Assembly (NCBI RefSeq): GCF_058153355.1
Contig: NZ_CM177019.1
Length of the DNA: 64,000 nt
Strand: one strand, 5' to 3'
The notes under the pieces are model-generated. The model saw nothing but the letters and a program-made list of their open reading frames with translations. It was not told the DNA's origin and made no database searches. Numbering within the stretch: the first letter of the stretch is position 1; the number at the start of each line of letters is the position of its first letter. Of the stretch, positions 1 to 64,000 are shown one piece after another. Both the position numbers and the translations under genes were made by a program.

Positions 1-1651
1 AGAAGGTGGTAAAGAGTACAACACCGTCGATATGAGTCCGCAGCGCCTGTTTAATGATTATATGCCGCCGTACAAAGCGGGGCTGGACGCAGGCAGCGGC
101 GCGGTGATGGTGGCGCTGAACTCGCTGAACGGCACGCCAGCCACCTCCGACTCCTGGCTGCTGAAAGATGTTCTGCGCGACCAGTGGGGCTTTAAAGGCA
201 TCACCGTTTCCGATCACGGCGCAATCAAAGAGCTGATTAAACATGGCACGGCGGCAGACCCGGAAGATGCGGTGCGCGTGGCACTGAAATCGGGCATCAA
301 CATGAGTATGAGCGACGAGTATTACTCGAAGTATCTGCCTGGGTTGATCAAATCCGGCAAAGTGACGATGGAAGAGCTGGATGACGCTGCCCGTCATGTA
401 CTGAACGTGAAATATGATATGGGGTTGTTTAACGACCCGTACAGCCATCTCGGTCCGAAAGAGTCTGACCCGGTGGATACCAATGCCGAAAGCCGCCTGC
501 ACCGCAAAGAAGCGCGTGAAGTGGCACGCGAAAGCCTGGTGTTGCTGAAAAACCGTCTCGAAACGTTACCGCTGAAAAAATCAGCCACCATTGCGGTGGT
601 TGGGCCACTGGCGGACAGCAAACGTGACGTGATGGGCAGCTGGTCCGCAGCCGGTGTTGCCGATCAATCCGTGACCGTACTGACCGGGATTAAAAATGCC
701 GTCGGTGAAAACGGTAAAGTGCTGTACGCCAAAGGGGCGAACGTTACCAGTGACAAAGGCATTATCGATTTCCTGAATCAGTATGAAGAGGCGGTCAAAG
801 TCGATCCGCGTTCGCCCCAAGAGATGATTGATGAAGCGGTGCAAACCGCGAAACAATCTGATGTGGTGGTGGTTGTGGTCGGTGAAGCTCAGGGGATGGC
901 GCACGAGGCTTCCAGCCGTACCGATATTACTATTCCGCAAAGCCAACGTGACTTGATTGCGGCGCTGAAAGCCACCGGTAAACCGCTGGTGCTGGTGCTG
1001 ATGAACGGACGTCCACTGGCGCTGGTGAAAGAAGATCAGCAGGCTGATGCGATTCTGGAAACCTGGTTTGCGGGGACTGAAGGCGGTAATGCGATTGCCG
1101 ATGTGTTGTTTGGCGATTACAACCCGTCGGGCAAGCTGCCGATGTCCTTCCCGCGTTCTGTCGGGCAGATCCCGGTGTACTACAGCCATCTGAATACCGG
1201 TCGGCCGTATAATGCCGACAAGCCGAACAAATACACTTCGCGTTATTTTGATGAAGCTAACGGGGCGCTGTATCCGTTCGGCTATGGTCTGAGCTATACC
1301 ACCTTCACCGTCTCTGATGTGAAACTTTCTGCGCCGACCATGAAGCGTGACGGCAAAGTGACCGCCAGTGTGCAGGTGACGAACACCGGTAAGCGCGAAG
1401 GGGCGACGGTAGTGCAGATGTACTTGCAGGATGTGACGGCTTCCATGAGTCGCCCGGTGAAGCAGCTGAAAGGCTTTGAGAAAATCACCCTGAAACCGGG
1501 CGAAACTCAGACCGTCAGCTTCCCGATTGATATCGAGGCGCTGAAGTTCTGGAATCAACAGATGAAATATGACGTCGAGCCTGGCAAGTTCAATGTCTTT
1601 ATCGGCACTGATTCCGCACGCGTTAAGAAAGGCGAGTTTGAGTTGCTGTAA
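1..1651 (+). CDS. bglX: Periplasmic beta-glucosidase BglX (GH3), 3' portion; 5' end lies outside the window
   Basis: ORF 32..1651 stays open in-frame to the window start; translation matches BglX as I recall it. Confidence 0.9.
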   Translation, partial: EGGKEYNTVDMSPQRLFNDYMPPYKAGLDAGSGAVMVALNSLNGTPATSDSWLLKDVLRDQWGFKGITVSDHGAIKELIKHGTAADPEDAVRVALKSGINMSMSDEYYSKYLPGLIKSGKVTMEELDDAARHVLNVKYDMGLFNDPYSHLGPKESDPVDTNAESRLHRKEAREVARESLVLLKNRLETLPLKKSATIAVVGPLADSKRDVMGSWSAAGVADQSVTVLTGIKNAVGENGKVLYAKGANVTSDKGIIDFLNQYEEAVKVDPRSPQEMIDEAVQTAKQSDVVVVVVGEAQGMAHEASSRTDITIPQSQRDLIAALKATGKPLVLVLMNGRPLALVKEDQQADAILETWFAGTEGGNAIADVLFGDYNPSGKLPMSFPRSVGQIPVYYSHLNTGRPYNADKPNKYTSRYFDEANGALYPFGYGLSYTTFTVSDVKLSAPTMKRDGKVTASVQVTNTGKREGATVVQMYLQDVTASMSRPVKQLKGFEKITLKPGETQTVSFPIDIEALKFWNQQMKYDVEPGKFNVFIGTDSARVKKGEFELL

Positions 1652-1684
1652 TGCTTTAGTAAGGGCGCGACGTCTGCGCCCTTT

Positions 1685-1784
<100 letters not shown>

Positions 1785-1923
1785 AACGCCGGGCAAAATA
1801 TGCCCTTTAAGTATTTATCTGATTCTGCAACTGAATCCTTCCGCTCAGGCTAACCCCGCCATTATCAACTATGCTTTTCTCTTAATTCGCTGAAAACAAC
1901 AGTAAAAGAATGAGGAAAGCATC

Positions 1924-2841
1924 ATGCCACTCTCAAAGCTCTGGGCAGGTTCACTGGTTTTGTTGGCAGCCGTGAGCCTGCCGCTACAGGCGGCTTCCCC
2001 CGTTAAAGTCGGTTCGAAAATCGATACCGAAGGCGCGCTACTCGGCAACATTATTTTGCAAGTGCTGGAAAGCCACGGCGTACCGACGGTGAATAAAGTC
2101 CAGTTGGGAACCACGCCGGTGGTGCGCGGGGCGATTACTTCCGGTGAACTGGATATCTATCCGGAATATACCGGCAATGGCGCGTTTTTCTTTAAAGATG
2201 AAAACGATGCGGCGTGGAAAAATGCCGGGCAAGGCTACGAGAAAGTCAAAAAGCTCGATGCAGAACAAAACAAGTTAATCTGGCTGACGCCTGCGCCTGC
2301 AAATAACACCTGGACCATCGCCGTGCGTCAGGATGTTGCAGAGAAAAACAAACTCACTTCGCTTGCCGACCTGAGTCGTTATCTGAAAGACGGTGGCACC
2401 TTCAAACTGGCGGCCTCAGCAGAGTTTATCGAACGCGCCGATGCCTTACCCGCTTTTGAAAAAGCCTATGGCTTTAAGCTCAGTCAGGATCAGTTGCTGT
2501 CACTGGCCGGTGGCGACACTGCGGTGACAATCAAAGCTGCTGCCCAGCAAACATCCGGCGTTAATGCGGCGATGGCTTACGGCACCGACGGCCCGGTCGC
2601 GGCGCTGGGGCTGCAAACCTTAAGCGATCCGCAAGGCGTGCAACCTATCTACGCGCCTGCACCAGTGGTGCGTGAATCGGTGTTGAAGGAGTATCCGCAA
2701 ATGGCACAGTGGCTACAGCCAGTCTTCGCCAGCCTCGATGCAAAAACATTGCAGCAACTGAATGCCAGCATTGCTGTGGAAGGACTGGATGCCAAAAAAG
2801 TGGCTGCCGACTACCTGAAACAAAAAGGGTGGACGAAGTAA
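1924..2841 (+). CDS. osmF: Glycine betaine ABC transporter periplasmic binding protein OsmF (YehZ)
   Basis: 305 aa ORF with signal peptide; first gene of the osmF-yehYXW block. Confidence 0.9.
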   Translation: MPLSKLWAGSLVLLAAVSLPLQAASPVKVGSKIDTEGALLGNIILQVLESHGVPTVNKVQLGTTPVVRGAITSGELDIYPEYTGNGAFFFKDENDAAWKNAGQGYEKVKKLDAEQNKLIWLTPAPANNTWTIAVRQDVAEKNKLTSLADLSRYLKDGGTFKLAASAEFIERADALPAFEKAYGFKLSQDQLLSLAGGDTAVTIKAAAQQTSGVNAAMAYGTDGPVAALGLQTLSDPQGVQPIYAPAPVVRESVLKEYPQMAQWLQPVFASLDAKTLQQLNASIAVEGLDAKKVAADYLKQKGWTK

Positions 2842-2847
2842 TTTCCC

Positions 2848-4005
2848 GTGACTTATTTCCGTATTAATCCTGTTCTGGCGCTGCTGCTGTTGCTGACGGC
2901 AATCGCAGCGGCGCTGCCGTTTATCAGTTACGCGCCTAATCGTTTAGTCTCGGGTGAGGGGCGTCATCTCTGGCAGCTGTGGCCGCAAACGATCTGGATG
3001 CTGGTGGGCGTTGGTTGCGCCTGGCTGACCGCCTGTTTTATTCCCGGTAAAAAAGGCAGCATTTTTGCACTCATTCTGGCGCAATTCGTCTTCATATTGC
3101 TGGTGTGGGGCGCGGGAAAGGCGGCGACACAACTGGCGCAAAATGGCAGTGCGCTGGCGCGTACCAGCCTCGGCAGTGGTTTCTGGCTGGCTGCGGCGCT
3201 GGCATTGCTGGCCTGTAGCGATGCCATCCGCCGAATCTCCACGCATCCGCTGTGGCGCTGGTTGTTGCATATGCAGATTGCCATTATTCCGCTGTGGTTG
3301 CTGTACTCCGGTACGCTTAACGATCTTTCGCTAATGAAAGAATACGCCAACCGTCAGGATGTGTTTAATGACGCGCTGGCGCAACATCTGACGTTGCTGT
3401 TTGGTGCGGTGCTGCCTGCGTTAGTGATTGGTGTGCCGCTGGGCGTCTGGTGCTACTTTTCCACTGCGCGGCAGGGGGCGATTTTTTCTCTGCTGAATGT
3501 CATTCAGACCGTGCCTTCGGTGGCGCTCTTTGGCCTGTTGATTGCGCCGCTTGCCGCGCTGGTTACGGCCTTTCCGTGGCTGGGTAAGCTCGGCATAGCA
3601 GGAACCGGAATGACACCCGCACTGATTGCGCTGGTGCTCTATGCCTTGCTGCCGCTGGTGCGCGGTGTGGTAGTCGGCTTGAACCAGATCCCGCACGATG
3701 TGCTGGAGAGCGCCACAGCGATGGGCTTGAACGGAGCACAGCGATTCCTGCATGTGCAGCTACCGCTGGCGTTACCGGTATTTCTGCGCAGCCTGCGGGT
3801 GGTGATGGTGCAAACCGTCGGCATGGCGGTGATTGCGGCATTAATCGGCGCAGGTGGTTTTGGTGCGCTGGTTTTCCAGGGGCTGCTAAGCAGTGCCATT
3901 GATTTAGTGTTGCTGGGGGTGATCCCGGTAATCGTACTGGCGGTGCTGATCGACGCACTGTTCGATCTGGTTATCGCACTGCTGAAGGTGAAACGTAATG
4001 ATTGA
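2848..4005 (+). CDS. yehY: ABC transporter permease YehY
   Basis: 385 aa hydrophobic multi-TM ORF, GTG start 7 bp after osmF. Confidence 0.85.
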
Positions 4006-4924
4006 ATTTAGCCATGTCAGCAAACTGTTCGGCACACAAAAAGCCGTTAACGATCTCAATCTCAATTTTCAGGAAGGGAGTTTTTCGGTGCTGATTGGTA
4101 CATCAGGCTCCGGTAAATCCACCACATTGAAAATGATCAACCGTCTGGTAGAGCATGACAGCGGAGTGATCCGCTTTGCCGGAGAAGAAATTCGCTCGCT
4201 GCCAGTGCTGGAGTTACGCCGCCGGATGGGCTATGCCATTCAATCTATTGGCCTGTTTCCCCACTGGAGCGTGGCGCAAAACATTGCTACTGTGCCGCAA
4301 TTACAAAAATGGTCGCGGGCGCGGATCGACGACCGTATCGACGAATTAATGGCGCTACTGGGGCTGGAGCCGAATTTGCGTGAGCGTTATCCGCATCAGC
4401 TTTCCGGCGGTCAGCAGCAACGTGTGGGAGTGGCCCGCGCACTGGCTGCCGATCCGCAAGTCTTACTGATGGATGAACCCTTTGGCGCACTGGACCCGGT
4501 AACGCGCGGCGCGTTGCAACAAGAGATGACGCGTATTCACCGTTTGTTAGGGCGCACCATTGTGCTGGTCACTCATGATATTGATGAGGCGCTACGGCTG
4601 GCAGAACATCTGGTATTGATGGATCACGGTGAAGTGGTGCAGCAGGGCAATCCGCTGACGATGCTGACTCGTCCGGCGAATGAATTTGTCCGCCAGTTTT
4701 TTGGCCGTAGTGAACTGGGTGTGCGCCTGCTTTCGTTACGTAGCGTGGCGGATTATGTGCGCCGCGAAGAGCGGGCTGAAGGTGAGGCGCTGGCAGAAGA
4801 AATGACGCTACGCGATGCGCTCTCCCTGTTTGTCGCGCGGGGATGCGAAGTGCTGCCGGTGGTGAACACGCAGGGCCAGCCTTGCGGTACGCTGCATTTT
4901 CAGGATCTGCTGGTGGAGGCGTAA
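3998..4924 (+). CDS. yehX: ABC transporter ATP-binding protein YehX
   Basis: Walker [13 protein letters not shown] signature LSGGQQQR, Walker B LLMDEP; 8-bp overlap with yehY. Confidence 0.9.
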
Positions 4925-4928
4925 GCGT

Positions 4929-5660
4929 ATGAAGATGTTGCGCGATCCGCTGTTCTGGCTCATTGCTCTGTTTGTGGCGCTGATTTTCTGGCTGCCTTAC
5001 AGCCAGCCGCTGTTTTCTGCCTTGTTCCCACAACTGCCACGACCCGTTTATCAGCAAGAAAGTTTTGCCGTCCTGGCGCTGGCCCATTTCTGGCTGGTGG
5101 GAATTTCGAGTTTGTTTGCTGTGATCATTGGCGTTGGTGCCGGAATTGCCGTCACTCGACCGTGGGGTGCGGAATTTCGCCCACTGGTAGAAACTATCGC
5201 TGCCGTTGGGCAGACTTTTCCGCCCGTCGCGGTGCTGGCGATTGCTGTTCCGGTGATGGGGTTTGGTCTGCAACCGGCGATTATCGCCTTGATCCTGTAC
5301 GGTGTGCTGCCCGTCCTGCAGGCGACACTTGCCGGGCTGGGATCGATTGATGCCAGCGTGACAGAAGTTGCTAAAGGTATGGGAATGAGCCGTGGTCAGC
5401 AACTGCGTAAGGTCGAGCTACCGCTGGCGGCTCCGGTGATTCTGGCGGGCGTGCGAACTTCGGTGATTATCAACATTGGTACGGCGACGATCGCCTCAAC
5501 GGTAGGGGCCAGCACGCTGGGTACGCCCATCATCATCGGGCTTAGCGGATTTAATACCGCGTATGTGATCCAGGGGGCGTTACTGGTGGCACTGGCGGCG
5601 ATCATCGCAGACCGCCTGTTTGAAAGGCTGGTGCAGGCGCTTAGCCAGCACGCAAAATAA
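4929..5660 (+). CDS. yehW: ABC transporter permease YehW
   Basis: 243 aa hydrophobic ORF 4 bp after yehX. Confidence 0.85.
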
Positions 5661-5748
5661 AGGTATAACCTGCGAGCATGACGCCACCAATTCCGCCTAA
5701 CGCCATAAACAGGAACAGGGCGATGACCCCAATTTTAGCTATGCGCAT
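5641..5748 (-). CDS. yohO: Small membrane protein YohO (35 aa, [35 protein letters not shown])
   Basis: Below the 60-aa ORF-track cutoff; AGGAG Shine-Dalgarno upstream; single hydrophobic helix; overlaps the 3' end of yehW on the opposite strand. Confidence 0.65.
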
Positions 5749-5807
5749 AATGCACTCCTTATGTTAACGAAAGGATTGTACAGTAAAGCGCATTTGTTAA
5801 CGAATCA

Positions 5808-6539
5808 TTAAATGCCGAGTGGGAAAATATCATGGCCTTGTTCCTGCCAACTGGTAAGTTGCTGCTGTTGGGCAGAGGTTCGATTTTCACCGCACCACAC
5901 CAGCAATGTACGGCCTTCGAACAGTTCAGGGCGTAGTTGATTGAGCGAGTGGGCGAGGACATCAATGCGCCAGCCCTGTTGACTGGCAATCCAGCCCTCT
6001 AGCCACAGACGGGTGGTATCCTGAATATTCCAGCCAACCACCAGCGCATCTTTACCCTGTTTTTTACGTGCCGAAGCCAGACAAATGGCGATGTAGTTGA
6101 TCAGTACGCCGTCGAGGATCGCCAGCAGCGCCTGGAGAGTCGGTTGTTGGCACTGAAGTCGTCGGCGCAGAGGAATAAACAGGTGCGTGGTGAGTGTCTG
6201 GGCGGGGTAATCCTGACCGCGCTCTTTGATCCACGTTCGCAGGCTATGCAGATTGCCGCTTTGCAGGTAAGTCAGTAATGTTTCTTGCTGATCGCGCCAG
6301 CCGTTCTGCACATCAACATTTTCATTACTGAGCAGCATTTTAACTTTGCTGACCTGCACGCCGTTGTCGATCCAGCGTTTGATCTCGCGGATCCGGTCAA
6401 TATCGGCATCATTGAACAGCCGATGACCGCCGTCTGTCCGTTGCGGTTTCAGCAATCCGTAACGCCTCTGCCACGCGCGTAACGTGACAGGGTTAATATC
6501 ACAAAGCAACGCCACTTCACCAATTGTGTAAAGCGCCAT
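5808..6539 (-). CDS. mlrA: MerR-family transcriptional regulator MlrA (curli/csgD regulator)
   Basis: 243 aa, N-terminal MerR-type HTH (YTIGEVALLCDINPVTLRAWQRRYGLL). Confidence 0.9.
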   Translation of the reverse strand: MALYTIGEVALLCDINPVTLRAWQRRYGLLKPQRTDGGHRLFNDADIDRIREIKRWIDNGVQVSKVKMLLSNENVDVQNGWRDQQETLLTYLQSGNLHSLRTWIKERGQDYPAQTLTTHLFIPLRRRLQCQQPTLQALLAILDGVLINYIAICLASARKKQGKDALVVGWNIQDTTRLWLEGWIASQQGWRIDVLAHSLNQLRPELFEGRTLLVWCGENRTSAQQQQLTSWQEQGHDIFPLGI

Positions 6540-6760
6540 CGTCTCACCCTTGCTCGCGAGGTCCCAGTTTAACTTTAGACGCAGTTTTGCGAACCAGGTA
6601 GTTTTGCCCGTTTTTTGTTCATCTATAGGGTGATTTTATTTTTGCCAGGCGATTTTGAGTGATCGTACTCACGAATTCTCATTTTTTTGCAAGAGTTCAA
6701 AGAAAGTTAAACGCAGGCAATGTATGTTACGCGTTTTAAAGGGAAGTGTGGTTTGCGGGT

Positions 6761-8446
6761 ATGTACGATTTTAATCTGGTGTTGCTGCTGCTTCAGCAGA
6801 TGTGCGTTTTTTTAGTCATTGCGTGGTTAATGAGTAAAACGCCATTATTCATACCGTTAATGCAGGTCACGGTTCGTCTGCCGCATAAATTTCTCTGCTA
6901 CATCGTCTTTTCCATCTTCTGCATCATGGGCACTTGGTTTGGGCTGCACATTGACGATTCTATTGCCAATACCCGTGCGATTGGTGCGGTAATGGGCGGC
7001 TTACTCGGCGGTCCGGTCGTCGGTGGGCTGGTTGGTCTGACCGGCGGGTTACATCGATATTCGATGGGGGGCATGACCGCGCTAAGTTGCATGATCTCGA
7101 CCATCGTTGAAGGATTGCTCGGCGGCCTGGTACACAGCATCCTGATCCGTCGCGGGCGCACTGATAAAGTCTTTAACCCCATTACCGCCGGTGCCGTCAC
7201 GTTCGTCGCTGAAATGGTGCAAATGTTGATCATCCTGGCGATCGCCCGACCTTATGAAGATGCGGTGCGTCTGGTGAGTAATATTGCTGCGCCAATGATG
7301 GTCACCAATACCGTCGGCGCGGCGCTGTTTATGCGTATATTGCTCGATAAACGCGCGATGTTTGAAAAATACACTTCGGCTTTTTCTGCTACTGCGCTGA
7401 AAGTGGCTGCCTCGACGGAAGGCATTTTGCGCCAGGGGTTTAACGAAGTGAACAGCATGAAAGTGGCACAGGTGCTGTATCAGGAGCTGGATATTGGTGC
7501 AGTCGCGATTACCGATCGAGAGAAATTGCTGGCCTTTACCGGAATTGGTGACGACCACCATTTACCTGGTAAACCGATTTCTTCGACTTACACCTTAAAA
7601 GCGATTGAAACCGGTGAAGTGGTCTACGCCGATGGCAACGAAGTGCCTTACCGTTGCTCGTTGCATCCGCAATGCAAACTGGGTTCGACGCTGGTGATTC
7701 CGTTGCGTGGTGAAAATCAGCGGGTGATGGGCACCATCAAATTGTATGAAGCCAAAAACCGTTTGTTCAGTTCAATCAATCGCACGCTGGGCGAGGGGAT
7801 TGCGCAACTGCTTTCGGCGCAGATCCTCGCCGGGCAATATGAGCGGCAAAAAGCGATGCTCACCCAGTCAGAGATCAAACTGCTTCACGCTCAGGTGAAC
7901 CCCCATTTTTTGTTTAATGCGCTTAACACCATTAAAGCGGTGATCCGCCGCGACAGCGAACAGGCCAGCCAGCTGGTGCAGTATCTTTCCACTTTTTTCC
8001 GCAAAAACTTAAAGCGGCCTTCGGAGTTTGTTACTCTCGCCGACGAAATTGAACATGTGAACGCTTATCTGCAAATTGAAAAGGCGCGCTTCCAGTCGCG
8101 GTTGCAGGTCAGCATTGCTATTCCGCAAGAATTATCCCAGCAGCAATTGCCCGCGTTTACCCTGCAACCGATTGTGGAAAACGCCATTAAACATGGGACA
8201 TCACAACTGCTGGATACAGGGCGAGTAGCAATCAGCGCCCGACGTGAGGGGCAACATTTGATGCTGGAGATCGAAGACAATGCTGGCTTGTATCAACCGG
8301 TAACCAATGCCAGCGGGCTGGGGATGAATCTGGTGGATAAGCGTTTACGTGAACGGTTTGGCGATGACTATGGGATAAGCGTCGCCTGTGAACCTGATAA
8401 TTACACCCGAATAACGTTACGACTGCCATGGAGGGACGAGGCATGA
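6761..8446 (+). CDS. btsS: LytS-type sensor histidine kinase BtsS (YehU)
   Basis: 561 aa from ATG 6761 (ORF track starts 15 bp upstream at GTG); multi-TM N-terminus and histidine kinase C-terminus. Confidence 0.9.
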
Positions 8447-9162
8447 TTAAAGTCTTAATTGTCGATGACGAACCGTTAGCACGGGAGAACCTGCGCGTAT
8501 TTTTGCAGGAGCAGAGTGATATTGAAATTGTCGGCGAGTGTTCAAACGCTGTAGAAGGGATCGGCGCGGTGCATAAACTGCGCCCGGACGTGCTGTTCCT
8601 CGATATCCAGATGCCGCGCATCAGTGGTCTGGAAATGGTGGGAATGCTCGACCCGGAACATCGTCCGTATATCGTTTTTCTCACCGCGTTTGACGAATAC
8701 GCCATTAAAGCCTTTGAAGAACATGCATTTGATTATCTCCTGAAGCCAATTGATGAAGCGCGGCTGGAGAAAACGCTGGCGCGTTTGCGTCAGGAGCGCA
8801 GCAAGCAGGATGTTTCGCTGTTACCGGAAAATCAACAGGCGCTGAAATTTATCCCTTGTACGGGGCATAGTCGGATTTATTTGCTGCAAATGAGAGATGT
8901 AGCATTTGTCAGCAGTCGGATGAGCGGTGTCTACGTTACCAGCCACGAAGGGAAAGAAGGTTTTACCGAACTGACTTTGCGCACCCTGGAGAGCCGTACA
9001 CCACTACTGCGCTGCCATCGTCAGTACCTGGTTAACCTCGCGCATTTACAGGAGATTCGTCTGGAAGATAACGGCCAGGCCGAGTTGATTTTACGTAATG
9101 GCTTAACTGTTCCGGTCAGCCGCCGCTATCTGAAAAGTTTAAAAGAGGCGATTGGCCTGTAA
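8443..9162 (+). CDS. btsR: LytTR-family response regulator BtsR (YehT)
   Basis: 239 aa from [17 protein letters not shown]; ATGA overlap with the btsS stop. Confidence 0.9.
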
Positions 9163-9208
9163 AAGACTGCTAAAATGGTTTTTTGCCTCATCAACACCTG
9201 AAGGCCTC

Positions 9209-9679
9209 ATGCTAAGTAACGATATTCTGCGCAGCGTGCGCTACATTTTGAAAGCCAATAATAACGACTTGGTGCGCATTCTGGCGCTGGGTAATGTCGA
9301 AGCCACTGCGGAACAGATCGCCGTCTGGCTACGCAAAGAAGACGAAGAAGGGTTTCAGCGTTGTCCGGACATTGTTCTGTCTTCATTCCTGAATGGCCTG
9401 ATTTATGAAAAACGTGGCAAGGATGAGTCAGCTCCGGCACTGGAGCCGGAACGTCGCATTAATAACAACATCGTGCTGAAAAAATTACGTATCGCGTTTT
9501 CGCTGAAAACTGATGATATTCTGGCGATCCTTACCGAACAGCAGTTCCGCGTTTCGATGCCGGAAATTACGGCGATGATGCGTGCACCGGATCATAAAAA
9601 CTTTCGTGAATGCGGCGATCAATTCATGCGTTATTTTCTGCGTGGGCTGGCAGCGCGCCAGCATGTGAAGAAAAGCTAA
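9209..9679 (+). CDS. yehS: DUF1456 protein YehS
   Basis: 156 aa from MLSNDILRSV; ORF track starts further upstream. Confidence 0.8.
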   Translation: MLSNDILRSVRYILKANNNDLVRILALGNVEATAEQIAVWLRKEDEEGFQRCPDIVLSSFLNGLIYEKRGKDESAPALEPERRINNNIVLKKLRIAFSLKTDDILAILTEQQFRVSMPEITAMMRAPDHKNFRECGDQFMRYFLRGLAARQHVKKS

Positions 9680-9686
9680 GACGGGT

Positions 9687-9718
9687 ATGGCGGCCATGCG
9701 AAGAACATGGCCGCCGAC
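9687..9718. terminator. Bidirectional hairpin between convergent yehS and yehR
   Basis: Stem atggcggccatg / catggccgccga with loop cgaagaa. Confidence 0.5.
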
Positions 9719-9721
9719 AGA

Positions 9722-10183
9722 TTATTTCACTTCTTTAAAACCAGCGGCTTTCATCACCAGTTCCATTTGCGCCATAGTGATACCTTTTTTGGCATCTTCA
9801 GCAGAAACGTTGATACCTGAAATACCCTGCAGGGCTTTAAAATCAACTTTTTCCATATCGATAGTCACGTTTTCCTGAGCATAAGTATCGGTAAAGGTTA
9901 ATTTTTCTTCAACGCCAGGGATGTTTTTATATTTGGCACTTAACGGCTCAAGTGTCTTGGCAGCATCTTCTTTGGTGGTTGCACCAATGGAAGCAAATTG
10001 AATTTTGGTTTCAGAAGATTGCTTAAGAACCTTGTCACCTTTGTAGACATAGGTAATAGCAATTTCAGTACCGTTCAGATTAGCGCTAAATTTCTTCGAT
10101 TCTTCTTTGTCACCGCAGCCAGCAAGAGAGAAAACCAGAACAGATGCAACAACAAGGGAAAACAGCTTATTGAAAGCCTTCAT
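9722..10183 (-). CDS. yehR: Lipoprotein YehR (DUF1307)
   Basis: 153 aa from MKAFNKLFSLVVASVLVFSLAGC; lipobox LAGC. Confidence 0.85.
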   Translation of the reverse strand: MKAFNKLFSLVVASVLVFSLAGCGDKEESKKFSANLNGTEIAITYVYKGDKVLKQSSETKIQFASIGATTKEDAAKTLEPLSAKYKNIPGVEEKLTFTDTYAQENVTIDMEKVDFKALQGISGINVSAEDAKKGITMAQMELVMKAAGFKEVK

Positions 10184-10314
10184 GTAAAACTCCATTTTAT
10201 TTAATCAAGGAACTGGTGACCACACCAGGGGCCATATAGGATATGCCTAATACCTTGGCGTGAGCAGTCCGGAACTGGAGTAGAACTCTTTGTAAAAAGC
10301 ACTATTTGTCCTTG

Positions 10315-12306
10315 TTACTCAAGCAAGGTTAATAATTGTTCGCAAAGCAAAACGCAGTTATTCATTGCTTCTCCCCGTGCCTCGCCTTCTGTATTACGAA
10401 ATTGTCCCAACACATGTGCCAGCCGATAAAAACCCATCGCGGTGAGTTCATTGACCAGCAACTCTGACTGACTAATGGCACTCTGTTCCTGATAGCGCCA
10501 GCCATTATGGAGCAGTTGAATAAGCAACGCCTGACAGCGCATCAGTAACTGATGAGTGGTAGACGGTACAGGCAGAACGCTGGCAGAAGGTAGCGGTGCC
10601 ACAGGCGCAGTTTCTGCGTCCAGCGCCCAGGCGCGGGTTTTTGTCATCATCACCCGTGGTTCCAGTGTCAATTGCCCCTCTACAAAACTGACAAAGCCAG
10701 AAACCAGACTCACGGGGTCGTCTGTTTGTTGTAACAGAGCTGCCATGCGTTCAACGGCAAAAGGAGAACAGGCAGATGCCGGAAGGGATAACGTCAGCAC
10801 ATTATCGTCACCTTCGCCACTGATTACCTGCGCATCCAGTGTCTGCCGACTGCTGTCCCAACCGAGTGAAATGCACTCTTCTACTGGCAGAATAAATAAG
10901 TTATCGACCTGGTTAAGCTGTCGTATGGCGGCTGGCGGACGTTGGCGTAAATATTCCCGCAAAGCCACAATGCCCGGCTGGCGCAGTGGTGCGCTCAACA
11001 TTTGCCAGGCATCAGGCGACAGCGGAACAACACTGCTTAAGCGGTTGCGGGTAGCTAATAGCAACTCGCCATCAGCACTGCGTTTTGCTGCTTGTGAAAC
11101 AATTTGCCCACCCGCCAGCGCGCCAGCCTGAAAACTAAACAGCCGCCGTTTTGCCGCTGGAGAGTTATCCTGTTCACTTCTCGGCCAACTGCGCGAAAGA
11201 TGCAAAATACTGCCGGTGTCGGGATCGGTGAACCAGATGCGTAAACCATACCGCTCATTATCCTGCCAGCAACGCATACCTAGTGACACCAGCCGCAAAT
11301 GATCAAGCTTTGCTTCGCCAGCAATGCCTGCGCCAATGACCGTGCGCCACGGTATGGGCGGTACTTCACCGACACTGTCACGTCGCGCCATCTCTTGTGC
11401 ACTGTTCAAGCGACTGGTTAACGCCGCAAGCTGGCACAAGCATTTTCCGGCATGATAGTAGCTGGCGCGGGCGTGGAAGGCATCAACGCTTGCCCGTAGC
11501 TGTCGTAGTGATTCACTTACCCAACGCCAGTTGCAGCGTTCCGCCGCTTGCTGCGCGCGGCTGAAAGCGGCCTCGTAGTGGATTGACGGTTGGCTGATGC
11601 CTCCCAGCCATAATGCCTGACTTAATTGCTGAACATATTGACGACATGCTTTACCTTCGTCGCTGGAAAACGGATCGTCAGATGATGTGACGTGTTCACT
11701 GTGCATCTGCCAGATCAAATGAGTAAATTCTGCTTGTTGATTTTTGGCCTCGACGAAGGCCTGCACAGCCAGTGCTACGTGTTCACACAGCGTTCCTTCA
11801 ATACAATCACAACGGGCGAAACGAATGCTGCTGCGGGAATAAAAACGCACATCGCTCATCGGTAAGCGGGCAGAGGGAATTTCGCCCGGCGTGCAGAACA
11901 ACTCAATGGTGATGCCTTTAGCGACCAGCGCCTGCGCGCGTTTGCGCGTGGTATTGGGCAGGGTAGCCAGTTCTTCCTGCCAGATTGCCGGATCCCACTC
12001 TTCTTCTTTTTCCGTAGGCTGGGCGGTGGCACAAAGTCGTTGATAACTTAACACCAGCATCACGCGATGACGGCACATGCCGCTGGCCCCGCAGCTGCAT
12101 TGAGCCTCTTTCAGTGCCTGACTGTTCGCCAGCCGGGTACGGACACCGTCACTGAACGTGGCGATTAAAGCGCCGTTCTCATGGCAGATTTCCGGGACAT
12201 TGCCATTTTCCAGTTCCTTAAGGCTGCGCTTCACAAAACCAGCATTGCTTAACGCCGTCAGGGCCTGCGGTGTCAGTTCTAATAATTCCGGACGTAGTGA
12301 ATTCAT
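10315..12306 (-). CDS. yehQ: SWIM zinc-finger protein YehQ
   Basis: Start taken at MNSLRPELL (ATGA overlap with yehP stop); two CxC-x(n)-CxH signatures (CSCGASGMCRH and CDCIEGTLCEH). Confidence 0.75.
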   Translation of the reverse strand: MNSLRPELLELTPQALTALSNAGFVKRSLKELENGNVPEICHENGALIATFSDGVRTRLANSQALKEAQCSCGASGMCRHRVMLVLSYQRLCATAQPTEKEEEWDPAIWQEELATLPNTTRKRAQALVAKGITIELFCTPGEIPSARLPMSDVRFYSRSSIRFARCDCIEGTLCEHVALAVQAFVEAKNQQAEFTHLIWQMHSEHVTSSDDPFSSDEGKACRQYVQQLSQALWLGGISQPSIHYEAAFSRAQQAAERCNWRWVSESLRQLRASVDAFHARASYYHAGKCLCQLAALTSRLNSAQEMARRDSVGEVPPIPWRTVIGAGIAGEAKLDHLRLVSLGMRCWQDNERYGLRIWFTDPDTGSILHLSRSWPRSEQDNSPAAKRRLFSFQAGALAGGQIVSQAAKRSADGELLLATRNRLSSVVPLSPDAWQMLSAPLRQPGIVALREYLRQRPPAAIRQLNQVDNLFILPVEECISLGWDSSRQTLDAQVISGEGDDNVLTLSLPASACSPFAVERMAALLQQTDDPVSLVSGFVSFVEGQLTLEPRVMMTKTRAWALDAETAPVAPLPSASVLPVPSTTHQLLMRCQALLIQLLHNGWRYQEQSAISQSELLVNELTAMGFYRLAHVLGQFRNTEGEARGEAMNNCVLLCEQLLTLLE

Positions 12307-13439
12307 GACTGAAGATTCTCCGCAAGCCAGGTAGCCAGTTCGCCCGGCGTCATTGCGGCTATTTGTGCGCCGACATTTACCAGCGCCTGGGCTGTATCGC
12401 GGTCGTAGCAAGGTGTTGCGGTGCTATCGAGCGCTGCCAGTCCCAGCACTTTGATGCCGCTCTGGACACACTTTTTCACCTGATGCGTCAGCAATGATGA
12501 TGAACCCCCTTCATAAAAATCGCTCACGAGGATGATGACGCTTTTCGCTGGTTGTTCAATAAGTTGCCGACCATATTCCACGGCGCTGGCGATATTGGTC
12601 CCGCCATCCAGCTGTACTTTCATTAATAACTCTACCGGATCGGCAACGTCTGCCGTGAGATCGACGACGCTTGTGTCAAAAGCGACCAGATGGGTGCGGA
12701 TACCGGGTAACTGCCATAAACAGGCCGCCATCACCGCTGAGTGGATCACCGAATCGACCATTGAGCCGCTTTGATCAACCAGTAACACCAGCTGCCATTG
12801 TTCGCTATGGCGTTTAATTCGGCTGTTAAAGCGGGGGGATTCGATATACAACTTGCCGTGTTGCGGGTGCCAGTGTTGCAGGTTGGCGCGCAGAGTACTT
12901 TTGAAATCGAAATTACGTGCCAGTGGAATAAATGAGCGGCGACGGCGATCGCGGACACCTGAAAAAGCCTGACGAACTTCCTTTGCCAGTCGCGCCATAA
13001 TTTCTTCAACAACCTGGCGCACTATCCGGCGGGCGGCAGCCAGCACTTCGGGATTCATCAGATGTTTGGTGTGCAAAACGGCGCGTAGCAGGCTTTCAGA
13101 AGGCTGCATACGCTCCAGCACGTCGAGATTCGTCACCACATCTTCAATGCCGTAGCGCAGTACGGCATCGCTTTCCAGCCGCTCAATCACCCGTTGCGGA
13201 AATAGTGTGTGAATACTGTTGATCCACTCAGGGGTGGTGAGATTTGAGTCACCTAATCCACCGGAGCGTTCACCACGCTGGAGCCGTTCAGGATCGCGCC
13301 CATACAGCCACTCCAGCGCGTGGTCTATCTGCCGGGCATTGTCATCCAGCCCACAAAGCGTCGTTTCTGCCGCTTCGCCAAGAATTAATCGCCAGCGTTG
13401 TAGCTCACGAGTGGTCAGAAGATCGTTCAGTTCAGACAT
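12303..13439 (-). CDS. yehP: von Willebrand factor A (VWA) domain protein YehP
   Basis: 378 aa from MSELNDLL; MIDAS-like motif DQSGSM. Confidence 0.8.
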   Translation of the reverse strand: MSELNDLLTTRELQRWRLILGEAAETTLCGLDDNARQIDHALEWLYGRDPERLQRGERSGGLGDSNLTTPEWINSIHTLFPQRVIERLESDAVLRYGIEDVVTNLDVLERMQPSESLLRAVLHTKHLMNPEVLAAARRIVRQVVEEIMARLAKEVRQAFSGVRDRRRRSFIPLARNFDFKSTLRANLQHWHPQHGKLYIESPRFNSRIKRHSEQWQLVLLVDQSGSMVDSVIHSAVMAACLWQLPGIRTHLVAFDTSVVDLTADVADPVELLMKVQLDGGTNIASAVEYGRQLIEQPAKSVIILVSDFYEGGSSSLLTHQVKKCVQSGIKVLGLAALDSTATPCYDRDTAQALVNVGAQIAAMTPGELATWLAENLQS

Positions 13440-15711
13440 GGAAAACTCCCCAGTGTTGCAGTGATGCCAGTGCCTGCTGTTCGAGTTGTTGATGATGTGC
13501 AATGGCTTGCGGTGGACAATGCAACGGCATTTGCAGCGCTGAAACGGGAAGCTGTGCGAGCTGGTAATGCTCAAGCACCTGATGCGCCAGCGTCCCGCGT
13601 TCTCGTGGTGGTAGCCAGGCCATCGCCGCGCGTAAATCGGGCAGGGCGTTAATAAAATCGTCGTCACTCAGTTGATTTAAATGACTACTGAAACCGGCGA
13701 TAAATGCCGGCTGACAGGCCAGTTGATGGCGGGCCAGCGCCAGCAAACCGTGCAGCGCCTCGCCAGATTGTGCCGGGGATAATTGTGCCAGCATCGTCAG
13801 CGCCGCTTCGGCACTGGCGTTGGGATGTTCCAGACGCATCAGCGCGCCAAGGGCCGCACCGCGATCCAGCGCTGGGGCATGAATCGCCTGACTGCGACGT
13901 TCCAGTAAGGCTACCGCCGCAGAAAGCGAAACGCCGGGTAAATTAACGCCGCTATTTAGATCGCGCAGGATATGGCAAAGCGCCTGCCAGCTATGCAGGT
14001 GAGCGTGAAACTCCTTCTCATCCGGCCTGCCGTTGGATTCACATAGCCACAGTGTGCGATCGATAGCCGCGTATAACGTCGTCTGTAATATCTGCGCGCC
14101 TTGCATACCGCTGATTTCATCGAGCTGCCACAAGGCGTAAAGCACTTCCAGCGCCTGGCCCATTTCGGCAAACTGATTTTCCTTGGCGATTAATAATGTG
14201 AGTTGTTCCAGTAATTGCTGACTGAAGGACGCCAGACCCGCTAACGCGGCCTGGCTAAGACATGTGGTGATGCCGCTGATTCCACCCGCGTCCAGCATAT
14301 CGGCTTCTAATTTATTGCGTGCGGCCTCCTGGAGTGTGGCACCAAAGCAGGCGGCTTCAATCAATGCCGCATGTTGGCTAAGTGGCTGGGTTAATGTCCA
14401 GCGTTCTTCACCGTTGCCCGCCAGCGTCAGTGTACTTCCTTGCTCGCGCACAATGCCGGGAATCTCCAGTATTACCAACTGATGTAGCACCTGACTTTGC
14501 GCCAGTCCATCGGGGGTAAAGCGATTTAAGGTAAGCTCCGCCGGAAGAGAGATTCCGGTACGTTCCAGTTCGTAGGTGACATCTTTTGGCAGAGGTGGCT
14601 GTGGCGTCGAGGGGGCAAGTTTACCGAATCCGTCACCTGCTAATGTGTCTATCAACGTTACCAGTATCGGATCGGTATCGGGATGAATAACGTCGCGATA
14701 GCTCCACGGCAACGGCGCATTCAAGGCTTCTTTAATCAGCGAGCCTGCTATGGCATCCAGCCAGTCAGTGCGTAACGGTAGTGTATGACCGCGCAACTGT
14801 GCCAGCGCCATCGCATGTAAATGAGCGGCAGCCATATCCGCGGTTGAAGCAGGCAATTTGTGCTGGCGCAAACGGGTAAGAACCGTTTTTAGTAGTTGTT
14901 CACCTGCCTGCTGCAAGCCCCACCGCCAGCACCAGTTTTGCCAGACCGGGGCAGGCATTCCTGAAAGGTATCCTGCCAGCACATCAAGGCGCTTTTCACT
15001 GTATGGCGTGAGATAGCAACCTGTAACGGCATCATCCTGTGAGAGCAATTCTGGCTTGTTAATTTCTTGCGGGCATTCGCGCCACATTTTTGCCAGTGCC
15101 GGAGCGTGCCAGCCTCCGCAGACGACTAATACGTCGCCATTATTTTGCTGCATCGCCCATGCAATCCAGCGGGCCATAAAGGCTTCGCGCTGACGATTGA
15201 GTGCATCGCCGGAGGCGTCGCCCCGCAGTTGTGCAAAATAGTGCGCCAGTGCAGAGGGTAATATAGTTTGCTGGCTTTCATCTTCGAACAAGTGATCCCA
15301 CAAGGTGTCGCTGTTATCCATGCGGGTGGCACGCAGCAGAAAGGCCTGGCTTTCCTCTTGCATATCAGGCGAATCATCCTCTTCTTCACTTTGTGCCCAG
15401 CAAGGCAAATCGATGAAGTAAGTTTGTGCCTGAATACGACGTGCGGCTTGTAGCGCCTGCCACTCCGGCGAAAATTCAGCAAATGGCGTCCAGGCACCAC
15501 GCCCGGGGGCCGCACCGTCCTGATACTGGCAATAACTGTAAATAGCTACCGGAAGCTGGTGGGCTAACAACAGTTCGTCTACCCGGTCATTAAAATCAGC
15601 CGGGCCTTCAATCAACACGTATCGTGGCCGCTGGCTTTCGATTAACGATTTCACCAGCCGGGCGCAGGCCGGACTATGATGCCGGATGCCGACAATTAAC
15701 GGCTCGCTCAT
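13432..15711 (-). CDS. yehM: Large uncharacterized protein YehM
   Basis: 759 aa from MSEPLIVGIRHH; 8-bp overlap with yehP start; no motif I recognise. Confidence 0.8.
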   Translation of the reverse strand: MSEPLIVGIRHHSPACARLVKSLIESQRPRYVLIEGPADFNDRVDELLLAHQLPVAIYSYCQYQDGAAPGRGAWTPFAEFSPEWQALQAARRIQAQTYFIDLPCWAQSEEEDDSPDMQEESQAFLLRATRMDNSDTLWDHLFEDESQQTILPSALAHYFAQLRGDASGDALNRQREAFMARWIAWAMQQNNGDVLVVCGGWHAPALAKMWRECPQEINKPELLSQDDAVTGCYLTPYSEKRLDVLAGYLSGMPAPVWQNWCWRWGLQQAGEQLLKTVLTRLRQHKLPASTADMAAAHLHAMALAQLRGHTLPLRTDWLDAIAGSLIKEALNAPLPWSYRDVIHPDTDPILVTLIDTLAGDGFGKLAPSTPQPPLPKDVTYELERTGISLPAELTLNRFTPDGLAQSQVLHQLVILEIPGIVREQGSTLTLAGNGEERWTLTQPLSQHAALIEAACFGATLQEAARNKLEADMLDAGGISGITTCLSQAALAGLASFSQQLLEQLTLLIAKENQFAEMGQALEVLYALWQLDEISGMQGAQILQTTLYAAIDRTLWLCESNGRPDEKEFHAHLHSWQALCHILRDLNSGVNLPGVSLSAAVALLERRSQAIHAPALDRGAALGALMRLEHPNASAEAALTMLAQLSPAQSGEALHGLLALARHQLACQPAFIAGFSSHLNQLSDDDFINALPDLRAAMAWLPPRERGTLAHQVLEHYQLAQLPVSALQMPLHCPPQAIAHHQQLEQQALASLQHWGVFHV

Positions 15712-15721
15712 GCATCTTTCC

Positions 15722-16810
15722 TCACGGCAGGCGGTGGCGAGCTTGATAATAAGCCTGCCAGTGAGCTTCTTTATGTGTAGCGACACGTTGTTCGAAGTAA
15801 CGGCGCAGACGTGCGCGATCTTCTTCGTTATCTTTGACGATGGTTCCGGCAATACAGTCCACCAGGTCGGCTGGCTCCCCCGCGCGATTCGCTAAAAACC
15901 AGGCGCGGACGCCCACGGCGTGGGCCACGTTAACGGCTTCAGCGGTGGACATAATCGCTGTAAGGGTATCCATTGACGTTTTCTTTTCGCCGTTGGCACG
16001 CAGATCGCGGAAGGTGCGTACCAGTAACTCAAGTACCGCGTCAGGCACTTTATGCGGAATACCGCTATGGGCCAACAAACGCGCCGAAGCACTGGCGACC
16101 AGTTCCAGCTCCTGGGCGAAATCCATAATCGGAAAAACCGTTTCAAAATCGAATCGGCGTTTTAGTGCCGCGCTCATTTCATTAACGCCGCGATCGCGGG
16201 TATTGGCGGTGACAATAATATTAAAGCCTTCCCGCGCATAGAGCTGACTGGCTTCACCAGTGAGTTCCGGCACCGTCATAACCCTGTCAGAAAGCATACC
16301 TAACAGACAGTCTTGTACTTCCAGTGGTGTACGCGTTATCTCTTCAAAACGGACAATTTTGCCGTCGCGCATTCCCTGGTAGAGCGGGGCAGGGACCAGC
16401 GCTTCCGTTGACGGACCATGATTAATAAGCAGGGCGTAGTTCCAGCCGTACTTGATTTGATCTTCGGTGGTAGATGCGCCGCCCTGGATAGTTAACCCAG
16501 CATCGCCGCTAATAGCGGTTGCCAGTAATTCAGACAGGAGAGATTTTGCGGTGCCAGGTTCCCCCACCAACATCAAACCGCGCCCGGTAGCAAGAGTGAC
16601 TAACATGCGTTCGACAGCGGAGGGACTAATCACGACTTTACGGCTGATATTTTGCGCGCTATCGCCAAGAATAAAAGAACGGGCCGCAGGCAAACTTAAC
16701 TGCCAACCGGGCGGGCAAGGTGCGTTATCATTTTGCTTTAATTTTGCCAGTTCATCGGCGTATAACACAGCGGCAGGCGGACGCTGCAGATGATTATTCT
16801 GCGGTGACAT
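15722..16810 (-). CDS. yehL: MoxR-type AAA+ ATPase YehL
   Basis: 362 aa; Walker A GEPGTAKS; first gene of the yehLMPQ array. Confidence 0.85.
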   Translation of the reverse strand: MSPQNNHLQRPPAAVLYADELAKLKQNDNAPCPPGWQLSLPAARSFILGDSAQNISRKVVISPSAVERMLVTLATGRGLMLVGEPGTAKSLLSELLATAISGDAGLTIQGGASTTEDQIKYGWNYALLINHGPSTEALVPAPLYQGMRDGKIVRFEEITRTPLEVQDCLLGMLSDRVMTVPELTGEASQLYAREGFNIIVTANTRDRGVNEMSAALKRRFDFETVFPIMDFAQELELVASASARLLAHSGIPHKVPDAVLELLVRTFRDLRANGEKKTSMDTLTAIMSTAEAVNVAHAVGVRAWFLANRAGEPADLVDCIAGTIVKDNEEDRARLRRYFEQRVATHKEAHWQAYYQARHRLP

Positions 16811-16921
16811 ATATTCATCCCTGAAATGTATTAATCAAATAAACGATATTTTACGCGCAATAAATGTTTGGCGCATTAGTTGTTTGAGCGGAAAATATCT
16901 GGAAAGCAGATCACAGTAAAT

Positions 16922-17002
16922 AAAAAAACCTGCTGGTGAGGCAGGTTCTTTTATTTACTACTTTGACGATAACTTGCTGATTGTGCAACATTTCGTACCA
17001 AC
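16922..17002 (-). ncRNA. orzO: Candidate antisense sRNA antitoxin (OrzO-like), about 80 nt
   Basis: Minus-strand TTGCAA-N17-TATAAT promoter (-10 at 17009..17014), 5' 18 nt complementary to the zorO leader, intrinsic terminator hairpin ~16929..16947 plus T-run. Confidence 0.55.
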
Positions 17003-17008
17003 GAATGA

Positions 17009-17059
17009 ATTATAACCATATCCACATCCCGTTGCAATTCACTAAGCGAGATTTATAAT
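17009..17059. promoter_or_regulatory. Back-to-back divergent sigma70 promoters sharing one palindromic -35 hexamer
   Basis: TTGCAA at 17032..17037 serves as -35 for TATAAT at 17054..17059 (plus strand) and for TATAAT on the minus strand at 17009..17014. Confidence 0.5.
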
Positions 17060-17240
17060 CGTGCCCGTTGGGAGGTTGTGCCGGATTGAACCAATTTCAA
17101 GTCCTGGCTGCCGGACGGGGGGTGCCGCAGGTGGTGCCCTGATCCGGAGAGCAACGTTTCGTACCAACATACGTAAACCAGTATCGACAGGCAGTGTAAG
17201 GGTAAGGTGCTGGTGTTGCGCTCCTTAATAAGGAGAGCGG

Positions 17241-17330
17241 ATGGACACGCTGACACAAAAGTCAACCGTGCTCATTGCCGTACTGGAGTTATTAGTGGCT
17301 CTGTTGCGGTTGATTGATTTGTTGAAGTAA
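17241..17330 (+). CDS. zorO: Small hydrophobic type I toxin (29 aa, MDTLTQKSTVLIAVLELLVALLRLIDLLK), ZorO-like
   Basis: Below the ORF-track cutoff; AAGGAGA Shine-Dalgarno held inside palindrome gcgctccttaataaggagagcg; ~175-nt leader; terminator follows. Confidence 0.6.
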   Translation: MDTLTQKSTVLIAVLELLVALLRLIDLLK

Positions 17331-17353
17331 CGGGCAAATTGAAACGCATCTAA

Positions 17354-17380
17354 GGGGGAATACCGTTTCCCCCTTTAATA
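17354..17380 (+). terminator. Intrinsic terminator of the zorO transcript
   Basis: Hairpin gggggaa-taccg-tttccccc followed by a T-rich tract on the plus strand. Confidence 0.6.
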
Positions 17381-17383
17381 AAG

Positions 17384-17704
17384 CTATTTTTCTATTTGTT
17401 GGATGAATATATTTTGTAGTTCACGATTAAAAATTGCTATTACAGTTTTAGGTGATTCACCTCGTAATTTACGCTCATCAATAAATTCATCTCTTATATA
17501 AATCAACGCATCATTTATTAGCGGGTCGACATCTTCTCGATCACGTTGATGAAATGTTGGATGTAGCCGGAATCGCTCCAACCGGTAGACGGAACCAGTA
17601 AATAATTCAGAGCATTTATGGATCTCAAGTCTGAAGGAAAACGGATCTTCAGGTACAGGGACTTCATAATCATAAGTAGCGACCAGCTCTTTTTGCACGA
17701 TCAT
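17384..17704 (-). CDS. yehK: Uncharacterized protein YehK
   Basis: 106 aa ORF about 60 bp downstream of yehI on the same strand. Confidence 0.75.
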   Translation of the reverse strand: MIVQKELVATYDYEVPVPEDPFSFRLEIHKCSELFTGSVYRLERFRLHPTFHQRDREDVDPLINDALIYIRDEFIDERKLRGESPKTVIAIFNRELQNIFIQQIEK

Positions 17705-17764
17705 CGCTTTTCCCGGTGGTAAGTCGTGTTGATAACGGGCAGTCGCATCACTGCCCGCTGTGTT

Positions 17765-20700
17765 TTAATGGAAAATGACGTCAGGTGCGCTTAACGCTTC
17801 ACTCAAATCAAACGTATCGAGTTCGGCAAAAGTGACAGATTTATTGTCACGGTACACTCGAAGAGAACGGAAGCTCATTAGCGCTTTGCTATCAGCACTG
17901 TAGTGGTTAAAACCGGGTGAAAACTTAAGGACCAGCCGATACTCGCCCAGGTCATAGACACATGCGTCCTCAAAACCTGACTCCCAGCCTTTGTATCGCA
18001 TTCCCATAAGTTGCCCAACGGTTGCGGATTTACCTTCCCAGCGAGTCAGGCTGTTACTGGCTGACTCGTCAGGTGTGAGCAGCACTGTGCGCCGCATCAA
18101 CTGGCGAAAAGGCGGCATAATTTCGTAATCGGCAAAAACCTGTGCAAATTCACTGCGCATTTCTGCTGTCATTTCTAACGGGTGGGCAATGCCAATCAGA
18201 GCATCCGCAGGCAGGTCAATTGGCTCATCTTGTGCGTTGCAGAACTCCCCCTCAGCGGCCACGCGAAAGGCGTTGAGTAAACGACGCGGTTCATTTGCCG
18301 GATAAACCGCCCATATTAATCGCTGAGTAACCAGGCGAGTAAAGGGATGATTAACAAACAGAGAATGAAAATCTGCCAGCGACCAGCGTCGGGTGGTGCG
18401 TAGGGCAGTTTCAAGACGCGGGAGCAGGTTTTTGCTCACCTGAGTGGCATCTTTTTTTAGCCCTTTTAGTCGGGCCAGTGCCTCGGGTGCTTTCAGCTGA
18501 TCGTCATCGGCGCGCAACCGGGGAACACTTTTCTGGCGAACGTTTTGCTGATCAAAGATAACCGGGTTGAGGTTTTCATCGAAGCGAACGGTAAACTGCC
18601 GGGGTCCAAAATCAAATATCAACGCCTGCGGATCATCCAGGCCCAGTGTTGGGACTAATCTGTCCGCTAACTCTTCCTGGCTTAGTCCACGATTTTCTGC
18701 GACCACCTGAAGAAATTCCGCCGCGTTATCACGTAAGGGACGGGATTTCGCCCGTTGCGATATATGATGCAGCTGTATCAGCGCCATATCATTATTCATC
18801 AGGGTAAGTATGTTCAGGCCACTGACGGCGCGGGCAGATTTGCCTTCCTGTGGCCAGGCGAGGATCTGTGTTGTCAGATCCCGAGCCGTGCTTTCGTCAC
18901 CAAAGAGACTTAACGCCAAAAAAGCCCAGTTGTCTTTTGCGGGGGCGCCAGCCTGTTGCCAGGCGGTGAAGAGATCCCAGGCAAAAGCGGCCAGCGTTTG
19001 TGGCTGGCAGAACGTTTTCAGTTGTTCCAGCCCACAATAAAAACGTCCGCCCTGGGTAAAGCGCAGCATTTCGCCGATAATTTCCAGAGCATCATCAGTA
19101 ACATGTTGATTATTCGTGATAATTCTCGGTCTGGACCACATTGTCGGATGCCAGAAATCAGGGGCTTTGGGAATGCGTGCCGGGTAAATGTCCATTGGAC
19201 CCTGTTTAAGTAATTGCTCCAGGGCAGGCCATACATCTGTATGCTGCCAGCGGTTTGCCACGGTTTGCAGTAATTCGCCATGCCCTTGTTCATACAGTAA
19301 ACGCAGAGCGCTGAGTGCCGCTTCGCTGTTATCGCCAGACCTGGCAAAGATTAATGGGATCAGCGCCGTAGCCGTATGCTCCGGCCATTGTAAAATCCAC
19401 TGGCGAGCCAGATTACGCTGGCCCGCAAAACGATGCCAGACGCGGGCAACGGGCAGCGCCAGTTCTGTTGCGCCAAAATGAATCAGCAGCGGAAATATCT
19501 CTTTGGGATGTCGGGCAAAGGCGGTGATTAATCCGGGCAAAGCATCGGTACCCAGGACACTTAACAGATATTCTACCCCGGTGTAATGAAAATCAGCCGC
19601 GACAATTTGTTGCCAGCACGATACCGCCATTTCGCGCGGCATTTGCGCGATAAGATACAGGTTCCATACTCCCCAACGCTTTTCATCAGTGTAATTAAAT
19701 TTGCGTTGGAAAGTTCGCCACCCCTCCATCAACGCAACACTATCTTGTGCCAGTAATGCGCTGGCGGCCTCTTCCCGGTAGTGTTTATTTTCATTCTGTT
19801 TTGCCTGATAATTGAGCAATCTTCCTACTGAAGTATGTGTCTCTAGTTGATCGGTATCCAGAGCATCCAATTGTCCTTTGAGAATAAACTCATTAAACTT
19901 CCACCTGTGATCTTCAAAACCTAATTCCCGCAAGAAGGTATCCGCCCCTCTGTTAGCAAGACGTTCGTCAAAAGACATGGCGCTAAAATGGTCAATTGCA
20001 GTTTGCTGTTCCGGCGTCCAGTGTTTATTCGGCGACCTGTACGCTTGCGGTACAAGCGTAAGTTCAGGTAGCGAAAAGTGAGTTATGGAAGCCTTTTTCC
20101 TGCCACGCCACGGTGGTGAAACGAGGATTTCAGGCAGACTACTGTTATCGGTGCTATCAATAACCGGTTTTGGCGAAGCCGATAAATAACTATTCACCAC
20201 TGCCCGGGCTTGAGTACTTAACGACGGGATCACCTCTTCTGCCAGTTGTGGCTGCGATGCCATCAGCGTTTGTAACAGCGTACGCCAGTATTCATCACGT
20301 GCTTTTTGCTGTGCAGGCAGCTTTTTGTCTTCGATGATAGGATAACCAGGGCGCGTAGGGGGGGCTTTTAACGCCAGTAGTTCTGCCAGTGCGGCGAGCG
20401 TCGCATGGGGAAAGTTTTTACTGTATTTAGCCACACGCTGCAGGCTGGGTTTGTTTTTATCGGCAACTAACAGCAAGATGCGAATAACTTGCGGATGGTT
20501 AATTTGTACCAGCAGGCTACCGCAATCTTCTTTATGGGCATACATCGCGAGGCGTGGAACGGCTGCAATTCCTTGTTCGCGCAAAAGGGCGGCGCAGGCC
20601 GCGTAGCCGAAGTGGTTTTCATGCGACATGTAGCTGGCTTCGCGATCGCTAAATATATCCTGGCTCCAGTAGCGTTCGAGTTTTCTCACCGCTCTGGGGT

Positions 20701-21421
20701 CATTAGCAACAACTTTTAACCACTCCTTAGAATGAAAATGAGTCCGCGGGCATTCAAGGCCTACCAACTCATTGGCGATTTCTGGTTTCTCCGGGAGGAT
20801 GAGTGCAATAAAAGGACGGCGAACTTGGGGTAGTCCTGGCAGTGCGGCAATGAGTTTGTCGGCGCAACGCTGCCAGCAGCTTTCCTCTGCCAGAGAGAGA
20901 GGCTTACGCAGTCGGAGATCGAATTCGTTATAGGTTTCTGAGCGATAACCATAACCATAGCCATAGTCCTCCTTCTGATACTGCAATGTTACTACCAGAG
21001 GATCGTTCTCATAACACCGCGCAATAAACTGGCGTGCAATCACCACCTCAGTCGCATATTCCAGCCCCTCTTGTTGGACGATTTCGTCGAGCAACTGTTG
21101 GCTGTCATTTTGCGCGATACAGGCTAGCGCCGCCATTGTCCGGGCCGGAATTGAGGGTTTGTGCTCGCCGATCAAGTTGATGGCTTGCGTAATGGCCGAC
21201 TGCCACTCCAGTGAAAAATTTTCATAACGCCAGACAATGTTTTTTTTCTTCTCAGCAATGTGTAGCAATTTATCACCCAGTGTCTGGATGAGGCTTTCAG
21301 TGATAACAGGCACCGGTTCGCCCGGCCAATTGCGATGGCTGAGTGGTGTTTTGCCTTTTTTATATTTCAGTTCCAGTTGGGCGTTATCCGCCAGCCACGG
21401 TAATTCCTTGTCCATGCTCAT
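17765..21421 (-). CDS. yehI: Large DUF4132 protein YehI (no WGR domain)
   Basis: 1218 aa; C-terminal ~500 aa homologous to the two upstream paralogs. Confidence 0.85.
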   Translation of the reverse strand: MSMDKELPWLADNAQLELKYKKGKTPLSHRNWPGEPVPVITESLIQTLGDKLLHIAEKKKNIVWRYENFSLEWQSAITQAINLIGEHKPSIPARTMAALACIAQNDSQQLLDEIVQQEGLEYATEVVIARQFIARCYENDPLVVTLQYQKEDYGYGYGYRSETYNEFDLRLRKPLSLAEESCWQRCADKLIAALPGLPQVRRPFIALILPEKPEIANELVGLECPRTHFHSKEWLKVVANDPRAVRKLERYWSQDIFSDREASYMSHENHFGYAACAALLREQGIAAVPRLAMYAHKEDCGSLLVQINHPQVIRILLLVADKNKPSLQRVAKYSKNFPHATLAALAELLALKAPPTRPGYPIIEDKKLPAQQKARDEYWRTLLQTLMASQPQLAEEVIPSLSTQARAVVNSYLSASPKPVIDSTDNSSLPEILVSPPWRGRKKASITHFSLPELTLVPQAYRSPNKHWTPEQQTAIDHFSAMSFDERLANRGADTFLRELGFEDHRWKFNEFILKGQLDALDTDQLETHTSVGRLLNYQAKQNENKHYREEAASALLAQDSVALMEGWRTFQRKFNYTDEKRWGVWNLYLIAQMPREMAVSCWQQIVAADFHYTGVEYLLSVLGTDALPGLITAFARHPKEIFPLLIHFGATELALPVARVWHRFAGQRNLARQWILQWPEHTATALIPLIFARSGDNSEAALSALRLLYEQGHGELLQTVANRWQHTDVWPALEQLLKQGPMDIYPARIPKAPDFWHPTMWSRPRIITNNQHVTDDALEIIGEMLRFTQGGRFYCGLEQLKTFCQPQTLAAFAWDLFTAWQQAGAPAKDNWAFLALSLFGDESTARDLTTQILAWPQEGKSARAVSGLNILTLMNNDMALIQLHHISQRAKSRPLRDNAAEFLQVVAENRGLSQEELADRLVPTLGLDDPQALIFDFGPRQFTVRFDENLNPVIFDQQNVRQKSVPRLRADDDQLKAPEALARLKGLKKDATQVSKNLLPRLETALRTTRRWSLADFHSLFVNHPFTRLVTQRLIWAVYPANEPRRLLNAFRVAAEGEFCNAQDEPIDLPADALIGIAHPLEMTAEMRSEFAQVFADYEIMPPFRQLMRRTVLLTPDESASNSLTRWEGKSATVGQLMGMRYKGWESGFEDACVYDLGEYRLVLKFSPGFNHYSADSKALMSFRSLRVYRDNKSVTFAELDTFDLSEALSAPDVIFH

Positions 21422-21424
21422 TCC

Positions 21425-24400
21425 TTATTCAAACAGGGCTTCGATGTCGTTAATTAACTCGCTAGCGGTGATGTCATCGAGTGCGGAGAACTGCGCTTCC
21501 TGTGTTGAATTAATCCCCCAGCCATAGCTTTCTGCTTTGCCTTCCCATAGCCACAGCTTGCTTAAGAGTTGCTCGGCACTGAGTTCGGCTGGCGACATAC
21601 CAACTGCAAATCCTTCATCGATTTCCATGATTAATGACCAGCGGCCCAGAGGTTTGATCATCCAGCCGATCCAGCCACCGTCCTGCGGTTCACCACGCAT
21701 CCAGCCTTTATTCGCCAGCCCCATTACCCGACCGCTCGGGCATTTTCTGCCTGCCCAGCGGGTCAATTCGCTGGCATTGCGCTCGGTTTCTGTCAGGGCG
21801 TAACTGTTACGGTCGAGCTGGCGGAACGGCGGTAGCAGTTCGTAGTCGGCAAAAAGCTGACCAAAGGCGGCAGCATCCGTGGGTGATATTTCCAGAACGT
21901 GAGGAATGCCAACAGAGATATCGCCTTCCGGCAGGGTGAAAAGATCATCGTCAGCGGTGCTGTAGCTGTTATCTTCCGCCACACGGAAGCACGCCAGTAA
22001 CTGGTTGTCTGCGCTATAAATGCCCCAAATCAGACGGCGGGTTAAGTGGCAGACCAGCGGATGCTCAACCAGAAAGAGCTGAAAGTTTTCTGGCGACCAG
22101 CGGCGGCGCAGGCACATGGCGGATTCCAGCCTTGCCACCTGCTGGGCGGCAACGGTACGCGCATCTTTTTTCAGCAGTTTGTAGCGGTTAACTGCATCGT
22201 TCGCTTGAGTTTCATCATCGCTTTTGTTCGGTTTAGGCAAGTCTTTCAGGCGGCTGCCGGAAGCATCACGCACAAACGGTTTTAAGGTTTCATCAAAGCT
22301 GACGGTGAACTGCCGTGGCCCGAAATCCAGCAGCAGCGAACCGTTATCATCCAGACCGAGATCCGGTGCTAACCGGTCTTCAAGCTCCGCCACCGTGAGT
22401 TCGCGGCTCTCGGCAATGTCGGCAATTTTTTCTTTTGCCCGCTCCTGTAATGCTTTGAATTTCAGTTTCTGGGCGATGCCGTTAAGCTGCATCAGGGCGA
22501 TATCACTACCGATAGCAGCGAGAATATCCAGCCCGACGGTGGCGCGTTTATGCTGGGATTCACCAGGCCAGGCGCGAATCAAAGGCGTCAGTTTGCGGGC
22601 GGTATCATCGTTGCCGAGAACACCTAACGCAGTGAACGCCCAGCTTTCTTTCGACGGTGCGCCAGCGGTCTGCCAGGCGGTAAACAGATCCCAGGCAAAT
22701 TCAGCCAGTGAGTCGGCGGTACAGGCATCTTTCACCTGCAATAACCCCGCATACAGAGCCTCTTCCTGAGGGAAGCGGAGCATTTCACCGAGGTGGAGGA
22801 GGGCGTTATCTGGCAGTGATTGGGCGTTTGCTTTTAATACCGGGCGTGTCCAGAGCGATGGCTGATAAAAGGCCGGAAGTGTCGGGATTTTAGTCGGGTG
22901 ATTATCTAAGGGATCGAGCGCAAGTAGAGCGTTCACCGCATCGGTTACTTCCGGCTGGTTATAACGCTGGGCGATTTCTTGCAGTAATGACGGATAACCA
23001 CTTTCAATCAACATACGTAAGGCGGCGCGGGCGTTATCCTGGGCTTCACCAGCTTTGCCGAGTGCCGCAGGCAACAGGCCGATAATGGCATGTTCCGGAT
23101 ATTTCAGCAGCCAGGTGCGGGCGTCTTGTCGTAGAGTTTTGAGTTTGTTAAAGGCGCGGGCGACGGCAGGAGCCAGTTCCGTTGCGGCAAAATAATTAGC
23201 AACCGCAAAACCTTCTTGAGGGTAGCGTGAAAACGAGTGTAGAAAACCACTCATACCTGCCAGTCGCAAATAAAGCATGACAGGTTTTACCGCGGTATGC
23301 GGCTCTTTGCTGAGAAACTCCCATAGTTTAATCGCTGTTTGCATAGGTAAAAAGGGAAGTGAGTTGAGATGCCACTCCCCCTGATACGGTGCATGGTGGG
23401 CTTTAAACATTTGGATGAGTGTAGCGAAGTCCTCACGTTCCCATGCGTCAATTGCCGAGTCAGAAGCGCCGATATATTTATATGTGTCAAAATCCCAGCG
23501 GCGATACCCCAGCGAGTAAAGGAAATCTTTAGCACCTTCACCTGGCTTATGCGATTCCCAGTCCCAATGAGTTTGAAACTCTTTTGCTTCTGTGTCGGTT
23601 ATTGTGCATATGGATTTGAGTTTGAGCGGTGCTAAATCCAACACCGGAATCGTCGATTTTTTCTTTTTCGAAAGCCAGGGAGGTAAGACTAATACGGCTG
23701 GCAGTAGAGCGGCGCAGGCATGGTTTGACGGTTGTATCAGTTGTTGCTGGCATGATTTCAGCACTTCAACTGCGGCTGTCGAGAGCCAGGGAGTGACCTG
23801 TTCTGCCAGTGCCGGTTGCGAGATAAGCATCGTCATTAGCATAATGCGCCAAGTATTCTCTTCTTTTTGCGCAAGAAGTTCCGCCAGTGCCGCCAGTGCT
23901 GCGTGTGGGAACGCAGCGCAAGCTTTCGTCATCCGATCGTGACAGCGTTTAGTTTGCCCGGCTACACGTATGAGCAGTGTTAATGCGAACGGATGATTGA
24001 TATGACGCAATACATCTGCGCAGTAGTCACTTGCGGCATAGGGAGCAAATCTGGGCAGGGCTGCAACACCTTGCTCCTGTAATACGGTGGCTGACAATAT
24101 CGCACCACAATAGTAATCATCAAAAATGGCATATGGCTCGTGATATTTTTCTAATGAGGCAAGAATGTGCTCATCAGTCGCCACTATTTTTAGCCACTCA
24201 AGCGAGGGTAATTTTTTTTTCCCCAGTAGACGCTGGGCAATTTCATGTGCAATTTCTGGTTTTTCGGGTAATAACAAAGCAATTAATGGTTGCCGCCATT
24301 CTGGAATATGTGGAATTGCGGCAATAAGTTTTTGTGCACATTTTTGCCAGAGAGACTCTTCCGCCAGTGATAAATGTTTCCGTAGGCGTAATTCAAAACT

Positions 24401-25213
24401 GGAATATTGCTGCAGGTTATCAGGTGCAATACCAGACGGCAGAATAATAATGGTATTATTCGCATAATCCCATTCAATATCAATCTGTTGAAGATGTATT
24501 ACTACATCAGTAGCATATTCCAGGCCACCTTCCTGAACGAGCTGATCCATAACATCCTCACGCTCTTTATATCTCGTGCACTTCAGTTCAAGTGCCGTGA
24601 GTACAGCCATTACTGGTGATGGTAACTGTGTTGTTTTCAGGCAGTCGATCTGACTGAGCGCCTGGGAGATGGCGTTTTGCCATTCTAAAGAACAGGCGCT
24701 GAAGTCAAATGTGGCTGTTTTATTATCCCGTTGCAACACGCTACAGGCTAAGCGGCGTAACTGGGTCAATTCGTCTGCTTGCTGAACAGGAACTCCGGGA
24801 AAGCGGCGATGGCTTAACGTGGTGTGTACAACTTCGGGCGGAAAAACGACAGCAATATCTTTCGCCAGCCACGGTAAAACATCATCTGTATTTTTGTCAG
24901 CCACACGGGCTTCTGCTACGCAAAAGGGTTGTTCCTGAATAATGGTGGATAAGGCCGCTACCTTGAGAGAATCCGTTACCGTTTGGGAAGGTTGCAAAGA
25001 ATTATCCTTCGCTTGCCCCACATACCCCTTCTTCACCTTCTCCGCAATCAGCCTCAGTTCCGCTTTTTCCGCCGCCGCAGCATCAGCAAAGCTTTTTACC
25101 TGGCTTTGCCCGTTGGTACTGACTTTGCCCCAACTAATATGCAGCTCGTTTCCCTGTTGCTCCACTGCCCAGAATTTATGTGATTTTTCGTCCTGATAAA
25201 TATAGGTTTTCAT
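21425..25213 (-). CDS. WGR domain + DUF4132 protein, MolR-family paralog (middle copy)
   Basis: 1262 aa; N-terminal WGR signature KFWAVEQQGNELHISWGKVSTNGQ; stop 3 bp from the yehI start. Confidence 0.8.
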   Translation of the reverse strand: MKTYIYQDEKSHKFWAVEQQGNELHISWGKVSTNGQSQVKSFADAAAAEKAELRLIAEKVKKGYVGQAKDNSLQPSQTVTDSLKVAALSTIIQEQPFCVAEARVADKNTDDVLPWLAKDIAVVFPPEVVHTTLSHRRFPGVPVQQADELTQLRRLACSVLQRDNKTATFDFSACSLEWQNAISQALSQIDCLKTTQLPSPVMAVLTALELKCTRYKEREDVMDQLVQEGGLEYATDVVIHLQQIDIEWDYANNTIIILPSGIAPDNLQQYSSFELRLRKHLSLAEESLWQKCAQKLIAAIPHIPEWRQPLIALLLPEKPEIAHEIAQRLLGKKKLPSLEWLKIVATDEHILASLEKYHEPYAIFDDYYCGAILSATVLQEQGVAALPRFAPYAASDYCADVLRHINHPFALTLLIRVAGQTKRCHDRMTKACAAFPHAALAALAELLAQKEENTWRIMLMTMLISQPALAEQVTPWLSTAAVEVLKSCQQQLIQPSNHACAALLPAVLVLPPWLSKKKKSTIPVLDLAPLKLKSICTITDTEAKEFQTHWDWESHKPGEGAKDFLYSLGYRRWDFDTYKYIGASDSAIDAWEREDFATLIQMFKAHHAPYQGEWHLNSLPFLPMQTAIKLWEFLSKEPHTAVKPVMLYLRLAGMSGFLHSFSRYPQEGFAVANYFAATELAPAVARAFNKLKTLRQDARTWLLKYPEHAIIGLLPAALGKAGEAQDNARAALRMLIESGYPSLLQEIAQRYNQPEVTDAVNALLALDPLDNHPTKIPTLPAFYQPSLWTRPVLKANAQSLPDNALLHLGEMLRFPQEEALYAGLLQVKDACTADSLAEFAWDLFTAWQTAGAPSKESWAFTALGVLGNDDTARKLTPLIRAWPGESQHKRATVGLDILAAIGSDIALMQLNGIAQKLKFKALQERAKEKIADIAESRELTVAELEDRLAPDLGLDDNGSLLLDFGPRQFTVSFDETLKPFVRDASGSRLKDLPKPNKSDDETQANDAVNRYKLLKKDARTVAAQQVARLESAMCLRRRWSPENFQLFLVEHPLVCHLTRRLIWGIYSADNQLLACFRVAEDNSYSTADDDLFTLPEGDISVGIPHVLEISPTDAAAFGQLFADYELLPPFRQLDRNSYALTETERNASELTRWAGRKCPSGRVMGLANKGWMRGEPQDGGWIGWMIKPLGRWSLIMEIDEGFAVGMSPAELSAEQLLSKLWLWEGKAESYGWGINSTQEAQFSALDDITASELINDIEALFE

Positions 25214-25225
25214 TGCTAATTCCTT

Positions 25226-28200
25226 TTAATTAAACAGTGATTCAATGTCGTTAATCAGCTCGCTGGCGGTGATGTCGTCGAGTACGGAGAAAGTGGGTGA
25301 GGATTGCTTACCATAGCGATCATAAGGGGCGATGATTTTTACGCTTTCGACAGGCAGCAGGTCGCTATACCCCGTTTCGCCATAAATTAATGAAAAAGGT
25401 TCTGTTTCAAGTTCGAGAGCGCCATAAGGGGTAGATTTGCGCATCGCATAGACGCTGCCGCTTTCTTCCAGACGTTGCCAGCCTCTGCGTTCCAGCCCGA
25501 CAATGCGTCCGGCCTGGCAGAGACGTCCGTTCCAGCGTGACAATTCATGGACATTACGTTCGTTATCAGCAAGGTGGTAACTACCACGTTCGAGCTGTTG
25601 GAAGGGGGGAAGCAGTTCGTAATCAGCGTAAATTTGCCTGAATGCAGCGACAGATTCAGGGGGGATTTCCAGCATATGCGGAATACCGATGTTTCCTGCT
25701 GGTAGCGTGAATAGCTCATCCTGCATATCGCTGTAAGTGCTGTCTTCTGCGACCCGGAAGCAGGCAATCAGCGTGTTTTCCTCAGTATATACTCCCCATA
25801 ACAGCCGTCGGGTTAAGTGACGTACCAGCGGATGCTCCACCAGAAACAGGCGGAACTGTTCTGCCGTCCAGCGTCTGCGCTGGCACATAGCCTGCTCCAG
25901 ACGATCAATCTGCTGACTGGCAATGGCGCGCACATCTTTCTTCAATTGTTTGAAGAGGTTAACGGCGTCAGTTGCCAGTGTTTTATCATCGCTCTGATTT
26001 GGTTTGGGTAAATCTTTCAGGACTTTGCCGTTTGCATCGCGCACTACAGGTTTTAAGGTTTCGTCAAAACCAACGGTGAATTGACGTGGGCCGAAATCCA
26101 GTATCAGCGAGCCACTGCTATCAAGCCCTAAATCTGGAGCCAGGCGGTCTTCCAGTTCAGCCATTGTCAGTCCGCGATTTTCGGCGACCATATTGATTTT
26201 GTCGCGGGCGTGTTCCTGCAATGCTTTGAATTTAATTTTTTGTGCAATGCCATTAAGCAGCATCAGCGCAATATCGCTACCGATACTGGCTAACACATCC
26301 AGCCCAGAAACCGCACGTTTATGCTGGGATTCACCCGGCCAGACCCGGATAAGCGGGGTTAGTTTACGCGCGGTGTCGTCATTGCCTAAAATCCCCAGCG
26401 AGGTAAATGCCCAGTTTTCTTTTGCGGGCGCGCCAGATTCCATCCATGCCGTGTAGAGATCCCAGCCAAAGTCAGCCAGTGATTCCCGGGTGAAGGTCTC
26501 TTTGATGATCGCCAGCCCAGCGTAGGAGGTAATGTCGCGTGGAAAGCTCAATATTGTGCCCAGGTGGCGCATAGCGTCATCGGGCAGAGGCAGGTTGTTA
26601 CTTTTAAGCCGTGGTCTGCGCCATAAGGTGAACTGATAAAAGCCGGGCAGTGGGGCGATTTTTGCAGGATATTCTTCCAGTGGATCGCTATCGAACAATG
26701 TTGCCAGCGCAGCTAAAACATCAGGTTGATTATATCCCCGGGCGATTTCCTCAATCGTTTCTCGCTGGTTTAAATTCACCAGCAGGCGAAGCGCCTGGCG
26801 GGCACAATCACGATCTTTTCCTTTTTTGCCCAGGGCCACAGGAAGTAGCCCGGCGGCGGCATGGTGTGGGAAGTTAGCCAGCCATTTTCGGGCATCTTCA
26901 TAAGACATTTTTTTCTGTAATCGCTGCGCCATCGGTAATGCTAATTCGCTGACGCCCAGGAAAAGGGTGAATATCCACAACTGTTGTGGCTTACGTTGCA
27001 GACATTTCATAAACGCAGGAATGGCCGCATCACCAAAAATCGCCAGAATTTCTCTCTCGCCGGAGAATTGCTCTTCATTAATTATTTGATTGAGAAAAGA
27101 AATAGCATGCTGAGTGGGTAGGAAGCAGAGCGCGTACAACTGCCAGTGTCTGCTTCCTTTATTATGGTATTGCGCAAACTCTGCTTTCAGCGCGGGGAAA
27201 TCGAAACGTAACAGGGCCTCAACTGCGCTTTGTGGCATTATTTTTTTTTCGTATTGTTCTTCTCCGGTTCTGCTCCATTCCTTAAACCCCAGTCGCCAAA
27301 GGATTTGCTGTTCTGGCGTTAAAGGGATGAAAGACGTTTCCCAGCTTTCCTTTTCAATTAGTGGCAGATCGGTAAATAAGGTTTGCTGTGATGCCTGATA
27401 TTTCGCGATTTCACTGAATCTGGATATGTCAGTGTGACTGATTAACTCTGTAATTCCAGGTGTGATGTCAGTGACGGAAGGGATGGGAAGTACCGGTAAA
27501 TCAAATACGGGTATTACATTCTTTTTCTTATTTATTGCCCACGGTGGAGCGACAAGCAGTTCTGGCAACATATTCGCAGTGGCATACTCACATTCTTTAG
27601 CTACTGACTGAGGACGACATTCAGATAAGATGCCTGCCGCTTTAGCATTAACCCAGGGAATGACGTCGCGTACTAACTCTGGCGTGACGGTAACCAGTTT
27701 GACAAGCGCGTTGCGCCACTGTGCATCTTCATGTATTGCCAGCAAAGTAGCATAAGCGGCAATAGCCGCAGCGGGATGTTTTTGGCAGGCTTTGCTTAAG
27801 TATTCCAGGTGCTTTTTCTTGCCATTTACACCGAGGATCAGAATTTGAATCGCATCCGGGTGATTCGTTTTCCATAGCCATTTGACAAGATCTTCAGTCT
27901 CGCTGATGCGCTCGAAGAGATAAGTGGGATTGTCAGAATGCTCTTCCGTAAACTCAGTAAGTATCCGGCTTACACCGCGCCCCCCATTATTTGCCAGCAA
28001 CATTGCCAGATAAGCGCGAAAATCACGATACAACGGTGGGAAGTCGTATTTTTCTGCTGTAGTCAGAGCTATATCATCGGTTACTACCACTCTTAACCAG
28101 GTTATCGCCGGAACGTTTTGGTCTGCATAGCGTAGAGCCATAGCATTGGCAATATCCGGGCGTTCAGGGAGCAGTAACGCGGCAAAAGGTTGCCGTGCTG

Positions 28201-29023
28201 GGGATAGCGTCGGAATAGCAGTAAGCACTTTATCCACACAGCGTTGCCACTCATCTTCTGAAGCGAGTGAAAGATGATGACATAGACGTTGATGCCAACT
28301 CGGTAGCGATTCTGCTTCGTGATTAGGTGGAATGATGGTGGTTACTGCGCCTTTTACTGGTTTATATTTGAGTTGAAGAGCGAGAAGGGCGATTTCAACG
28401 GCACTTTCCAGACCACAGCGAATGACTAAGTCATCGACCAGTTCATCTTGAGAGTAAGAGTTCCAAAAGCCCCAGAGCAATGCCGCATCAGATTGCGCAC
28501 TCCCTGTCTGTTTATTACCCAGAATTCGCATTTGTACCTCAGCAAAAGCCTGCTGCCAGTTTTCTGGATAAGAACGGTAATTGTTGTCGGGGTCATATGC
28601 CCTGGTGTTATTCGCGATGCGCTTCCATATTTGACCATCTTTGTGCAGATAATTGATATCTCTGGGGCGAGAGCGATGTGGAAAAGCAAATCGGTTAATA
28701 TCGTCGGTTAGCGGAATGACTGCATCATCAGCCAGCCATGGGCGTTTGTTTTTACTCTCGGGTGAAGTTTTAACGTCAGGAGTGACTTTGGTGACGGGGG
28801 ATATATGCACGTTTGCCGAAGCGTCTTCCACATAGCCTTTTTTCGTTTTCTCTGCGATAAGCTTCAGTTCCGCTTTTTCCGCTGCTGCAGCATCAGCAAA
28901 ATTTTTTACCTGGCTTTGCCCTTGGGTACCAACTTTTCCCCAACTGATATGCAAATCGTTACCTTGCTGCTCCACCGCCCAGAATTTATGCGATTTTTCG
29001 TCCTGAAAGATAAAGTGTCTCAT
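25226..29023 (-). CDS. molR: WGR domain + DUF4132 protein, MolR-family paralog (metG-proximal copy)
   Basis: 1265 aa; near-identical N-terminal WGR module; 12-bp gap to the middle paralog; sits where K-12 has molR. Confidence 0.75.
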   Translation of the reverse strand: MRHFIFQDEKSHKFWAVEQQGNDLHISWGKVGTQGQSQVKNFADAAAAEKAELKLIAEKTKKGYVEDASANVHISPVTKVTPDVKTSPESKNKRPWLADDAVIPLTDDINRFAFPHRSRPRDINYLHKDGQIWKRIANNTRAYDPDNNYRSYPENWQQAFAEVQMRILGNKQTGSAQSDAALLWGFWNSYSQDELVDDLVIRCGLESAVEIALLALQLKYKPVKGAVTTIIPPNHEAESLPSWHQRLCHHLSLASEDEWQRCVDKVLTAIPTLSPARQPFAALLLPERPDIANAMALRYADQNVPAITWLRVVVTDDIALTTAEKYDFPPLYRDFRAYLAMLLANNGGRGVSRILTEFTEEHSDNPTYLFERISETEDLVKWLWKTNHPDAIQILILGVNGKKKHLEYLSKACQKHPAAAIAAYATLLAIHEDAQWRNALVKLVTVTPELVRDVIPWVNAKAAGILSECRPQSVAKECEYATANMLPELLVAPPWAINKKKNVIPVFDLPVLPIPSVTDITPGITELISHTDISRFSEIAKYQASQQTLFTDLPLIEKESWETSFIPLTPEQQILWRLGFKEWSRTGEEQYEKKIMPQSAVEALLRFDFPALKAEFAQYHNKGSRHWQLYALCFLPTQHAISFLNQIINEEQFSGEREILAIFGDAAIPAFMKCLQRKPQQLWIFTLFLGVSELALPMAQRLQKKMSYEDARKWLANFPHHAAAGLLPVALGKKGKDRDCARQALRLLVNLNQRETIEEIARGYNQPDVLAALATLFDSDPLEEYPAKIAPLPGFYQFTLWRRPRLKSNNLPLPDDAMRHLGTILSFPRDITSYAGLAIIKETFTRESLADFGWDLYTAWMESGAPAKENWAFTSLGILGNDDTARKLTPLIRVWPGESQHKRAVSGLDVLASIGSDIALMLLNGIAQKIKFKALQEHARDKINMVAENRGLTMAELEDRLAPDLGLDSSGSLILDFGPRQFTVGFDETLKPVVRDANGKVLKDLPKPNQSDDKTLATDAVNLFKQLKKDVRAIASQQIDRLEQAMCQRRRWTAEQFRLFLVEHPLVRHLTRRLLWGVYTEENTLIACFRVAEDSTYSDMQDELFTLPAGNIGIPHMLEIPPESVAAFRQIYADYELLPPFQQLERGSYHLADNERNVHELSRWNGRLCQAGRIVGLERRGWQRLEESGSVYAMRKSTPYGALELETEPFSLIYGETGYSDLLPVESVKIIAPYDRYGKQSSPTFSVLDDITASELINDIESLFN

Positions 29024-29122
29024 TCTGCATCCCTGTAATTTTATCCAGTTGAATGCAGATGCTACCAGTATTTATGCGGGTTAGAGAGAGACAAAATCGC
29101 AAGAAAACAACTTTAGGAATTT

Positions 29123-29156
29123 ATAAAGAAAAGGCGCTGTCGATACAGCGCCTTGA
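29123..29156 (-). terminator. metG intrinsic terminator
   Basis: Minus-strand hairpin aaggcgctgt-atcg-acagcgcctt followed by a T-rich run. Confidence 0.6.
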
Positions 29157-29163
29157 AAGGAGA

Positions 29164-31197
29164 TTATTTCACCTGATGACCCGGTTTAGCACCGGCATCC
29201 GGGCTTAGCAGGAAAATATCTTTCCCGCCAGGACCGGCAGCCATCACCATGCCTTCAGAGATACCGAAGCGCATTTTACGTGGTGCCAGGTTAGCCACCA
29301 TAATGGTGTGACGACCAATCAGTGCCTGCGGATCCGGGTAGGCAGAACGAATGCCGGAGAAGACATTGCGTTTTTCACCGCCGAGATCCAGCGTCAGGCG
29401 CAGCAGTTTGTCAGAACCTTCAACAAACTCTGCGTTTTCGATCAACGCCACGCGCAGGTCAACTTTGGCGAAGTCGTCAAAGGTGATGGTTTCCTGAATC
29501 GGATCATCTGCCAGCGGGCCAGTAACTGGTGCGGCAGTGGCTTTCACTTCTTCTTTAGATGCTTCCACCAGTGCTTCAACCTGCTTCATGTCAATACGGT
29601 TATACAGTGCTTTGAACGGATTCACTTTATGGCCCAGCAGCGGTTGCTGGATACCATCCCAGGTCAGTTCCGTATTCAGGAATGCTTCCGCTCGTTCAGT
29701 CAGTTTCGGCAGTACCGGTTTCAGGTAGGTCATCAGCACGCGGAACAGGTTAATGCCCATCGAGCAAATCGCCTGCAGATCGGCATCGCGACCTTCCTGC
29801 TTCGCCACCACCCACGGAGCCTGTTCATCGACATAGCGGTTAGCCAGATCAGCCAGCGCCATAATTTCGCGCACTGCTTTACCAAATTCGCGGCTTTCCC
29901 ATGCTTCACCAATCACTTCAGCGGCATCCGTGAAGGTTTTGTACAACTGCGGGTCAGCCAGTTCGCTTGCCAACACGCCGTCAAAACGCTTGTTGATAAA
30001 GCCCGCGTTACGGGATGCCAGGTTTACAACCTTATTAACGATATCGGCATTCACGCGCTGGACGAAATCCTCGAGATTGAGATCGATATCATCAATGCGC
30101 GAAGAGAGTTTCGCAGTGTAGTAGTAACGCAGGCTGTCAGCGTCAAAATGATTCAGCCAGGTGCTGGCTTTAATAAAGGTGCCGCGAGACTTGGACATCT
30201 TCGCGCCGTTCACCGTTACATAGCCGTGAACAAACAGGTTGGTCGGCTTGCGGAAGTTGCTACCTTCCAACATGGCAGGCCAGAACAGGCTGTGGAAGTA
30301 AACAATATCTTTACCGATGAAGTGGTACAGCTCGGCGGTGGAGTCTTTCTTCCAGTATTCATCGAAGCTTACGCTGTCGCCGCGCTTGTCACACAGATTC
30401 TTGAAAGAACCCATGTAGCCAATCGGTGCGTCCAGCCAGACGTAGAAATATTTGCCCGGCGCGTTCGGAATTTCAAAACCGAAGTACGGTGCATCGCGGG
30501 AGATATCCCATTGTTGCAGGCCAGATTCAAACCACTCCTGCATTTTGTTTGCCACCTGCTCCTGCAACGCACCGCTGCGGGTCCATGCCTGCAGCATTTC
30601 GCTGAAAGAGGGCAGATCAAAGAAGAAGTGTTCAGAATCACGCATTACCGGGGTAGCGCCAGAAACCACCGATTTCGGCTCGATCAATTCAGTCGGGCTA
30701 TATGTTGCGCCGCAGACTTCACAGTTATCGCCGTATTGATCCGGTGATTTACATTTCGGGCAGGTGCCTTTCACAAAACGGTCCGGCAGGAACATGCCTT
30801 TTTCCGGATCGTACAGTTGAGAGATGGTGCGGTTTTTAATAAAACCGTTTTCCTTCAGGCGAGTATAGATAAGTTCTGACAACTGGCGGTTCTCTTCGCT
30901 GTGCGTCGAGTGATAGTTGTCATAGCTGATGTTAAAGCCTGCAAAATCAGTCTGATGTTCCTGACTCATTTCGCCAATCATCTGCTCCGGAGTGATACCA
31001 AGCTGCTGAGCTTTCAGCATGATCGGTGTACCGTGGGCATCGTCGGCGCAGATGAAGTTGACCTCGTGGCCGCGCATTCGCTGGTAACGGACCCAGACAT
31101 CAGCCTGGATGTGCTCCAGCATATGGCCGAGGTGGATTGAGCCGTTAGCGTACGGCAGTGCGCACGTCACCAGAATTTTCTTCGCGACTTGAGTCAT
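29164..31197 (-). CDS. metG: Methionyl-tRNA synthetase
   Basis: 677 aa from [25 protein letters not shown]; HIGH-type and KMSKS motifs present. Confidence 0.95.
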
Positions 31198-31328
31198 AGT
31201 AGGCATTACTTCTTAATAGTGAAAAGGGGTTAGATAGTACCAAATGGGAAAATGTTAAGTAAGTACTTCTCTATATTCTTCAGGTAAACTATCAGCTGAT
31301 GGTTTATCTATACAAAAAAGGAGTCGGG

Positions 31329-32438
31329 ATGAACGAACAATCCCAGGCCAAATCACCAGAAGCCTTGCGCGCAATGGTCGCCGGGACACTGGCCAATTTT
31401 CAGCACCCAACCCTGAAGCATAACCTCACCACGCTGAAAGCGTTGCACCATGTCGCCTGGATGGACGACACGTTGCATGTGGAACTGGTTATGCCGTTTG
31501 TCTGGCATAGCGCGTTCGAAGAGTTAAAAGAGCAATGTAGCGCCGAACTGCTGCGCATCACCGGGGCGAAAGCTATCGACTGGAAACTGTCGCACAATAT
31601 CGCCACCTTAAAACGCGTGAAGAATCAGCCGGGAATTAACGGCGTGAAGAACATCATTGCGGTCAGCTCCGGTAAAGGCGGCGTGGGTAAATCCTCCACG
31701 GCGGTAAATCTGGCGCTGGCACTGGCGGCGGAAGGGGCGAAAGTCGGCATTCTGGACGCCGATATCTACGGCCCATCAATACCCACCATGCTGGGCGCAG
31801 AAAATCAGCGTCCAACTTCGCCGGACGGTACCCATATGGCACCGATTATGTCTCATGGACTGGCAACCAATTCAATTGGTTATCTGGTCACTGACGACAA
31901 TGCGATGGTGTGGCGTGGTCCGATGGCGAGCAAGGCGTTAATGCAGATGTTGCAGGAAACCTTGTGGCCGGATCTCGACTATCTGGTGCTTGATATGCCG
32001 CCAGGCACCGGTGACATTCAATTGACACTGGCACAAAATATTCCAGTAACTGGCGCGGTAGTGGTCACCACCCCGCAGGACATTGCGTTGATCGATGCGA
32101 AAAAAGGCATTGTGATGTTCGAGAAAGTCGAGGTTCCGGTGCTCGGTATTGTCGAGAACATGAGTGTGCATATTTGCAGTAACTGTGGTCACCATGAACC
32201 GATTTTCGGTACCGGTGGTGCAGAGAAACTGGCCGAGAAATACCACACGCAGTTGCTGGGGCAGATGCCGTTACACATTTCCTTACGTGAAGATCTCGAT
32301 AAAGGCACGCCAACAGTTATCAGCCGTCCGGAGAGCGAATTTACTGCTATCTACCGCCAGCTGGCTGACCGCGTTGCAGCCCAGCTTTATTGGCAGGGAG
32401 AAGTCATTCCTGGCGAGATTTCCTTCCGCGCGGTCTGA
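31329..32438 (+). CDS. apbC: Fe-S cluster carrier ATPase ApbC (Mrp)
   Basis: 369 aa from MNEQSQAK; P-loop SGKGGVGKS; AAGGAG Shine-Dalgarno. Confidence 0.9.
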   Translation: MNEQSQAKSPEALRAMVAGTLANFQHPTLKHNLTTLKALHHVAWMDDTLHVELVMPFVWHSAFEELKEQCSAELLRITGAKAIDWKLSHNIATLKRVKNQPGINGVKNIIAVSSGKGGVGKSSTAVNLALALAAEGAKVGILDADIYGPSIPTMLGAENQRPTSPDGTHMAPIMSHGLATNSIGYLVTDDNAMVWRGPMASKALMQMLQETLWPDLDYLVLDMPPGTGDIQLTLAQNIPVTGAVVVTTPQDIALIDAKKGIVMFEKVEVPVLGIVENMSVHICSNCGHHEPIFGTGGAEKLAEKYHTQLLGQMPLHISLREDLDKGTPTVISRPESEFTAIYRQLADRVAAQLYWQGEVIPGEISFRAV

Positions 32439-32467
32439 CGCGCATTAACCTTTTTGGTTGTTTTTCA

Positions 32468-32509
32468 TACACCGCAGAGATGTTACATTGATGCGGTGTA
32501 TTTGTTTTT
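32468..32509 (+). terminator. apbC intrinsic terminator
   Basis: Hairpin tacaccgca ... tgcggtgta followed by tttgttttt. Confidence 0.55.
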
Positions 32510-32700
32510 GCCGCATTAATGAACACTTATTTAATGCTGCGAATATTCTGCGGACCTTCGTCCGAAACTCTATAAAGTCGATTGATCGTACAGGCAATGC
32601 TTCATTATCATCCTTCGTGGCTGTGTAGTGGATGTACAGCTATAGTTTGTTATGCACTCATTCTATCCAGGCATAACCTTTACTACAGGGATAACGTTCA

Positions 32701-32982
32701 ATGAATAAGTACTGGCTGTCAGGAATTATTTTTCTTGCCTATGGAATGGCTTCTCCCGCGTTCTCTTCACAGACTGCCACATTAACGATTAATGGCAGGA
32801 TCAGTCCCCCAACATGCAGTATGGCTATGGTTAATGGTCAACCTCAACAGCATTGTGGTCAGTTAACGTATGATGTTGATACCCGTCATCAGGTTTCTTC
32901 GCCAGTCAAAGGTGTGACGACAGAAGTGGTTGTTGCAGGTAGTGATAGCAAACGTCGAATCGTGTTAAATCGCTACGATTAA
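32701..32982 (+). CDS. yehE: Small secreted protein YehE
   Basis: 93 aa ORF with signal peptide, immediately upstream of the yeh fimbrial genes. Confidence 0.75.
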   Translation: MNKYWLSGIIFLAYGMASPAFSSQTATLTINGRISPPTCSMAMVNGQPQQHCGQLTYDVDTRHQVSSPVKGVTTEVVVAGSDSKRRIVLNRYD

Positions 32983-33013
32983 TTTGCCACCCTGGTTTTT
33001 TAAGCGGATTTAG

Positions 33014-33054
33014 AAAGCTGAAATCATTCGTGTGAATGATTTCAGCTTTTTTAT
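33014..33054 (+). terminator. Intrinsic terminator after yehE
   Basis: Hairpin agctgaaatcattc-gtgt-gaatgatttcagct followed by a T-run. Confidence 0.65.
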
Positions 33055-33277
33055 TGATATTAATAATACCATTTAAAAAAATCTGCATTAATTAATAGAT
33101 GTGATAAATATTTAATATGCTTAAGTATTTGTTGTATTTATATTGCAATAGTTAATTTGTTTTAAATCAATAAAACAATATGTTTACATTGCGGCAACTT
33201 TTTTGATGTGAGAAATTTGTTTCCAAGAGATACAGACTCTTAACAACCAAAAAATAAATTTTATTAAGGAACATATT

Positions 33278-33820
33278 ATGAAACGTTCAATTATTGCTGC
33301 CGCTGTCTTTTCTTCTTTTTTTATGAGCGCTGGGGTATTTGCCGCAGACGTTGATACCGGAACATTAACCATTAAAGGGAATATTGCAGAATCTCCGTGT
33401 AAATTCGAAGCGGGTGGCGATTCAGTAAGTATTAATATGCCAACTGTACCAACCACTGTCTTTGAAGGTAAAGCTAAATACTCGACCTATGATGATGCAG
33501 TCGGTGTAACCAGCAGCATGTTAAAAATTAGCTGTCCGAAAGAAGTTGCTGGTGTAAAACTCTCGTTGATTACCAACGATAAAATAACCGGAAACGATAA
33601 GGCGATAGCCAGTAGCAACGATACCGTGGGGTACTATCTCTATTTAGGTGATAACAGCGATGTCCTGGATGTTTCTGCGCCTTTTAACATTGAAAGTTAT
33701 AAAACAGCGGAAGGTCAATATGCCATTCCGTTTAAAGCGAAATATCTGAAACTGACAGATAACTCAGTGCAATCAGGTGATGTGTTATCTTCTCTGGTTA
33801 TGCGTGTGGCGCAGGATTAA
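33278..33820 (+). CDS. yehD: Fimbrial major subunit YehD
   Basis: 180 aa with signal peptide; AT-rich upstream region. Confidence 0.85.
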   Translation: MKRSIIAAAVFSSFFMSAGVFAADVDTGTLTIKGNIAESPCKFEAGGDSVSINMPTVPTTVFEGKAKYSTYDDAVGVTSSMLKISCPKEVAGVKLSLITNDKITGNDKAIASSNDTVGYYLYLGDNSDVLDVSAPFNIESYKTAEGQYAIPFKAKYLKLTDNSVQSGDVLSSLVMRVAQD

Positions 33821-33856
33821 TAAATAAAATTTCAAATTTCTCCAGGTAATAAACAT

Positions 33857-33884
33857 GGCCGCTATCCCCATGGCGGCCTTTTAA
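33857..33884 (+). terminator. Stem-loop between fimbrial subunit and chaperone genes (partial terminator)
   Basis: GC stem ggccgc/gcggcc followed by ttttaattt. Confidence 0.4.
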
Positions 33885-33900
33885 TTTAAGAGGCATTAAG

Positions 33901-34575
33901 ATGAAAGGATTATTAGCTTTACTTATTTCTTCTATGGTCCTTCCTGCGCATGCCGGAATTGTTATCTACGGGACGCGCATTATTTACCCGGCAGAAAATA
34001 AAGAAGTGATGGTGCAGTTGATGAACCAGGGAAACCGTTCTTCGCTGCTGCAGGCGTGGATTGATGATGGCGATACGTCGTTACCACCAGAAAAAATTCA
34101 GGTTCCTTTCATGTTAACGCCACCAGTGGCAAAAATAGGGGCAAATTCCGGGCAGCAAGTAAAAATCAAAATTATGTCGAATAAACTGCCCACTAATAAA
34201 GAGAGCATTTTTTATCTGAATGTTCTGGATATTCCACCAAATAGTCCAGAGCAAGAGGGCAAGAATGCACTGAAATTTGCAATGCAAAACAGAATCAAAT
34301 TGTTTTACCGGCCTGCGGGTATTGCACCGGTAAATAAAGCGACATTTAAAAAGTTACTGGTAAATCGCAGTGGCAATGGATTGGTGATAAAAAATGACTC
34401 AGCAAATTGGGTAACGATTTCGGATGTCAAAGCTAATAATGTTAAAGTCAATTATGAAATTATCATGATTGCACCATTGGAAAGTCAGAGTGTTAATGTC
34501 AAAACTAATAATGCGAATAGCTGGCATCTGACCATTATCGATGACCATGGCAACTATATTAGTGACAAAATTTAA
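33901..34575 (+). CDS. yehC: Periplasmic pilus chaperone YehC
   Basis: 224 aa with signal peptide; position between major subunit and usher. Confidence 0.85.
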   Translation: MKGLLALLISSMVLPAHAGIVIYGTRIIYPAENKEVMVQLMNQGNRSSLLQAWIDDGDTSLPPEKIQVPFMLTPPVAKIGANSGQQVKIKIMSNKLPTNKESIFYLNVLDIPPNSPEQEGKNALKFAMQNRIKLFYRPAGIAPVNKATFKKLLVNRSGNGLVIKNDSANWVTISDVKANNVKVNYEIIMIAPLESQSVNVKTNNANSWHLTIIDDHGNYISDKI

Positions 34576-34590
34576 TTGCAGGAGCTACCT

Positions 34591-37071
34591 ATGTTGAGAA
34601 TGACCCCACTTGCATCAGCAATCGTAGCGTTATTGCTTGGCATTGAAGCTTATGCGGCTGAAGAAACTTTTGATACTCATTTTATGATAGGTGGAATGAA
34701 AGACCAGCAGGTTGCAAATATTCGTCTTGATGATAATCAACCCTTGCCAGGGCAGTATGAAATCGATATTTATGTCAATAAGCAATGGCGAGGGAAATAC
34801 GAGGTTATCGTTAAAGATAATCACGAAGAAACATGCCTGGAAAGGGAAATTATAAAGCGATTGGGTTTTAATACCGATAACTTTGCCAGCGGTAAGCAAT
34901 GTTTAACATTTGAGCAACTTGTTCACGGTGGGAGCTATACCTGGGATATCGGAGTTTTTCGTCTCGATTTCAGTGTACCGCAGGCGTGGGTGGAAGAACT
35001 GGAAAGTGGCTATGTTCCACCGGAAAACTGGGAGCGGGGTATTAATGCGTTTTATACCTCTTATTATGTGAGTCAGTATTACAGCGACTATAAAGCGTCG
35101 GGTAATAGCAAGAGTACATATGTACGTTTTAACAGCGGGTTAAACTTACTGGGGTGGCAACTGCATTCTGATGCCAGTTTAAGTAAAACAAATAGCAATC
35201 CAGGGGTGTGGAAAAGCAATACCCTGTATCTGGAACGTGGATTTGCCCAACTTCTCGGCACGCTTCGCGTGGGTGATATGTACACATCAAGCGATATTTT
35301 TGATTCTGTTCGCTTCAGCGGTGTGCGGTTGTTTCGTGATATGCAGATGTTGCCTAACTCGAAACAAAATTTTACTCCACGGGTGCAGGGGATTGCTCAG
35401 AGTAACGCGCTGGTAACTATTGAACAGAACGGTTTTGTGGTTTATCAGAAAGAGGTTCCTCCTGGCCCGTTTGCGATTACAGATTTGCAGTTGGCCGGTG
35501 GTGGAGCAGATCTTGATGTCAGCGTGAAAGAGGCGGACGGTTCGGTAACCACCTATCTGGTGCCTTATGCAGCAGTGCCGAATATGCTGCAACCCGGCGT
35601 GTCGAAATATGATTTTGCGGCAGGTCGTAGCCATATTGAAGGGGCGAGCAAACAAAGTGATTTTGTTCAGGCGGGTTATCAGTATGGTTTTAATAACTTA
35701 TTGACGCTGTATGGCGGATCGATGGTCGCGAATAATTATTACGCGTTCACTTTGGGGACTGGCTGGAATACACGCATTGGTGCCATTTCCGTCGATGCCA
35801 CGAAGTCGCATAGTAAACAAGACAACGGCGATGTGTTTGACGGGCAAAGTTATCAAATTGCCTACAACAAATTTGTGAGCCAAACGTCGACGCGTTTTGG
35901 TCTGGCGGCCTGGCGTTATTCGTCGCGTGATTACCGGACATTTAACGATCACGTTTGGGCAAACAATAAAGATAATTATCGCCGTGATGAAAACGATATC
36001 TATGACATTGCCGATTATTACCAGAACGATTTTGGCCGTAAAAATAGCTTTTCTGCCAATATGAGCCAGTCATTGCCAGAAGGCTGGGGTTCTGTGTCTT
36101 TAAGTACGTTATGGCGAGATTACTGGGGGCGTAGCGGCAGCAGTAAGGATTATCAGTTGAGTTATTCCAACAACCTGCGACGGATAAGCTATACCCTCGC
36201 GGCAAGCCAGGCTTATGACGAGAATCATCATGAAGAGAAACGTTTTAATATTTTTATATCGATTCCCTTTGATTGGGGTGATGACGTTACGACGCCTCGT
36301 CGGCAAATATATATGTCTAACTCAACGACGTTTGATGATCAGGGTTTTGCCTCAAATAATACGGGATTATCGGGAACCTTTGGAAGCCGGGATCAATTTA
36401 ACTATGGGGTCAACCTGAGTCATCAGCATCAGGGAAATGAAACGACAGCTGGAGCGAATTTAACCTGGAACGCGCCGGTTGCGACAGTGAATGGCAGTTA
36501 TAGTCAGTCGAGTGCTTATCGACAAGCTGGAGCCAGTATTTCAGGGGGCATTGTCGCCTGGTCGGGTGGCGTTAATCTGGCGAACCGTCTTTCCGAAACG
36601 TTTGCTGTAATGAACGCACCTGGAATTAAAGATGCTTATGTCAATGGGCAAAAATATCGTACAACAAATCGTAATGGAGTGGTGGTATACGACGGAATGA
36701 CACCTTATCGGGAAAATCACCTGATGCTGGATGTGTCGCAAAGCGATAGTGAAACAGAATTACGTGGTAACCGGAAAATTGCCGCACCTTATCGCGGCGC
36801 GGTCGTACTGGTTAATTTTGATACCGATCAGCGCAAGCCCTGGTTTATAAAAGCGTTAAGAGCGGATGGGCAACCATTAACGTTTGGTTATGAAGTCAAT
36901 GATATCCACGGTCACAATATTGGTGTTGTCGGTCAGGGAAGCCAGTTATTTATTCGCACTAATGATGTACCGCCATCGGTTAATGTGGCAATTGATAAAC
37001 AACAAGGGCTCTCATGCACAATCACCTTCGGTAAAGAGATTGATGAAAATAGGAACTATATTTGCCAGTAA
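34591..37071 (+). CDS. yehB: Outer membrane fimbrial usher YehB
   Basis: 826 aa from MLRMTPLASAIV; ORF track starts 15 bp upstream. Confidence 0.85.
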   Translation: MLRMTPLASAIVALLLGIEAYAAEETFDTHFMIGGMKDQQVANIRLDDNQPLPGQYEIDIYVNKQWRGKYEVIVKDNHEETCLEREIIKRLGFNTDNFASGKQCLTFEQLVHGGSYTWDIGVFRLDFSVPQAWVEELESGYVPPENWERGINAFYTSYYVSQYYSDYKASGNSKSTYVRFNSGLNLLGWQLHSDASLSKTNSNPGVWKSNTLYLERGFAQLLGTLRVGDMYTSSDIFDSVRFSGVRLFRDMQMLPNSKQNFTPRVQGIAQSNALVTIEQNGFVVYQKEVPPGPFAITDLQLAGGGADLDVSVKEADGSVTTYLVPYAAVPNMLQPGVSKYDFAAGRSHIEGASKQSDFVQAGYQYGFNNLLTLYGGSMVANNYYAFTLGTGWNTRIGAISVDATKSHSKQDNGDVFDGQSYQIAYNKFVSQTSTRFGLAAWRYSSRDYRTFNDHVWANNKDNYRRDENDIYDIADYYQNDFGRKNSFSANMSQSLPEGWGSVSLSTLWRDYWGRSGSSKDYQLSYSNNLRRISYTLAASQAYDENHHEEKRFNIFISIPFDWGDDVTTPRRQIYMSNSTTFDDQGFASNNTGLSGTFGSRDQFNYGVNLSHQHQGNETTAGANLTWNAPVATVNGSYSQSSAYRQAGASISGGIVAWSGGVNLANRLSETFAVMNAPGIKDAYVNGQKYRTTNRNGVVVYDGMTPYRENHLMLDVSQSDSETELRGNRKIAAPYRGAVVLVNFDTDQRKPWFIKALRADGQPLTFGYEVNDIHGHNIGVVGQGSQLFIRTNDVPPSVNVAIDKQQGLSCTITFGKEIDENRNYICQ

Positions 37072-37086
37072 TAATCGGGTGGCTCT

Positions 37087-38121
37087 ATGAAAATTCGCAT
37101 AATGTTATTTATATTAATTATGATGGTAATGCCTGTGAGTTATGCAGCATGTTATGGAGAGTTATCTGCCCAGCATAATTTTGCTGTTCAGGGGGATTTT
37201 GCACTTACTCAAACACAAATGGCAACATATGAGCATAATTTTAATGATTCGTCATGCGTGAGTACAAATACTATCACCCCTATGAGCCCGTCGGATATTA
37301 TTGTTGGACTTTATAACGATACCATTAAATTAAATTTACATTTTGAATGGATCAATAAAAACAACATCACGTTGTCAAATAATCAGACCAGTTTCACCAA
37401 TGGTTATTCGGTAACGGTGACACCTGCGGCCAGTAATGCAAAAGTGAATGTTTCTGCGGGGGGCGGCGGTTCAGTGATGATTAATGGTGTTGCGACATTA
37501 TCCAGTGCTTCATCATCGACACGCGGGAGTGCTGCAGTACAATTTTTACTGTGTTTATTCGGTGGCAAGTCATGGGATGCATGTGTAAATAGCTACAGAA
37601 ATGCATTGGCACAAAATGCAGGTGTCTATTCCTTTAATCTGACATTGTCATACAACCCGATAACCACAACCTGCAAACCGGACGATTTATTAATTACTTT
37701 AGAGAGTATTCCCGTTTCACAATTACCAGCTACAGGTAACAAAGCAACAATAAATAGTAACAAAGGGGATATTGTTCTGCGTTGTAAAAACTTATTAGGT
37801 CAACAAAATCAAACATCACGGAAAATGCAGGTGTATTTATCAAGTTCTGACTTGTTAACCAACAGCAACACAATACTGAAAGGTGCGGAAGATAATGGCG
37901 TAGGATTTATTCTTGAAAGTAATGGTTCTCCAGTCACACTTTTAAATATCACTAACAGCAGTAAAGAATACACAAATTTAAAAGAAATTGCGGCAAAGTC
38001 AAAACTTACAGATACAACGGTTTCAATTCCGATAACTGCCAGTTACTACGTCTACGATACAAATAAAATTAAATCTGGCGCACTGGAGGCAACCGCATTA
38101 ATCAACGTGAAATACGACTAA
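37087..38121 (+). CDS. yehA: Fimbrial adhesin-like protein YehA
   Basis: 344 aa with signal peptide; last gene of the yehDCBA array. Confidence 0.8.
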   Translation: MKIRIMLFILIMMVMPVSYAACYGELSAQHNFAVQGDFALTQTQMATYEHNFNDSSCVSTNTITPMSPSDIIVGLYNDTIKLNLHFEWINKNNITLSNNQTSFTNGYSVTVTPAASNAKVNVSAGGGGSVMINGVATLSSASSSTRGSAAVQFLLCLFGGKSWDACVNSYRNALAQNAGVYSFNLTLSYNPITTTCKPDDLLITLESIPVSQLPATGNKATINSNKGDIVLRCKNLLGQQNQTSRKMQVYLSSSDLLTNSNTILKGAEDNGVGFILESNGSPVTLLNITNSSKEYTNLKEIAAKSKLTDTTVSIPITASYYVYDTNKIKSGALEATALINVKYD

Positions 38122-38176
38122 TAACAAGCAAGACGAGCAAGTGGCTAATAATAAAAAATAACAAGGTGTCTGCATT

Positions 38177-38204
38177 TCCCCCTCATGATGAGGGGGCTTT
38201 TTTT
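38177..38204. terminator. Bidirectional terminator between yehA and rcnB
   Basis: Hairpin ccccctca-tga-tgaggggg with T-run on the plus side and A-run on the other. Confidence 0.65.
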
Positions 38205-38541
38205 AGCGATGATAAAAAATCTCACCATCGTAGGCTTTAATGATTTTACCGTCGGTGTCGCTGATCAACACGTACGCGCCACCCATATAGGTCCAGTGCG
38301 TCCCGGCATCAGGCGCGGGCAGGTTACGTAACTGCCACTGCTTAATGTTGTACTCATCGGTGCGGTACATCTCTGGGACGGTATCGCCTGGTTTGAAATG
38401 CTTAAAGTCAGCAATGAAACTGCTTAACTCATACTTAGAAATTCCCGAGGTATTGGTCGAACCCGCGGTGGCTGGTGCGGCCCAGGCGGCACTGGTAACC
38501 AGCAAAAGCACACCCAGCAACATCTTATTTTTAATGGTCAT
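38203..38541 (-). CDS. rcnB: Periplasmic Ni/Co homeostasis protein RcnB (YohN)
   Basis: 112 aa from MTIKNKMLLGVLLLVTSAAWA; ORF track extends a further 60 codons upstream. Confidence 0.85.
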   Translation of the reverse strand: MTIKNKMLLGVLLLVTSAAWAAPATAGSTNTSGISKYELSSFIADFKHFKPGDTVPEMYRTDEYNIKQWQLRNLPAPDAGTHWTYMGGAYVLISDTDGKIIKAYDGEIFYHR

Positions 38542-38654
38542 AAACTCTCCACTTTGGGGATCTGTAATATCAGTCGCATATCTTTCCTGCCATACAATAT
38601 AACTGACAAGCGATATTTTGTTAGTGATCCCATGATTTCGTAAAAAGTGTAAAT

Positions 38655-38682
38655 GAAAGGATGCCCTAAAAGCATCCTTAGC
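38655..38682 (-). terminator. Probable rcnA terminator hairpin
   Basis: aaggatgc-cctaaaa-gcatcctt; downstream T-run on the minus strand is weak. Confidence 0.35.
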
Positions 38683-38759
38683 GAGCAGAGAGCCAGCGGA
38701 AATAGCTGATTTAAGAATCATCCTGGGCTGAAGATAACATGCAAGCCTAAAGGATTGAG

Positions 38760-39581
38760 TTATCGCATTATGCCCATAAAGCCATGTACGCCCATATACA
38801 CACCAACTAAGCCAATCAACAGACTGGAAAAATAGGGGGCGCGTTTAGCGAGAGTGTTAAATCCGCTCCAGCGTTTTGCGACCTGCTGAACGCTGATTGC
38901 TGCGCCAATGCCTACGGTGACCAGCGTTAACGCAAGGCCAATGCTGAAACTGACGACCAGTGTTGCGCCCAGTGTCAGGGCTTTCAACTGAATGCAAATC
39001 AACAGCACGGTAATTGCTGCCGGGCAGGGGATAAGGCCACCGGTTAAGCCAAATAACAAAATTTGCCAGTTGGTGACCTCTCTACCATCGAAGCGTCGTT
39101 TAATGTCATTGGCATGGGCTCGTGCATGAGCATCCTGATACTCCCCATGTTCGTGATGGTGATGATGTCCATGGTCGTGGTGATCTTCGTGATCGTGATG
39201 ATACTCATGATCATGCCCGTGCATATTCTCCAGCCAGTTGCGTTCGCCGCGCCAGGTACGCCAGAACATCCAGAACGCGGTGCCAATAATGATCACCGCG
39301 GAAATCAACTGGAGCCACGGTTCTGCAGATTGAGCAGTAAAACGTTTGCTGATCACCATCCCGCCAAAGGCAATCAACCAGACCACCGCGGTATGCGAAA
39401 TGGTTGCTGCCAGTCCGAGCATCACCGCCTGTTTAATGGTGCCTTTGATGGCGATGATAAACGCCGCCATCATCGTTTTTGAGTGCCCTGGTTCCAGGCC
39501 ATGAAGCGCACCAAGTAAGATGGCGCTGGGGATGAAGAACCAGGCATTTCCTTGCTGAAGAAGAGTGGTAAATTCGGTCAT
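38760..39581 (-). CDS. rcnA: Nickel/cobalt efflux protein RcnA (YohM)
   Basis: 273 aa membrane protein with His-rich loop HGHDHEYHHDHEDHHDHGHHHHHEHGE. Confidence 0.9.
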   Translation of the reverse strand: MTEFTTLLQQGNAWFFIPSAILLGALHGLEPGHSKTMMAAFIIAIKGTIKQAVMLGLAATISHTAVVWLIAFGGMVISKRFTAQSAEPWLQLISAVIIIGTAFWMFWRTWRGERNWLENMHGHDHEYHHDHEDHHDHGHHHHHEHGEYQDAHARAHANDIKRRFDGREVTNWQILLFGLTGGLIPCPAAITVLLICIQLKALTLGATLVVSFSIGLALTLVTVGIGAAISVQQVAKRWSGFNTLAKRAPYFSSLLIGLVGVYMGVHGFMGIMR

Positions 39582-39618
39582 GATAATAATTCTTAGTATT
39601 AATTCGGCAATCCGATTC

Positions 39619-39652
39619 TACTCCCCCCCAGTACCTGATACTACCCCCAGTA
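39619..39652. promoter_or_regulatory. Two RcnR operator sites in the rcnA-rcnR divergent region
   Basis: TACT-C7-AGTA at ~39619..39633 and TACT-ACCCCC-AGTA at ~39639..39652. Confidence 0.7.
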
Positions 39653-39700
39653 GAATAATAGTGCTATGATTTTTCATGTTCTTGTTAACCAGGTGTTGCC

Positions 39701-39973
39701 ATGTCTCATACAATCCGTGATAAACAGAAACTGAAAGCGCGTGCCAGTAAGATTCAGGGCCAGGTCGTGGCGCTCAAGAAAATGCTCGACGAGCCGCACG
39801 AATGCGCAGCTGTTCTACAACAGATTGCTGCTATCCGTGGCGCGGTAAACGGCCTGATGCGCGAAGTGATTAAGGGGCATCTGACGGAACACATCGTTCA
39901 CCAGGGGGATGAGCTAAAACGTGAAGAAGATCTGGATGTCGTTCTGAAGGTGCTGGATTCTTATATCAAATGA
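39701..39973 (+). CDS. rcnR: Ni/Co-responsive repressor RcnR (YohL)
   Basis: 90 aa, [22 protein letters not shown]... Confidence 0.9.
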
Positions 39974-40082
39974 AAGTGCCTAATATGGCCGTAGTTGAGG
40001 CAATAAATAGAGGGACAAGTGACGTTAAGCTGAATTAGAGTAAATGGCGTGAGGACACACGCCATTCGAGGATATAGTTTGA

Positions 40083-40397
40083 TTAATTTTCGAAAAATTG
40101 CTTCACAGCCCAGCCACCATGACCACCTGGAGTTATGAATGAAACAAAACCTTTGTCATCGACGCTCTGGATTTCTACTGTCATTGATTCATCTAACACG
40201 CGACATTTATTGGATGTAATGAGACTCAGCATAGCCTGTTGGTCATTGTCCTGGATGTAACTGATCATCTCGTAAAAGTCAGTTAACTTTTTACAGTTAA
40301 ATGTACCTTCTTTAAGTGTTGCGCTGTCTCCGTGACTTAGTGCGAATGCATTTGGCATCATTGCCACAAAGATGACGGTAACGAGTAGTTTTTTCAT
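40083..40397 (-). CDS. Hypothetical small secreted protein (104 aa, two Cys in mature part)
   Basis: Signal peptide MKKLLVTVIFVAMMPNAFA; low-GC island; no family recognised. Confidence 0.55.
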   Translation of the reverse strand: MKKLLVTVIFVAMMPNAFALSHGDSATLKEGTFNCKKLTDFYEMISYIQDNDQQAMLSLITSNKCRVLDESMTVEIQSVDDKGFVSFITPGGHGGWAVKQFFEN

Positions 40398-40406
40398 TGT
40401 AGCCTC

Positions 40407-40754
40407 TTATAATTCAGAACATTCACTGATGTTGTAAGTGCCTTTTCTACCATCATCGTTTACGAGATGTAGCACGAAGATGATGGGATTGGCATCAATG
40501 AAAGATACAGAGACGTTCCCGCTTTCGGTGCTATACATCTTTGCAATCTGTTTTTCACCAATATATGAAAGATCCCAACTCACTCCGTTCAAGCTAAAAT
40601 GCATCTGTTTGCCGTCAATATCGATGGAGGATTGTGCCGTAACGGTTTTCCCATTGCTGCCAATTTGACCCTGCTGAAGAGCATCACATTTATAGGAGCT
40701 TGCATAAGTAAATAGAGGTAGTAGCAGAAGTGCAGCAAAAATTTTACTCTTCAT
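40407..40754 (-). CDS. Hypothetical small secreted protein (115 aa, Cys near both ends of mature part)
   Basis: Signal peptide MKSKIFAALLLLPLFTYA; 9 bp upstream of the 104-aa ORF on the same strand. Confidence 0.55.
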   Translation of the reverse strand: MKSKIFAALLLLPLFTYASSYKCDALQQGQIGSNGKTVTAQSSIDIDGKQMHFSLNGVSWDLSYIGEKQIAKMYSTESGNVSVSFIDANPIIFVLHLVNDDGRKGTYNISECSEL

Positions 40755-41807
40755 ATTTTCCCTTTGCTTGGATTTGAGTTACCTATTTTGGGGTAGTCAT
40801 TATAAAACTATTAATTAGTAAAATGAACAAGTTTTCATTTGTTTAGTAATGGTATTGTTTAGGTTTGAAATTATTACGTACTTTCATAGCAATAGGTTGG
40901 ATAAACAGCAGTTCAGAGAACAAGTTGCACTATCTACATACTTTCCCGCTTTCCATTGTATGTTAGGTAATAGATAGCCTTTGCCCGTAAGACTAAAAAT
41001 ATTAGAAATGACTCATTCGAATACCTTCTATTCACCTTAATATAGGTTTGATTATTGTAATCGTTTAATGTGTCTTATGGATTTTTTCCTACTTTTCATT
41101 TGCATAATATAGGGGGCACAGCATGCTCTTGAAATTAATTATTAAGATATTTAAATTTTACAGCACACAACTACTTTTCGTTGTCTTATGTGTTGAACGT
41201 ACTTCGAGTATAGGTAGGGTTGTATATATATTGCGTGGGTAGAGTTAGAATAGAGGAGGCATCATTTATAGAATATTCAAGAACGTTAACCTGTGATCAA
41301 TAAATAAAAATATCAAATGGTGTTCAAACATATTTTTCTATGAAAAATCCAGCCATCTATGATGAATTTTTAGATCCATTTTAATTAAAGTATGATTATG
41401 AACCAATATTTAGCCAAGAATGGTGGTATAGCGCGTATCCAATGACACCGGAAAACGCATCTATGAAGTCCTTGTTTATCTCTATAAGAGGAAATCAACA
41501 CTAATAAAATATAGTGATGTAACACATCGAGCAGGTTGCTCTGATGCTGGTCTTCAACTGTGGCTTAAACAGCTATCAAACTTCGGTGTTATTGAGATGA
41601 AAGAATTATCTTTCTCAACTTTCAATCTCAAAAAGCTAGAGGAAATAGACCTTAATTATTCCACTCTCTAAACTTATCTCTTTATTTAAAGTAAAAATGA
41701 AAATATTATGGTATCAGCTACGTGGTGGTAACTGGTGTTTATGATCATAGGTACACATATACAGGGAACCCTGGAAAACAAAAGTAATATATTGATGATT
41801 TCGTTTG

Positions 41808-42047
41808 TTATAACTTCGTGGTATCAAGTCCGGCGGCTTTGAGTCGCTCGGTAAGATTTCTCATTTTGCTGAACTCTGTACCAAAGCTGGCTTTAAGTCC
41901 TACACCTTCGCAAAACTCTTTTGCCGTGACGTTTTTAAGATGGTCAGCGTATTTGATCATCTGGAGGTGCATTTCCATCGTTTGGCTATTTCGTGGTGCG
42001 CTGCTAATGGCTTGCTTAATGTTCTCGTAGATCTGGGTTTCTGTCAT
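41808..42047 (-). CDS. Hypothetical 79-aa protein, possible helix-turn-helix
   Basis: AGGTGAG Shine-Dalgarno ~8 nt upstream; HTH call is by eye only. Confidence 0.4.
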   Translation of the reverse strand: MTETQIYENIKQAISSAPRNSQTMEMHLQMIKYADHLKNVTAKEFCEGVGLKASFGTEFSKMRNLTERLKAAGLDTTKL

Positions 42048-42271
42048 TTTTTATCTCACCTATCAAATTTAGATAAATAATATAAATTAGATAAATAAGA
42101 TAATCAATAGTTTTTACCATATGAATAATGGATGTGGATTGTTTCTTTTTCATTTCTGATATGGAGTACAAAATGGGGTCACAATGAAGAAGCGATGAAT
42201 GGAGGCGAGCTTGCATCTGCAAGCCTCTTCCCCTAATCTGGCACAAAATATAGAGATTCAACCAAACGACT

Positions 42272-42392
42272 CGGGGTGCCCTTCTGCGTGAAGGCTGAGA
42301 AATACCCGTATCACCTGATCTGGATAATGCCAGCGTAGGGAAGTCACGGACCACCAGGTCATTGCTTCTTCACGTTATGGCAGGAGCAAACT
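42272..42392 (+). ncRNA. TPP (thiamine pyrophosphate) riboswitch in the thiM leader
   Basis: THI-box core ...ggggtgcccttctgcgtgaaggctgagaaatacccgtatcacctgatctggataatgccagcgtagggaa... directly upstream of thiM ATG. Confidence 0.9.
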
Positions 42393-43181
42393 ATGCAAGT
42401 CGACCTGCTGAGTTCCGCGCAATCTGCGCACGCGTTACACCTTTTTCACCAACATTCCCCTCTTGTGCATTGCATGACCAATGATGTGGTGCAAACCTTT
42501 ACTGCCAATACCTTGCTGGCGCTCGGTGCATCGCCAGCGATGGTTATCGAAACCGAAGAAGCCAGTCAGTTTGCGGCTATCGCCAGTGCCTTGCTAATTA
42601 ACGTCGGCACGCAGACGCAGCCACGCGCACAGGCGATGCGTGCTGCCGTTGAACAGGCAACACACTCTCAAACCCCCTGGACGCTTGATCCGGTCGCGGT
42701 TGGCGCACTCGATTATCGTCGCCGTTTTTGTCATGAACTTTTATCTTTTAAACCGGCAGCGATACGTGGTAATGCTTCGGAAATCATGGCATTAGCTGGC
42801 GTTGCTAATGGTGGACGGGGAGTGGACACCACTGACGCCGCAGCTAATGCGATACCCGCTGCACAAACACTGGCACGGGAAACTGGCGCAATCGTCGTGG
42901 TCACAGGCGAGGTGGATTATGTTACCGATGGTCGTCGCACCGTTGGCATTCACGGCGGCAATCCGTTAATGACCAAAGTGGTAGGAACTGGCTGTGCATT
43001 ATCGGCAGTTGTCACTGCCTGTTGCGCATTACCAGGCGATATGCTGGAAAATATCGCATCTGCCTGTCACTGGATGAAACAAGCCGGAGAACGCGCCGTC
43101 GCCAGAAGTGAAGGGCCTGGCAGTTTTGTTCCCCATTTTCTTGATGCGCTCTGGCAATTGACGAAGGAGGTGCAGGCATGA
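42393..43181 (+). CDS. thiM: Hydroxyethylthiazole kinase
   Basis: 262 aa ORF following the TPP riboswitch. Confidence 0.9.
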
Positions 43182-43978
43182 AACGGATTAACGCTCTGAC
43201 AATTGCAGGCACTGATCCCAGTGGTGGTGCGGGGATTCAGGCAGATCTCAAAACGTTCTCGGCACTTGGTGCTTATGGTTGCTCAGTGATTACTGCACTG
43301 GTGGCGCAAAATACCCGTGGCGTACAGTCGGTGTATCGCATTGAGCCTGATTTTGTCGCCGCCCAGCTCGATTCGGTGTTCAGCGATGTGCGAATCGACA
43401 CCACTAAAATCGGTATGTTGGCGGAAACCGATATTGTTGAAGCGGTGGCAGAACGGTTGCAACATTATCAGATCCAAAACGTGGTACTCGACACCGTTAT
43501 GCTGGCAAAAAGCGGCGACCCTCTGCTTTCACCTTCGGCGGTTGCCACGCTGCGCAGTCGATTATTGCCACAGGTTTCATTAATAACGCCAAACTTGCCC
43601 GAAGCAGCTGCCTTGCTCGACGTGCCACACGCGCGCAACGAACAGGAAATGCTGGAACAAGGACGAGCGCTGTTAGCGATGGGCTGTGGCGCAGTGCTGA
43701 TGAAAGGCGGTCATCTGGATGATGAGCAAAGCCCGGACTGGCTGTTTACCCGAGAGGGGGAACAACGGTTTACTGCACCGCGCATTATGACCAAAAACAC
43801 CCACGGCACTGGTTGTACGATCTCTGCGGCGTTGGCTGTACTACGCCCGCGCCATACAAACTGGGCTGACACCGTTCAGGAGGCAAAAAGCTGGCTTTCA
43901 TCGGCGTTAGCCCAGGCCGACACGCTGGAAGTTGGTCACGGTATTGGTCCGGTTCACCACTTCCACGCGTGGTGGTGA
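43178..43978 (+). CDS. thiD: Hydroxymethylpyrimidine / phosphomethylpyrimidine kinase
   Basis: 266 aa; ATGA overlap with thiM. Confidence 0.9.
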
Positions 43979-44042
43979 GCACCTTACTATAGCTGCTTTG
44001 GTTATTGTCAGTATTTGGCGCTGACATTCAGGGATGAAACCA

Positions 44043-44861
44043 ATGCAGCTGAGAATCACCAGTCGAAAAAAATTCACCGCTTTATTATGCGCTCTTGGGC
44101 TAATTTCCATCGTTGCAATTTATCCGCGTCAGACGGTGAATTTTTTCTATTCGACAGCTATTCAGATTAAAGACTACATCCACTTCTACGGTTATCGCCC
44201 GGTTAAATCTTTCGCTATTCGCATTCCTGCCAGTTACACCATTCACGGAATAGATGTTTCGCGCTGGCAGGAGCGGATCGACTGGCAGCGGGTGGCTAAA
44301 ATGCGCGATAACGGTATTCGCTTGCAATTTGCCTTTATCAAGGCGACGGAAGGCGAAAAGCTGGTGGACCCGTATTTTTCGCGTAACTGGCAACTAAGCC
44401 GCGAAAATGGCCTGTTGCGTGGGGCGTATCATTATTTTTCCCCGTCGGTATCCGCCTCAGTTCAGGCGCGATTATTTCTGCAAACGGTGGATTTCTCACA
44501 AGGCGATCTCCCTGCCGTGCTGGACGTAGAAGAACGGGGAAAATTATCGGCAAAAGAATTACGCAAGCGGGTAAGTCAGTGGCTAAAAATGGTCGAAAAA
44601 CGCACGGGAAAAAAGCCGATTATTTACTCAGGAGCCGTTTTTTATCACACCAATCTGGCGGGCTATTTCAATGAATATCCGTGGTGGGTGGCTCACTATT
44701 ATCAACGTCGTCCGGACAATGACGGCATGGCCTGGCGCTTCTGGCAGCATTCCGACCGTGGACAGGTAGATGGCATTAATGGTCCGGTGGATTTTAATGT
44801 GTTTAATGGCACGGTGGAGGAGTTGCAGGCATTCGTTGGTGGGATTAAAGAAACGCCTTAA
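44043..44861 (+). CDS. yegX: GH25 lysozyme-like (muramidase) family protein YegX
   Basis: 272 aa from MQLRITSRKKF; N-terminal signal/TM segment. Confidence 0.8.
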   Translation: MQLRITSRKKFTALLCALGLISIVAIYPRQTVNFFYSTAIQIKDYIHFYGYRPVKSFAIRIPASYTIHGIDVSRWQERIDWQRVAKMRDNGIRLQFAFIKATEGEKLVDPYFSRNWQLSRENGLLRGAYHYFSPSVSASVQARLFLQTVDFSQGDLPAVLDVEERGKLSAKELRKRVSQWLKMVEKRTGKKPIIYSGAVFYHTNLAGYFNEYPWWVAHYYQRRPDNDGMAWRFWQHSDRGQVDGINGPVDFNVFNGTVEELQAFVGGIKETP

Positions 44862-44912
44862 ATAAGAAGCAGTGATATACTCCCACCAGACTCCCTGGCA
44901 GGAAAAAGACAA

Positions 44913-45659
44913 ATGGAACAAGCGCATACCCAGCTGATTGCCCAACTGAACGAACGTATTTTAGCGGCGGATAACACGCCGCTTTATATTAAGTTTGCCG
45001 AAACGGTGAAAAATGCCGTGCGCAGCGGGGTGCTGGAACATGGCAATATTTTACCCGGCGAGCGCGATTTAAGTCAGTTAACCGGCGTTTCGCGTATTAC
45101 GGTGCGCAAGGCGATGCAGGCGCTGGAAGAAGAGGGCGTGGTGACACGTTCGCGCGGCTACGGCACGCAGATTAATAACATCTTTGAATACTCGTTAAAA
45201 GAAGCGCGAGGATTTTCTCAGCAGGTGGTGTTGCGCGGGAAAAAGCCCGATACGCTATGGGTTAACAAGCGAATGGTTAAATGCCCTGAAGAGGTGGCGC
45301 AGCAATTGGCGGTCGAAGCGGGTAGTGATGTCTTTTTGCTTAAGCGTATTCGCTATGTTGATGAAGAAGCGGTCTCTATTGAGGAGTCGTGGGTTCCGGC
45401 GCATTTAATTCATGATGTTGATGCCATCGGAATCTCTCTTTATGACTACTTCCGCAGTCAGCATATTTTTCCAAAGCGTACCCGTTCCCGCGTTAGCGCC
45501 CGGATGCCGGATGCCGAGTTTCAGTCACATATTCAATTAGATAGTAAAATACCGGTGCTGGTGATCAAGCAAGTGGCGCTTGACCAACAGCAACGGCCTA
45601 TTGAGTACAGCATCAGCCACTGTCGCAGTGATCTATACGTTTTTGTGTGTGAGGAGTAG
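44913..45659 (+). CDS. yegW: GntR/HutC-family transcriptional regulator YegW
   Basis: 248 aa; N-terminal winged HTH (ERDLSQLTGVSRITVRKAMQALEEEG). Confidence 0.85.
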   Translation: MEQAHTQLIAQLNERILAADNTPLYIKFAETVKNAVRSGVLEHGNILPGERDLSQLTGVSRITVRKAMQALEEEGVVTRSRGYGTQINNIFEYSLKEARGFSQQVVLRGKKPDTLWVNKRMVKCPEEVAQQLAVEAGSDVFLLKRIRYVDEEAVSIEESWVPAHLIHDVDAIGISLYDYFRSQHIFPKRTRSRVSARMPDAEFQSHIQLDSKIPVLVIKQVALDQQQRPIEYSISHCRSDLYVFVCEE

Positions 45660-46598
45660 TTCCTCGCGGGTTGGCGCGCAATCACCGCCGCGATGCCCGA
45701 CAACCCACGACGCCACTGCATTGCCCAGCAATACGGCATCCGCCAGTGGCAAACCAGAGGCCAGTCCAGCTAATACGCCACCTGCATGACTGTCGCCCGC
45801 CCCAATGGTGTCTACAACTTGCGTTGGAAATGCCGGGATGCAGCCAGAAGCGTTATTGCTGAAATACCATGCGCCTTCTTTATCCAGACGGACGATCAAC
45901 GACGCGGCAAATTTCTCCTGCCATTGTTTGCCAAGTGTTGTTATCTCTGCGGATAAAGCAAAACGTTCGGCGGCAATCTCAGCCTCTTGACGATTGAGTG
46001 ACACTAAAGGTCGACAGGCCATGATCCGCGCCAGTAATGCATCCGGGATATCGCCAATACGTGGGCCAAAATCGATGAACGGCGTCACGTCTTGCAGACT
46101 CTCCAGCCATTCCACTAATAATTCACCGCAGGGCGAGGCCAGTTGATAACCGGAAAAATAGAGCAGGCTGCCAGGCGCAACGGTTAATCGCGCCAACCAT
46201 TCGCGATTCCACTGATTTTCCACACCACTGAACGACATAAACGTGCGTTCACCATCAGGCTCAACCAGCGCCAGACACCAGCCGTTATCGCCTTCGGCGT
46301 TATCGATGAGGCTGATTAATCCTTCTTTCGCCATCCGGTTACGAATAATTTCCGCCCACACACCCTGGCCGAGCGGCAGGGCATTACCCGCTTCGATACC
46401 GAGGCGATTTAACGCCACGGCAATATTCAGTGCACAGCCGCCAACGTTAACGCTCTGCTGTTTCAGTTCGATATCGCACCCACGCCAGGGTAGGGCATAA
46501 GCGTCGGCGATCACATCAATGACCGCCGCGCCGACGACCATCACCGGCTGACGCGTGGTTAATTCAGGCAGCAGCGTGTGTAATCGAGCGCCGCTCAT
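45633..46598 (-). CDS. yegV: PfkB-family carbohydrate/nucleoside kinase YegV
   Basis: 321 aa; GAGDSHAGG-type motif; converges on yegW with 27-bp overlap. Confidence 0.85.
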   Translation of the reverse strand: MSGARLHTLLPELTTRQPVMVVGAAVIDVIADAYALPWRGCDIELKQQSVNVGGCALNIAVALNRLGIEAGNALPLGQGVWAEIIRNRMAKEGLISLIDNAEGDNGWCLALVEPDGERTFMSFSGVENQWNREWLARLTVAPGSLLYFSGYQLASPCGELLVEWLESLQDVTPFIDFGPRIGDIPDALLARIMACRPLVSLNRQEAEIAAERFALSAEITTLGKQWQEKFAASLIVRLDKEGAWYFSNNASGCIPAFPTQVVDTIGAGDSHAGGVLAGLASGLPLADAVLLGNAVASWVVGHRGGDCAPTREELLLTHKNV

Positions 46599-47599
46599 AC
46601 CGCCTCCCGTTGTTGGCGATACTTCGCCAGCGCCGTGGCGTAATGATTAAAATCAAGCTGATTTACCGCATCCAGCTCCGTCTTAAACGCAGGATCGATA
46701 GCGTTAACGCCATGCAATGCGCCGCAAATCGCCGTCGCCATAGCGCCGATGGTGTCTGTGTCGCCGCCAAGATTGGCGCACAGAATGGCGCAGCGATTCG
46801 GGTCGGTTTGTGCCAGTTCAACCAGCGCAATGGCGCACGGAACGGACTCAATAGTGCTGGTACCTGCGCCAATGACCTGGTAAAGCTGTTCGCTGGCGGA
46901 TTCGGTGCCGTCGGCATTGCGCACAATTTTCAGCGCAATCTCCAGACGTGCTGCCAGTGAGGCGCTGAAGGTAGTGATGCGTTTTTGCTGTGCATGTCGC
47001 GCAATTGAAGGCAGTGAATCAACAATCGCTGACCAGCTTTCTCCGTCAATGGCACGAGAAACCGCCCATGCGATGACTACCGCGCCTGCCACCGCCAGAT
47101 CGGATTTATGAGTCGGGCTGGACGCCAGCGCTACATCATCAATAAAGGAATCAACATCACGCGCCGGAAGCAAACAACCTAATGGCGAGACGCGCATCGC
47201 TGCGCCGTTAGTCACGCCATTGTTTTCCAGTTCAGCAACGGGTTTACCGTCGCGAATGGCGTTAAGCGCAATCTTCGAAGTTGGGCCAAGCACGTTTTTG
47301 TTAAAGGCGTTGAAACGCAGCGCCCAGTCGAGAATATTACGCCCAATCAGATCCGGATCGATCTCGCCTTCACGTTCCAGTAACGCATCCGCCAGACACA
47401 GCGCCATTGAGGTATCGTCGGTGAATTCGGCGCGGTTAAAATAACAGGCCGCGTTATTCTCCTTTGGTCCAGGCAGAAAACGGTCAATCCAGCCAAAGTG
47501 TGCTTTAACGCGGCTGCGTGGCCAAAGCTCGGAGGGCATCCCCATCGCATCCCCTAACGCCTGCCCATAAAGAGCACCGAGAATACGTTCTGTTTTCAT
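46595..47599 (-). CDS. yegU: ADP-ribosylglycohydrolase-family protein YegU
   Basis: 334 aa; 4-bp overlap with yegV. Confidence 0.8.
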   Translation of the reverse strand: MKTERILGALYGQALGDAMGMPSELWPRSRVKAHFGWIDRFLPGPKENNAACYFNRAEFTDDTSMALCLADALLEREGEIDPDLIGRNILDWALRFNAFNKNVLGPTSKIALNAIRDGKPVAELENNGVTNGAAMRVSPLGCLLPARDVDSFIDDVALASSPTHKSDLAVAGAVVIAWAVSRAIDGESWSAIVDSLPSIARHAQQKRITTFSASLAARLEIALKIVRNADGTESASEQLYQVIGAGTSTIESVPCAIALVELAQTDPNRCAILCANLGGDTDTIGAMATAICGALHGVNAIDPAFKTELDAVNQLDFNHYATALAKYRQQREAV

Positions 47600-48873
47600 T
47601 TAACTTCCCCTTGTGTCAACGCAATATCGCGATCATCGACCTTGATAGCCGTAATTTCGTTGTCGGATTCGCGGAAAAAAATCATGAACAGCACGGCGAT
47701 AATGGCAATCATCACCGCGCCGAAAGTCCACATCCCGGACCAGTTGAAAGTCAGTCCGTTTACCGGTTCCGGATAAGCGAACATTTTCTCCATCATCACA
47801 CCGCCAAGACGATAGCCGAGCAAACTGCCGAATCCCTGGCAGCAGAGCGTGATCAGCCCCTGCGCAGCGGTACGCATATGCACGGGGGCTTTTTTATCGA
47901 CATAGATGTAAGCGGTAACGTAGTAAAAATCGTAACTTACTCCATGCAGCAAAATGCCAAGGAACAGTAACGCGTAGGTGAAATATTCATCCGCACTACC
48001 GTAAATAAAGAAGCCATAGCGGATCGCAGCGGTGACCAGACCAAGTAATAATACCTTTTTGATACCAAAGCGTTTGGTAAAAAACGGCAATGCCAGCATA
48101 AAGAAGATTTCAGAGAACTGGCCGAGCGTCATCCAGCCGGTGGCGTTTTTCATGCCGACTTCTGTCAGATAACCGTTGGCAAAGATGTAATAGAACGCCA
48201 GTGGCATCGCAAACAGGAATGAACAGAAGAAAAAGACGAGGAAGTTTTTATCGCGCAGCAGGATCAGCGCATCCAGGCCTAGCATGACTTTAATGTCCAT
48301 TTTGCCGGTGCTTTTTGGCGGCGTGTCGGGCAGGAAAAACGCAAACACACCGAGTAATGCGGAGCTTCCGGCGGTAATTAATAGTGGAATATTGGTCGGT
48401 GAGATATCGTCATATCCCAGCATCTGAGGCAGGAATCCGCAGACCAGGCCAGAGGCAATCCAGCCTATAGTCCCCAGTACGCGAATGCGCGGAAAATCGC
48501 GCTCCACATCCGGGACGTTAGCAAACGCGATGCTGTTAGTCAGCGCAATGGTCGGCATATAGGTCAATGAGTAGGCCAGCAGTAACGGGAAGAACCCGGC
48601 AAAAGTAGTCTGTTGCGCAGCGAAATACATCAGCACCGCACCAGCGAACATCAATACCGCCAGCACTTTCTGCGCCGAGAAAAAGCGGTCAGTGATGGAG
48701 CCAACCAGAATTGGCGACAGGATCGCCGCAATGGCGGTACAGGCATACGACCAGCCAATTTCCCCGGCACTAAAACCGCTTTTACTTAACCACAACCACA
48801 ATGGCACAAACCACGCGCCCCAGATAAACCATTCAACAAACATCATGAACGACAGCTTTGCTGTTGTTTTCAT
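47596..48873 (-). CDS. yegT: Nucleoside:H+ symporter family MFS transporter YegT
   Basis: 425 aa multi-TM; 4-bp overlap with yegU. Confidence 0.85.
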   Translation of the reverse strand: MKTTAKLSFMMFVEWFIWGAWFVPLWLWLSKSGFSAGEIGWSYACTAIAAILSPILVGSITDRFFSAQKVLAVLMFAGAVLMYFAAQQTTFAGFFPLLLAYSLTYMPTIALTNSIAFANVPDVERDFPRIRVLGTIGWIASGLVCGFLPQMLGYDDISPTNIPLLITAGSSALLGVFAFFLPDTPPKSTGKMDIKVMLGLDALILLRDKNFLVFFFCSFLFAMPLAFYYIFANGYLTEVGMKNATGWMTLGQFSEIFFMLALPFFTKRFGIKKVLLLGLVTAAIRYGFFIYGSADEYFTYALLFLGILLHGVSYDFYYVTAYIYVDKKAPVHMRTAAQGLITLCCQGFGSLLGYRLGGVMMEKMFAYPEPVNGLTFNWSGMWTFGAVMIAIIAVLFMIFFRESDNEITAIKVDDRDIALTQGEVK

Positions 48874-49129
48874 CTTTTAATTCCTTCATGACAGGTAATG
48901 TAAGGTACGCGATGACAATACCATTTAATAATACCTTTTAAATACCTTTGCGGTGAAAACTTGACCGCGGTAACATTTTTTCTGATGAATCGAGCCAACA
49001 GAAAACGCTGAAAAAACATCCAAAAGATGGAAAAACTCGCCTGTAACGACCAGGATTATGATTGCCCGCAAAAGGCGGGCCAGGACAATCCATAGCCGAT
49101 ATCCAATCGGAATTTACGGGAGCATAGTA

Positions 49130-50182
49130 ATGACAGATATTGCGCAGTTGCTTGGCAAAGACGCCGACAACCTTTTACAGCACCGTTGTATGACTATTCC
49201 TTCTGACCAGCTTTATCTCCCCGGACATGACTACGTAGACCGCGTGATGATTGACAATAATCGCCCGCCAGCGGTGTTACGTAATATGCAGACGTTGTAC
49301 AACACCGGGCGCCTGGCTGGCACAGGATATCTTTCTATTCTGCCGGTTGACCAGGGCGTTGAGCACTCTGCCGGAGCTTCATTTGCCGCTAACCCGCTCT
49401 ACTTTGACCCGAAAAACATTGTTGAACTGGCGATCGAAGCGGGCTGTAACTGTGTGGCGTCAACCTACGGCGTGCTGGCATCGGTATCGCGGCGTTACGC
49501 GCATCGCATTCCATTCCTCGTCAAACTTAATCACAACGAGACGCTAAGTTACCCGAATACCTACGATCAAACGCTGTATGCCAGCGTGGAGCAGGCGTTC
49601 AACATGGGCGCGGTGGCGGTTGGCGCGACCATCTATTTTGGCTCGGAAGAGTCACGTCGCCAGATTGAAGAAATTTCTGCGGCCTTTGAACGTGCGCACG
49701 AACTGGGCATGGTGACCGTGCTGTGGGCCTATTTGCGTAACTCCGCCTTTAAGAAAGATGGCGTTGATTACCATGTTTCCGCCGACCTGACAGGTCAGGC
49801 GAACCATCTGGCGGCAACCATAGGTGCAGATATCGTCAAACAAAAAATGGCGGAAAATAACGGCGGTTATAAAGCGATTAATTACGGTTATACCGACGAT
49901 CGCGTGTACAGCAAGTTGACCAGCGAAAACCCGATTGATCTGGTGCGTTATCAGTTAGCTAACTGCTATATGGGCCGGGCAGGGTTGATAAACTCCGGCG
50001 GTGCTGCAGGCGGTGAAACTGACCTCAGCGATGCAGTGCGTACTGCGGTCATCAACAAACGCGCTGGCGGAATGGGGCTGATTCTTGGACGTAAGGCGTT
50101 CAAGAAATCGATGGCTGACGGCGTGAAACTGATTAACGCCGTGCAGGACGTTTATCTCGATAGCAAAATTACTATCGCCTGA
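49130..50182 (+). CDS. fbaB: Class I fructose-bisphosphate aldolase
   Basis: 350 aa from [16 protein letters not shown]; ORF track extends 24 codons upstream. Confidence 0.9.
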
Positions 50183-50204
50183 TACGCCTCATACGAACAG
50201 CACT

Positions 50205-50336
50205 ACCCCGTAGGGCGGATAAGGCGTTCACACCGCATCCGGCAACCTATGCCTGATGCGACGCTGAAGCGTCTTATCATGCCTACACAGCGCTGCCACG
50301 TATGCCGGATAAGGCGTTTACGTTGCATCTGGCATA
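50205..50336. repeat. Cluster of REP/BIME extragenic palindromes
   Basis: Three REP-like units (gtagggcggataaggcgttcacaccgcatccggcaa and relatives). Confidence 0.6.
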
Positions 50337-50357
50337 AAAACACGCGCACTTCGTTAC

Positions 50358-50384
50358 GGCTTCCCCCGGGAGGCCGTTTTTTTT
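50358..50384 (+). terminator. Intrinsic terminator downstream of fbaB
   Basis: Hairpin ggcttcccccgggaggcc followed by an 8-T run. Confidence 0.65.
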
Positions 50385-50439
50385 ACCTGTCATTCTGATT
50401 AATTTTCATATTGTCGTTTTTGTGATCGTTATCTCGACA

Positions 50440-51366
<927 letters not shown>

Positions 51367-51367
51367 A

Positions 51368-52644
<1,277 letters not shown>

Positions 52645-52653
52645 GGACGGTAT

Positions 52654-53103
52654 ATGACTAACCTGTTTGTTCGTAGCGGAATTTCTTTTGTCGATCGTAG
52701 CGAAGTTTTAACCCATATCGGTAATGAGATGATCGCGAAAGGTGTGGTTCATGAAACCTGGCCACAGGCATTAATTGCCAGAGAAGCAGAATTCCCCACC
52801 GGGATAATGCTTGAACAGCACGCCATTGCAATACCGCATTGTGAGGCGATTCATGCTAAGTCGTCAGCTATTTATCTGTTAAGACCGGCGAATAAAATAA
52901 AGTTTCAGCAAGCTGATGATGATAACGACGTGGCGGTGTCGTTGATTATCGCGCTGATTGTCGAAAATCCGCAGCAGCAACTGAAGCTTTTGCGGTGCTT
53001 ATTTGGCAAGTTGCAGCAACCAGATATCGTTGAAACGCTAATCACCATTTCTGAATCGCAATTAAAGGAATATTTCACACAGCATATTTTAGATTCCGAA
53101 TAA
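52654..53103 (+). CDS. gatA: Galactitol PTS enzyme IIA
   Basis: 149 aa. Confidence 0.85.
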   Translation: MTNLFVRSGISFVDRSEVLTHIGNEMIAKGVVHETWPQALIAREAEFPTGIMLEQHAIAIPHCEAIHAKSSAIYLLRPANKIKFQQADDDNDVAVSLIIALIVENPQQQLKLLRCLFGKLQQPDIVETLITISESQLKEYFTQHILDSE

Positions 53104-53143
53104 CCAAAAACCTCTGTACCAATAAAAAGGATTGATTATGAAA

Positions 53144-53428
53144 CGCAAGATAATTGTCGCTTGCGGAGGCGCGGTTGCGACCTCTACGATGGCGGCGGAA
53201 GAAATTAAAGAGTTGTGCCATAGCCATAATATCCCCGTTGAAGTAATCCAGTGTCGGGTTAATGATAATGAAATAGAAACCTATATGGATGGCGTACATC
53301 TTATTTGTACTACCGCCAGAGTTGACCGCAGTTTTGGCGATATTCCGTTAGTTCACGGCATGCCTTTTGTTTCTGGTGTCGGTATCGAAGCATTACAAAA
53401 TAAAATTCTGACTATCTTACAGGGGTGA
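53144..53428 (+). CDS. gatB: Galactitol PTS enzyme IIB
   Basis: 94 aa from [16 protein letters not shown]. Confidence 0.85.
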
Positions 53429-53431
53429 CCT

Positions 53432-54787
53432 ATGTTTTCAGAAGTCATGCGTTATATTCTCGACCTCGGCCCTACGGTCATGTTGCCGATTGTCATCATT
53501 ATTTTTTCTAAGATATTAGGCATGAAGGCAGGCGATTGCTTTAAAGCGGGTCTGCATATCGGGATTGGCTTTGTTGGTATCGGCCTGGTGATTGGCTTAA
53601 TGCTGGATTCCATTGGCCCGGCGGCGAAAGCAATGGCGGAAAATTTCGACCTGAATCTGCATGTGGTCGATGTCGGCTGGCCGGGCTCTTCACCAATGAC
53701 CTAGGCGTCGCAAATTGCGCTGGTGGCGATTCCGATTGCGATTCTGGTTAACGTGGCGATGCTACTGACCCGTATGACGCGGGTGGTAAATGTTGATATA
53801 TGGAATATCTGGCATATGACCTTCACCGGCGCATTGCTGCATCTGGCAACCGGTTCATGGATGATAGGGATGGCGGGTGTGGTAATTCACGCGGCGTTTG
53901 TTTATAAGCTCGGCGACTGGTTTGCCCGCGATACCCGAAATTTCTTTGAGCTGGAAGGCATTGCTATTCCGCACGGTACGTCGGCGTATCTGGGGCCAAT
54001 TGCGGTGCTGGTCGATGTTATCATCGAGAAAATCCCAGGGGTTAACCGTATTAAATTTAGCGCCGACGATATTCAGCGCAAATTTGGCCCATTTGGCGAA
54101 CCTGTCACCGTGGGCTTTGTGATGGGGCTGATTATCGGCATCCTCGCGGGTTACGATGTCAAAGGTGTATTACAGCTGGCGGTAAAAACGGCGGCAGTTA
54201 TGCTGCTGATGCCACGGGTGATTAAACCCATCATGGATGGTTTAACGCCCATCGCTAAGCAGGCCCGTAGTCGTTTACAGGCGAAGTTCGGCGGTCAGGA
54301 GTTCCTGATTGGCCTTGATCCGGCGTTGCTGCTGGGGCATACGGCGGTGGTATCGGCAAGCCTGATTTTTATCCCGCTCACCATTTTAATTGCTGTTTGT
54401 GTTCCGGGTAATCAGGTACTGCCGTTTGGCGACCTTGCCACCATCGGCTTCTTTGTTGCGATGGCAGTTGCCGTGCATCGTGGAAATCTGTTCCGCACCT
54501 TAATCTCGGGTGTCATCATTATGAGCATCACCCTGTGGATCGCGACGCAAACTATTGGTTTGCACACCCAACTGGCGGCTAATGCTGGGGCGTTAAAAGC
54601 CGGGGGCATGGTGGCTTCAATGGATCAGGGCGGTTCTCCCATTACCTGGTTACTGATTCAGGTTTTCTCCCCGCAAAATATTCCCGGTTTCATTATTATC
54701 GGTGCCATTTATCTTACCGGTATTTTCATGACCTGGCGTAGAGCGCGCGGCTTTATTAAACAAGAGAAAGCCGTTCTCGCAGAATAA
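53432..54787 (+). pseudogene. gatC: Galactitol PTS enzyme IIC interrupted by an in-frame amber (TAG) codon at 53702..53704
   Basis: ORFs 53432..53704 and 53723..54787 are in the same frame separated by a single TAG; the codon encodes Trp (TGG) in intact GatC as I recall it. Confidence 0.7.
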
Positions 54788-55326
54788 TTTTTACCTGAGG
54801 GGGAGTTTATCCCCCTTAATAATCAGGAGTTTTTATGAAATCAGTGGTGAATGATACTGATGGTATCGTACGCGTTGCCCAACGAGTCATTCCTGAAATT
54901 AAACATCAGGATGAGGTGCGGGTAAAAATTGCCAGCTCGGGATTATGTGGTTCCGATTTACCCAGAATTTTTAAAAATGGTGCACATTATTATCCAATAA
55001 CGTTAGGCCATGAATTTAGCGGCTATATTGATGCTGTGGGATCCGGTGTTGATGATTTACATCCTGGCGATGCGGTTGCCTGTGTGCCGTTATTACCCTG
55101 TTTTACTTGTCCAGAGTGTCTGAAAGGGTTTTATTCCCAGTGCGCAAAATATGATTTTATTGGCTCACGGCGTGATGGTGGGTTTGCCGAATATATTGTC
55201 GTTAAGCGGAAAAATGTCTTTGCTCTACCTGCGCATATGCCTATTGAGGATGGGGCTTTTATTGAACCGATTACCGTTGGCCTGCATGCTTTCCATTTAG
55301 CGCAAGGTTGTGAGAATAAAAACGTT

Positions 55327-55339
55327 ATTATTATTGGTG
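55327..55339. repeat. Left copy of 13-bp target site duplication attattattggtg
   Basis: Identical 13-mer at 56766..56778. Confidence 0.8.
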
Positions 55340-56765
55340 TAATGCCAGTCAGTTAAGCAACTGACTGGCTCTTTTTCGGGGCTGTGGGGTATTTCCAGGG
55401 CCTCTCCTTTACCACTCTCGGGAAGGCCCTTTCCCTTCTTGTCGGTAATTTCACAAGTTGTCCCATACTTGCAAGATCGCGCATCAGCTCCGGTATACGT
55501 CCCGGTGAAGCGCCCTGCAATGTCATCAGCATTCTCATCACCATTCCGCATGATTCTGAGAAACTCAGTTGATTCGGCCAGTAACCTTTCAGATGTTCCG
55601 CCATTTTAATCATCTGATATCTCACCAGATTATAAGCCAGTAAGACACCCCACAGCTCTTGCTCCACAAGCTCCGGCTTTTTACTTCTCAGCGTCAGCCT
55701 GCTCAGTTGCATCGTCTGTTTTATCTCCCTGTATCCCAGTTCGATTTCCCAGCGATGACTGTACAGATCCGCCATTTCTCCTCCGGGGAAGCGCATGGCG
55801 TCCGTCATCGACGTCAGCAGATGGCAGACTTTTCCTTTGCGCGTCACGGTCAGCAGGCGGGCTGTCACTTCATTTCCCAGTCCCGGCCACTTTTTTCGTG
55901 CCTGCGGGCTGGTTTTCAGCTTCACCAGATGATCGCCTTTACCCAGTTTTCTGATCTCTTCATATTGCGCTCCCTTTCTGAGAGGTATCATCCAGTGGCG
56001 GTGTTCTCCCGCCAGGCTCCAGGCATTTAACAGTCCCAGTGAGTAATAACCTTTATCCATTAACGTCAGAGTGTTATCGCCGGTTTGTTCTATAAGTTGC
56101 TCAGCAAGCTCATTTTCGCTGTTCTTCATCGTGCCGAAGGCTGCAGCCGTCAGCAGATGGCTGGTCAGTTCCATCTGGCAGACCATTTTGACCTGCGGGT
56201 AGAGCGCCGGGTTCCCGGCATGTGTCTGGCGGGGGAAGGCTGCATCGTTCTCTGGTGTATCCGGTGTGCGCCAGAACACACCATCGATGGCCAGCAGGGT
56301 CAGGCCGCACCAGTGCGGATGCGGCGTGGCGTTATGCCAGAGCTGCGCTGTTTTCGTGAACACGCGGCGGACAGCCTCACTTCCCAGGCGCTGGCGGGCC
56401 TGAATAACGGCACTGGGGGCAACGAAGGGGCGATTGCCCGGCAGCATGATGTCCAGGCGATTCACAATCTGGTGAAGAGGTTCTTTACGCTCAAGCGCCA
56501 TGCCAACAATACACCAGACCATCATTTCGAGGGGAAGACGGCGCTTGCGTAGCGTTACAGTACCTGATTCGGCAAGGCAACGAGAGATGAGTTCGGGGTC
56601 GAGGTAATCCCCCAGAGAAGTCAGTGGGTTACGCAGAGAATCGTAACGGGATACCAGATCAAGAGCCTGTCCAATGTGCATAAAAAAATCCGGAAACAAG
56701 TGAGCGTTTCCGGATTCTTACACAGCCACTGGATCGGTCAACTGATCCTTAACTGATCGGCATTA
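55340..56765 (-). mobile_element. IS4 insertion sequence (1426 bp)
   Basis: Terminal inverted repeats taatgccagtcagttaag / taatgccgatcagttaag; single transposase ORF; flanked by 13-bp direct duplication. Confidence 0.85.
55353..56681 (-). CDS. IS4 transposase (DDE family)
   Basis: 442 aa from [20 protein letters not shown]; ORF track starts at an upstream TTG. Confidence 0.85.
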
Positions 56766-56778
56766 ATTATTATTGGTG
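56766..56778. repeat. Right copy of 13-bp target site duplication attattattggtg
   Basis: Identical to 55327..55339. Confidence 0.8.
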
Positions 56779-57413
56779 CCGGAACCATTGGCCTGCTGGC
56801 CATTCAGTGCGCTGTCGCGCTGGGAGCAAAGAGTGTGACGGCTATCGACATTAGCTCAGAAAAACTGGCACTGGCAAAATCTTTCGGTGCGATGCAAACA
56901 TTTAACAGCCTTGAAATGAGCGCGCCGCAAATGCAGCCCGTTTTACGCGAGCTGCGCTTTAATCAGCTTATCCTCGAGACGGCTGGCGTCCCGCAAACCG
57001 TCGAACTGGCGGTAGAGATTGCCGGGCCTCATGCCCAGCTGGCGCTGGTGGGCACGTTGCATCAGGATCTGCATTTAACATCGACAACGTTTGGCAAAAT
57101 ATTACGTAAAGAGCTGACGGTTATCGGCAGTTGGATGAACTACTCCAGCCCTTGGCCGGGGCAGGAGTGGGAAACGGCGAGCCGGTTGCTGACAGAACGT
57201 AAGTTAAGCCTGGAGCCATTAATCGCTCACCGTGGAAGCTTTGAAAGCTTCGCCCAGGCGGTGCGTGACATCGCTCGTAATGCTATGCCGGGCAAAGTGT
57301 TGCTTATTCCCTGAAACCGCGGGCCAGCGTGATGCTGGCCCGGTATTGTGCAAAACAGATCATTCACCAATGGTCCCCCTTCGTTTACACTAGCCACAAT
57401 TGAATATGGGTAA

Positions 57414-58193
57414 ATGACGATGAATTCATTCGAGCGAAGGAATAAGATCATCCAATTAGTGAATGAACAGGGAACCGTGCTTGTTCAGGATCTGGCGGGA
57501 GTATTTGCTGCCTCGGAAGCGACAATCCGTGCCGATTTGCGCTTTCTCGAACAAAAAGGCGTGGTTACGCGCTTTCATGGCGGTGCGGCGAAAATAATGT
57601 CCGGTAATAATGAAACCGAGACCCAGGAAGTCGGGTTTAAAGAGCGATTTCAGCTCGCCAGCGCGCCGAAAAACAGAATAGCGCAGGCGGCAGTCAAAAT
57701 GATCCACGAAGGGATGACCGTTATTCTCGACAGCGGAAGTACGACAATGCTTATCGCCGAAGGTTTAATGACCGCCAAAAATATCACGGTGATTACCAAC
57801 AGTCTCCCGGCGGCGTTTGCCCTTTCCGAAAATAAAGACATTACTCTGGTCGTCTGTGGTGGCACGGTCCGCCATAAAACGCGCTCGATGCATGGCTCCA
57901 TTGCCGAGCGTTCATTGCAGGATATTAATGCCGATTTAATGTTTGTCGGTGCTGATGGTATTGATGCGGTTAATGGTATTACGACCTTTAATGAAGGTTA
58001 TTCGATTAGCGGTGCGATGGTCACAGCCGCTAATAAAGTGATTGCCGTTCTCGATTCATCGAAATTTAACCGTCGCGGTTTTAATCAGGTACTGCCAATC
58101 GAAAAAATTGACATTATTATTACTGATGATGCCGTGTCAGAGGTGGATAAACTGGCATTGCAGAAAACACGGGTGAAATTAATTACGGTGTAG
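57414..58193 (+). CDS. gatR: DeoR-family galactitol operon repressor (intact)
   Basis: 259 aa uninterrupted; N-terminal HTH. Confidence 0.85.
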   Translation: MTMNSFERRNKIIQLVNEQGTVLVQDLAGVFAASEATIRADLRFLEQKGVVTRFHGGAAKIMSGNNETETQEVGFKERFQLASAPKNRIAQAAVKMIHEGMTVILDSGSTTMLIAEGLMTAKNITVITNSLPAAFALSENKDITLVVCGGTVRHKTRSMHGSIAERSLQDINADLMFVGADGIDAVNGITTFNEGYSISGAMVTAANKVIAVLDSSKFNRRGFNQVLPIEKIDIIITDDAVSEVDKLALQKTRVKLITV

Positions 58194-58204
58194 CATTGTT
58201 CTTT

Positions 58205-58237
58205 ATGCCGGATAAGGTGTGTACACCGAATCCGGCA
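58205..58237. repeat. REP element
   Basis: atgccggataaggtgtgtacaccgaatccggca. Confidence 0.55.
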
Positions 58238-58274
58238 ACACTGATACTCCCTGAATTAAGAAAGGGAAATTTGA

Positions 58275-59174
58275 TTAACGCAATAATGGACAATCCGGTG
58301 GTAATCGACAGCGCAATGCTGCCGGAAGTATTTCAATATGGAAGTTTTGTCCACTCAACGGTTCGCCATCAAGATTAAAGGTAATTTCGTGTGGCGCTTG
58401 TATATCGAACCACGCCGAAGCACCTTCGATAATATTCGGGTTATCTTCGTCAGATTTTAAGGTTGATACGAGAGCCGGAAGAATTTCATCGCCGGTGAAA
58501 ATGCGTAGTTGCAGCAAGCCGTCGTTAATTAATGCGTTCGGGCACAATTGCTGACCGCCACCTGCCTGACGGCCGTTACCAATACCAATGACTAGTGCGT
58601 CACCTTGCCAGTGAAAGTTTTCACCGCGGATTTCACAACGGTCCGGTTGCAGTGTATCCATGCGCATTAAGCCGTGAATGATGTAAGAGACGCCACCCAG
58701 CGCGGCTTTTAATTTTTCCGGCGTTTCTGTGGTAATACGTGTCCCAAACCCACCCGTTGCCATATTAATAAAACAGGTTTTTTTGTTGACCTGCGCCATA
58801 TCAATCGCAATAGCATCACCAGCAATTGCTAGTTTCAGCGCCTTATCCAGTGCCTCAGGTATACCCACGCTGGTCGCGAAATCGTTCGCTGTACCTAGTG
58901 GCAAAATCCCCAGCGCGGGTATGTCATCGCCCTCACACTGAATCAGCGCCGAGGAAACTTCATTAATAGTGCCATCGCCGCCACCGGCAATTACCGTTGC
59001 GACGCCCAGCTTCCGGGCCTCTTCTACAAATCGGGCGGCATCGCCTTTCTCCCAGGTGACCCGCACATGGATCGTCATTCCTTCCTCGCGCAACAGCATA
59101 ATTGCTTCGCGCAAGGGTTGATTGTCAGTACTTTTGCCGTTAAGAATCAGTAAGCTGGCGGGAAATTCTGCCAT
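58275..59174 (-). CDS. yegS: Lipid kinase YegS (diacylglycerol kinase catalytic domain family)
   Basis: 299 aa; GGDGT motif. Confidence 0.85.
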
Positions 59175-59257
59175 AATCGTATGCCTTTATGATTGGTCTG
59201 TAGATAGTGTAGAGCAGAAAAGAAAAGGCGGAGTCAGAACAGGATGAAAATCGGAGG

Positions 59258-59390
59258 ATAAAAAATCAGTTCAAGGATGGGGAATTCAGTGGTTACCAGT
59301 AAGGGGGGCAACGGTACACTCGGTTTTTATCGGCATAAATGATCACTGAAAGCACTTAAGCATTATTTTACTGTGGATTCAGCGTGGCAG
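59258..59390. repeat. Degenerate copy of the P2-type attachment core plus int-proximal arm
   Basis: By-eye alignment to 60321..60455, estimated 70-75% identity: ataaaaaat, accagta.ggggg, caacggtaca, cggcataaat, cactgaaagc, tactgtgga. Confidence 0.5.
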
Positions 59391-59530
59391 CGAACATTAA
59401 CGGTAGTCAGGGACAAACTTCAAAAGAGCATATGCATCATATTCAACAAAGCAATGGCATCCTCAATGTACGATTCCAATTATATTAAATAATTCCTATG
59501 AGGTTATCTGTGATAGGCCTCCATGTCTGT

Positions 59531-59552
59531 ATTTCCTACTTATGTAGGAAAT
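59531..59552. promoter_or_regulatory. Perfect 22-bp palindrome (candidate operator) upstream of yegR
   Basis: atttcctac-ttat-gtaggaaat, ~19 bp upstream of a TATAAT hexamer at ~59571..59576. Confidence 0.4.
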
Positions 59553-59656
59553 TCTGCACAAAACATTTATTATAATCCTATTCAATAATGACAATGATGT
59601 CATTATTATATTTCAACACTAGAGAGTGTCGTTGGTGTTTAATGGGGGAAGGTGAG

Positions 59657-59974
59657 ATGAAAAAGACAGTTGCTATATCATTAATTAGTGTTTTTCTTAT
59701 GTCTGGTTGTGCTGTGCATAATGATGAGACAAGTATCGGTAAATTCGGTCTTGCCTATAAAAGTAATATCCAGCGTAAACTCGATAACCAATACTACACT
59801 GAAGCCGAAGCATCTTTAGCCAGGGGCAGAATATCTGGTGCGGAAAATATAGTGAAAAATGATGCAGCTAATTTCTGTGTTACTCAGGGCAAAAAAATGC
59901 AGATAGTTAACCTGAAGACTGAAGGGGCAGGATTACATGGCGTCGCGCGTCTGACATTCAAATGTGGAGAGTGA
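59657..59974 (+). CDS. yegR: Small lipoprotein YegR
   Basis: 105 aa from MKKTVAISLISVFLMSGC; lipobox LMSGC. Confidence 0.8.
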   Translation: MKKTVAISLISVFLMSGCAVHNDETSIGKFGLAYKSNIQRKLDNQYYTEAEASLARGRISGAENIVKNDAANFCVTQGKKMQIVNLKTEGAGLHGVARLTFKCGE

Positions 59975-60322
59975 GAATAGATTCAAGACTACCATGGACA
60001 CATCCATTTTTATCTCTGATAAGGTATTCTTCAACACCATTATTGAATGTGAGTAATAATGACAAGCAGATAGATGAAACTACAGCAGAATTTTTATTTT
60101 ATGCGGCTATCAGAAAATGATGGCATAAATATTCCTATGCTTTAGCTTCATTTTTTGTAAGCGTCAAACATGCGCGTTCTGGCTGTGCGTAGCCGGACCC
60201 TGTGCGAGCACGATGCCGTTAAGTGAAAGGCATCGTGCTATGAAGGGGAATTCTATCGATATGGTCAATGGAAGGAGGTAACCAGGTATGAATCCTTCCT
60301 TCTGTTTCATTGAATTACGCAT

Positions 60323-60349
60323 AAAAAATAAGCCCGTGTAAGGGAGATT
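60323..60349. other. P2-type attachment core at the host/prophage junction (attL)
   Basis: aaaaaataagcccgtgtaagggagatt, the 27-bp P2 core as I recall it, ~80 bp from the int stop. Confidence 0.7.
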
Positions 60350-60428
60350 TAGGGTGTCACCAGTAGGGGCTTTCAACGGTACAATGCGGGTTTGAGCGGC
60401 ATAAATTACCACTGAAAGCCCTTAAACG

Positions 60429-61442
60429 TTACTCTACTGTGGACACTGTGTGGACACTCTCGGCCTCAGTACCACCTCTTAGCGGATTAAGAGAAATGGC
60501 GTCCTGAAGGTACTCTGGCGCAAAGTGAGCGTAAACCATAGTTTGCTCAATCCGCGTGTGACCTAGTATCCGTTGTAGCGTGATAATACTTCCTCCATTA
60601 ATCATGAAATGAGTGGCAAAGCTGTGCCTTAGTGCATGTGTGGCTTGCCCCATTGGCAAATCCGGTTTTATTGCTTTCATTGTTCGTCTGAAGCGAGGGT
60701 AATCAGCATCAGGGAATAAAAAACCTCGTTTGTTATCCGCGATCATTTTGGCAACAGCCTCTGAGATCGGGACGGTGCGTGGTTTGTTTGTTTTCGTTTT
60801 AACAAACGTGACGCGGTTATGGATGATATTTTCTGCTTTCAAACGAGCTGCTTCTCCCCAACGTGCTCCAGTACTCAGGCAAAGAATCGCAATCTTTTTA
60901 TTGTCGCCGTCAAGAGCAGCAAGCAGTAAGGCAATTTCTTCCTGCGTGAGATAGCCTGTGTCTGGTTTTTCCTCCTTAAGCCTTTTTGTCCCTCTGATAG
61001 GGTGCTCACCAAAGAATAACTCCGCTTCAATCAGGGCTGTAAACATGCCGCTAATACATGTTAAATCACGATTGATACTCGAAGGTTTAATACCCTGACT
61101 TCTTCGGGTGGCGCAGTACTGGCTGATAAGCGATTTCGTAATTTGAAATGCGCATGGGTCATTCGTTATTTTTGTGAAGATTTCAATTTTTCCAAGATTA
61201 GATTTCCCATGCTCTTCGTGTTTACCCTTTAAATCCCACCAGATCTGTGTCAGCTCCGACAGACGTCGCTTGTCTGTTGGTTTTGATAGCCATTCTTTAT
61301 TGTGGTGGTTGTACAACGTGTATTTCTCGAAAGCGACAGCTTCGCTTTTCTTATCAAACTTCCTACGGATGCGTTTTCCATTACGTCCAGTAGGGCGGAT
61401 GTCCACTTCATATCGACCATCATCGAGTTTTTTGATTGCCAT
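60429..61442 (-). CDS. int: P2-type tyrosine integrase
   Basis: 337 aa; catalytic RxxR...HxxRH...Y signature in the C-terminus. Confidence 0.9.
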   Translation of the reverse strand: MAIKKLDDGRYEVDIRPTGRNGKRIRRKFDKKSEAVAFEKYTLYNHHNKEWLSKPTDKRRLSELTQIWWDLKGKHEEHGKSNLGKIEIFTKITNDPCAFQITKSLISQYCATRRSQGIKPSSINRDLTCISGMFTALIEAELFFGEHPIRGTKRLKEEKPDTGYLTQEEIALLLAALDGDNKKIAILCLSTGARWGEAARLKAENIIHNRVTFVKTKTNKPRTVPISEAVAKMIADNKRGFLFPDADYPRFRRTMKAIKPDLPMGQATHALRHSFATHFMINGGSIITLQRILGHTRIEQTMVYAHFAPEYLQDAISLNPLRGGTEAESVHTVSTVE

Positions 61443-61557
61443 CAGAAAACCCTCCGAGTGGTGTGTTTTTTGGCGACTACTAATCGCTTTTTTCGTGGTG
61501 GCTGAAATTTAGCCACCAATAGTAGGCACTTGTGATGAATATATTCACGATGAATTG

Positions 61558-61857
61558 TTAACCAGTCTTTTGACCGGAGTGGGGCGACGTTGTTTCGTTT
61601 TGCCCAAAGTGTGCGAGAGCGGGCGCAATTTGCCCGGACTCAGGAGCGATCTGATTGGTCATGAACCATAAAGTGTATTTGGTGAATTGTGGGGTCTGCA
61701 GGATGTTCATCATGACATCTGTTGGAGGTGTTGAACGACCACTTTCATAGTAACTCAGCGTGCCATACGGAACCCCTGTTAAATCAGCAAGTTGTTGTCT
61801 GCTCAAATACTCTGATTTTCGCATTAAGACTATCTTCTCGCTTATCGTGTTTGACAT
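61558..61857 (-). CDS. C: P2-type immunity repressor C
   Basis: 99 aa with HTH (LSRQQLADLTGVPYGTLSYYESGRSTP). Confidence 0.85.
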   Translation of the reverse strand: MSNTISEKIVLMRKSEYLSRQQLADLTGVPYGTLSYYESGRSTPPTDVMMNILQTPQFTKYTLWFMTNQIAPESGQIAPALAHFGQNETTSPHSGQKTG

Positions 61858-61971
61858 GGTGTTTAGATCTCAATAGTATTTAGTTTAGATGTAGATTGTT
61901 TAGTGCTTGGATGTGGGCACTAAAAGGCATTATAAGGCATTAAACGCAATTCATGAGGGCTGGAGGACGAC
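61858..61971. promoter_or_regulatory. P2 Pc/Pe divergent promoter-operator switch region
   Basis: Divergent C and cox starts; tttagat-type direct repeats (tttagatctc, tttagtttagatgtagattgtttag). Confidence 0.6.
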
Positions 61972-62247
61972 ATGAGCAAGCAAGTAACACTCATGACTGA
62001 TGCGATTCCTTATCAGGAGTTCGCAAAACTAATAGGAAAATCGACAGGAGCGGTTCGTCGGATGATCGATAAAGGAAAGCTGCCTGTAATTGATATGACC
62101 GATCCACAATCAGCTTCAGGTCGTGCAGGTGAATATTGGGTATACCTTCCGGCATGGAATAACGGACTAAAACTGGCTTATGAAAGCCGCCCTAAAGAGA
62201 TTCGTGACGGCTGGTTGATGTGGTTAGGTCTCGGTGAACCACGTTAA
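61972..62247 (+). CDS. cox: P2 Cox (excisionase / repressor of Pc)
   Basis: 91 aa, first gene of the early rightward operon. Confidence 0.85.
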   Translation: MSKQVTLMTDAIPYQEFAKLIGKSTGAVRRMIDKGKLPVIDMTDPQSASGRAGEYWVYLPAWNNGLKLAYESRPKEIRDGWLMWLGLGEPR

Positions 62248-62428
62248 GGAGAACCGTATGAATGAGCCTCGTTGTATTGCTCAGTTACTGCGTAACGAAA
62301 GCCCCAGGGCGATTGACTTCAACATCACCCACGGTAAGGGGCGTAAGGGAATCATTATCCGCACCAAAAAACAGAGTCCGTTAAAAAAGGCTCTGACCTT
62401 TCTGAAAAGCCGGAGGGTATGGAAATGA
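62234..62428 (+). CDS. P2 orf78-like small protein
   Basis: 64 aa ORF overlapping the cox end, in P2 gene order. Confidence 0.6.
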   Translation: MNHVKENRMNEPRCIAQLLRNESPRAIDFNITHGKGRKGIIIRTKKQSPLKKALTFLKSRRVWK

Positions 62429-62925
62429 CAGTGATGACGCTCAATCTCGTTGAAAAACAGCCAGCAACTATGCGCCGGATAATTGGTAAGCATCTGGCCG
62501 TCCCTCGCTGGCAGGAGACATGCGATTATTATAATCAGATGATGGAACGTGAACGGCTAACGGTTTGCTTCCATGCGCAGTTAAAACAGCGTCACGCAAC
62601 GATGCGTTTTGAAGAAATGAACGACGTCGAACGTGAACGACTGGTATGTGCAATTGATGAATTGCGTGGGGCATTCTCAAAACGCCGTCAGGTTGGCGCA
62701 AGTGAGTATGCATATATTAGTTTTTTAACAGTCAGTCAGCGTCGCACTTTATTTATGCACGCACGACTGACAGAAAAAGAATTTAACCAGCCATACTGGC
62801 GAATTAATGAAGAATCATGTTACTGGCGTGATGCTTTATTCCGTGCATTACGTGAATTATTCAGTCTGTTTGAGTATGCACCGACAATTCTGACGTCGGT
62901 AAAACCAGAGCAATATCTGCATTAA
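62425..62925 (+). CDS. B: P2 replication protein B
   Basis: ~166 aa; position after cox/orf78. Confidence 0.75.
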   Translation: MTVMTLNLVEKQPATMRRIIGKHLAVPRWQETCDYYNQMMERERLTVCFHAQLKQRHATMRFEEMNDVERERLVCAIDELRGAFSKRRQVGASEYAYISFLTVSQRRTLFMHARLTEKEFNQPYWRINEESCYWRDALFRALRELFSLFEYAPTILTSVKPEQYLH

Positions 62926-62955
62926 GTAATTAACCAGAGTTTTTAACGCACTTAA

Positions 62956-63213
62956 TTGTGCGGGGCTTCTTTTTGCCTGGAGAAAGTCATGCATACAGTT
63001 TCTGAAAATCAGTGCGGTATATACGCATTACTGCTGCAACAGGCCAGAACCGAAGCACAGGCTGACGCTGCGACGCGCTTTTCTTCTCATCTTGACGCCA
63101 TGATTCGCCACATCACAAAGGCGGAGTTATCCCGCGTGGAGATAGTCGAGCTGCTCAGTCAGGAGTCGGAAAAATTTCACAATATCGGATTGTCTCGTGG
63201 GGAGGTGCTTTGA
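62956..63213 (+). CDS. P2 orf80-like protein
   Basis: 85 aa ORF in the early operon. Confidence 0.6.
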
Positions 63214-63515
63214 TGTCCTGTTCTCATTCAGTTGTATTACTGAATAACGCCTTAAAAATCGCCGTTATGGAAAATGGCGATTTGTCTCTTATTCAACTTG
63301 GTCTTGATAAAGAAAAGCGCGACATAACTGAATCTGTTATCGCGATTTATCAGAGCGAATTAAACCTCCTGTCTGATGTGATCAATTTACTTGTGAAACG
63401 CGCTGTATTTCACAAGCAAATTTCCTCAGTGGATGAACTGACAAAATTAACGACAGAACTCGCCAGCTATTGCGCTGATGAATTTAAGAAACTGAACGAC
63501 AAAAGGAACTGGTAA
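63210..63515 (+). CDS. P2 orf81-like protein
   Basis: 101 aa; 4-bp overlap with previous ORF. Confidence 0.6.
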
Positions 63516-63739
63516 TGCCGGACAACGTAGATTTCATTCAGGAACAACAGGCTGAATTACTGGAGCGCCAGATTAACGCGGCAAGGGTAAAACATTGCGG
63601 TGCTTCTGCGCTGGTTTGCGAAGAGTGTGACGCGCCAATACCTGCTGCCCGTCGTGCGGCTTATCCGTCAGCCACGCGTTGTGTTTCCTGTCAGTCAGTC
63701 TTTGAAGCAAAAAACAAACATTACCGGAGAACGGCATGA
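63515..63739 (+). CDS. P2 orf82-like TraR/DksA-family zinc-finger protein
   Basis: 74 aa with C-x2-C ... C-x2-C motif. Confidence 0.65.
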   Translation: MPDNVDFIQEQQAELLERQINAARVKHCGASALVCEECDAPIPAARRAAYPSATRCVSCQSVFEAKNKHYRRTA

Positions 63740-64000
63740 GTATTCGTATTGAAATTGGCGAACGTTATGTCGTTACCAGTGACAGCTTCCAGTTTATTCT
63801 CCACGAGAAAAAGAGAGCGGAAAGCGGTAAAAACGCCGGTCAGGAATGGCTGGCGGTGGTTGGTTATTACCCGAAATTAAGCCAGCTCGTTTCCGGCCTG
63901 ATGCATCACGATATTCTGACCGGAAGCGCAAAGTCTTTTGCTGATTTAAACGCGCAGGTTGAGCAACTCAGCAAGCGTTGTTCAGAGGCTTTTGGCTCAT
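63736..64000 (+). CDS. P2 orf83-like protein, truncated by the window end
   Basis: ATG at 63736 overlapping the orf82 stop; frame open to position 64000. Confidence 0.5.
   Translation, partial: MSIRIEIGERYVVTSDSFQFILHEKKRAESGKNAGQEWLAVVGYYPKLSQLVSGLMHHDILTGSAKSFADLNAQVEQLSKRCSEAFGS

Follow-up and report, generated by a model that had tools for sequence, protein, structure and literature searches.

Organisation of the gat operon

The window (the whole 64-kb stretch of DNA analysed here) carries the gat genes on the plus strand in the order gatY-gatZ-gatA-gatB-gatC-gatD-gatR, collinear with annotated E. coli (Table 1). Two of these genes, gatC and gatD, are interrupted. Small in-frame length differences were seen in two others: gatA has a one-codon deletion (149 vs 150 aa) and gatB is called as 96 aa vs 94 aa in the reference. 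Database entries also include 547-aa GatB-GatC fusions with both PF02302 and PF03611 (P0065-P0072, on up to 20 contigs), which would be alleles in which the gatB stop has been lost and two PTS subunits are read as one protein.

Table 1 Features of the gat region, in window positions (a dot marks features given no strand)
Feature	Position	Strand	Evidence and remarks
gatY (tagatose-bisphosphate aldolase subunit), full length	50499-51353	+	284-aa F_bP_aldolase in identical contigs L048, L049; collinear with L001
gatZ, full length, 420 aa	51382-52644	+	PF08013; collinear with L001
gatA (EIIA), 149 aa	52654-53103	+	PF00359; one codon shorter than 150-aa reference
gatB (EIIB)	53138-53428	+	PF02302
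gatC N-terminal fragment, codons 1-90	53432-53701	+	TIGR00827 EIIC-GAT profile positions 1-82
Former Dcm site, now CCTAG	53700-53704	.	Sequence; CCTGG in intact alleles
Amber codon TAG in place of Trp91 (TGG)	53702-53704	+	Sequence, translation, alignment, probes
gatC codons 92-451 and stop, frame open, A196V	53705-54787	+	TIGR00827 positions 84-407
gatD 5' part, 505 nt	54835-55339	+	NF007642 galactitol-1-phosphate 5-dehydrogenase profile positions 1-169; collinearity with L001/L048 ends at 55339
Target-site duplication, left copy, 13 bp ATTATTATTGGTG	55327-55339	.	Single copy in L048
IS4 element, 1,426 bp	55340-56765	-	Transposase, inverted repeats, absence from L048
IS4 transposase ORF	55353-56699	-	NF033592 IS4 family transposase, E = 9e-91
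IS4 terminal inverted repeats, 18 bp	55340-55357 and 56748-56765		
Target-site duplication, right copy	56766-56778	.	Comparison with L048
gatD 3' part, 536 nt	56779-57314	+	NF007642 positions 189-344; collinear with L001, L048
gatR (DeoR-family repressor), full length, 259 aa	57414-58193	+	

A single nonsense codon interrupts gatC

The gatC frame runs from an ATG at 53432 to a TAA at 54785-54787 (1356 nt, 451 codons). A TAG at 53702-53704 lies 270 nt (90 codons) past the ATG and in the same frame as the TAA, and the translation around it reads ...GWPGSSPMT*ASQIALVAIPIA... (also given as GWPGSSPMT*ASQIALVAIP). A preliminary description of this DNA had proposed that the two gatC fragments share one frame and are separated by this amber codon alone, with no frameshift, and the coordinates and translation agree with it. 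The nearest intact E. coli allele among 5,426 complete E. coli genomes, that of NZ_CP074749 (L001), aligned over 1,356 nt at 99.6% identity with 0 gaps, and no further stop or frameshift was found across the whole gene in this alignment. The two alleles are separated by five substitutions; W91* (G->A at 53703) and A196V are the two that alter the protein sequence. The column of residue 196 is variable among GatC homologs (Ala or Thr) and, judging from this comparison, A196V is probably harmless.

The C-terminal piece alone still scored 554 bits against the GatC family profile (TIGR00827/PF03611; cut-off 542.2), with 709.8 bits for the intact neighbour. An uninterrupted functional frame is nevertheless absent, the amber standing at codon 91 of 451, so that the locus is a pseudogene of the GatC family; that it is a single-base nonsense pseudogene is as good as certain. 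Translation would end after 90 of the 451 residues, within the invariant motif GWPGSSPMTWASQ, and a functional EIIC permease should be absent. With no such permease, galactitol is predicted to be neither taken up nor phosphorylated.

TGG is the ancestral codon

A 47-nt probe carrying TGG matched 4,481 of the 5,426 complete E. coli genomes, and 3,163 records were found at ≥99% identity. The same probe carrying TAG gave 0 matches among the 5,426 genomes, and W91* is therefore rare in absolute terms. Trp91 was invariant in all 119 GatC homologs of at least 400 aa, down to 69% identity (including Salmonella, Cronobacter, Klebsiella, Kluyvera, Kosakonia and Gilliamella), where it falls within the invariant motif GWPG(S/A)(S/A)PMTWASQIALVAIP. 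The intact sequence PMTWASQ, which the preliminary description had given, was thus correct, and its proposal of a single TGG to TAG change is borne out by the two probes.

The identical gatC sequence is present in the independent SRA assemblies SRR31441161 and SRR28786219, and the same 90-aa gatC fragment is recorded on 410 contigs, finished genomes included. A Shigella origin of the window was considered, as an exact match was lacking among the complete E. coli genomes and S. dysenteriae headed the matches to the 90-aa fragment. It was rejected: exact matches to the window are SRA assemblies, the nearest gat alleles are from E. coli, and a single IS element was found in the 64 kb. No evidence was found in support of a sequencing or assembly error at the TAG. 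Given the identity of the independent assemblies and the occurrence of the same codon in finished NCBI genomes, we attach practically no weight to this explanation.

An IS4 insertion splits gatD

The second interrupted gene, gatD, is split by a complete IS4 element, with its DDE transposase, terminal inverted repeats and target-site duplication all present. The two parts of gatD (505 + 536 nt) add up to the intact 1,041 nt, and no second IS element was found among the ORFs checked in the 64-kb window. The empty site is seen in a sister contig from SRR28786219 (L048), which matches the window at 100% identity along 15.2 kb (43723-55339 and 56766-60349). That contig carries the amber codon, an uninterrupted gatD (346 aa) and no IS4.

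The order of the two lesions was not derivable from the window alone and was settled by the sister contig. Because L048 carries the amber without IS4 and is otherwise identical over these intervals, the order read from the sequences is amber first and IS4 later, in an already non-functional operon. Such an order is biologically sensible in that loss of the permease first would remove uptake, and galactitol metabolism has been reported to inhibit the growth of gat-expressing E. coli (PMC10878103). The later insertion would have left the operon doubly inactivated. It had been suggested previously that a single point reversion would restore the transporter. This holds for the reading frame of the transporter but does not extend to galactitol use, since gatD remains split by the 1,426-bp IS4 and reversion of the amber would not restore galactitol catabolism.

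The mutated base lies in a former Dcm site

All intact alleles examined read CCTGG at gatC nt 269-273, so that the mutation fell in what was ancestrally a Dcm site (aCCTGGg); the TGG-bearing 47-mer used as a probe likewise contains CCTGG. The G at 53703 pairs with the methylatable second C of the bottom-strand CCAGG, and a G->A change at the fourth base of CCTGG is equivalent to C->T at this second C. Intact gatC has five CCWGG sites, of which three are in-frame ACC-TGG (codons 91, 406 and 435) where TAG results from a C->T change on the bottom strand. In lacI, Dcm sites are known as amber hotspots (Coulondre et al. 1978, reviewed in PMC12606429), and Vsr very-short-patch repair counters the deamination of 5-methylcytosine (PMC2715241). 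If the lineage is Dcm-methylated, as we assume, the 5-methylcytosine opposite 53703 would deaminate to thymine and, on escaping Vsr repair, turn TGG into TAG. The dcm and vsr genes themselves presumably lie outside the 64-kb window, going by K-12 gene order. As the changed base sits in a Dcm site and pairs with 5-methylcytosine, we infer that deamination escaping Vsr is the most likely origin of W91*, a conclusion that we consider probable and hold with moderate confidence.

An ordinary G:C->A:T transition, arising by replication error or by deamination of an unmethylated base, would give the same codon; its position in a Dcm site would then be coincidental, and the mutation would persist since loss of gatC is tolerated or selected. 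Such transitions make up 32 of the 105 stop-creating single-base changes in gatC and are hence common anyway, but the changed base here is exactly the partner of the methylated C. The S. dysenteriae type 1 sequences (L003, L005, L007, L011) also argue against coincidence: they have two stops in gatC, W91* and W406*, each as ACCTAG and both at ACC-TGG Dcm sites.

W91* recurs on different gatC haplotypes

At least seven gatC haplotypes, one of them that of S. dysenteriae type 1, carry W91*, in every case as TAG; they differ mutually at 10-52 positions. The checked W91* haplotypes lie closer to intact E. coli alleles, with 0-5 other differences: the window differs from its nearest intact allele (L001) at 4 other positions, L002 from L013 at 3, L006 from L015 at 5 and L009 from L014 (strain 104) at none. 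On the evidence of these alleles, we take W91* to have had separate origins in several lineages of E. coli and Shigella.

The same distribution would result if W91* had a single origin and spread between lineages by a very short recombination tract. Within the sampled alleles there is no variable site between gatC nt 201/264 and 324, so that a tract of less than about 120 bp would leave no marker, and the divergence of up to 5% between haplotypes of the gat region may reflect frequent recombination. At least six transfers would however be required, all of them shorter than 120 bp and no two into the same background. Between L009 and an intact allele that one base is the sole difference. Other nonsense codons are likewise spread over several haplotypes but occur there as two different stops, explicable only by repeated mutation. 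Spread by short tracts is therefore very improbable, and we retain independent origins for W91*. The gat region is itself diverse, with up to ~5% DNA divergence between haplotypes (window 47424-59300 compared with L002-L011) and a nearly invariant GatC protein; WP_000490679, for example, is common to gatC alleles ~30 nt apart. Such divergence is unusually high for a core locus and may perhaps point to frequent recombination in this part of the chromosome.

All 11 gatC nonsense truncations tested occur in the collection. W91* is the most frequent of them (410 contigs), followed by W83* (249), W435* (236), R169* (217), W163* (141), W124* (99), W406* (91), W143* (88), W127* (76), Q94* (62) and W369* (14); the matches to W83* include Shigella sonnei by record names. 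The presence of all 11 is in keeping with an ordinary transition, as is the finding that codons outside Dcm sites (W83, W124, W127, W143 and W163) have been mutated on 3-8 haplotypes each, while the first place of W91* counts against it. Recurrence on several haplotypes was ruled out as proof of a hotspot by the control codons, which recur as well. Contig counts (on average ~246 for Dcm and ~118 for non-Dcm codons) were dropped as a measure of rate because clonal sampling dominates them. Recurrence mostly reflects the frequency of natural gatC loss and the depth of E. coli sampling.

Since recurrence by itself is no proof of a hotspot, the choice between TAG and TGA was compared in its place, with haplotype clusters as a proxy for independent events; the sample was not random and covered no more than 10 places for each allele. 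The Dcm Trp codons (91, 406 and 435) gave 15 TAG and 3 TGA clusters, and the non-Dcm Trp codons (83, 124, 127, 143 and 163) gave 14 and 14 (Fisher two-sided p = 0.03, on a small sample). W91 alone was TAG in 7 clusters and TGA in 0 (one-sided p = 0.017 against the non-Dcm baseline), and all three TGA events among the Dcm codons fell at W406. The choice of stop codon thus lends moderate support to a roughly five-fold Dcm effect, and the seven TAG haplotypes out of seven at W91 are not what an ordinary transition would lead one to expect from the even split at non-Dcm codons. We consider the ordinary transition possible but rather unlikely, and 5-methylcytosine deamination remains our preferred origin for W91*. 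A separate bias, opposite in direction to that of the Dcm codons, was observed at the non-Dcm codon W83 (GGC TGG CCG; L017-L024), where the TGA:TAG ratio over eight haplotypes was 6:2.

Residual function and reversibility of the lesion

GatC might still work if the UAG were read through by a suppressor tRNA or by near-cognate decoding, or if a split permease were assembled from the 90-aa piece and a 354-aa piece restarting at GTG 53723. The downstream frame is open over 360 codons with only one missense change, and suppressor status is not visible from the window, where no tRNA genes, suppressor tRNAs included, were found. The 99.6% identity to an intact allele means, however, that the lesion may be recent, and the open downstream frame is then no evidence of function. 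The stop interrupts an invariant motif, and no Shine-Dalgarno-like sequence was seen by eye upstream of GTG 53723. The clone has also later lost gatD by IS4 insertion, and S. dysenteriae has added a second stop and IS1 insertions; such continued decay of the operon is what one expects once selection on a gene has ceased. Both read-through and a split permease are thus highly unlikely, and gatC is best regarded as inactive.

We also considered whether, in natural E. coli populations, galactitol use could be switched quasi-reversibly by mutation at codon 91. In the forward direction, deamination of 5-methylcytosine would speed up CCTGG->CCTAG. In the mutant CCTAGG both strands contain CTAGG, and Vsr is reported to promote CTAGG->CCAGG changes (PMC2715241). 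Were Vsr to act on the bottom strand, the outcome would be a true reversion of TAG to TGG, which might then be faster than usual. If true, this would add a point-mutation route to the cycling between gat-negative and gat-positive states seen in the mouse gut, but we regard the idea as speculative and improbable.

Sequences flanking the operon

Two other regions of the window were recorded. The segment at 60315-64000, after yegR, belongs to a P2-like prophage and represents its left end; at this point L001 and L048 go on to yegQ instead. Besides a tyrosine integrase (60429-61442, minus strand) it encodes an HTH repressor, DUF5405 proteins and a Cox-like protein. Many E. coli genomes have prophage ends that match it at 99.9% identity, but it is absent from L048. 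On the minus strand at 17765-29023 lie three consecutive very large ORFs of 1,218, 1,262 and 1,265 aa, upstream of a metG-sized ORF (29164-31206), and their position suggests genes of the yehI/molR type.

Comparison with known systems

As a whole, the reading of this locus as a TGG->TAG pseudogene of Dcm origin, recurrent in other lineages and followed by IS4 insertion, is in our view very likely correct. Its components are of known kinds throughout (a nonsense pseudogene, a Dcm-type transition and IS-mediated decay), with no new mechanism or system. What is added to the preliminary description is the Dcm context, the recurrence of W91* in other lineages and the second lesion in gatD. From its sequence, the strain is predicted to be galactitol (dulcitol)-negative through two independent lesions, so that a single reversion would not restore the trait. 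The locus also illustrates, in natural genomes, how a nonsense mutation at a Dcm site has recurred among lineages of E. coli and Shigella. The many kinds of gatC nonsense alleles common in public genomes agree with experiments on gut-favoured loss of galactitol uptake.

The parallel with the Dcm ambers of lacI is one of mechanism: in both cases a G:C->A:T change at the methylated second C of CCWGG gives an amber codon, and 5-methylcytosine deamination with escape from Vsr is the expected route. The lacI hotspots are CAG->TAG changes on the coding strand of CCAGG, whereas in gatC it is the non-coding strand of CCTGG that bears the methylated C, and the change is TGG->TAG. Rates were measured in lacI, while the excess in gatC is inferred from natural alleles and is modest (~5:1 TAG:TGA, p = 0.03).

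In the mouse gut, selection favours loss of gat, and natural isolates vary in whether they use galactitol (PMC5850726, PMC10878103). The gatC frameshift of K-12 MG1655 and the gat-negative mutants from the mouse gut resemble the present case in gene and outcome, namely loss of the EIIC permease and a galactitol-negative phenotype; in the gut such a loss brings a benefit or is tolerated, and point or compensatory mutations have been seen to revert it (PMC5850726, PMC10878103). The alleles differ: they are IS insertions, indels of 1-2 bp, or changes from G to A on the plus strand of the genome. W91* was sought among the mouse-gut gatC stop-gains of PMC10878103 and is not one of them, these being plus-strand G->A changes of a different class; in our reading they correspond to C->T in the coding strand of gatC and are thus different stop mutations. 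The driver in K-12 is constitutive expression from gatR::IS, in contrast to the intact gatR of the window. The recurrence of W91* fits published work in which the gut tolerates or favours E. coli that no longer takes up galactitol.

A further counterpart is S. dysenteriae type 1 (e.g. strain 1617; CP026774, CP026777, CP061527; accessions identified in PMC7819885), where the operon has the identical W91* amber and has since acquired other lesions. Its gatC is of a different haplotype (45-46 nt differences), which argues for an independent origin of W91*. In CP061527 the region downstream of gatC has been replaced. Decay has gone further in S. dysenteriae type 1, with W406*, IS1 at gatZ/gatA and loss of gatD in some genomes, whereas the operon in the window carries the amber and one IS4.

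Follow-up and report, generated by a model that had tools for sequence, protein, structure and literature searches.

A complete IS4 element was found inserted in gatD in the analysed stretch of DNA (64 kb, hereafter the window), in an operon whose gatC gene already carried an amber codon. This arrangement is best, and quite probably, explained by a recent and ordinary transposition of IS4 into gatD, the insertion then being neutral in an already dead pathway. Both the element and the phenomenon were known before. What is new is the insertion site, which is specific to the strain, and, in passing, the recurrence of gatC nonsense mutations at Dcm sites.

The chromosome hosting the insertion is collinear with that of E. 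coli and diverges by 4-6% from K-12 in every gene tested (metG displaying 96.3% identity), and the complete genomes nearest to the window share 98.1% identity with it. From these sequence comparisons, the host appears to be an under-sampled, deep-branching lineage of Escherichia. The gat cluster shows the normal gene order fbaB-gatYZABCD-gatR and is collinear with the clusters of E200086, 2013C-4282 and MG1655. No stop codons were detected in gatY, gatZ, gatA, gatB and gatR of the window. The features discussed below are collected in Table 1.

Table 1. Features of the gat region around the IS4 insertion (positions in the window)
Feature	Position	Strand	Description
gatC (galactitol PTS subunit IIC), pseudogene	53432-54787	+	amber W91* at 53702-53704
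gatD, 5' part	54835-55339	+	codons 1-168 and first base of codon 169; 100% identical to E200086 gatD nt 1-505
Target-site duplication, copy 1	55327-55339		ATTATTATTGGTG; perfect 13-bp direct repeat
Complete IS4	55340-56765	transposase on minus strand	1426 bp; sole IS4 copy within the 64-kb window
Terminal inverted repeat, transposase-stop end	55340-55357		TAATGCCAGTCAGTTAAG
Candidate terminator	55344-55369	+	within the IS4 end; perfect hairpin of 11 bp, then a T-run; consensus match only
IS4 transposase, InsG-like, intact	55353-56681 (including stop codon)	minus	single ORF, 442 aa from ATG
Terminal inverted repeat, transposase-start end	56748-56765		CTTAACTGATCGGCATTA as read in the window
Target-site duplication, copy 2	56766-56778		ATTATTATTGGTG; perfect 13-bp direct repeat
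gatD, 3' part	56766-57314	+	corresponds to nt 493-1041 of uninterrupted gatD; stop codon and duplicated 13 bp included
gatR, DeoR-family repressor of the gat operon, intact	57420-58193	+	99.5% nt identity over the full annotated gene; no stop

The IS4 element and the interrupted gatD gene

The element was identified as IS4; it is complete and its DDE transposase is intact. When compared with the annotated IS4 of MG1655, only 3 of 1426 nucleotides were found to differ (1423 being the same), and the termini were identical. Full-length copies with 99.9% identity to the window element are present in many complete E. coli genomes (NCTC86, IAI39, CE10 and others), and at least one near-complete copy was detected in 2479 of 5426 such genomes. 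The terminal inverted repeats (TAATGCCAGTCAGTTAAG and TAATGCCGATCAGTTAAG, the right terminus being the reverse complement of the latter) match at 16 of 18 positions, with mismatches at positions 8 and 9. The IS4 subgroup is described with a length of 1400-1650 bp and the end signature -AATR--------WTW (PMC2266710, Table 1). The ends of the window element fit this signature, and its length of 1426 bp and its duplication length also lie within the values of the subgroup (PMC2266710).

Analysis of the transposase gave matches to the Pfam families Nterm_IS4 (114 bits) and DDE_Tnp_1 (111 bits), both above the cut-offs, and to NCBIfam NF033592 (IS4 family transposase) with 304.5 bits (cut-off 115). 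From residue 307 onwards, the protein contains the Y(2)R(3)E(6)K motif. The K-12 copy of IS4 (insG; NC_000913.3, 4502090-4503515) has the same length, the same ends and a single 442-aa DDE transposase with the YREK motif. It differs from the window copy by the three substitutions mentioned above, two of which change amino acids of the transposase (G304A and R326L, the only two differences from K-12 InsG), by a target duplication of 12 instead of 13 bp, and by its location upstream of nanX instead of in gatD.

The match between the two direct repeats flanking the element stops at 13 bp in both directions, and no further copy of the 13-mer was found on either strand of the window. The probability of a chance match of 13 bp at two fixed positions is about 4^-13. 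A single 13-mer was found at the empty gatD sites of 2013C-4282, SRR28786219 and ERR273769, so that the filled site of the window can be set against an empty site not only in a clone-mate with 100% identity but also in other strains. Seven other IS4 copies that were read display target duplications of 11 or 12 bp. The original prediction attributed duplications of 11-13 bp to IS4, and the 13 bp observed here do lie in the known range of 10-13 bp (PMC2266710, Table 1).

Removal of the element together with one copy of the repeat restored an ORF of 1041 nt encoding 346 aa and containing NVIIIGAGTIGLLAIQ. The restored gatD is 100.0% identical at the nucleotide level to the intact gatD of E. coli 2013C-4282. 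Its product was recognised by the NCBIfam equivalog NF007642 (galactitol-1-phosphate 5-dehydrogenase) with 722 bits, the cut-off being 550, and aligned with PDB 4A2C over its full length (residues 1-346, E = 2.4e-229). The description given in the original prediction, namely a 1426-bp IS4 with 18-bp imperfect terminal inverted repeats and a 442-aa transposase, flanked by a perfect 13-bp direct repeat and by sequences that reconstitute the GatD frame, was therefore borne out in its coordinates, its repeats, its ORF and its assignment to IS4.

IS4 breaks gatD after the first base of codon 169, within the GAGTIG (GxGxxG) nucleotide-binding motif and just ahead of the ADH_zinc_N domain (residues 172-305). 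The 5' part of the gene reads on into IS4, giving a product of 173 aa that consists of 168 native residues followed by VMPVS. This fragment keeps only ADH_N and has no cofactor domain. It thus corresponds to the N-terminal catalytic domain alone, which makes gatD a null allele. The hairpin and T-run listed as a candidate terminator lie at the IS4 end which transcription coming from the gat genes reaches first, suggesting that the insertion is probably polar as well; a scan of the region for promoters and terminators returned matches at consensus level only.

Loss of gatD as such is not rare, the gene being missing or fragmented in 357 of 5426 complete E. coli genomes (about 6.6%). The exact gatD/IS4 junction was detected in none of the 5426 complete RefSeq E. 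coli genomes, nor was it found in GTDB species representatives or in JGI metagenomes. The search among Logan assemblies gave one match only, in the separate short-read assembly SRR31441161, which carries the same junction and is 100% identical to the window.

The amber codon in gatC

The amber codon reported for gatC is real and affects codon 91, where TGG was changed to TAG by a G to A substitution at 53703. Intact alleles read ACCTGGG at this place and the amber allele reads ACCTAGG (CCTAG at 53700-53704), which locates the mutation in a Dcm site. The changed G is position 4 of CCTGG and pairs with the methylated C of CCWGG. Deamination of the 5-methylcytosine in Dcm sites (CCWGG) is a classical mechanism of amber hotspots (Coulondre et al. 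1978, reviewed in PMC12606429). The gatC amber most likely arose in this way, the Dcm-methylated cytosine in the bottom strand having been deaminated so that CCTGG became CCTAG. The dcm gene itself is located outside the window. With the classical hotspots (PMC12606429) W91* shares the change from CCTGG to CCTAG, the recurrence and the invariable TAG. It differs from them in that the lacI hotspots are CAG codons scored in the laboratory, whereas the gatC case concerns a TGG codon in natural isolates, and in that the non-Dcm control codon W83 of gatC recurs as a stop codon too.

All 11 sampled W91* loci displayed TAG and none of them TGA. The exact 90-aa truncated GatC was detected on 410 contigs, including one of Shigella dysenteriae 1617. 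TAG at codon 91 occurs on gatC haplotypes that are 10-52 nt apart and that are not monophyletic relative to the TGG alleles (K-12, L001, L003). The gatC allele of the window is only 9-10 nt away from TGG alleles as opposed to 39-52 nt from the other amber alleles, which indicates that W91* is recurrent. A second gatC amber, W406*, found in genomes of Shigella dysenteriae size, likewise corresponds to a change from CCTGG to CCTAG. W91* had been expected to be common in complete E. coli genomes. This expectation was contradicted by a 90-nt probe with the W91* TAG, which gave no exact match in the 4952 complete RefSeq E. coli genomes having the region; W91* is concentrated in Shigella dysenteriae, in draft assemblies and in metagenomes.

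Truncation of GatC was also frequent at Trp codons outside Dcm sites. Products ending at such codons were found on 249 contigs for the 82-aa form and on 76-141 contigs for others, compared with 410 for the 90-aa form, these contig counts mirroring clone sampling and not independent events. Moreover, W83*, at a non-Dcm codon, recurs both as TGA and as TAG on many divergent gatC haplotypes. The proposal that the Dcm hotspot is the sole cause of the widespread W91* is weakened by these frequent non-Dcm truncations and by the recurrent W83*. The hotspot is a contributing cause and not the full explanation of how often gatC is lost. Whether neutral or selected, frequent loss of gatC is in line with the natural polymorphism for galactitol use described in the literature (PMC5850726).

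The amber alleles of gatC bear private amino acid changes without counterpart in intact alleles, suggesting that they are true pseudogenes. A functional split GatC with re-initiation at GTG 53723 is disfavoured, as the private changes argue for relaxed constraint. The gat operon of Shigella dysenteriae (e.g. strain 1617, CP006736) resembles that of the window in carrying the same gatC W91* along with further lesions within the operon. Its decay is far more advanced, with IS1 insertions, a split gatZ, truncated gatA and gatB and the amber W406, and its W91* is located on a gatC haplotype 46 nt from that of the window.

Order of the two lesions and the question of selection

The data set SRR28786219 was found among the Logan assemblies by an exact-protein look-up with the GatZ of the window. 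On the two sides of IS4, its contig matches the window with 100.000% identity over 9958 and 3318 bp (13.3 kb in all). In this contig, codon 91 of gatC is TAG, gatD is uninterrupted with 346 aa and the 13-mer is present once, which defines an empty site. In addition, the clone-specific C-terminal fragment of GatC (354 aa, with A196V) was identified on three contigs, two of which have an intact gatD and one the IS4 junction (SRR31441161). The presence of the amber together with an intact gatD in clone-mates with identical flanks indicates, by parsimony, that the amber came first and that IS4 followed very recently.

The IS4 insertion consequently did not turn a gat-positive cell into a gat-negative one, since the background was already gatC W91*. 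Without GatC, galactitol would not enter the cell and no galactitol-1-phosphate would be made. Loss of GatD after loss of GatC would have no further phenotype, and the insertion would represent effectively neutral decay.

The original prediction had interpreted the gatC amber and the gatD insertion as two independent inactivations of one pathway and had taken them as a sign of selection against galactitol uptake or phosphorylation in this lineage. Both lesions are real. They are sequential and not parallel, and the proposed selection is not supported by them; that each was selected is considered unlikely. GatD acts downstream of the abolished transport, so that uptake and phosphorylation cannot drop below the level already reached when GatD is lost too. 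Further lesions are to be expected under relaxed constraint once an operon is dead, so this one cannot be counted as separate evidence of selection; the same holds for any two lesions in one pathway if they are sequential. The absence of the insertion from the complete E. coli genomes also argues against this proposal. Finally, the Dcm site at the gatC amber means that mutation bias contributes, which speaks against inferring selection.

A selective background for gat loss does exist, both in MG1655 in the mouse gut (PMC3945185, PMC5094792) and in the common gat-negative faecal strains. In MG1655, loss of gat function was the first and strongest adaptive step in the mouse gut, was caused by IS insertions in 79% of the cases, and arises at a rate of about 1e-5 (Barroso-Batista 2014, PMC3945185; Lourenco 2016, PMC5094792). 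Enterobacteria without gat function are often found in the faeces of humans and mice (Sousa 2017, PMC5850726), and gatC nonsense alleles recur at W91 and W83 on many unrelated haplotypes. Nevertheless, the experimental selection depended on a broken repressor gene: MG1655 is gat-constitutive through its disrupted gatR, and once gatR was restored, gat-negative mutants no longer emerged in the mouse gut (PMC5850726). The original prediction had pointed out that the K-12 cluster is instead hit in gatR, and the gatR of MG1655 is indeed split, by IS3E. In the window, gatR is intact, and constitutivity of the kind seen in MG1655 is absent. The mouse-gut mutants and the window have in common an IS-caused lesion in a gat structural gene, with gatC as a recurrent target. 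They differ in that the operon of MG1655 is constitutive and its loss beneficial, in that the genes hit in the mouse gut are gatY, gatZ, gatA and gatC and not gatD, and in that the window element is IS4 and has entered an operon already null via gatC. The recurrence of nonsense mutations at the non-Dcm codon W83 leaves room for species-wide selection for gatC loss. The IS4 insertion does not make such selection more likely.

If the amber is leaky, through read-through, a suppressor tRNA or re-initiation at GTG 53723, GatC might keep some function, and the lesion in gatD would then matter. In its fullest form, this line of thought combines recurrent positive selection for the loss of galactitol transport in natural E. 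coli and Shigella (W83, W91, W406) with a slightly leaky amber, so that a second adaptive step, taken through gatD::IS4 or through its polar terminator, would cut a residual cost or alter the expression of gatR. Such a combination appears quite unlikely.

It is also conceivable that the insertion, though real, does not stem from nature and was acquired by the sequenced isolate while it was stored or cultured in the laboratory. Movement of IS elements during storage is well known. The event must be very young, as the filled and the empty alleles do not differ by a single substitution in 13.3 kb, and the one further public data set with the junction perhaps derives from the same isolate. A laboratory origin is nonetheless regarded as improbable.

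The reverse order of events, with IS4 entering gatD first and toxic galactitol-1-phosphate then selecting the gatC amber as a suppressor, was rejected as highly improbable. In its favour, sugar-phosphate toxicity in mutants of a downstream enzyme is a classical phenomenon. Moreover, galactitol inhibited the gat-constitutive ancestor (PMC3945185). Against it, the clone-mate SRR28786219 is decisive, as its flanks are 100% identical to those of the window and it has the amber while gatD is intact and the site empty. The amber is present on 3 of the 3 contigs with the GatC fragment of the clone and IS4 on 1 of 3, and two precise excisions of IS4 would be needed, without selection to drive them.

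An assembly artefact, in which a repeat-induced misjoin put an IS4 copy inside gatD, can practically be dismissed: IS copies do commonly cause misassembly and the short-read contig of SRR31441161 stops 26 bp into IS4, but both junctions carry the perfect 13-bp duplication, which is not expected from a misjoin, and the left junction was reproduced by an independent assembler.

Use of the insertion and choice of target

Beyond the annotation of the strain, the recent transposition of IS4 into gatD matters little, as it represents the ordinary decay of a dead pathway. The gatD::IS4 allele can be used as a clonal marker for the lineage, and it demonstrates recent IS4 activity there. Nonsense mutations have hit gatC repeatedly, two of the alleles lying in Dcm sites, which agrees with reports of natural polymorphism for galactitol use; these alleles could serve to test mutation bias against selection on a population-wide scale.

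With regard to the target site, six other IS4 copies and the one of K-12 were read, a small sample in which the targets mostly consist of an A-run, a GC-rich palindrome and a T-run. By comparison with this small sample, the gatD target displays an upstream A-run (AAAAA) 4 nt from the duplication and lacks the downstream T-run. Its duplication of 13 bp is the longest among the few IS4 copies read. The gatD site is thus a slightly atypical target for IS4, yet inside the known range.

Nonsense codons in gatC

The amber codon 91 of gatC in the window lies in a Dcm site (53700-53704), where CCTGG is changed to CCTAG. The same TAG at codon 91 was found repeatedly on gatC haplotypes that are 10-52 nt apart (gat-region loci L007-L016 of other genomes), including that of Shigella dysenteriae. 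The S. dysenteriae genomes with W91* display a further stop in gatC, W406*, which falls in another CCTGG site of the gene. Of the nine tryptophan codons of gatC, three (codons 91, 406 and 435) are embedded in CCTGG.

Repeated stops were also identified at W83, a tryptophan codon outside of the Dcm sites, in other lineages of E. coli and Shigella (loci L026-L033). Codon 83 is replaced by TGA in six of these loci and by TAG in two, and the haplotypes are at most 48 nt apart, plus one outlier (L033) which is more than 100 nt distant. Given the recurrence of stops at this non-Dcm codon, nonsense alleles of gatC seem to be generally common in nature.

The gatC gene of E. coli MG1655 (NC_000913.3, 2172921-2174278) is itself annotated as a pseudogene and shows a 2-bp insertion at about nt 915 when compared to other alleles. 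The K-12 reference thus carries lesions in gatC as well as in gatR.

Mosaic gat operon and an IS4 copy in another genome

Within the gat operon, gatA and gatB show 91.4% and 95.2% identity, respectively, to the nearest complete genome (window 52654-53428), and gatB differs from it by a 6-bp indel. In contrast, the flanking genes are much closer to that genome, with 98.3% for gatZ and 99.3-100% for gatC-gatD-gatR. The divergence of gatA and gatB is apparently a recombination mosaic within the operon.

In another genome with the gatC amber codon (CP026845.1, locus L011), an IS4 copy with 99.6% identity adjoins yegP (L011 15251-16273), a few kb off in the same neighbourhood. It is a different and independent IS4 insertion.

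Divergence of the lineage and other loci

All genes of the window that were compared are 3-10% divergent from K-12, with identities of 96.3% for metG, 95.8% for mrp and 89.7% for yehQ. The closest complete RefSeq genomes of E. coli are just 98.1% identical to the window, the lineage of which looks like an under-sampled, deep-branching Escherichia.

Features located in the window
Feature	Position	Strand	Remarks
OrzO-P type I antitoxin RNA	16922-16995	minus	Rfam RF02083; 90.6 bits, gathering score 60
Three tandem large ORFs	17765-29023	minus	1218, 1262 and 1265 aa
TPP riboswitch	42262-42358		upstream of thiM; 71 bits
naRNA4/REP-derived RNA match	50213-50283		between fbaB and gatY; 60.0 bits, barely above the threshold of 59.5
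P2-like prophage	about 60150-64000		starts 3' of yegR
Prophage integrase	60429-61442	minus	
Prophage HTH repressor	61558-61857	minus	99 aa
Prophage Cox	61972-62247		
Prophage RepB-like gene	62419-62925		

The prophage segment has a counterpart with 97.5% identity in GCA_030002775.1, the products of which bear the Pfam families of integrase, HTH repressor, Cox and RepB-like protein.

At the position of the three tandem ORFs, K-12 harbours yehF, yehH (a pseudogene) and yehI. The first ORF, to which the comparison was confined, matches yehI with 92-93% identity. The corresponding interval of E. coli E200086 contains just two truncated pseudogenes with SWIM and WGR domains. The OrzO-P RNA match implies a putative zor-orz toxin-antitoxin locus adjoining yehL.

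Between rcnR and the TPP riboswitch of thiM, the window contains about 2.3 kb (39972-42258) that are missing from E. coli 2013C-4282. For the corresponding stretch of E200086, the annotation lists a small protein of the outer membrane, a hypothetical protein and an HTH-like fragment.

Follow-up and report, generated by a model that had tools for sequence, protein, structure and literature searches.

The 64-kb stretch of Escherichia coli DNA analyzed here (the window, 64,000 nucleotides) carries yegR between yegS and the integrase gene of a resident P2 prophage that extends past the window end. The features of this region are listed in Table 1. The sites bound by Int, Cox and IHF were placed by alignment with P2 attP, using the protein-binding features annotated in AF063097 as a map.

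Table 1. Features of the region from gatR to the integrase gene of the resident prophage, in window coordinates.
Feature	Position	Strand	Remarks
gatR	57414-58193	+
yegS	58275-59174	-
B flank, spacer between the original cyaR terminator and the yegS start codon	59175-59259		base-for-base alignment with relatives
Degenerate 27-bp P2 core (O of the relic attL)	59260-59286		18/27 identical to the P2 core
Cox-binding-region homologue, relic P' arm	59302-59373		57/72 identical to P2 24399-24472 (Cox binding site of AF063097)
Stretch of the relic P' arm (~70 bp) deleted in most E. coli	59314-59383		limits alignment-dependent, about ±10 bp
Partial homologue of an Int arm-type site, relic P' arm	59371-59400		17/24 identical to P2 24470-24496
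AT-rich spacer upstream of yegR	59401-59656		GC 32-39%, versus 48-58% in yegS
yegR	59657-59974	+	ORF
Interior spacer downstream of yegR, with hairpin	59975-60255
Putative P-arm Int site homologue (relic attR)	60256-60283		22/28 identical to P2 24293-24320
Putative IHF site homologue, between P arm and core	60287-60322		23/34 identical to P2 24324-24357
Intact 27-bp core, AAAAAATAAGCCCGTGTAAGGGAGATT	60323-60349		reverse complement of the cyaR 3' end (P2 locI)
P' arm of the resident prophage	60350-60463		Cox region 60366-60439, Int arm site 60437-60463 (AF063097 annotation)
int of the resident P2 prophage	60429-61442	-	337-aa ORF; near-identical genomes annotate it as a site-specific integrase

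The resident prophage has the left end of phage P2. As the first-pass annotation of this DNA had proposed, the core is intact: it is identical to the annotated phage P2 attP core at all 27 positions, and window 60323-60520, which covers the core, the P' arm and the 3' end of int, is 100% identical to P2 24356-24553. In empty sites the cyaR terminator consists of the same 27-mer, and so does the terminator at the opposite end of the full prophage of APEC E19025. Our search of the literature on yegR, cyaR, P2 and locI yielded one relevant statement, in the paper on the E. coli W genome (PMC3032704), which counts cyaR among the P2-like insertion sites.

The locus with the full prophage of APEC E19025, which serves below as the source of the P-arm comparison sequence, has several features of its own. 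A SIR2 and ATP-binding anti-phage gene pair lies between the replication and portal genes, where P2 carries old/tin. The virion-morphogenesis gene contains ISEc12. Between trhP and yegP there is a parDE toxin-antitoxin pair (features at 9526-12592, 22098-24400 and 39798-40392 of this locus, L003).

A second, diverged copy of the attachment region is found between yegS and yegR. Local alignment of 59240-59420 against 60300-60480 matches 59258-59377 to 60321-60443, the resident attL region, with 94 of 119 ungapped columns identical (79%) and a score of 91. The null for this alignment (500 shuffles) is 15.8±2.1 with a maximum of 26, and comparison of the resident target with every other segment of the window, on both strands, gave a best score of 25. 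An ungapped repeat search independently paired 59321-59387 with 60387-60453, also at 79%. The first-pass annotation had seen this resemblance by eye and estimated it at 70-75%, which proves slightly low. The four arm motifs that it had singled out near 59258-59390 each occur exactly twice in the window (59309/60374, 59331/60397, 59344/60410 and 59369/60435), with a constant offset of 1065-1066 between copies. Pairwise comparison with the region of 60315-60460 and with P2 attP, the check that had been suggested for this claim, gave a similarity far above background and a site-by-site match.

The degenerate core that had been suspected at the yegS side of this copy is best placed at 59260-59286, with 18/27 identities (P=2e-5 at fixed position). 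At least 18 matches to the P2 core are reached by three of the 127,948 27-mers in the window; taken alone, the left core is weak evidence. It is also present in K-12 and Ec55. The putative Cox region and Int P' site that follow it are collinear with those of P2. The first TGTGGA repeat of the Int site is retained, while the second has decayed. The left arm has no match at E≤0.01 in the phage collection, probably because it is short relative to a 2.3-Gb database.

It could be argued that the similarity arose by chance, or that the resident attL was recently duplicated or acted as donor in a gene conversion, as the match is short. Such an origin has a negligible probability in our view: the score is 36 standard deviations above that of the shuffles, which rules out chance, and a recent copying event is ruled out by the 21% divergence of the copy and by its presence in strains without a prophage at this site.

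The other end of the segment is also of P2 type. Positions 60256-60320 adjoin the intact core on its left. Aligned over 61 columns, this stretch shares 82% identity with the ogr-proximal P arm from the far end of the full APEC E19025 prophage. The alignment score is 53, compared to 15.5±2.2 (maximum 27) for the null. The stretch includes homologues of the P-arm Int site and of the IHF site, both assigned by alignment. The aligned IHF span (60287-60324) overlaps the core by 2 bases, and this site is partly deleted in Ec55 and K-12. When the interior and the relic P arm were searched against the phage collection, only records with host flanks (see below) and one 77% P-arm match were obtained.

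The two ends have decayed unevenly. The P-arm Int site retains 24-25 of 27 P2 positions in the common haplotypes (25/27 in Ec55, 24/27 in K-12), versus 79% identity in the left arm and 18/27 in the left core. This unevenness could reflect two separate events, or later homologous exchange with newer prophages. A perfect hairpin with an 11-bp stem (60207-60239, AGCACGATGCC…GGCATCGTGCT) closely precedes the fossil P arm and occupies the place of the ogr terminator in P2. It has no T-run, is kept in K-12 and Ec55, and matches the P2 terminator at only 13 of 24 positions.

The order of these features on the plus strand is degenerate core, relic P' arm, AT-rich DNA with yegR, relic P arm and intact core, spanning 59260-60349 (~1.09 kb). 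The relic ends on the right with the intact core, and the resident prophage starts on its left with that same core. The P arm at the right end gives the yegR segment the full topology of a prophage. A core at each end, a P' arm, a P arm and an empty site in relatives are all found, as in a P2-type attachment junction.

The interior has a GC content of 32-40%, compared to about 50% in the flanks, and yegR is the sole ORF between the two arms. A tblastn search of 59175-60322 with 37 proteins of a related full prophage returned noise only and revealed no trace of P2 proteins, int and ogr included, and blastn of the same interval matched the arms alone. No Rfam match was obtained in 58900-60700 at a permissive threshold, and a scan for promoters and terminators stayed at background level. 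As no recognisable phage genes or pseudogenes, such as define a cryptic or defective prophage, are found in it, the segment is a relic consisting of att arms and one gene, rather than a cryptic prophage.

The yegS neighbourhood was compared across one genome per species, and yegQ, cyaR, yegR and the arms were mapped in each. About 40 Enterobacteriaceae species, including Klebsiella, Enterobacter, Atlantibacter, Kluyvera and Citrobacter koseri, have the arrangement yegQ-cyaR-(~85 bp)-yegS, without yegR. Among these 40 are three lineages of non-coli Escherichia (E. whittamii, 'E. coli' E69 and Escherichia sp. E1V33), all of them separate species representatives. The degenerate core of E. coli aligns with the position of the cyaR terminator in the relic-free species, and the adjoining spacer of about 83-85 bp is 88-96% identical to the spacers of E. 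whittamii, E69, E1V33 and E. albertii. These correspondences show that the E. coli lineage acquired the ~1.1-kb segment by insertion at the 3' end of cyaR. The converse possibility, host sequence captured by a phage, was considered as well and is ruled out, as the order of the arms is inside-out for that model and the outgroups do not carry the segment.

Among 5426 complete E. coli genomes, all but three (5423) match the relic region, and a relic-free cyaR-yegS junction was found in none of the 5426; the relic appears to be fixed in the species. It co-occurs with an empty site (Ec55, M160133, CU42ET-1), with the ogrK-gpD' remnant of K-12 and with full prophages. The first-pass annotation had held that presence of the sequence in strains with no history of P2 integration would speak against an integration footprint. 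That criterion does not apply here: the relic does occur in strains with and without a prophage, empty-site strains included, because the integration predates the species; the informative contrast is with the outgroup species, which are without the relic.

The best arm similarity lies in the ~70-bp stretch of the relic P' arm, which is present in only 22 of the 5426 complete genomes, among them the empty-site strains M160133 and CU42ET-1. It is absent from K-12 DH10B, Ec55, strain 50579417 and SCPM-O-B-8794; K-12 and most strains retain only the degenerate core and about 55 bp of the left arm. Since these 70 bp extend the collinear alignment with the P2 arm, they must be ancestral, and the common allele has lost them by deletion. 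The yegS-yegR region of the window (58275-59656) is a deeply diverged haplotype. Compared with loci L001, L002, L014 and L071, its identity is 92% in yegS and 80% upstream of yegR, versus 98% in gatR. Mosaics of the haplotypes exist, and CU42ET-1 is a clear mosaic of two.

A one-base polymorphism is observed in the cyaR terminator/core. Ec55 (L002 4060-4086) has AAGCCTGTG, which gives a perfect stem, while the P2 base, AAGCCCGTG, which gives a G·U wobble, is found in K-12 (L001 4511-4537), APEC E19025 (L003 38163-38189) and M160133 (L070 4534-4560). Of these, M160133 has an empty site. Past rounds of P2 integration and excision may have left this difference behind.

Taken together, the sequence comparisons make it very probable that 59260-60349 is a fossil P2-family integrative element in the 3' end of cyaR, whose core was re-used by a modern P2. 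The core re-use, the homologies of the arms with their order and orientation, and the absence of the segment from the outgroups are directly observed. That both arms come from one element, and that this element was a complete phage, we infer from the two arms only, since no phage protein remnant persists inside the relic. The proposal that an earlier P2-family element had integrated here and decayed, and that the current prophage used the retained core, had been made in the first-pass annotation; the second arm, the relic-free outgroups and the parallel relics described below all bear it out.

The probable sequence of events is as follows. Recombination by a tyrosine integrase would have placed a P2-family element into the cyaR 3' end (locI) of an E. 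coli ancestor, duplicating the 27-bp core. The core copy that terminates cyaR would have been held by selection and so would still be a perfect P2 target, while the copy stranded beside yegS would have been free to decay, to 18/27. Deletion would have removed int and every recognisable phage gene, leaving the two arms, the AT-rich interior and yegR. A later P2 then entered the preserved core, creating the present P-O-P' junction (60256-60463), in which the P arm is the fossil one. K-12 shows the next step: alongside the old relic, only ogr-D' is left of the newer prophage.

Decay of a P2-type prophage to arms plus cargo can be seen elsewhere at this hotspot. E. albertii NBRC 107761 has a 3.4-kb relic at the same cyaR-yegS site (L018 2545-5913). 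Its ends keep 41/47 positions of a P arm, 58/64 of a P' arm and, in a core copy, 23/27; cdtABC are the only genes inside. The Cdt-V cassette of complete P2-like phages (KC618326, fiAA91-ss) shares ~90% identity with these genes. C. amalonaticus S646 has a 2.1-kb insert (L019 3894-5900) with both P2-like arms and fragments of int. The two relics are independent of that of E. coli, and show that such decay does take place here. Two Enterobacter inserts between cyaR and yegS (L056 2348-4335 and L066 4014-6000) have a 22/27 core copy beside yegS, without P2-like arms.

These parallels bear on whether the E. coli relic was ever a full phage. It might instead descend from a small non-autonomous element, consisting of attP and yegR, that relied on P2 Int and Cox in trans for integration and possible excision, as a phage equivalent of a cis-mobilizable element. 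The relic does consist of two arms, two cores and one cargo gene, with no phage protein remnant found, and joining its cores would rebuild a P-O-P' attP with about 0.9 kb of DNA. However, the E. albertii and C. amalonaticus relics have the same shape and contain cdtABC or int fragments, so deletion of a full prophage is sufficient to produce it. Moreover, phage records and other att sites yielded no free or second copy of the yegR element. We therefore regard an element of this kind as an unlikely ancestor, and retain a P2-family prophage as the probable source of the arms.

The origin of yegR itself is less certain. YegR is a predicted lipoprotein of 105 residues with a lipobox (LMSGC) and two further conserved cysteines. 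The gene is found in nearly all E. coli, and sister species are without it. A profile search of 1.8 billion representatives recovered 64 relatives of YegR, and Pfam PF27694 (YegR family) was found on all homologues. In the five clusters of relatives whose context was examined, the genes are scattered among mostly non-phage loci, as single-gene islands, with one beside a prophage. An AlphaFold2 model of YegR has a pLDDT of 80 and is confident for the mature domain, and gives no fold match in the PDB or BFVD at E≤0.001. Searches against PHROGs and NCBIfam returned only the protein's own family and signal-peptide matches; the match to the Cor PHROG (E=0.087) covers the signal peptide only. YegR thus has neither the sequence nor the fold similarity expected of a Cor-like exclusion lipoprotein, and the suggestion in the first-pass annotation that it could act in superinfection exclusion finds no support in the family or fold searches. 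E. coli FDAARGOS_1077 (L080) has a 465-bp internal deletion that takes most of yegR and leaves both relic ends in place, so the gene is dispensable in at least one strain.

A yegR homologue was found in none of 50,697 phage records, apart from two that include host flanking DNA: ON470606 (phage vB_EcoM-720R8) and AY639599 ('Phage TP'). One of these contains yegR, yegS and gatR, and the other yegR-D'-ogr-yegQ. Host DNA in the two records makes yegR look phage-borne, and PHROG 21109 was probably seeded by them. Prophage-boundary tools and some database records wrongly draw yegR and yegS into 'phage' genomes.

Two readings of yegR remain close to each other. The gene resembles a moron in being compositionally distinct, self-contained and located inside prophage boundaries; homologues in phage genomes, the other mark of a moron, are not found. 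The earlier suggestion that yegR was cargo of the decayed element is therefore plausible on account of its AT-richness and its position inside the relic, and loses from the lack of a true phage homologue; we consider it an even bet. Alternatively, the arms are a prophage relic and yegR arrived later, by insertion or recombination at the hotspot. The phage-record search points this way, as does the occurrence of relatives as single-gene islands in unrelated loci, with only one beside a prophage, and the haplotypes of the locus are deep and mosaic. Against this, yegR and its AT-rich flanks occupy the entire space between the arms with no other junction visible, the whole block is missing from the outgroups as a unit, and relics elsewhere retain exactly the cargo gene. 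A later arrival is accordingly a serious possibility, to which we give somewhat less weight than to phage cargo. On the cargo reading or not, yegR lies in DNA brought by a P2-type element at the cyaR terminator.

The topology of the relic has a consequence for P2 biology. The textbook 'empty' P2 attB of E. coli is structurally an old attR (P-O-B', with a fossil P arm), that is, the right end of an older integration. Since a P-arm Int site lies 40-60 bp from the core in every E. coli, locI may not be a simple attB. It is conceivable, though we think it improbable, that locI acts as an arm-assisted, attR-like target, and that the relic and a resident P2 could occasionally excise together, mobilising yegR. 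If so, the fossil arm would raise the efficiency of P2 integration or alter the Cox/IHF dependence of excision. The degenerate state of the outer core makes joint or trans excision of the relic doubtful. The fossil P arm is relevant wherever locI serves as a model attB; overall, the practical consequences of the relic are small. A general rule is illustrated by the locus: where an att copy is also the end of a functional gene, it remains perfect and keeps drawing in phages, while the other copy decays.

The nearest known system is the cryptic P2 remnant of K-12 (ogrK and yegZ/gpD') at cyaR/locI, reportedly described by Barreiro and Haggård-Ljungquist in 1992. The first-pass annotation had named such a remnant next to yegR, rightly so: the order in DH10B is yegR, gpD', ogrK, yegQ. 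In DH10B (L001 3881-3900), the core on the yegR side stops after GCCCGTGTA, where the C-terminal part of gene D follows directly, which places the deletion endpoint inside the core. The site appears as 'ogr-D'' in PMC3032704. The two relics share the att site, the phage family and a history of integration followed by internal deletion. However, the K-12 remnant is of recent date, with a sequence nearly identical to that of P2; it retains ogr and part of D, and its core on the yegR side is truncated and joined to D'. In the older yegR relic, the arms are about 20% diverged, the core is 18/27 and no phage gene is left; this relic adjoins the K-12 remnant without being part of it, and appears fixed in the species. 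A published description of the yegR relic was not found in the searchable literature, which does not reach the older P2 papers.

Among the P2-like phages with Cdt-V are fiAA91-ss and the T22 prophage (KC618326). The cdtABC island of E. albertii resembles the yegR relic in having a P arm, a P' arm, a decayed core and cargo genes alone between them. It differs in that its cargo has a known function and a phage source, complete phages at 90% identity, whereas yegR has no phage source. The arms and core of the E. albertii island (58/64 and 23/27) are also less decayed than those of the yegR relic.

Cis-mobilizable elements (CIMEs) and tandem accretion are known from ICESt1/ICESt3 in Streptococcus thermophilus and from tandem islands at tRNA genes. 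The yegR relic is CIME-like, as it is flanked by att sequences, has no recombinase of its own and stands in tandem with a complete resident P2 that uses the retained att site. Unlike the CIMEs of ICESt1/ICESt3, its outer core is degenerate, it belongs to the P2-type phage family and its target is the terminator of an sRNA. As a kind of feature it is familiar, a prophage relic combined with serial use of an att hotspot, and it represents a clear but ordinary case.

Follow-up and report, generated by a model that had tools for sequence, protein, structure and literature searches.

A palindrome at the yegR promoter, beside a resident P2 prophage, is very probably an EvgA box

When a perfect palindrome occupies the promoter of a small gene at the edge of a prophage, is it read by the phage or by the host? 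The question is raised by a 64-kb window (the whole stretch of DNA analysed here, 64,000 nucleotides of contig NZ_CM177019.1 in RefSeq assembly GCF_058153355.1, to which all positions refer unless another record is named). The gene order in the window is gatD, gatR (57414-58193, plus strand), yegS (58275-59174, minus strand), yegR (59657-59974, plus strand) and then a P2 prophage. yegS, which encodes a lipid kinase, is the divergent neighbour of yegR. Based on its open reading frame and translation, yegR encodes a 105-residue lipoprotein of unknown function with the lipobox LMSGC, annotated in RefSeq neighbours as YegR or lipoprotein YegR. A Pfam search with the protein returned no family, and over its full length YegR matches phrog_21109, a PHROG of unknown function. 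A preliminary description of this DNA took the palindrome for the site of a dimeric regulator, possibly a phage-type repressor, and yegR for regulated prophage cargo.

The palindrome, ATTTCCTAC-TTAT-GTAGGAAAT (as a whole ATTTCCTACTTATGTAGGAAAT), extends from 59531 to 59552 and is assigned to neither strand. Its two 9-nt arms are 100% complementary and are separated by a 4-nt spacer, so the sequence of the perfect 22-bp repeat is as first described. The feature had been given as 59531-59576; the start is right, while the palindrome stops at 59552 and position 59576 is the last base of a TATAAT hexamer. That hexamer (59571-59576, plus strand), which from the sequence is the probable -10 element of the yegR promoter, is present as claimed, although it begins 18 nt after the end of the palindrome and not about 19 bp. 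The distance of about 105 bp to the start of yegR is also roughly correct, the ATG being at 59657 and not 59658, which leaves 104 nt. Within the palindrome, the 18-bp core TTCCTACTTATGTAGGAA (59533-59550) is the candidate EvgA box of the yegR promoter.

The block AACATTTATTATAATCCTATTC, which includes the -10 region, is unchanged in all nine alleles that were aligned. No good -35 element was found; GAAATT at 59548-59553, overlapping the right arm of the palindrome, is a poor candidate, and it is due to this poor -35 that the TATAAT promoter was not called by a consensus promoter scan. Transcription of yegR would start at about 59583, some 7 nt after TATAAT, and with such a start the centre of the palindrome would fall near -41.5. 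This is the classical position for activators that touch RNA polymerase directly. The GC content of the yegR region is about 38-40%, as compared to 49% for the whole window, and the yegR/yegS spacer has been flagged for H-NS (PMC3946193). Another perfect palindrome, AATAATGACA-ATGA-TGTCATTATT, lies at 59584-59607, just past the -10 element and at the start of the putative 5' untranslated region. In the window allele it can form an RNA hairpin (z = -2.3), whereas K-12 has four substitutions there and no hairpin; as the hairpin is allele-specific, it was kept apart from the regulatory site. An Rfam scan of 59000-64000 at E<=1 gave no match and attL duplicates only the last ~27 nt of cyaR, so no riboswitch or small RNA accounts for the palindrome.

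Palindromicity by itself carries little weight. The exact pattern, with up to three mismatches allowed, has a single match in the window and none in 100 shuffles. Yet perfect inverted repeats as a class (arms of 9 nt or more, spacers of up to 10 nt) number 13 in the whole window against 2.6 +/- 1.5 in shuffles. The palindrome belongs to an enriched population of repeats and is not individually extraordinary. Given 13 such repeats in one window, its significance derives from its position, its conservation and its match to a known motif.

The conservation extends well beyond strains that carry P2. Of 5426 complete E. coli genomes, about 5417 contain a 65-bp segment of the yegR promoter, P2-free strains among them; in a set of 5418 records, 5037 have the K-12-type 30-mer spanning the palindrome without a mismatch and the other 381 have it with about one. 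Among the nine aligned alleles, five come from strains in which yegS-yegR-trhP is present without a prophage (EcN, BL21(DE3), O157:H7 7409, UID2309220009 and P276M). The 18-bp core is unchanged in eight of the nine, the exception being a single A-to-G change in the right arm in P276M; the flanks of the core show about 11% divergence between the window and K-12, plus indels. The common E. coli allele, AATTCCTAC...GTAGGAAAT, has perfect arms of 7 bp, then one mismatch, then an outer pair. At 59532 the window has a T where nearly all E. coli have an A, which lengthens the perfect arms from 7 to 9 bp. As the left arm of the common allele is AATTCCTAC, the perfection of the arms over nine of nine positions is peculiar to the window allele, to which only 21 records are at least 99% identical. 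In a divergent syntenic Escherichia (L014), the site reads TTCCTAC-AAAC-GTAGGAA at the same distance from the ATG, within flanks that are otherwise unalignable. Retention of the arms while the spacer AAAC replaces TTAT is the signature of protein half-sites. Absence of the palindrome from orthologous yegR promoters had been named in the preliminary description as evidence against its reading; the opposite was found, the site being conserved with or without P2. YegR homologues in three other enterobacterial genera (L016-L018) have no EvgA-like box and a different gene context, so the box is lineage-specific and these homologues are uninformative on the Escherichia promoter.

This pattern of conservation bears on whether the palindrome is a product of chance or a structural feature, namely a cruciform, an RNA hairpin or terminator, or the leftover of an ancient att region. 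About 2.6 perfect inverted repeats of such size are expected per 64 kb, a hairpin of -11.5 kcal/mol is possible and the region is AT-rich. However, the arms are held across E. coli and in one divergent Escherichia genome, with the one change in P276M, while spacer and flanks vary, which points to half-sites read by a protein and not to a stem, in which compensatory changes would be tolerated. The palindrome also lies outside the segment homologous to P2 attL, which ends at 59377. We therefore regard a chance or structural origin as very improbable. As a terminator the palindrome was considered and rejected, there being no T-run after the stem on either strand and no terminator called in 59100-60500.

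Several other features of the interval were observed alongside the site. The yegS-yegR-att interval of the window (59175-60320) is a rare divergent allele, found with at least 99% identity in about 20 of the 5426 genomes, APEC O78:H51 E19025 among them, and with about 89% identity in most others; such a distribution suggests that recombination brought it in from a divergent lineage. Between yegR and the att region, a segment of 170 bp (59980-60149) is present in the window and EcN and absent from K-12, BL21, O157:H7 and others, and at least 80% of the query 59175-60430 is covered in about 946 of the 5426 genomes. A 52-aa open reading frame (59962-60120) is found there.

The match to a known motif is with the sites of EvgA. 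The 18-bp core is letter for letter the same in K-12 MG1655 and DH1, where it lies about 106 nt upstream of yegR. Scanning 34 kb of K-12 around evgAS and ydeP for TTCCTAC-N4-GTAGGAA with at most three mismatches gave five matches, against about 1.4 expected from an analytic estimate, and all five are upstream of known direct EvgA targets: TTCTTACGCCTGTAGGAT in the emrK/evgA spacer, TTCTTACAACTGTAAGAA upstream of frc, GTCTTACAATTGTAGGAA upstream of yfdX, TTCTTACAGCTGTAGGCA upstream of safA and TTCTTACAGGTGTAGGCT upstream of ydeP. Over the 14 outer positions the window core differs from these five sites by at most two to three mismatches, and it has such matches nowhere else in the 34 kb. A weaker second site resembling an EvgA box, ATCTTACAGTTGTAGTTA (15.9 bits), was observed 38 bp downstream of the main yfdX box in K-12 (L003, 16501-16518). 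The symmetrised consensus of the five sites is TTCTTACAGCTGTAAGAA, in agreement with the EvgA consensus TTCYTACA-N2-TGTARGAA reportedly given by Masuda and Church in 2003. To that consensus the yegR core conforms at eight of eight positions in the right half and seven of eight in the left. The EvgA box is said to have been defined, and yegR footprinted, in the work of Masuda and Church (2003), Itou et al. (2009) and Ma et al. (2004).

The EvgA boxes of the K-12 regulon (ydeP, safA-ydeO, yfdX, frc/yfdWUVE, emrKY-evgAS and yegR) share the half-sites TTCYTAC and GTARGAA with a 4-nt gap, and they are likewise found 100-250 nt upstream of the start codon. The site in the window is unlike the other five in its centre, ACT-TA-TGT where they have ACA-NN-TGT, and in the perfection of its arms over 9 bp. 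The deviant centre counts against EvgA as the reader, as does the variable spacing between box and -10 among EvgA promoters. With a position weight matrix made from the five K-12 sites, the yegR palindrome has the highest score of the window, 15.0 bits, and the next site has 11.6. However, the best scores of shuffled windows are 13.2 +/- 1.9 bits on average and reach 19.4, so the score at yegR is not significant alone and the matrix was not used as stand-alone evidence.

Published work on K-12 adds binding and expression. According to a review, EvgA strongly binds the yegR promoter (PMC8147483), and yegR is listed among the genes under EvgA control. All directly EvgA-regulated genes are reported to carry an EvgA site (PMC4283999). 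yegR was induced 11.9-fold together with yfdX, ydeO, emrK and ypdI (PMC5811628); by these K-12 induction data, the window site is the same as a K-12 site upstream of a gene that rises with EvgA/EvgS activation. evgA, along with its promoter, was found in 5398 of the 5426 complete E. coli genomes, and the source genome probably encodes evgAS outside the window. Given the above, the palindrome is very probably the EvgA box of the yegR promoter, at which EvgA, a response regulator of the NarL/FixJ family and partner of EvgS in an acid-sensing two-component system, would bind as a dimer. This reading is based on the identity with K-12, the motif common to other EvgA targets and the P2-independent conservation, all observed here, and on EvgA binding and yegR induction as taken from the literature. 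That yegR is an EvgA target promoter is already known from published work. Of the preliminary description, the proposal that a site for a dimeric regulator overlaps the yegR promoter is supported, as the palindrome matches EvgA sites and covers the -35 position.

The departure of the yegR site from the other EvgA sites at its centre is also what would favour use mainly by another LuxR/FixJ-type helix-turn-helix regulator, such as RcsB as homo- or heterodimer, NarL/NarP, UhpA or GadE. The recognition helices within this family are related. The half-site ATTCCTA resembles a half-site of the RcsAB box, TAAGAATATTCCTA, and the centre TACTTAT fits the NarL heptamer TACYYMT. Like the yegR site, the RcsAB box and the NarL 7-2-7 sites are AT-rich inverted repeats read by LuxR-type helix-turn-helix dimers. 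Their half-site order and spacing are different, however: the half-sites of the RcsAB box are in the opposite order and abut, high-affinity NarL sites are arranged 7-2-7, and there is no evidence tying those regulators to yegR. TTCCTAC, four nucleotides and GTAGGAA, by contrast, is the arrangement common to five EvgA-dependent promoters, and it is to EvgA that the literature assigns both binding (PMC8147483, a review) and induction (PMC5811628). Main use by such another regulator is accordingly very improbable in our view.

With EvgA as the reader, activation of yegR could proceed as follows. Mild acid would activate EvgS, leading to phosphorylation of EvgA, and a dimer of EvgA-P would then bind the TTCCTAC and GTAGGAA half-sites at the place of the -35 element, about 18-40 nt upstream of the conserved TATAAT. 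Bound there, EvgA-P would recruit or stabilise RNA polymerase at a promoter that has no usable -35, and it would probably also counteract H-NS on the AT-rich yegR region. The outcome would be transcription of yegR along with ydeP, safA-ydeO, yfdX, frc and emrKY. Under this scenario the yegR promoter would have a class-II-like geometry and be subject to H-NS anti-silencing.

The resident prophage has an operator of its own, and it is of another kind. The left boundary of the prophage is the att core AAAAAATAAGCCCGTGTAAGGGAGATT (60322-60349, assigned to neither strand), which at an empty site is the 3' end of cyaR. This core is an exact 27-nt match to the annotated attP core of P2, and over 31 bp at att the window and empty-site strains agree at 100% identity. 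From 60305-60322 onwards the window is homologous to free P2 and Peduovirus genomes, and its prophage portion is 98.6% identical to phage P2. It includes the integrase gene int (60429-61442, minus strand), an intact C repressor gene (61558-61857, minus strand) and cox (61972-62247, plus strand). The C operator (61861-61890, plus strand) consists of the direct repeats O1 (61861-61868) and O2 (61883-61890), both GTTTAGAT, which are 22 bp apart and flank the -10 element of Pe. The window has no further copy of GTTTAGAT; the two stand where the P2 annotation places O1 and O2, and window and P2 share an identical Pe region. The half-sites of the palindrome were sought in the immunity region of the prophage and none was found.

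Like the yegR site, O1 and O2 are short repeated elements that overlap a promoter and are read by small helix-turn-helix dimers. However, O1 and O2 repeat 8 bp in direct orientation, with their centres 22 bp apart, inside the prophage and on either side of the Pe -10, whereas at yegR the repeat is inverted, has an unrelated sequence and overlaps a -35 position beyond the prophage boundary. Could the palindrome nevertheless be an operator for a phage-type repressor, be it P2 C or that of another prophage, with yegR as cargo set by lysogeny? In favour are the P2 prophage with its intact C gene about 770 bp downstream, the palindromic sites of many phage repressors and the relics of P2-type att sites that flank the yegR island. 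On the other hand, P2-family C repressors of all seven immunity classes use non-palindromic direct repeats, and their operators are made of 8-bp half-sites two to three helical turns apart, over the -10 or -35 of Pe (PMC2995052). GTTTAGAT is missing from the yegR region just as the palindrome half-sites are from the immunity region, and palindrome and yegR occur together in P2-free strains and nearly all E. coli. P2-like prophages, for comparison, are borne by about 30% of natural isolates (PMC2995052). The phage records searched for yegR or the palindrome yielded only two carriers, a "partial genome" and a 2.3-kb junction fragment, and not one free phage genome. An operator for a phage repressor is thus extremely improbable. 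The suggestion of P2 C as the regulator fails, since C reads direct repeats found only at 61861 and 61883 while the palindrome matches EvgA sites; set beside the P2-family C operators, a comparison that had been proposed at the outset, the palindrome does not fit the definition of a P2 C operator, being an inverted repeat.

Nor is yegR cargo of the resident prophage, as had been supposed. With the att core at 60322-60349 and phage homology from 60305-60322, yegR and its promoter are about 350-770 bp outside the prophage. The gene lies on the chromosomal side of attL, is present in the five P2-free strains and is absent from P2 and other Peduovirus genomes, so that it does not behave as a moron of this prophage. 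One GenBank entry deserves mention here: ON470606.1, "Escherichia phage vB_EcoM-720R8, partial genome" (L012, 1-2900), holds the chromosomal genes gatR, yegS and yegR beyond attL. The prophage border in that record is over-extended, and borders of this sort may be behind the existence of a PHROG of YegR's own, phrog_21109.

An older phage connection is another matter. In the yegS-yegR spacer, 59259-59377 (plus strand) is a decayed P2-type attL, composed of a core-like sequence, the Cox-binding or P' side, and the end of an integrase gene with its last codons and stop. This segment aligns over 122-123 nt, at 75-76% identity, with the attL and int end of the window itself (E 4e-18), and it matches P2 24355-24476, which comprises the attP core, the Cox-binding region and the int end with its stop (E 1e-16). 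In the majority E. coli allele, 58 bp within this relic are deleted. On the other side of yegR, directly left of the att core, 60256-60297 (plus strand) resembles the P arm of P2 attP with its Int arm site and IHF region, at 79% identity to P2 24293-24334 (E 1e-4). Such P-arm/IHF-like sequence is found beside the att core in other genomes as well (L007, 2571-2605; L014, 2169-2239). At the empty site of BL21 its identity to P2 is 83%, and in L014 it is 84% over 74 nt, contiguous with the core (E 1.6e-15). Since P-arm/IHF-like sequence is present even at empty sites, the attB that P2 prefers, at the 3' end of cyaR, has the appearance of an old attR.

yegR thus lies in an AT-rich island of about 1.1 kb between a decayed P2-type attL and an attR-like site. 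The attL and attR parts are in the correct order and orientation, and as they bracket the island, an ancient P2-like origin of yegR is conceivable. The content of the island gives no such indication: blastx for remnants of Int, D, Ogr, C and Cox found none, with all E-values above 0.4, and no YegR homologue was found in free phage genomes. It is possible, although we consider it rather doubtful, that yegR is the last surviving cargo of an ancient P2-like prophage at the cyaR site (locI) which became fixed in Escherichia and was wired into the EvgS/EvgA acid regulon via the palindrome. Even so, an ancient origin of this kind leaves the present-day reader of the palindrome unchanged.

The cryptic P2 remnant PR-X of K-12 (yegZ-ogrK) offers a parallel. 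PR-X likewise sits at the attachment site in the cyaR 3' end, its annotation starting inside cyaR, and in both K-12 and the window yegR is outside the annotated prophage. In K-12 a D'-ogr remnant of 0.6 kb follows directly after yegR on the same strand. The window instead has the left end of a P2 prophage (attL, int, C, cox and the start of the early operon), with int convergent with yegR. Induction of ogrK together with yegR has been reported (PMC5811628). A scan of 59975-60428, between yegR on the plus strand and the convergent int on the minus strand, found no terminator-like site; with no terminator before int, transcripts begun at the EvgA-activated promoter could read on into prophage DNA. 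In lysogens like the source strain, such EvgA-driven read-through could run antisense into int.

As to the palindrome itself, the present analysis is a re-identification of a documented EvgA target promoter and adds very little that is new. It does correct a tempting inference, in that a prophage-adjacent gene with a palindrome in its promoter need not be under the control of a phage repressor. It is also of value for annotation, as yegR, yegS and gatR are mistaken for phage genes by prophage predictors and in at least one GenBank "phage" entry (ON470606.1). The att relics around yegR make a modest evolutionary point. If the ancient-prophage account is true, the "empty" attB preferred by modern P2 would be the attR of the relic, and the leftover P-arm-like Int/IHF region might add to the preference of P2 for this site; yegR would then exemplify a phage-borne gene domesticated into a host stress regulon.

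Follow-up and report, generated by a model that had tools for sequence, protein, structure and literature searches.

The temperate phage P2 (AF063097 / NC_001895) is the archetype of the non-inducible temperate phages according to Bertani & Bertani (1970), as that work is cited in PMC5009727. Its early architecture of int, repressor, face-to-face promoters, Cox/Apl-type excisionase, B and A is shared by coliphage 186 and W-phi (PMC3448106), which are heteroimmune and have other repressors, operators and att sites. Escherichia coli K-12 carries the ogrK-yegZ remnant, and 'phage TP' (AY639599) is likewise of P2-family origin; both lie beside yegR/cyaR, the site considered here, and are right-end relics alone (D', ogr, attR). 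Here we describe positions 60323-64000 of a stretch of 64,000 nucleotides, which is called the window in the following. With high confidence, these positions represent the attL junction and the early and immunity region of a P2-type prophage (genus Peduovirus) that, judged from a read set matching the window, is essentially full-length (~32 kb) and recently acquired.

When aligned with P2 AF063097 24356-28033, positions 60323-64000 showed 53 substitutions and 0 indels (98.6% identity over 3679 bp); gene set, order, spacing and regulatory sites are those of P2, and the difference consists of the 53 point changes. The 27-bp core, the Cox boxes, the Int P' arm repeats, the Pe/Pc promoter hexamers, the operators O1 and O2, C and cox are 100% identical to P2, and all ORFs of the region are intact. 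Because repressor, operators, Int and core match P2, the prophage has the same immunity type and integration specificity. The Peduovirus phages P22H1, P22H4, P24C9, 9W and 10W share the gene set and are 98.4-98.5% identical over the whole 3.7 kb. Identity to P2 is 98.6% in the window, 97.7% over the 5.9 kb shared with the window-identical contig L024 (see below) and 96.6% over the right-end 6 kb, while the cargo regions differ. For the species Peduovirus P2 the ICTV rule asks for a genome-wide nucleotide identity of 95% or more. An earlier note had proposed a P2-like left end in the canonical order attL-int-C-cox-B-orf80-83, with intact integrase and repressor; each element was found in its place, and the left end is real, functional-looking and ordinary. 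It is of an already known kind, and nothing within the window departs from P2.

Attachment site, integrase and host flank

The following features make up the attachment region and int.

60256-60322, no strand: attL bacterial arm (B), decayed P2 P-arm-like host DNA with degenerate Int arm repeats and an IHF region
60323-60349, + strand: 27-bp att core AAAAAATAAGCCCGTGTAAGGGAGATT, attL crossover region; 27 of 27 bases as in the P2 attP core
60366-60439, + strand: Cox-binding region of attP (P' side), required in excision; equals P2 24399-24472, annotated as protein_bind Cox
60429-61442, - strand: int, P2-type tyrosine integrase, 337 aa; Pfam Int_N and Phage_integrase
60437-60463, + strand: Int arm-type P' sites, two TGTGGACA direct repeats; equals P2 24470-24496

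A single residue out of 337 (E161D) separates Int from the P2 protein, although the gene carries seven nucleotide changes. The Int arm-type consensus is tgTGGaCa (PMC3448106). The core is present as a single copy in the window, and none of 100 shuffles matched it even when up to three mismatches were allowed; read on the minus strand, it makes up the 3' portion of the terminator of cyaR. The left border of the core is the precise end of P2 homology, and leftward of it comes E. coli DNA with yegR and yegS; the site is thus an attL junction and not an attP. The phage integrated through site-specific recombination by Int at the classic P2 site, where the core forms the 3' end of the sRNA gene cyaR, with yegR on one side and yegQ on the other. 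A contig of read set SRR28786219 shows the empty site without a prophage and is free of mismatches to the host flanks for 10.7 kb leftward and 12.4 kb rightward. In this contig CyaR overlaps the core (Rfam RF00112, 100.7 bits), whereas no Rfam family matched 59900-64000 at E ≤ 1, because the residual 27 nt of cyaR at attL are too short to score. An 82-aa ORF spans the attL junction.

The bacterial arm itself resembles the P arm of P2, with 32 of 42 bases matching and a local score of 39 (13.9 ± 2.2 for shuffled sequences; 0 of 2000 shuffles reached 39); BLAST against P2, P22H4 and 9W gave 77-83% identity with their P arms. Such a resemblance would be expected if 60256-60322 and the core formed the attP-like joint of two tandem P2-type prophages rather than a host-phage junction. 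This arrangement is extremely improbable, as yegR ends 348 bp to the left of the core with no phage genes between, and the Int repeats of the arm are decayed (TATGGTCA and GGAAGGAG versus TGTGGTCA and TGTGGACG in P2). The tandem arrangement was dropped because the prophage-free sites E400634 and SRR28786219 carry the same P-arm-like flank, 100% identical in sequence. We therefore keep to a simple host-phage attL, and the empty attB by cyaR may be a scar left by an older P2-family attR, its decayed P arm still abutting the core. If so, P2-type phages keep re-using a site that was made by an ancestor.

Immunity switch and early operon

The switch between lysogeny and early expression comprises the following elements.

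61558-61857, - strand: C, immunity repressor, 99 aa; 100% nucleotide identity to P2 C; HTH_3
61851-61890, + strand: Pe early promoter (-35 at 61851-61856, -10 at 61874-61879); identical to the P2 annotation
61861-61868 (O1) and 61883-61890 (O2), flanking the Pe -10: operator half-sites, both GTTTAGAT; as in P2
61929-61954, - strand: Pc, driving the C-int operon (-10 at 61929-61934, -35 at 61949-61954); hexamers as in P2
61972-62247, + strand: cox, 91 aa, Pc repressor and excision directionality factor; gene 100% identical in nucleotides to P2 cox; Phage_Cox, E = 5.5e-48

The two operators correspond to the tttagat-type repeats that the earlier note gave for the Pc/Pe switch. In a promoter scan Pe was the best promoter-like site of the region (10/12), and the Pc spacer carries one substitution relative to P2, at position 61937. 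As in P2, Pe and Pc are arranged face-to-face and cox is the first early gene. It is followed by these features.

62258-62428, + strand: orf78, 56 aa; 55 of 56 residues as in P2 Orf78; phrog_273
62425-62925, + strand: B, replication protein, 166 aa; 162 of 166 residues as in P2 gpB; phrog_235; Pfam Phage_RepB (precomputed tables)
62947-62974, + strand: putative rho-independent terminator after B; equals P2 26980-27007, also found by the terminator scan
62989-63213, + strand: orf80 (DUF2732), 74 aa; protein identical to P2 Orf80; Pfam DUF2732
63213-63515, + strand: orf81 (DUF5405), 100 aa; 93 of 100 residues as in P2 Orf81; Pfam DUF5405
63515-63739, + strand: orf82 (TraR/DksA-type zinc finger), 74 aa; identical to P2 Orf82; Pfam zf-dskA_traR
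63736-64000, + strand: orf83 (DUF5405), first 265 of 276 bases by P2 alignment; the window edge lies 11 bases before the gene end

The early order cox-orf78-B-orf80-81-82-83-A is that of P2, seen in the window as far as orf83 and with A in contig L024, which holds the complete orf83 and gpA (Phage_GPA, E = 1e-123); the start of gpA would be at 64001. The earlier note had not listed orf78, which lies between cox and B. In P2, B is needed for lagging-strand synthesis.

The regulation outlined here is modelled on established P2 biology (PMC5009727, PMC3448106 and the P2 annotation). C and int would be co-produced from Pc, as the identity to P2 suggests, and C bound to the two GTTTAGAT operators flanking the Pe -10 would keep the early operon cox-orf78-B-orf80-83-A switched off, thereby maintaining lysogeny and conferring immunity to P2. 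Firing of Pe would bring in Cox, which would repress Pc and would also bind, jointly with Int and IHF, in the interval separating core and P' arm so that excision is directed; B and A would then replicate the genome.

It had been suggested that the prophage may be inducible, given that int and repressor look intact. Both are indeed intact, as is every other gene and site for lysogeny and excision, and the occurrence of a lysogen and a non-lysogen with identical flanks points to recent integration or excision. Induction by DNA damage through the SOS response is nevertheless quite unlikely. C is 100% identical to the repressor of P2, the non-inducible archetype cited above, and is neither a cleavable CI-type repressor nor accompanied by a LexA-controlled switch or antirepressor, the hallmarks of SOS-inducible prophages. 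A search for LexA boxes found none in or near the Pe/Pc switch; its only two one-mismatch matches lie inside int and occur at chance frequency. Phage 186 is SOS-inducible via Tum, but no 186-type CI/Tum module is present in the early operon, which is that of P2 gene for gene. Moreover, int is transcribed from Pc and is shut off by Cox, so that even derepressed P2 excises poorly. Because C is the non-inducible P2 repressor and the switch has no LexA box, the prophage is expected to be released spontaneously on rare occasions only, or to be derepressed by satellites (P4, for example), rather than to respond to SOS induction.

The prophage beyond the window and its cargo

Completeness and cargo were assessed from the public read set SRR31441161, whose contigs were located via a rare YegR allele and the product of a lineage-specific split HEAT-repeat gene; they match the window exactly, although identity of the isolate cannot be proven. 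Contig 25 of this set (L024) is 100% identical to window positions 56736-64000 (7265 bases) and continues with gpA, a SIR2-HerA cassette and gpQ (the portal gene, called full length). The cassette consists of two genes that overlap by 14 bases.

L024 9633-10880: SIR2; PDLC02186, E = 3e-188 (PADLOC)
L024 10867-12687: HerA; PDLC02185, E = 6.5e-272 (PADLOC)

By these profiles, the cargo of the gpA-gpQ hotspot is a predicted SIR2-HerA anti-phage system. P2 carries orf91-tin-old in the same hotspot, and its gpA has 761 aa as compared with 770 aa in L024. The earlier note had placed variable cargo past gene A, beyond position 64000, which is where the cassette lies. In assigning old, tin and Z/fun together to that interval it was right about the gpA-gpQ cargo but not about Z/fun, which sits far onward, between tail-fibre and sheath genes. 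The Z/fun position of P2 is occupied here by a 175-aa ORF assigned to phrog_5483, in which an Rx4H motif was recognised by eye and which could be a new exclusion gene.

The right end was recovered on contig 89 of SRR31441161, which carries FI, FII, E, T, U, D, ogr, the P arm, the core (attR), cyaR and yegQ. The left contig runs 21,745 bp from the attL core, its genes having been read as far as the portal gene and the remaining 12.1 kb being known by length alone; the right contig contributes 8,000 bp with intact tail genes and ogr before attR. Together the two contigs account for 29.7 kb of the expected 31.8 kb. About 2 kb of tail-fibre genes, namely the C-terminal part of H together with G, are unassembled in this read set and may hide an insertion or a defect. 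Both contigs break off at points that correspond to H and G in the prophage of strain PEC395, as is typical of a repeat-induced assembly break.

The window alone cannot separate a full prophage from a decayed, domesticated remnant, in which int-C-cox-B-A and the defence cargo were kept and the structural genes lost, comparable to the K-12 ogrK-yegZ remnant. Such remnants of the same SIR2-HerA P2 variant do exist at the same site: one in strain 18AR0366 (L008) measures 10,511 bp core to core, and another in GCA_045581035.1 (L042) measures 11,745 bp, with the portal gene retained and P, FII and D reduced to fragments. For the present prophage a remnant is nonetheless very unlikely, given the lengths of the two contigs, the intact FI, FII, E, T, U, D and ogr, and the position of the breaks in H/G. 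The truncated remnant against which the earlier note had cautioned was looked for in SRR31441161, where both prophage ends are present, in contrast to the right-end relics of K-12 and 'phage TP'. As merely ~2 kb of H/G are unassembled, we regard the prophage as essentially full length.

Relatives, spread and significance

Among 5426 complete E. coli genomes, 738 (~14%, about one in seven) cover at least 80% of window positions 59975-64000, and the SIR2-HerA cassette occurs in 14 of the 5426, which makes it rare. P2-type prophages with the same left end occupy the yegR-cyaR site in strains 317, 13E0767, PEC395 and ATCC 11775, among others, with host flanks that differ by 5-11%. Over its first 9.65 kb the prophage of contig L024 is matched at 99.93% identity by those of PEC395 and 13E0767, which have the same SIR2-HerA cargo and all the genes of P2. 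The PEC395 copy (NZ_CM168010.1 1744250-1776052) spans 31,776 bp core to core, and in 13E0767 H is broken by ISEc12. The same phage, with 1 mismatch in 9652 bp, was found in a host whose flanks are 89-95% identical, which points to recent mobility. P22H1, P22H4, P24C9, 9W and 10W carry gpA-gpQ cargo different from SIR2-HerA. No phage record in the collection searched covers at least 80% of a query made of backbone plus cassette, the best record reaching 63%, and on this basis no sequenced phage in that collection carries SIR2-HerA on this backbone.

The SIR2-HerA-carrying P2 variant appears to be spreading actively. The combined proposal, that the cyaR attB is an old attR scar and that this variant is spreading with a possible new exclusion gene, is tentative and in our view rather doubtful as a whole.

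The left end is a textbook element of little importance in itself, and its value lies in annotation. It marks the start of a ~32-kb prophage and predicts both P2 immunity and the capacity to help P4-type satellites. It also directs attention to the gpA-gpQ hotspot, which begins soon after the window and in the matching read set holds SIR2-HerA. With their identical flanks, the read sets of lysogen and non-lysogen would offer a clean natural control for the effects of prophage cargo.

Left end of a P2-type prophage

The element at window 60323-64000 is confirmed as a P2-type left end (attL, int, C, cox, B, orf80-83), and this interpretation is supported except as regards inducibility. Among phage records, megablast aligned window 60322-64000 with bacteriophage P2 (AF063097) 24355-28033 at 98.6% identity and with the Peduovirus isolates P22H1, P22H4, P24C9, 9W and 10W at 98.4-98.5%; a base-by-base alignment with P2 contained 53 substitutions and no indels. 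The element is already known and ordinary. Its ORFs were listed and its regulatory sites were mapped from the P2 annotation. C and cox are nucleotide-identical to P2, Int differs by a single conservative change (E161D), and Orf78, gpB, Orf81 and Orf83 differ by 1, 4, 7 and 1 residues, respectively. Comparison with the P2 annotation revealed no stops or frameshifts in the ORFs of the element, and Pfam agreed with the assigned families. The 7 nucleotide changes in int alter one residue and the roughly 20 in B alter four, which, as read from the substitutions, is a pattern of purifying selection. P2 alignment, P2 annotation and Pfam agree with the coordinates and gene order of the earlier note; every item of its gene list is present, the sole omission being orf78. 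All mapped regulatory sites are unchanged from P2.

Regulatory sites of the left end (window coordinates; each the same as in P2)
60323-60349: 27-bp core
60366-60439: Cox-binding region
60437-60463: two Int arm sites of the P' arm, each TGTGGACA
61851-61879: Pe
61861-61868 and 61883-61890: operators O1 and O2, each GTTTAGAT
61929-61934 and 61949-61954: Pc hexamers
62947-62974: terminator 3' of B

Identity with P2 (P2 annotation; PMC5009727; PMC3448106) suggests the following mechanism. Pc would transcribe C and int leftwards, and C bound to O1 and O2 would shut Pe, with lysogeny and immunity to P2 as the outcome. Pe would transcribe cox-orf78-B-orf80-83-A; Cox would repress Pc and, bound at the cox boxes that lie between core and P' arm, would direct excision together with Int and IHF. 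Because the proteins and sites concerned all match those of P2 exactly or almost exactly, the integration and immunity module should be functional. The suggestion that the prophage may be inducible is unlikely to hold in the SOS sense: the repressor is P2's own, P2 is the standard example of a phage that is not inducible (Bertani & Bertani 1970, cited in PMC5009727), and no LexA box was found in the Pe/Pc switch, so that the prophage should not be SOS-inducible.

The attachment site in cyaR

P2 homology extends leftwards no further than the core, beyond which lie the E. coli genes yegR (59588/59657-59974) and yegS (58275-59174). Strain E400634, which has no prophage here, is identical to the window up to and including the whole core, after which it enters the yegQ (trhP) side. 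An empty-site contig (Logan, SRR28786219) matches window 48218-55339 and 56766-60349 with 0 mismatches. In this contig the terminator and U-tail of CyaR (Rfam RF00112, 100.7 bits) coincide with the core, which therefore makes up the 3' end of this sRNA gene; an intact cyaR must then stand at attR, beyond the window. We take the site to be the classic preferred P2 site (locI), presumably occupied in K-12 by a cryptic remnant. The K-12 gene order at this position, cyaR-ogrK-yegR (PMC9765468), fits this identification.

The host arm at 60256-60322 is similar in sequence to the P2 P arm, with 32 of 42 bases shared over the Int arm repeats (score 39, versus 13.9 +/- 2.2 in shuffles, none of 2000 reaching 39) and what looks like a degenerate IHF region. 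Tandem prophages, which such a flank might indicate, were rejected: the Int arm repeats are decayed and prophage-free strains carry exactly the same bases (L015, an E. coli locus, and L023, the empty-site contig), so the arm is host DNA. The simplest reading of its likeness is that the attB in cyaR is what remains of an older P2-family attR. The yegR-attB spacer also holds a perfect 11-bp inverted repeat (60207-60239; AGCACGATGCC ... GGCATCGTGCT) with no T-run after it, kept in other E. coli (L003, L004).

Other features of the window

An IS4-family element (55340-56765) with a 448-aa transposase ORF (NF033592, E = 9e-91) lies in gatD, which is free of IS4 in the empty-site contig. Aligned to the uninterrupted allele, the host sequences on either side of IS4 share about 13 bp, consistent with a target duplication. 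gatC (PTS galactitol IIC; window 53723-54787, empty-site contig 5215-6570) is split into 90-aa and 354-aa pieces, also in the read set without IS4, and the galactitol operon appears to be decaying in this lineage. Relative to strain 317, about 2.2 kb is added between rcnR and the thiM TPP riboswitch (39582-42260), annotated in E400634 as a small outer-membrane protein, a hypothetical protein and an HTH-like fragment. The minus strand gives an Rfam match to OrzO-P, the antitoxin RNA in a zor-orz type I toxin-antitoxin locus (16922-16995; 90.6 bits), and carries three consecutive ORFs of about 1220-1265 aa each (17765-29023), presumably at the molR/yehH-yehI position of the K-12 map; a neighbouring strain has a frameshifted WGR-domain pseudogene annotated here, whereas in the window all three are intact.

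The prophage beyond the window, its cargo and its relatives

Among complete E. coli genomes the best match reached 98.6%. Contig 25 of read set SRR31441161, reached by exact-protein look-up of a rare YegR allele, matches window 56736-64000 at every one of its 7265 bp and, like the window, starts at the IS4 end inside gatD. Past the window it carries, in order, the end of orf83, gpA (770 aa), SIR2 (415 aa; PADLOC E = 3e-188), whose gene overlaps that of the HerA ATPase (606 aa; E = 6.5e-272), and the portal gene gpQ, called full length (344 aa). The cargo that the earlier note had expected beyond position 64000 is, in this contig, SIR2-HerA between gpA and gpQ, a known system in a known hotspot: Rousset et al. 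(PMC9122126) recorded 1,650 arrangements in 18,150 loci there, that of P2 being old and tin, and cite Gao et al. 2020 for SIR2 plus HerA as a system of defence.

Contig 89 of the same read set, reached via the product of a lineage-specific split HEAT-repeat gene, runs from mdtB to yegQ, cyaR, the core, the P arm, ogr, D, U, T, E, FII, FI, a 175-aa ORF and the start of G, where it ends; over the 12,365 bp of host sequence and core, it has 0 mismatches to the empty-site contig. The 175-aa ORF (19368-19895, minus strand) occupies the Z/fun position, with G and FI as neighbours; it belongs to phrog_5483 and has no Pfam or PADLOC match, and by eye its RNKISH stretch reads as an Rx4H motif such as occurs in HEPN domains.

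Starting at the attL core, the left contig covers 21,745 bp; the right contig adds 8,000 bp up to the attR core. The PEC395 prophage (99.93% identical) measures 31,776 bp core to core with a full P2 gene set. The two contigs break off within what in PEC395 are the tail-fibre genes H and G, which leaves a gap of only about 2 kb, and the prophage of this clone is very probably close to full length; what the 12.1 kb of contig 25 past gpQ contains we infer from contig extent and relatives. Since remnants with int through HerA exist, the window alone could not decide between a full prophage and the truncated remnant considered earlier; the contigs beyond it point to the near-full-length form.

At least 80% of window 59975-64000 is covered in 738 of 5426 complete E. 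coli genomes (~14%). Among prophages with the same Orf81 the cargo after gpA varies (SIR2-HerA, an Old-like protein, a DEAD helicase with retron Ec48, unknown genes). The SIR2-HerA cassette is rare (14/5426), every time beside gpA; phage records in the collection covered at most 63% of a backbone-plus-cassette query, corresponding to the shared backbone only. In the related P2-type prophage of strain 317, a GTP pyrophosphokinase gene between S and V (L002 40940-42019) makes that interval look like a further cargo site.

Decayed versions of 10.5 kb (strain 18AR0366, L008, CM132283) and 11.7 kb (GCA_045581035.1, L042) have kept int through A and SIR2-HerA and lost nearly all structural genes by independent deletions, a pattern consistent with domesticated defence cargo. 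The same phage, with 1 mismatch in 9652 bp, is also present in a host that in its flanks shares only 89-95% identity with the window; together with lysogen and non-lysogen contigs of identical flanks, this sequence evidence argues for recent, active spread of the phage.
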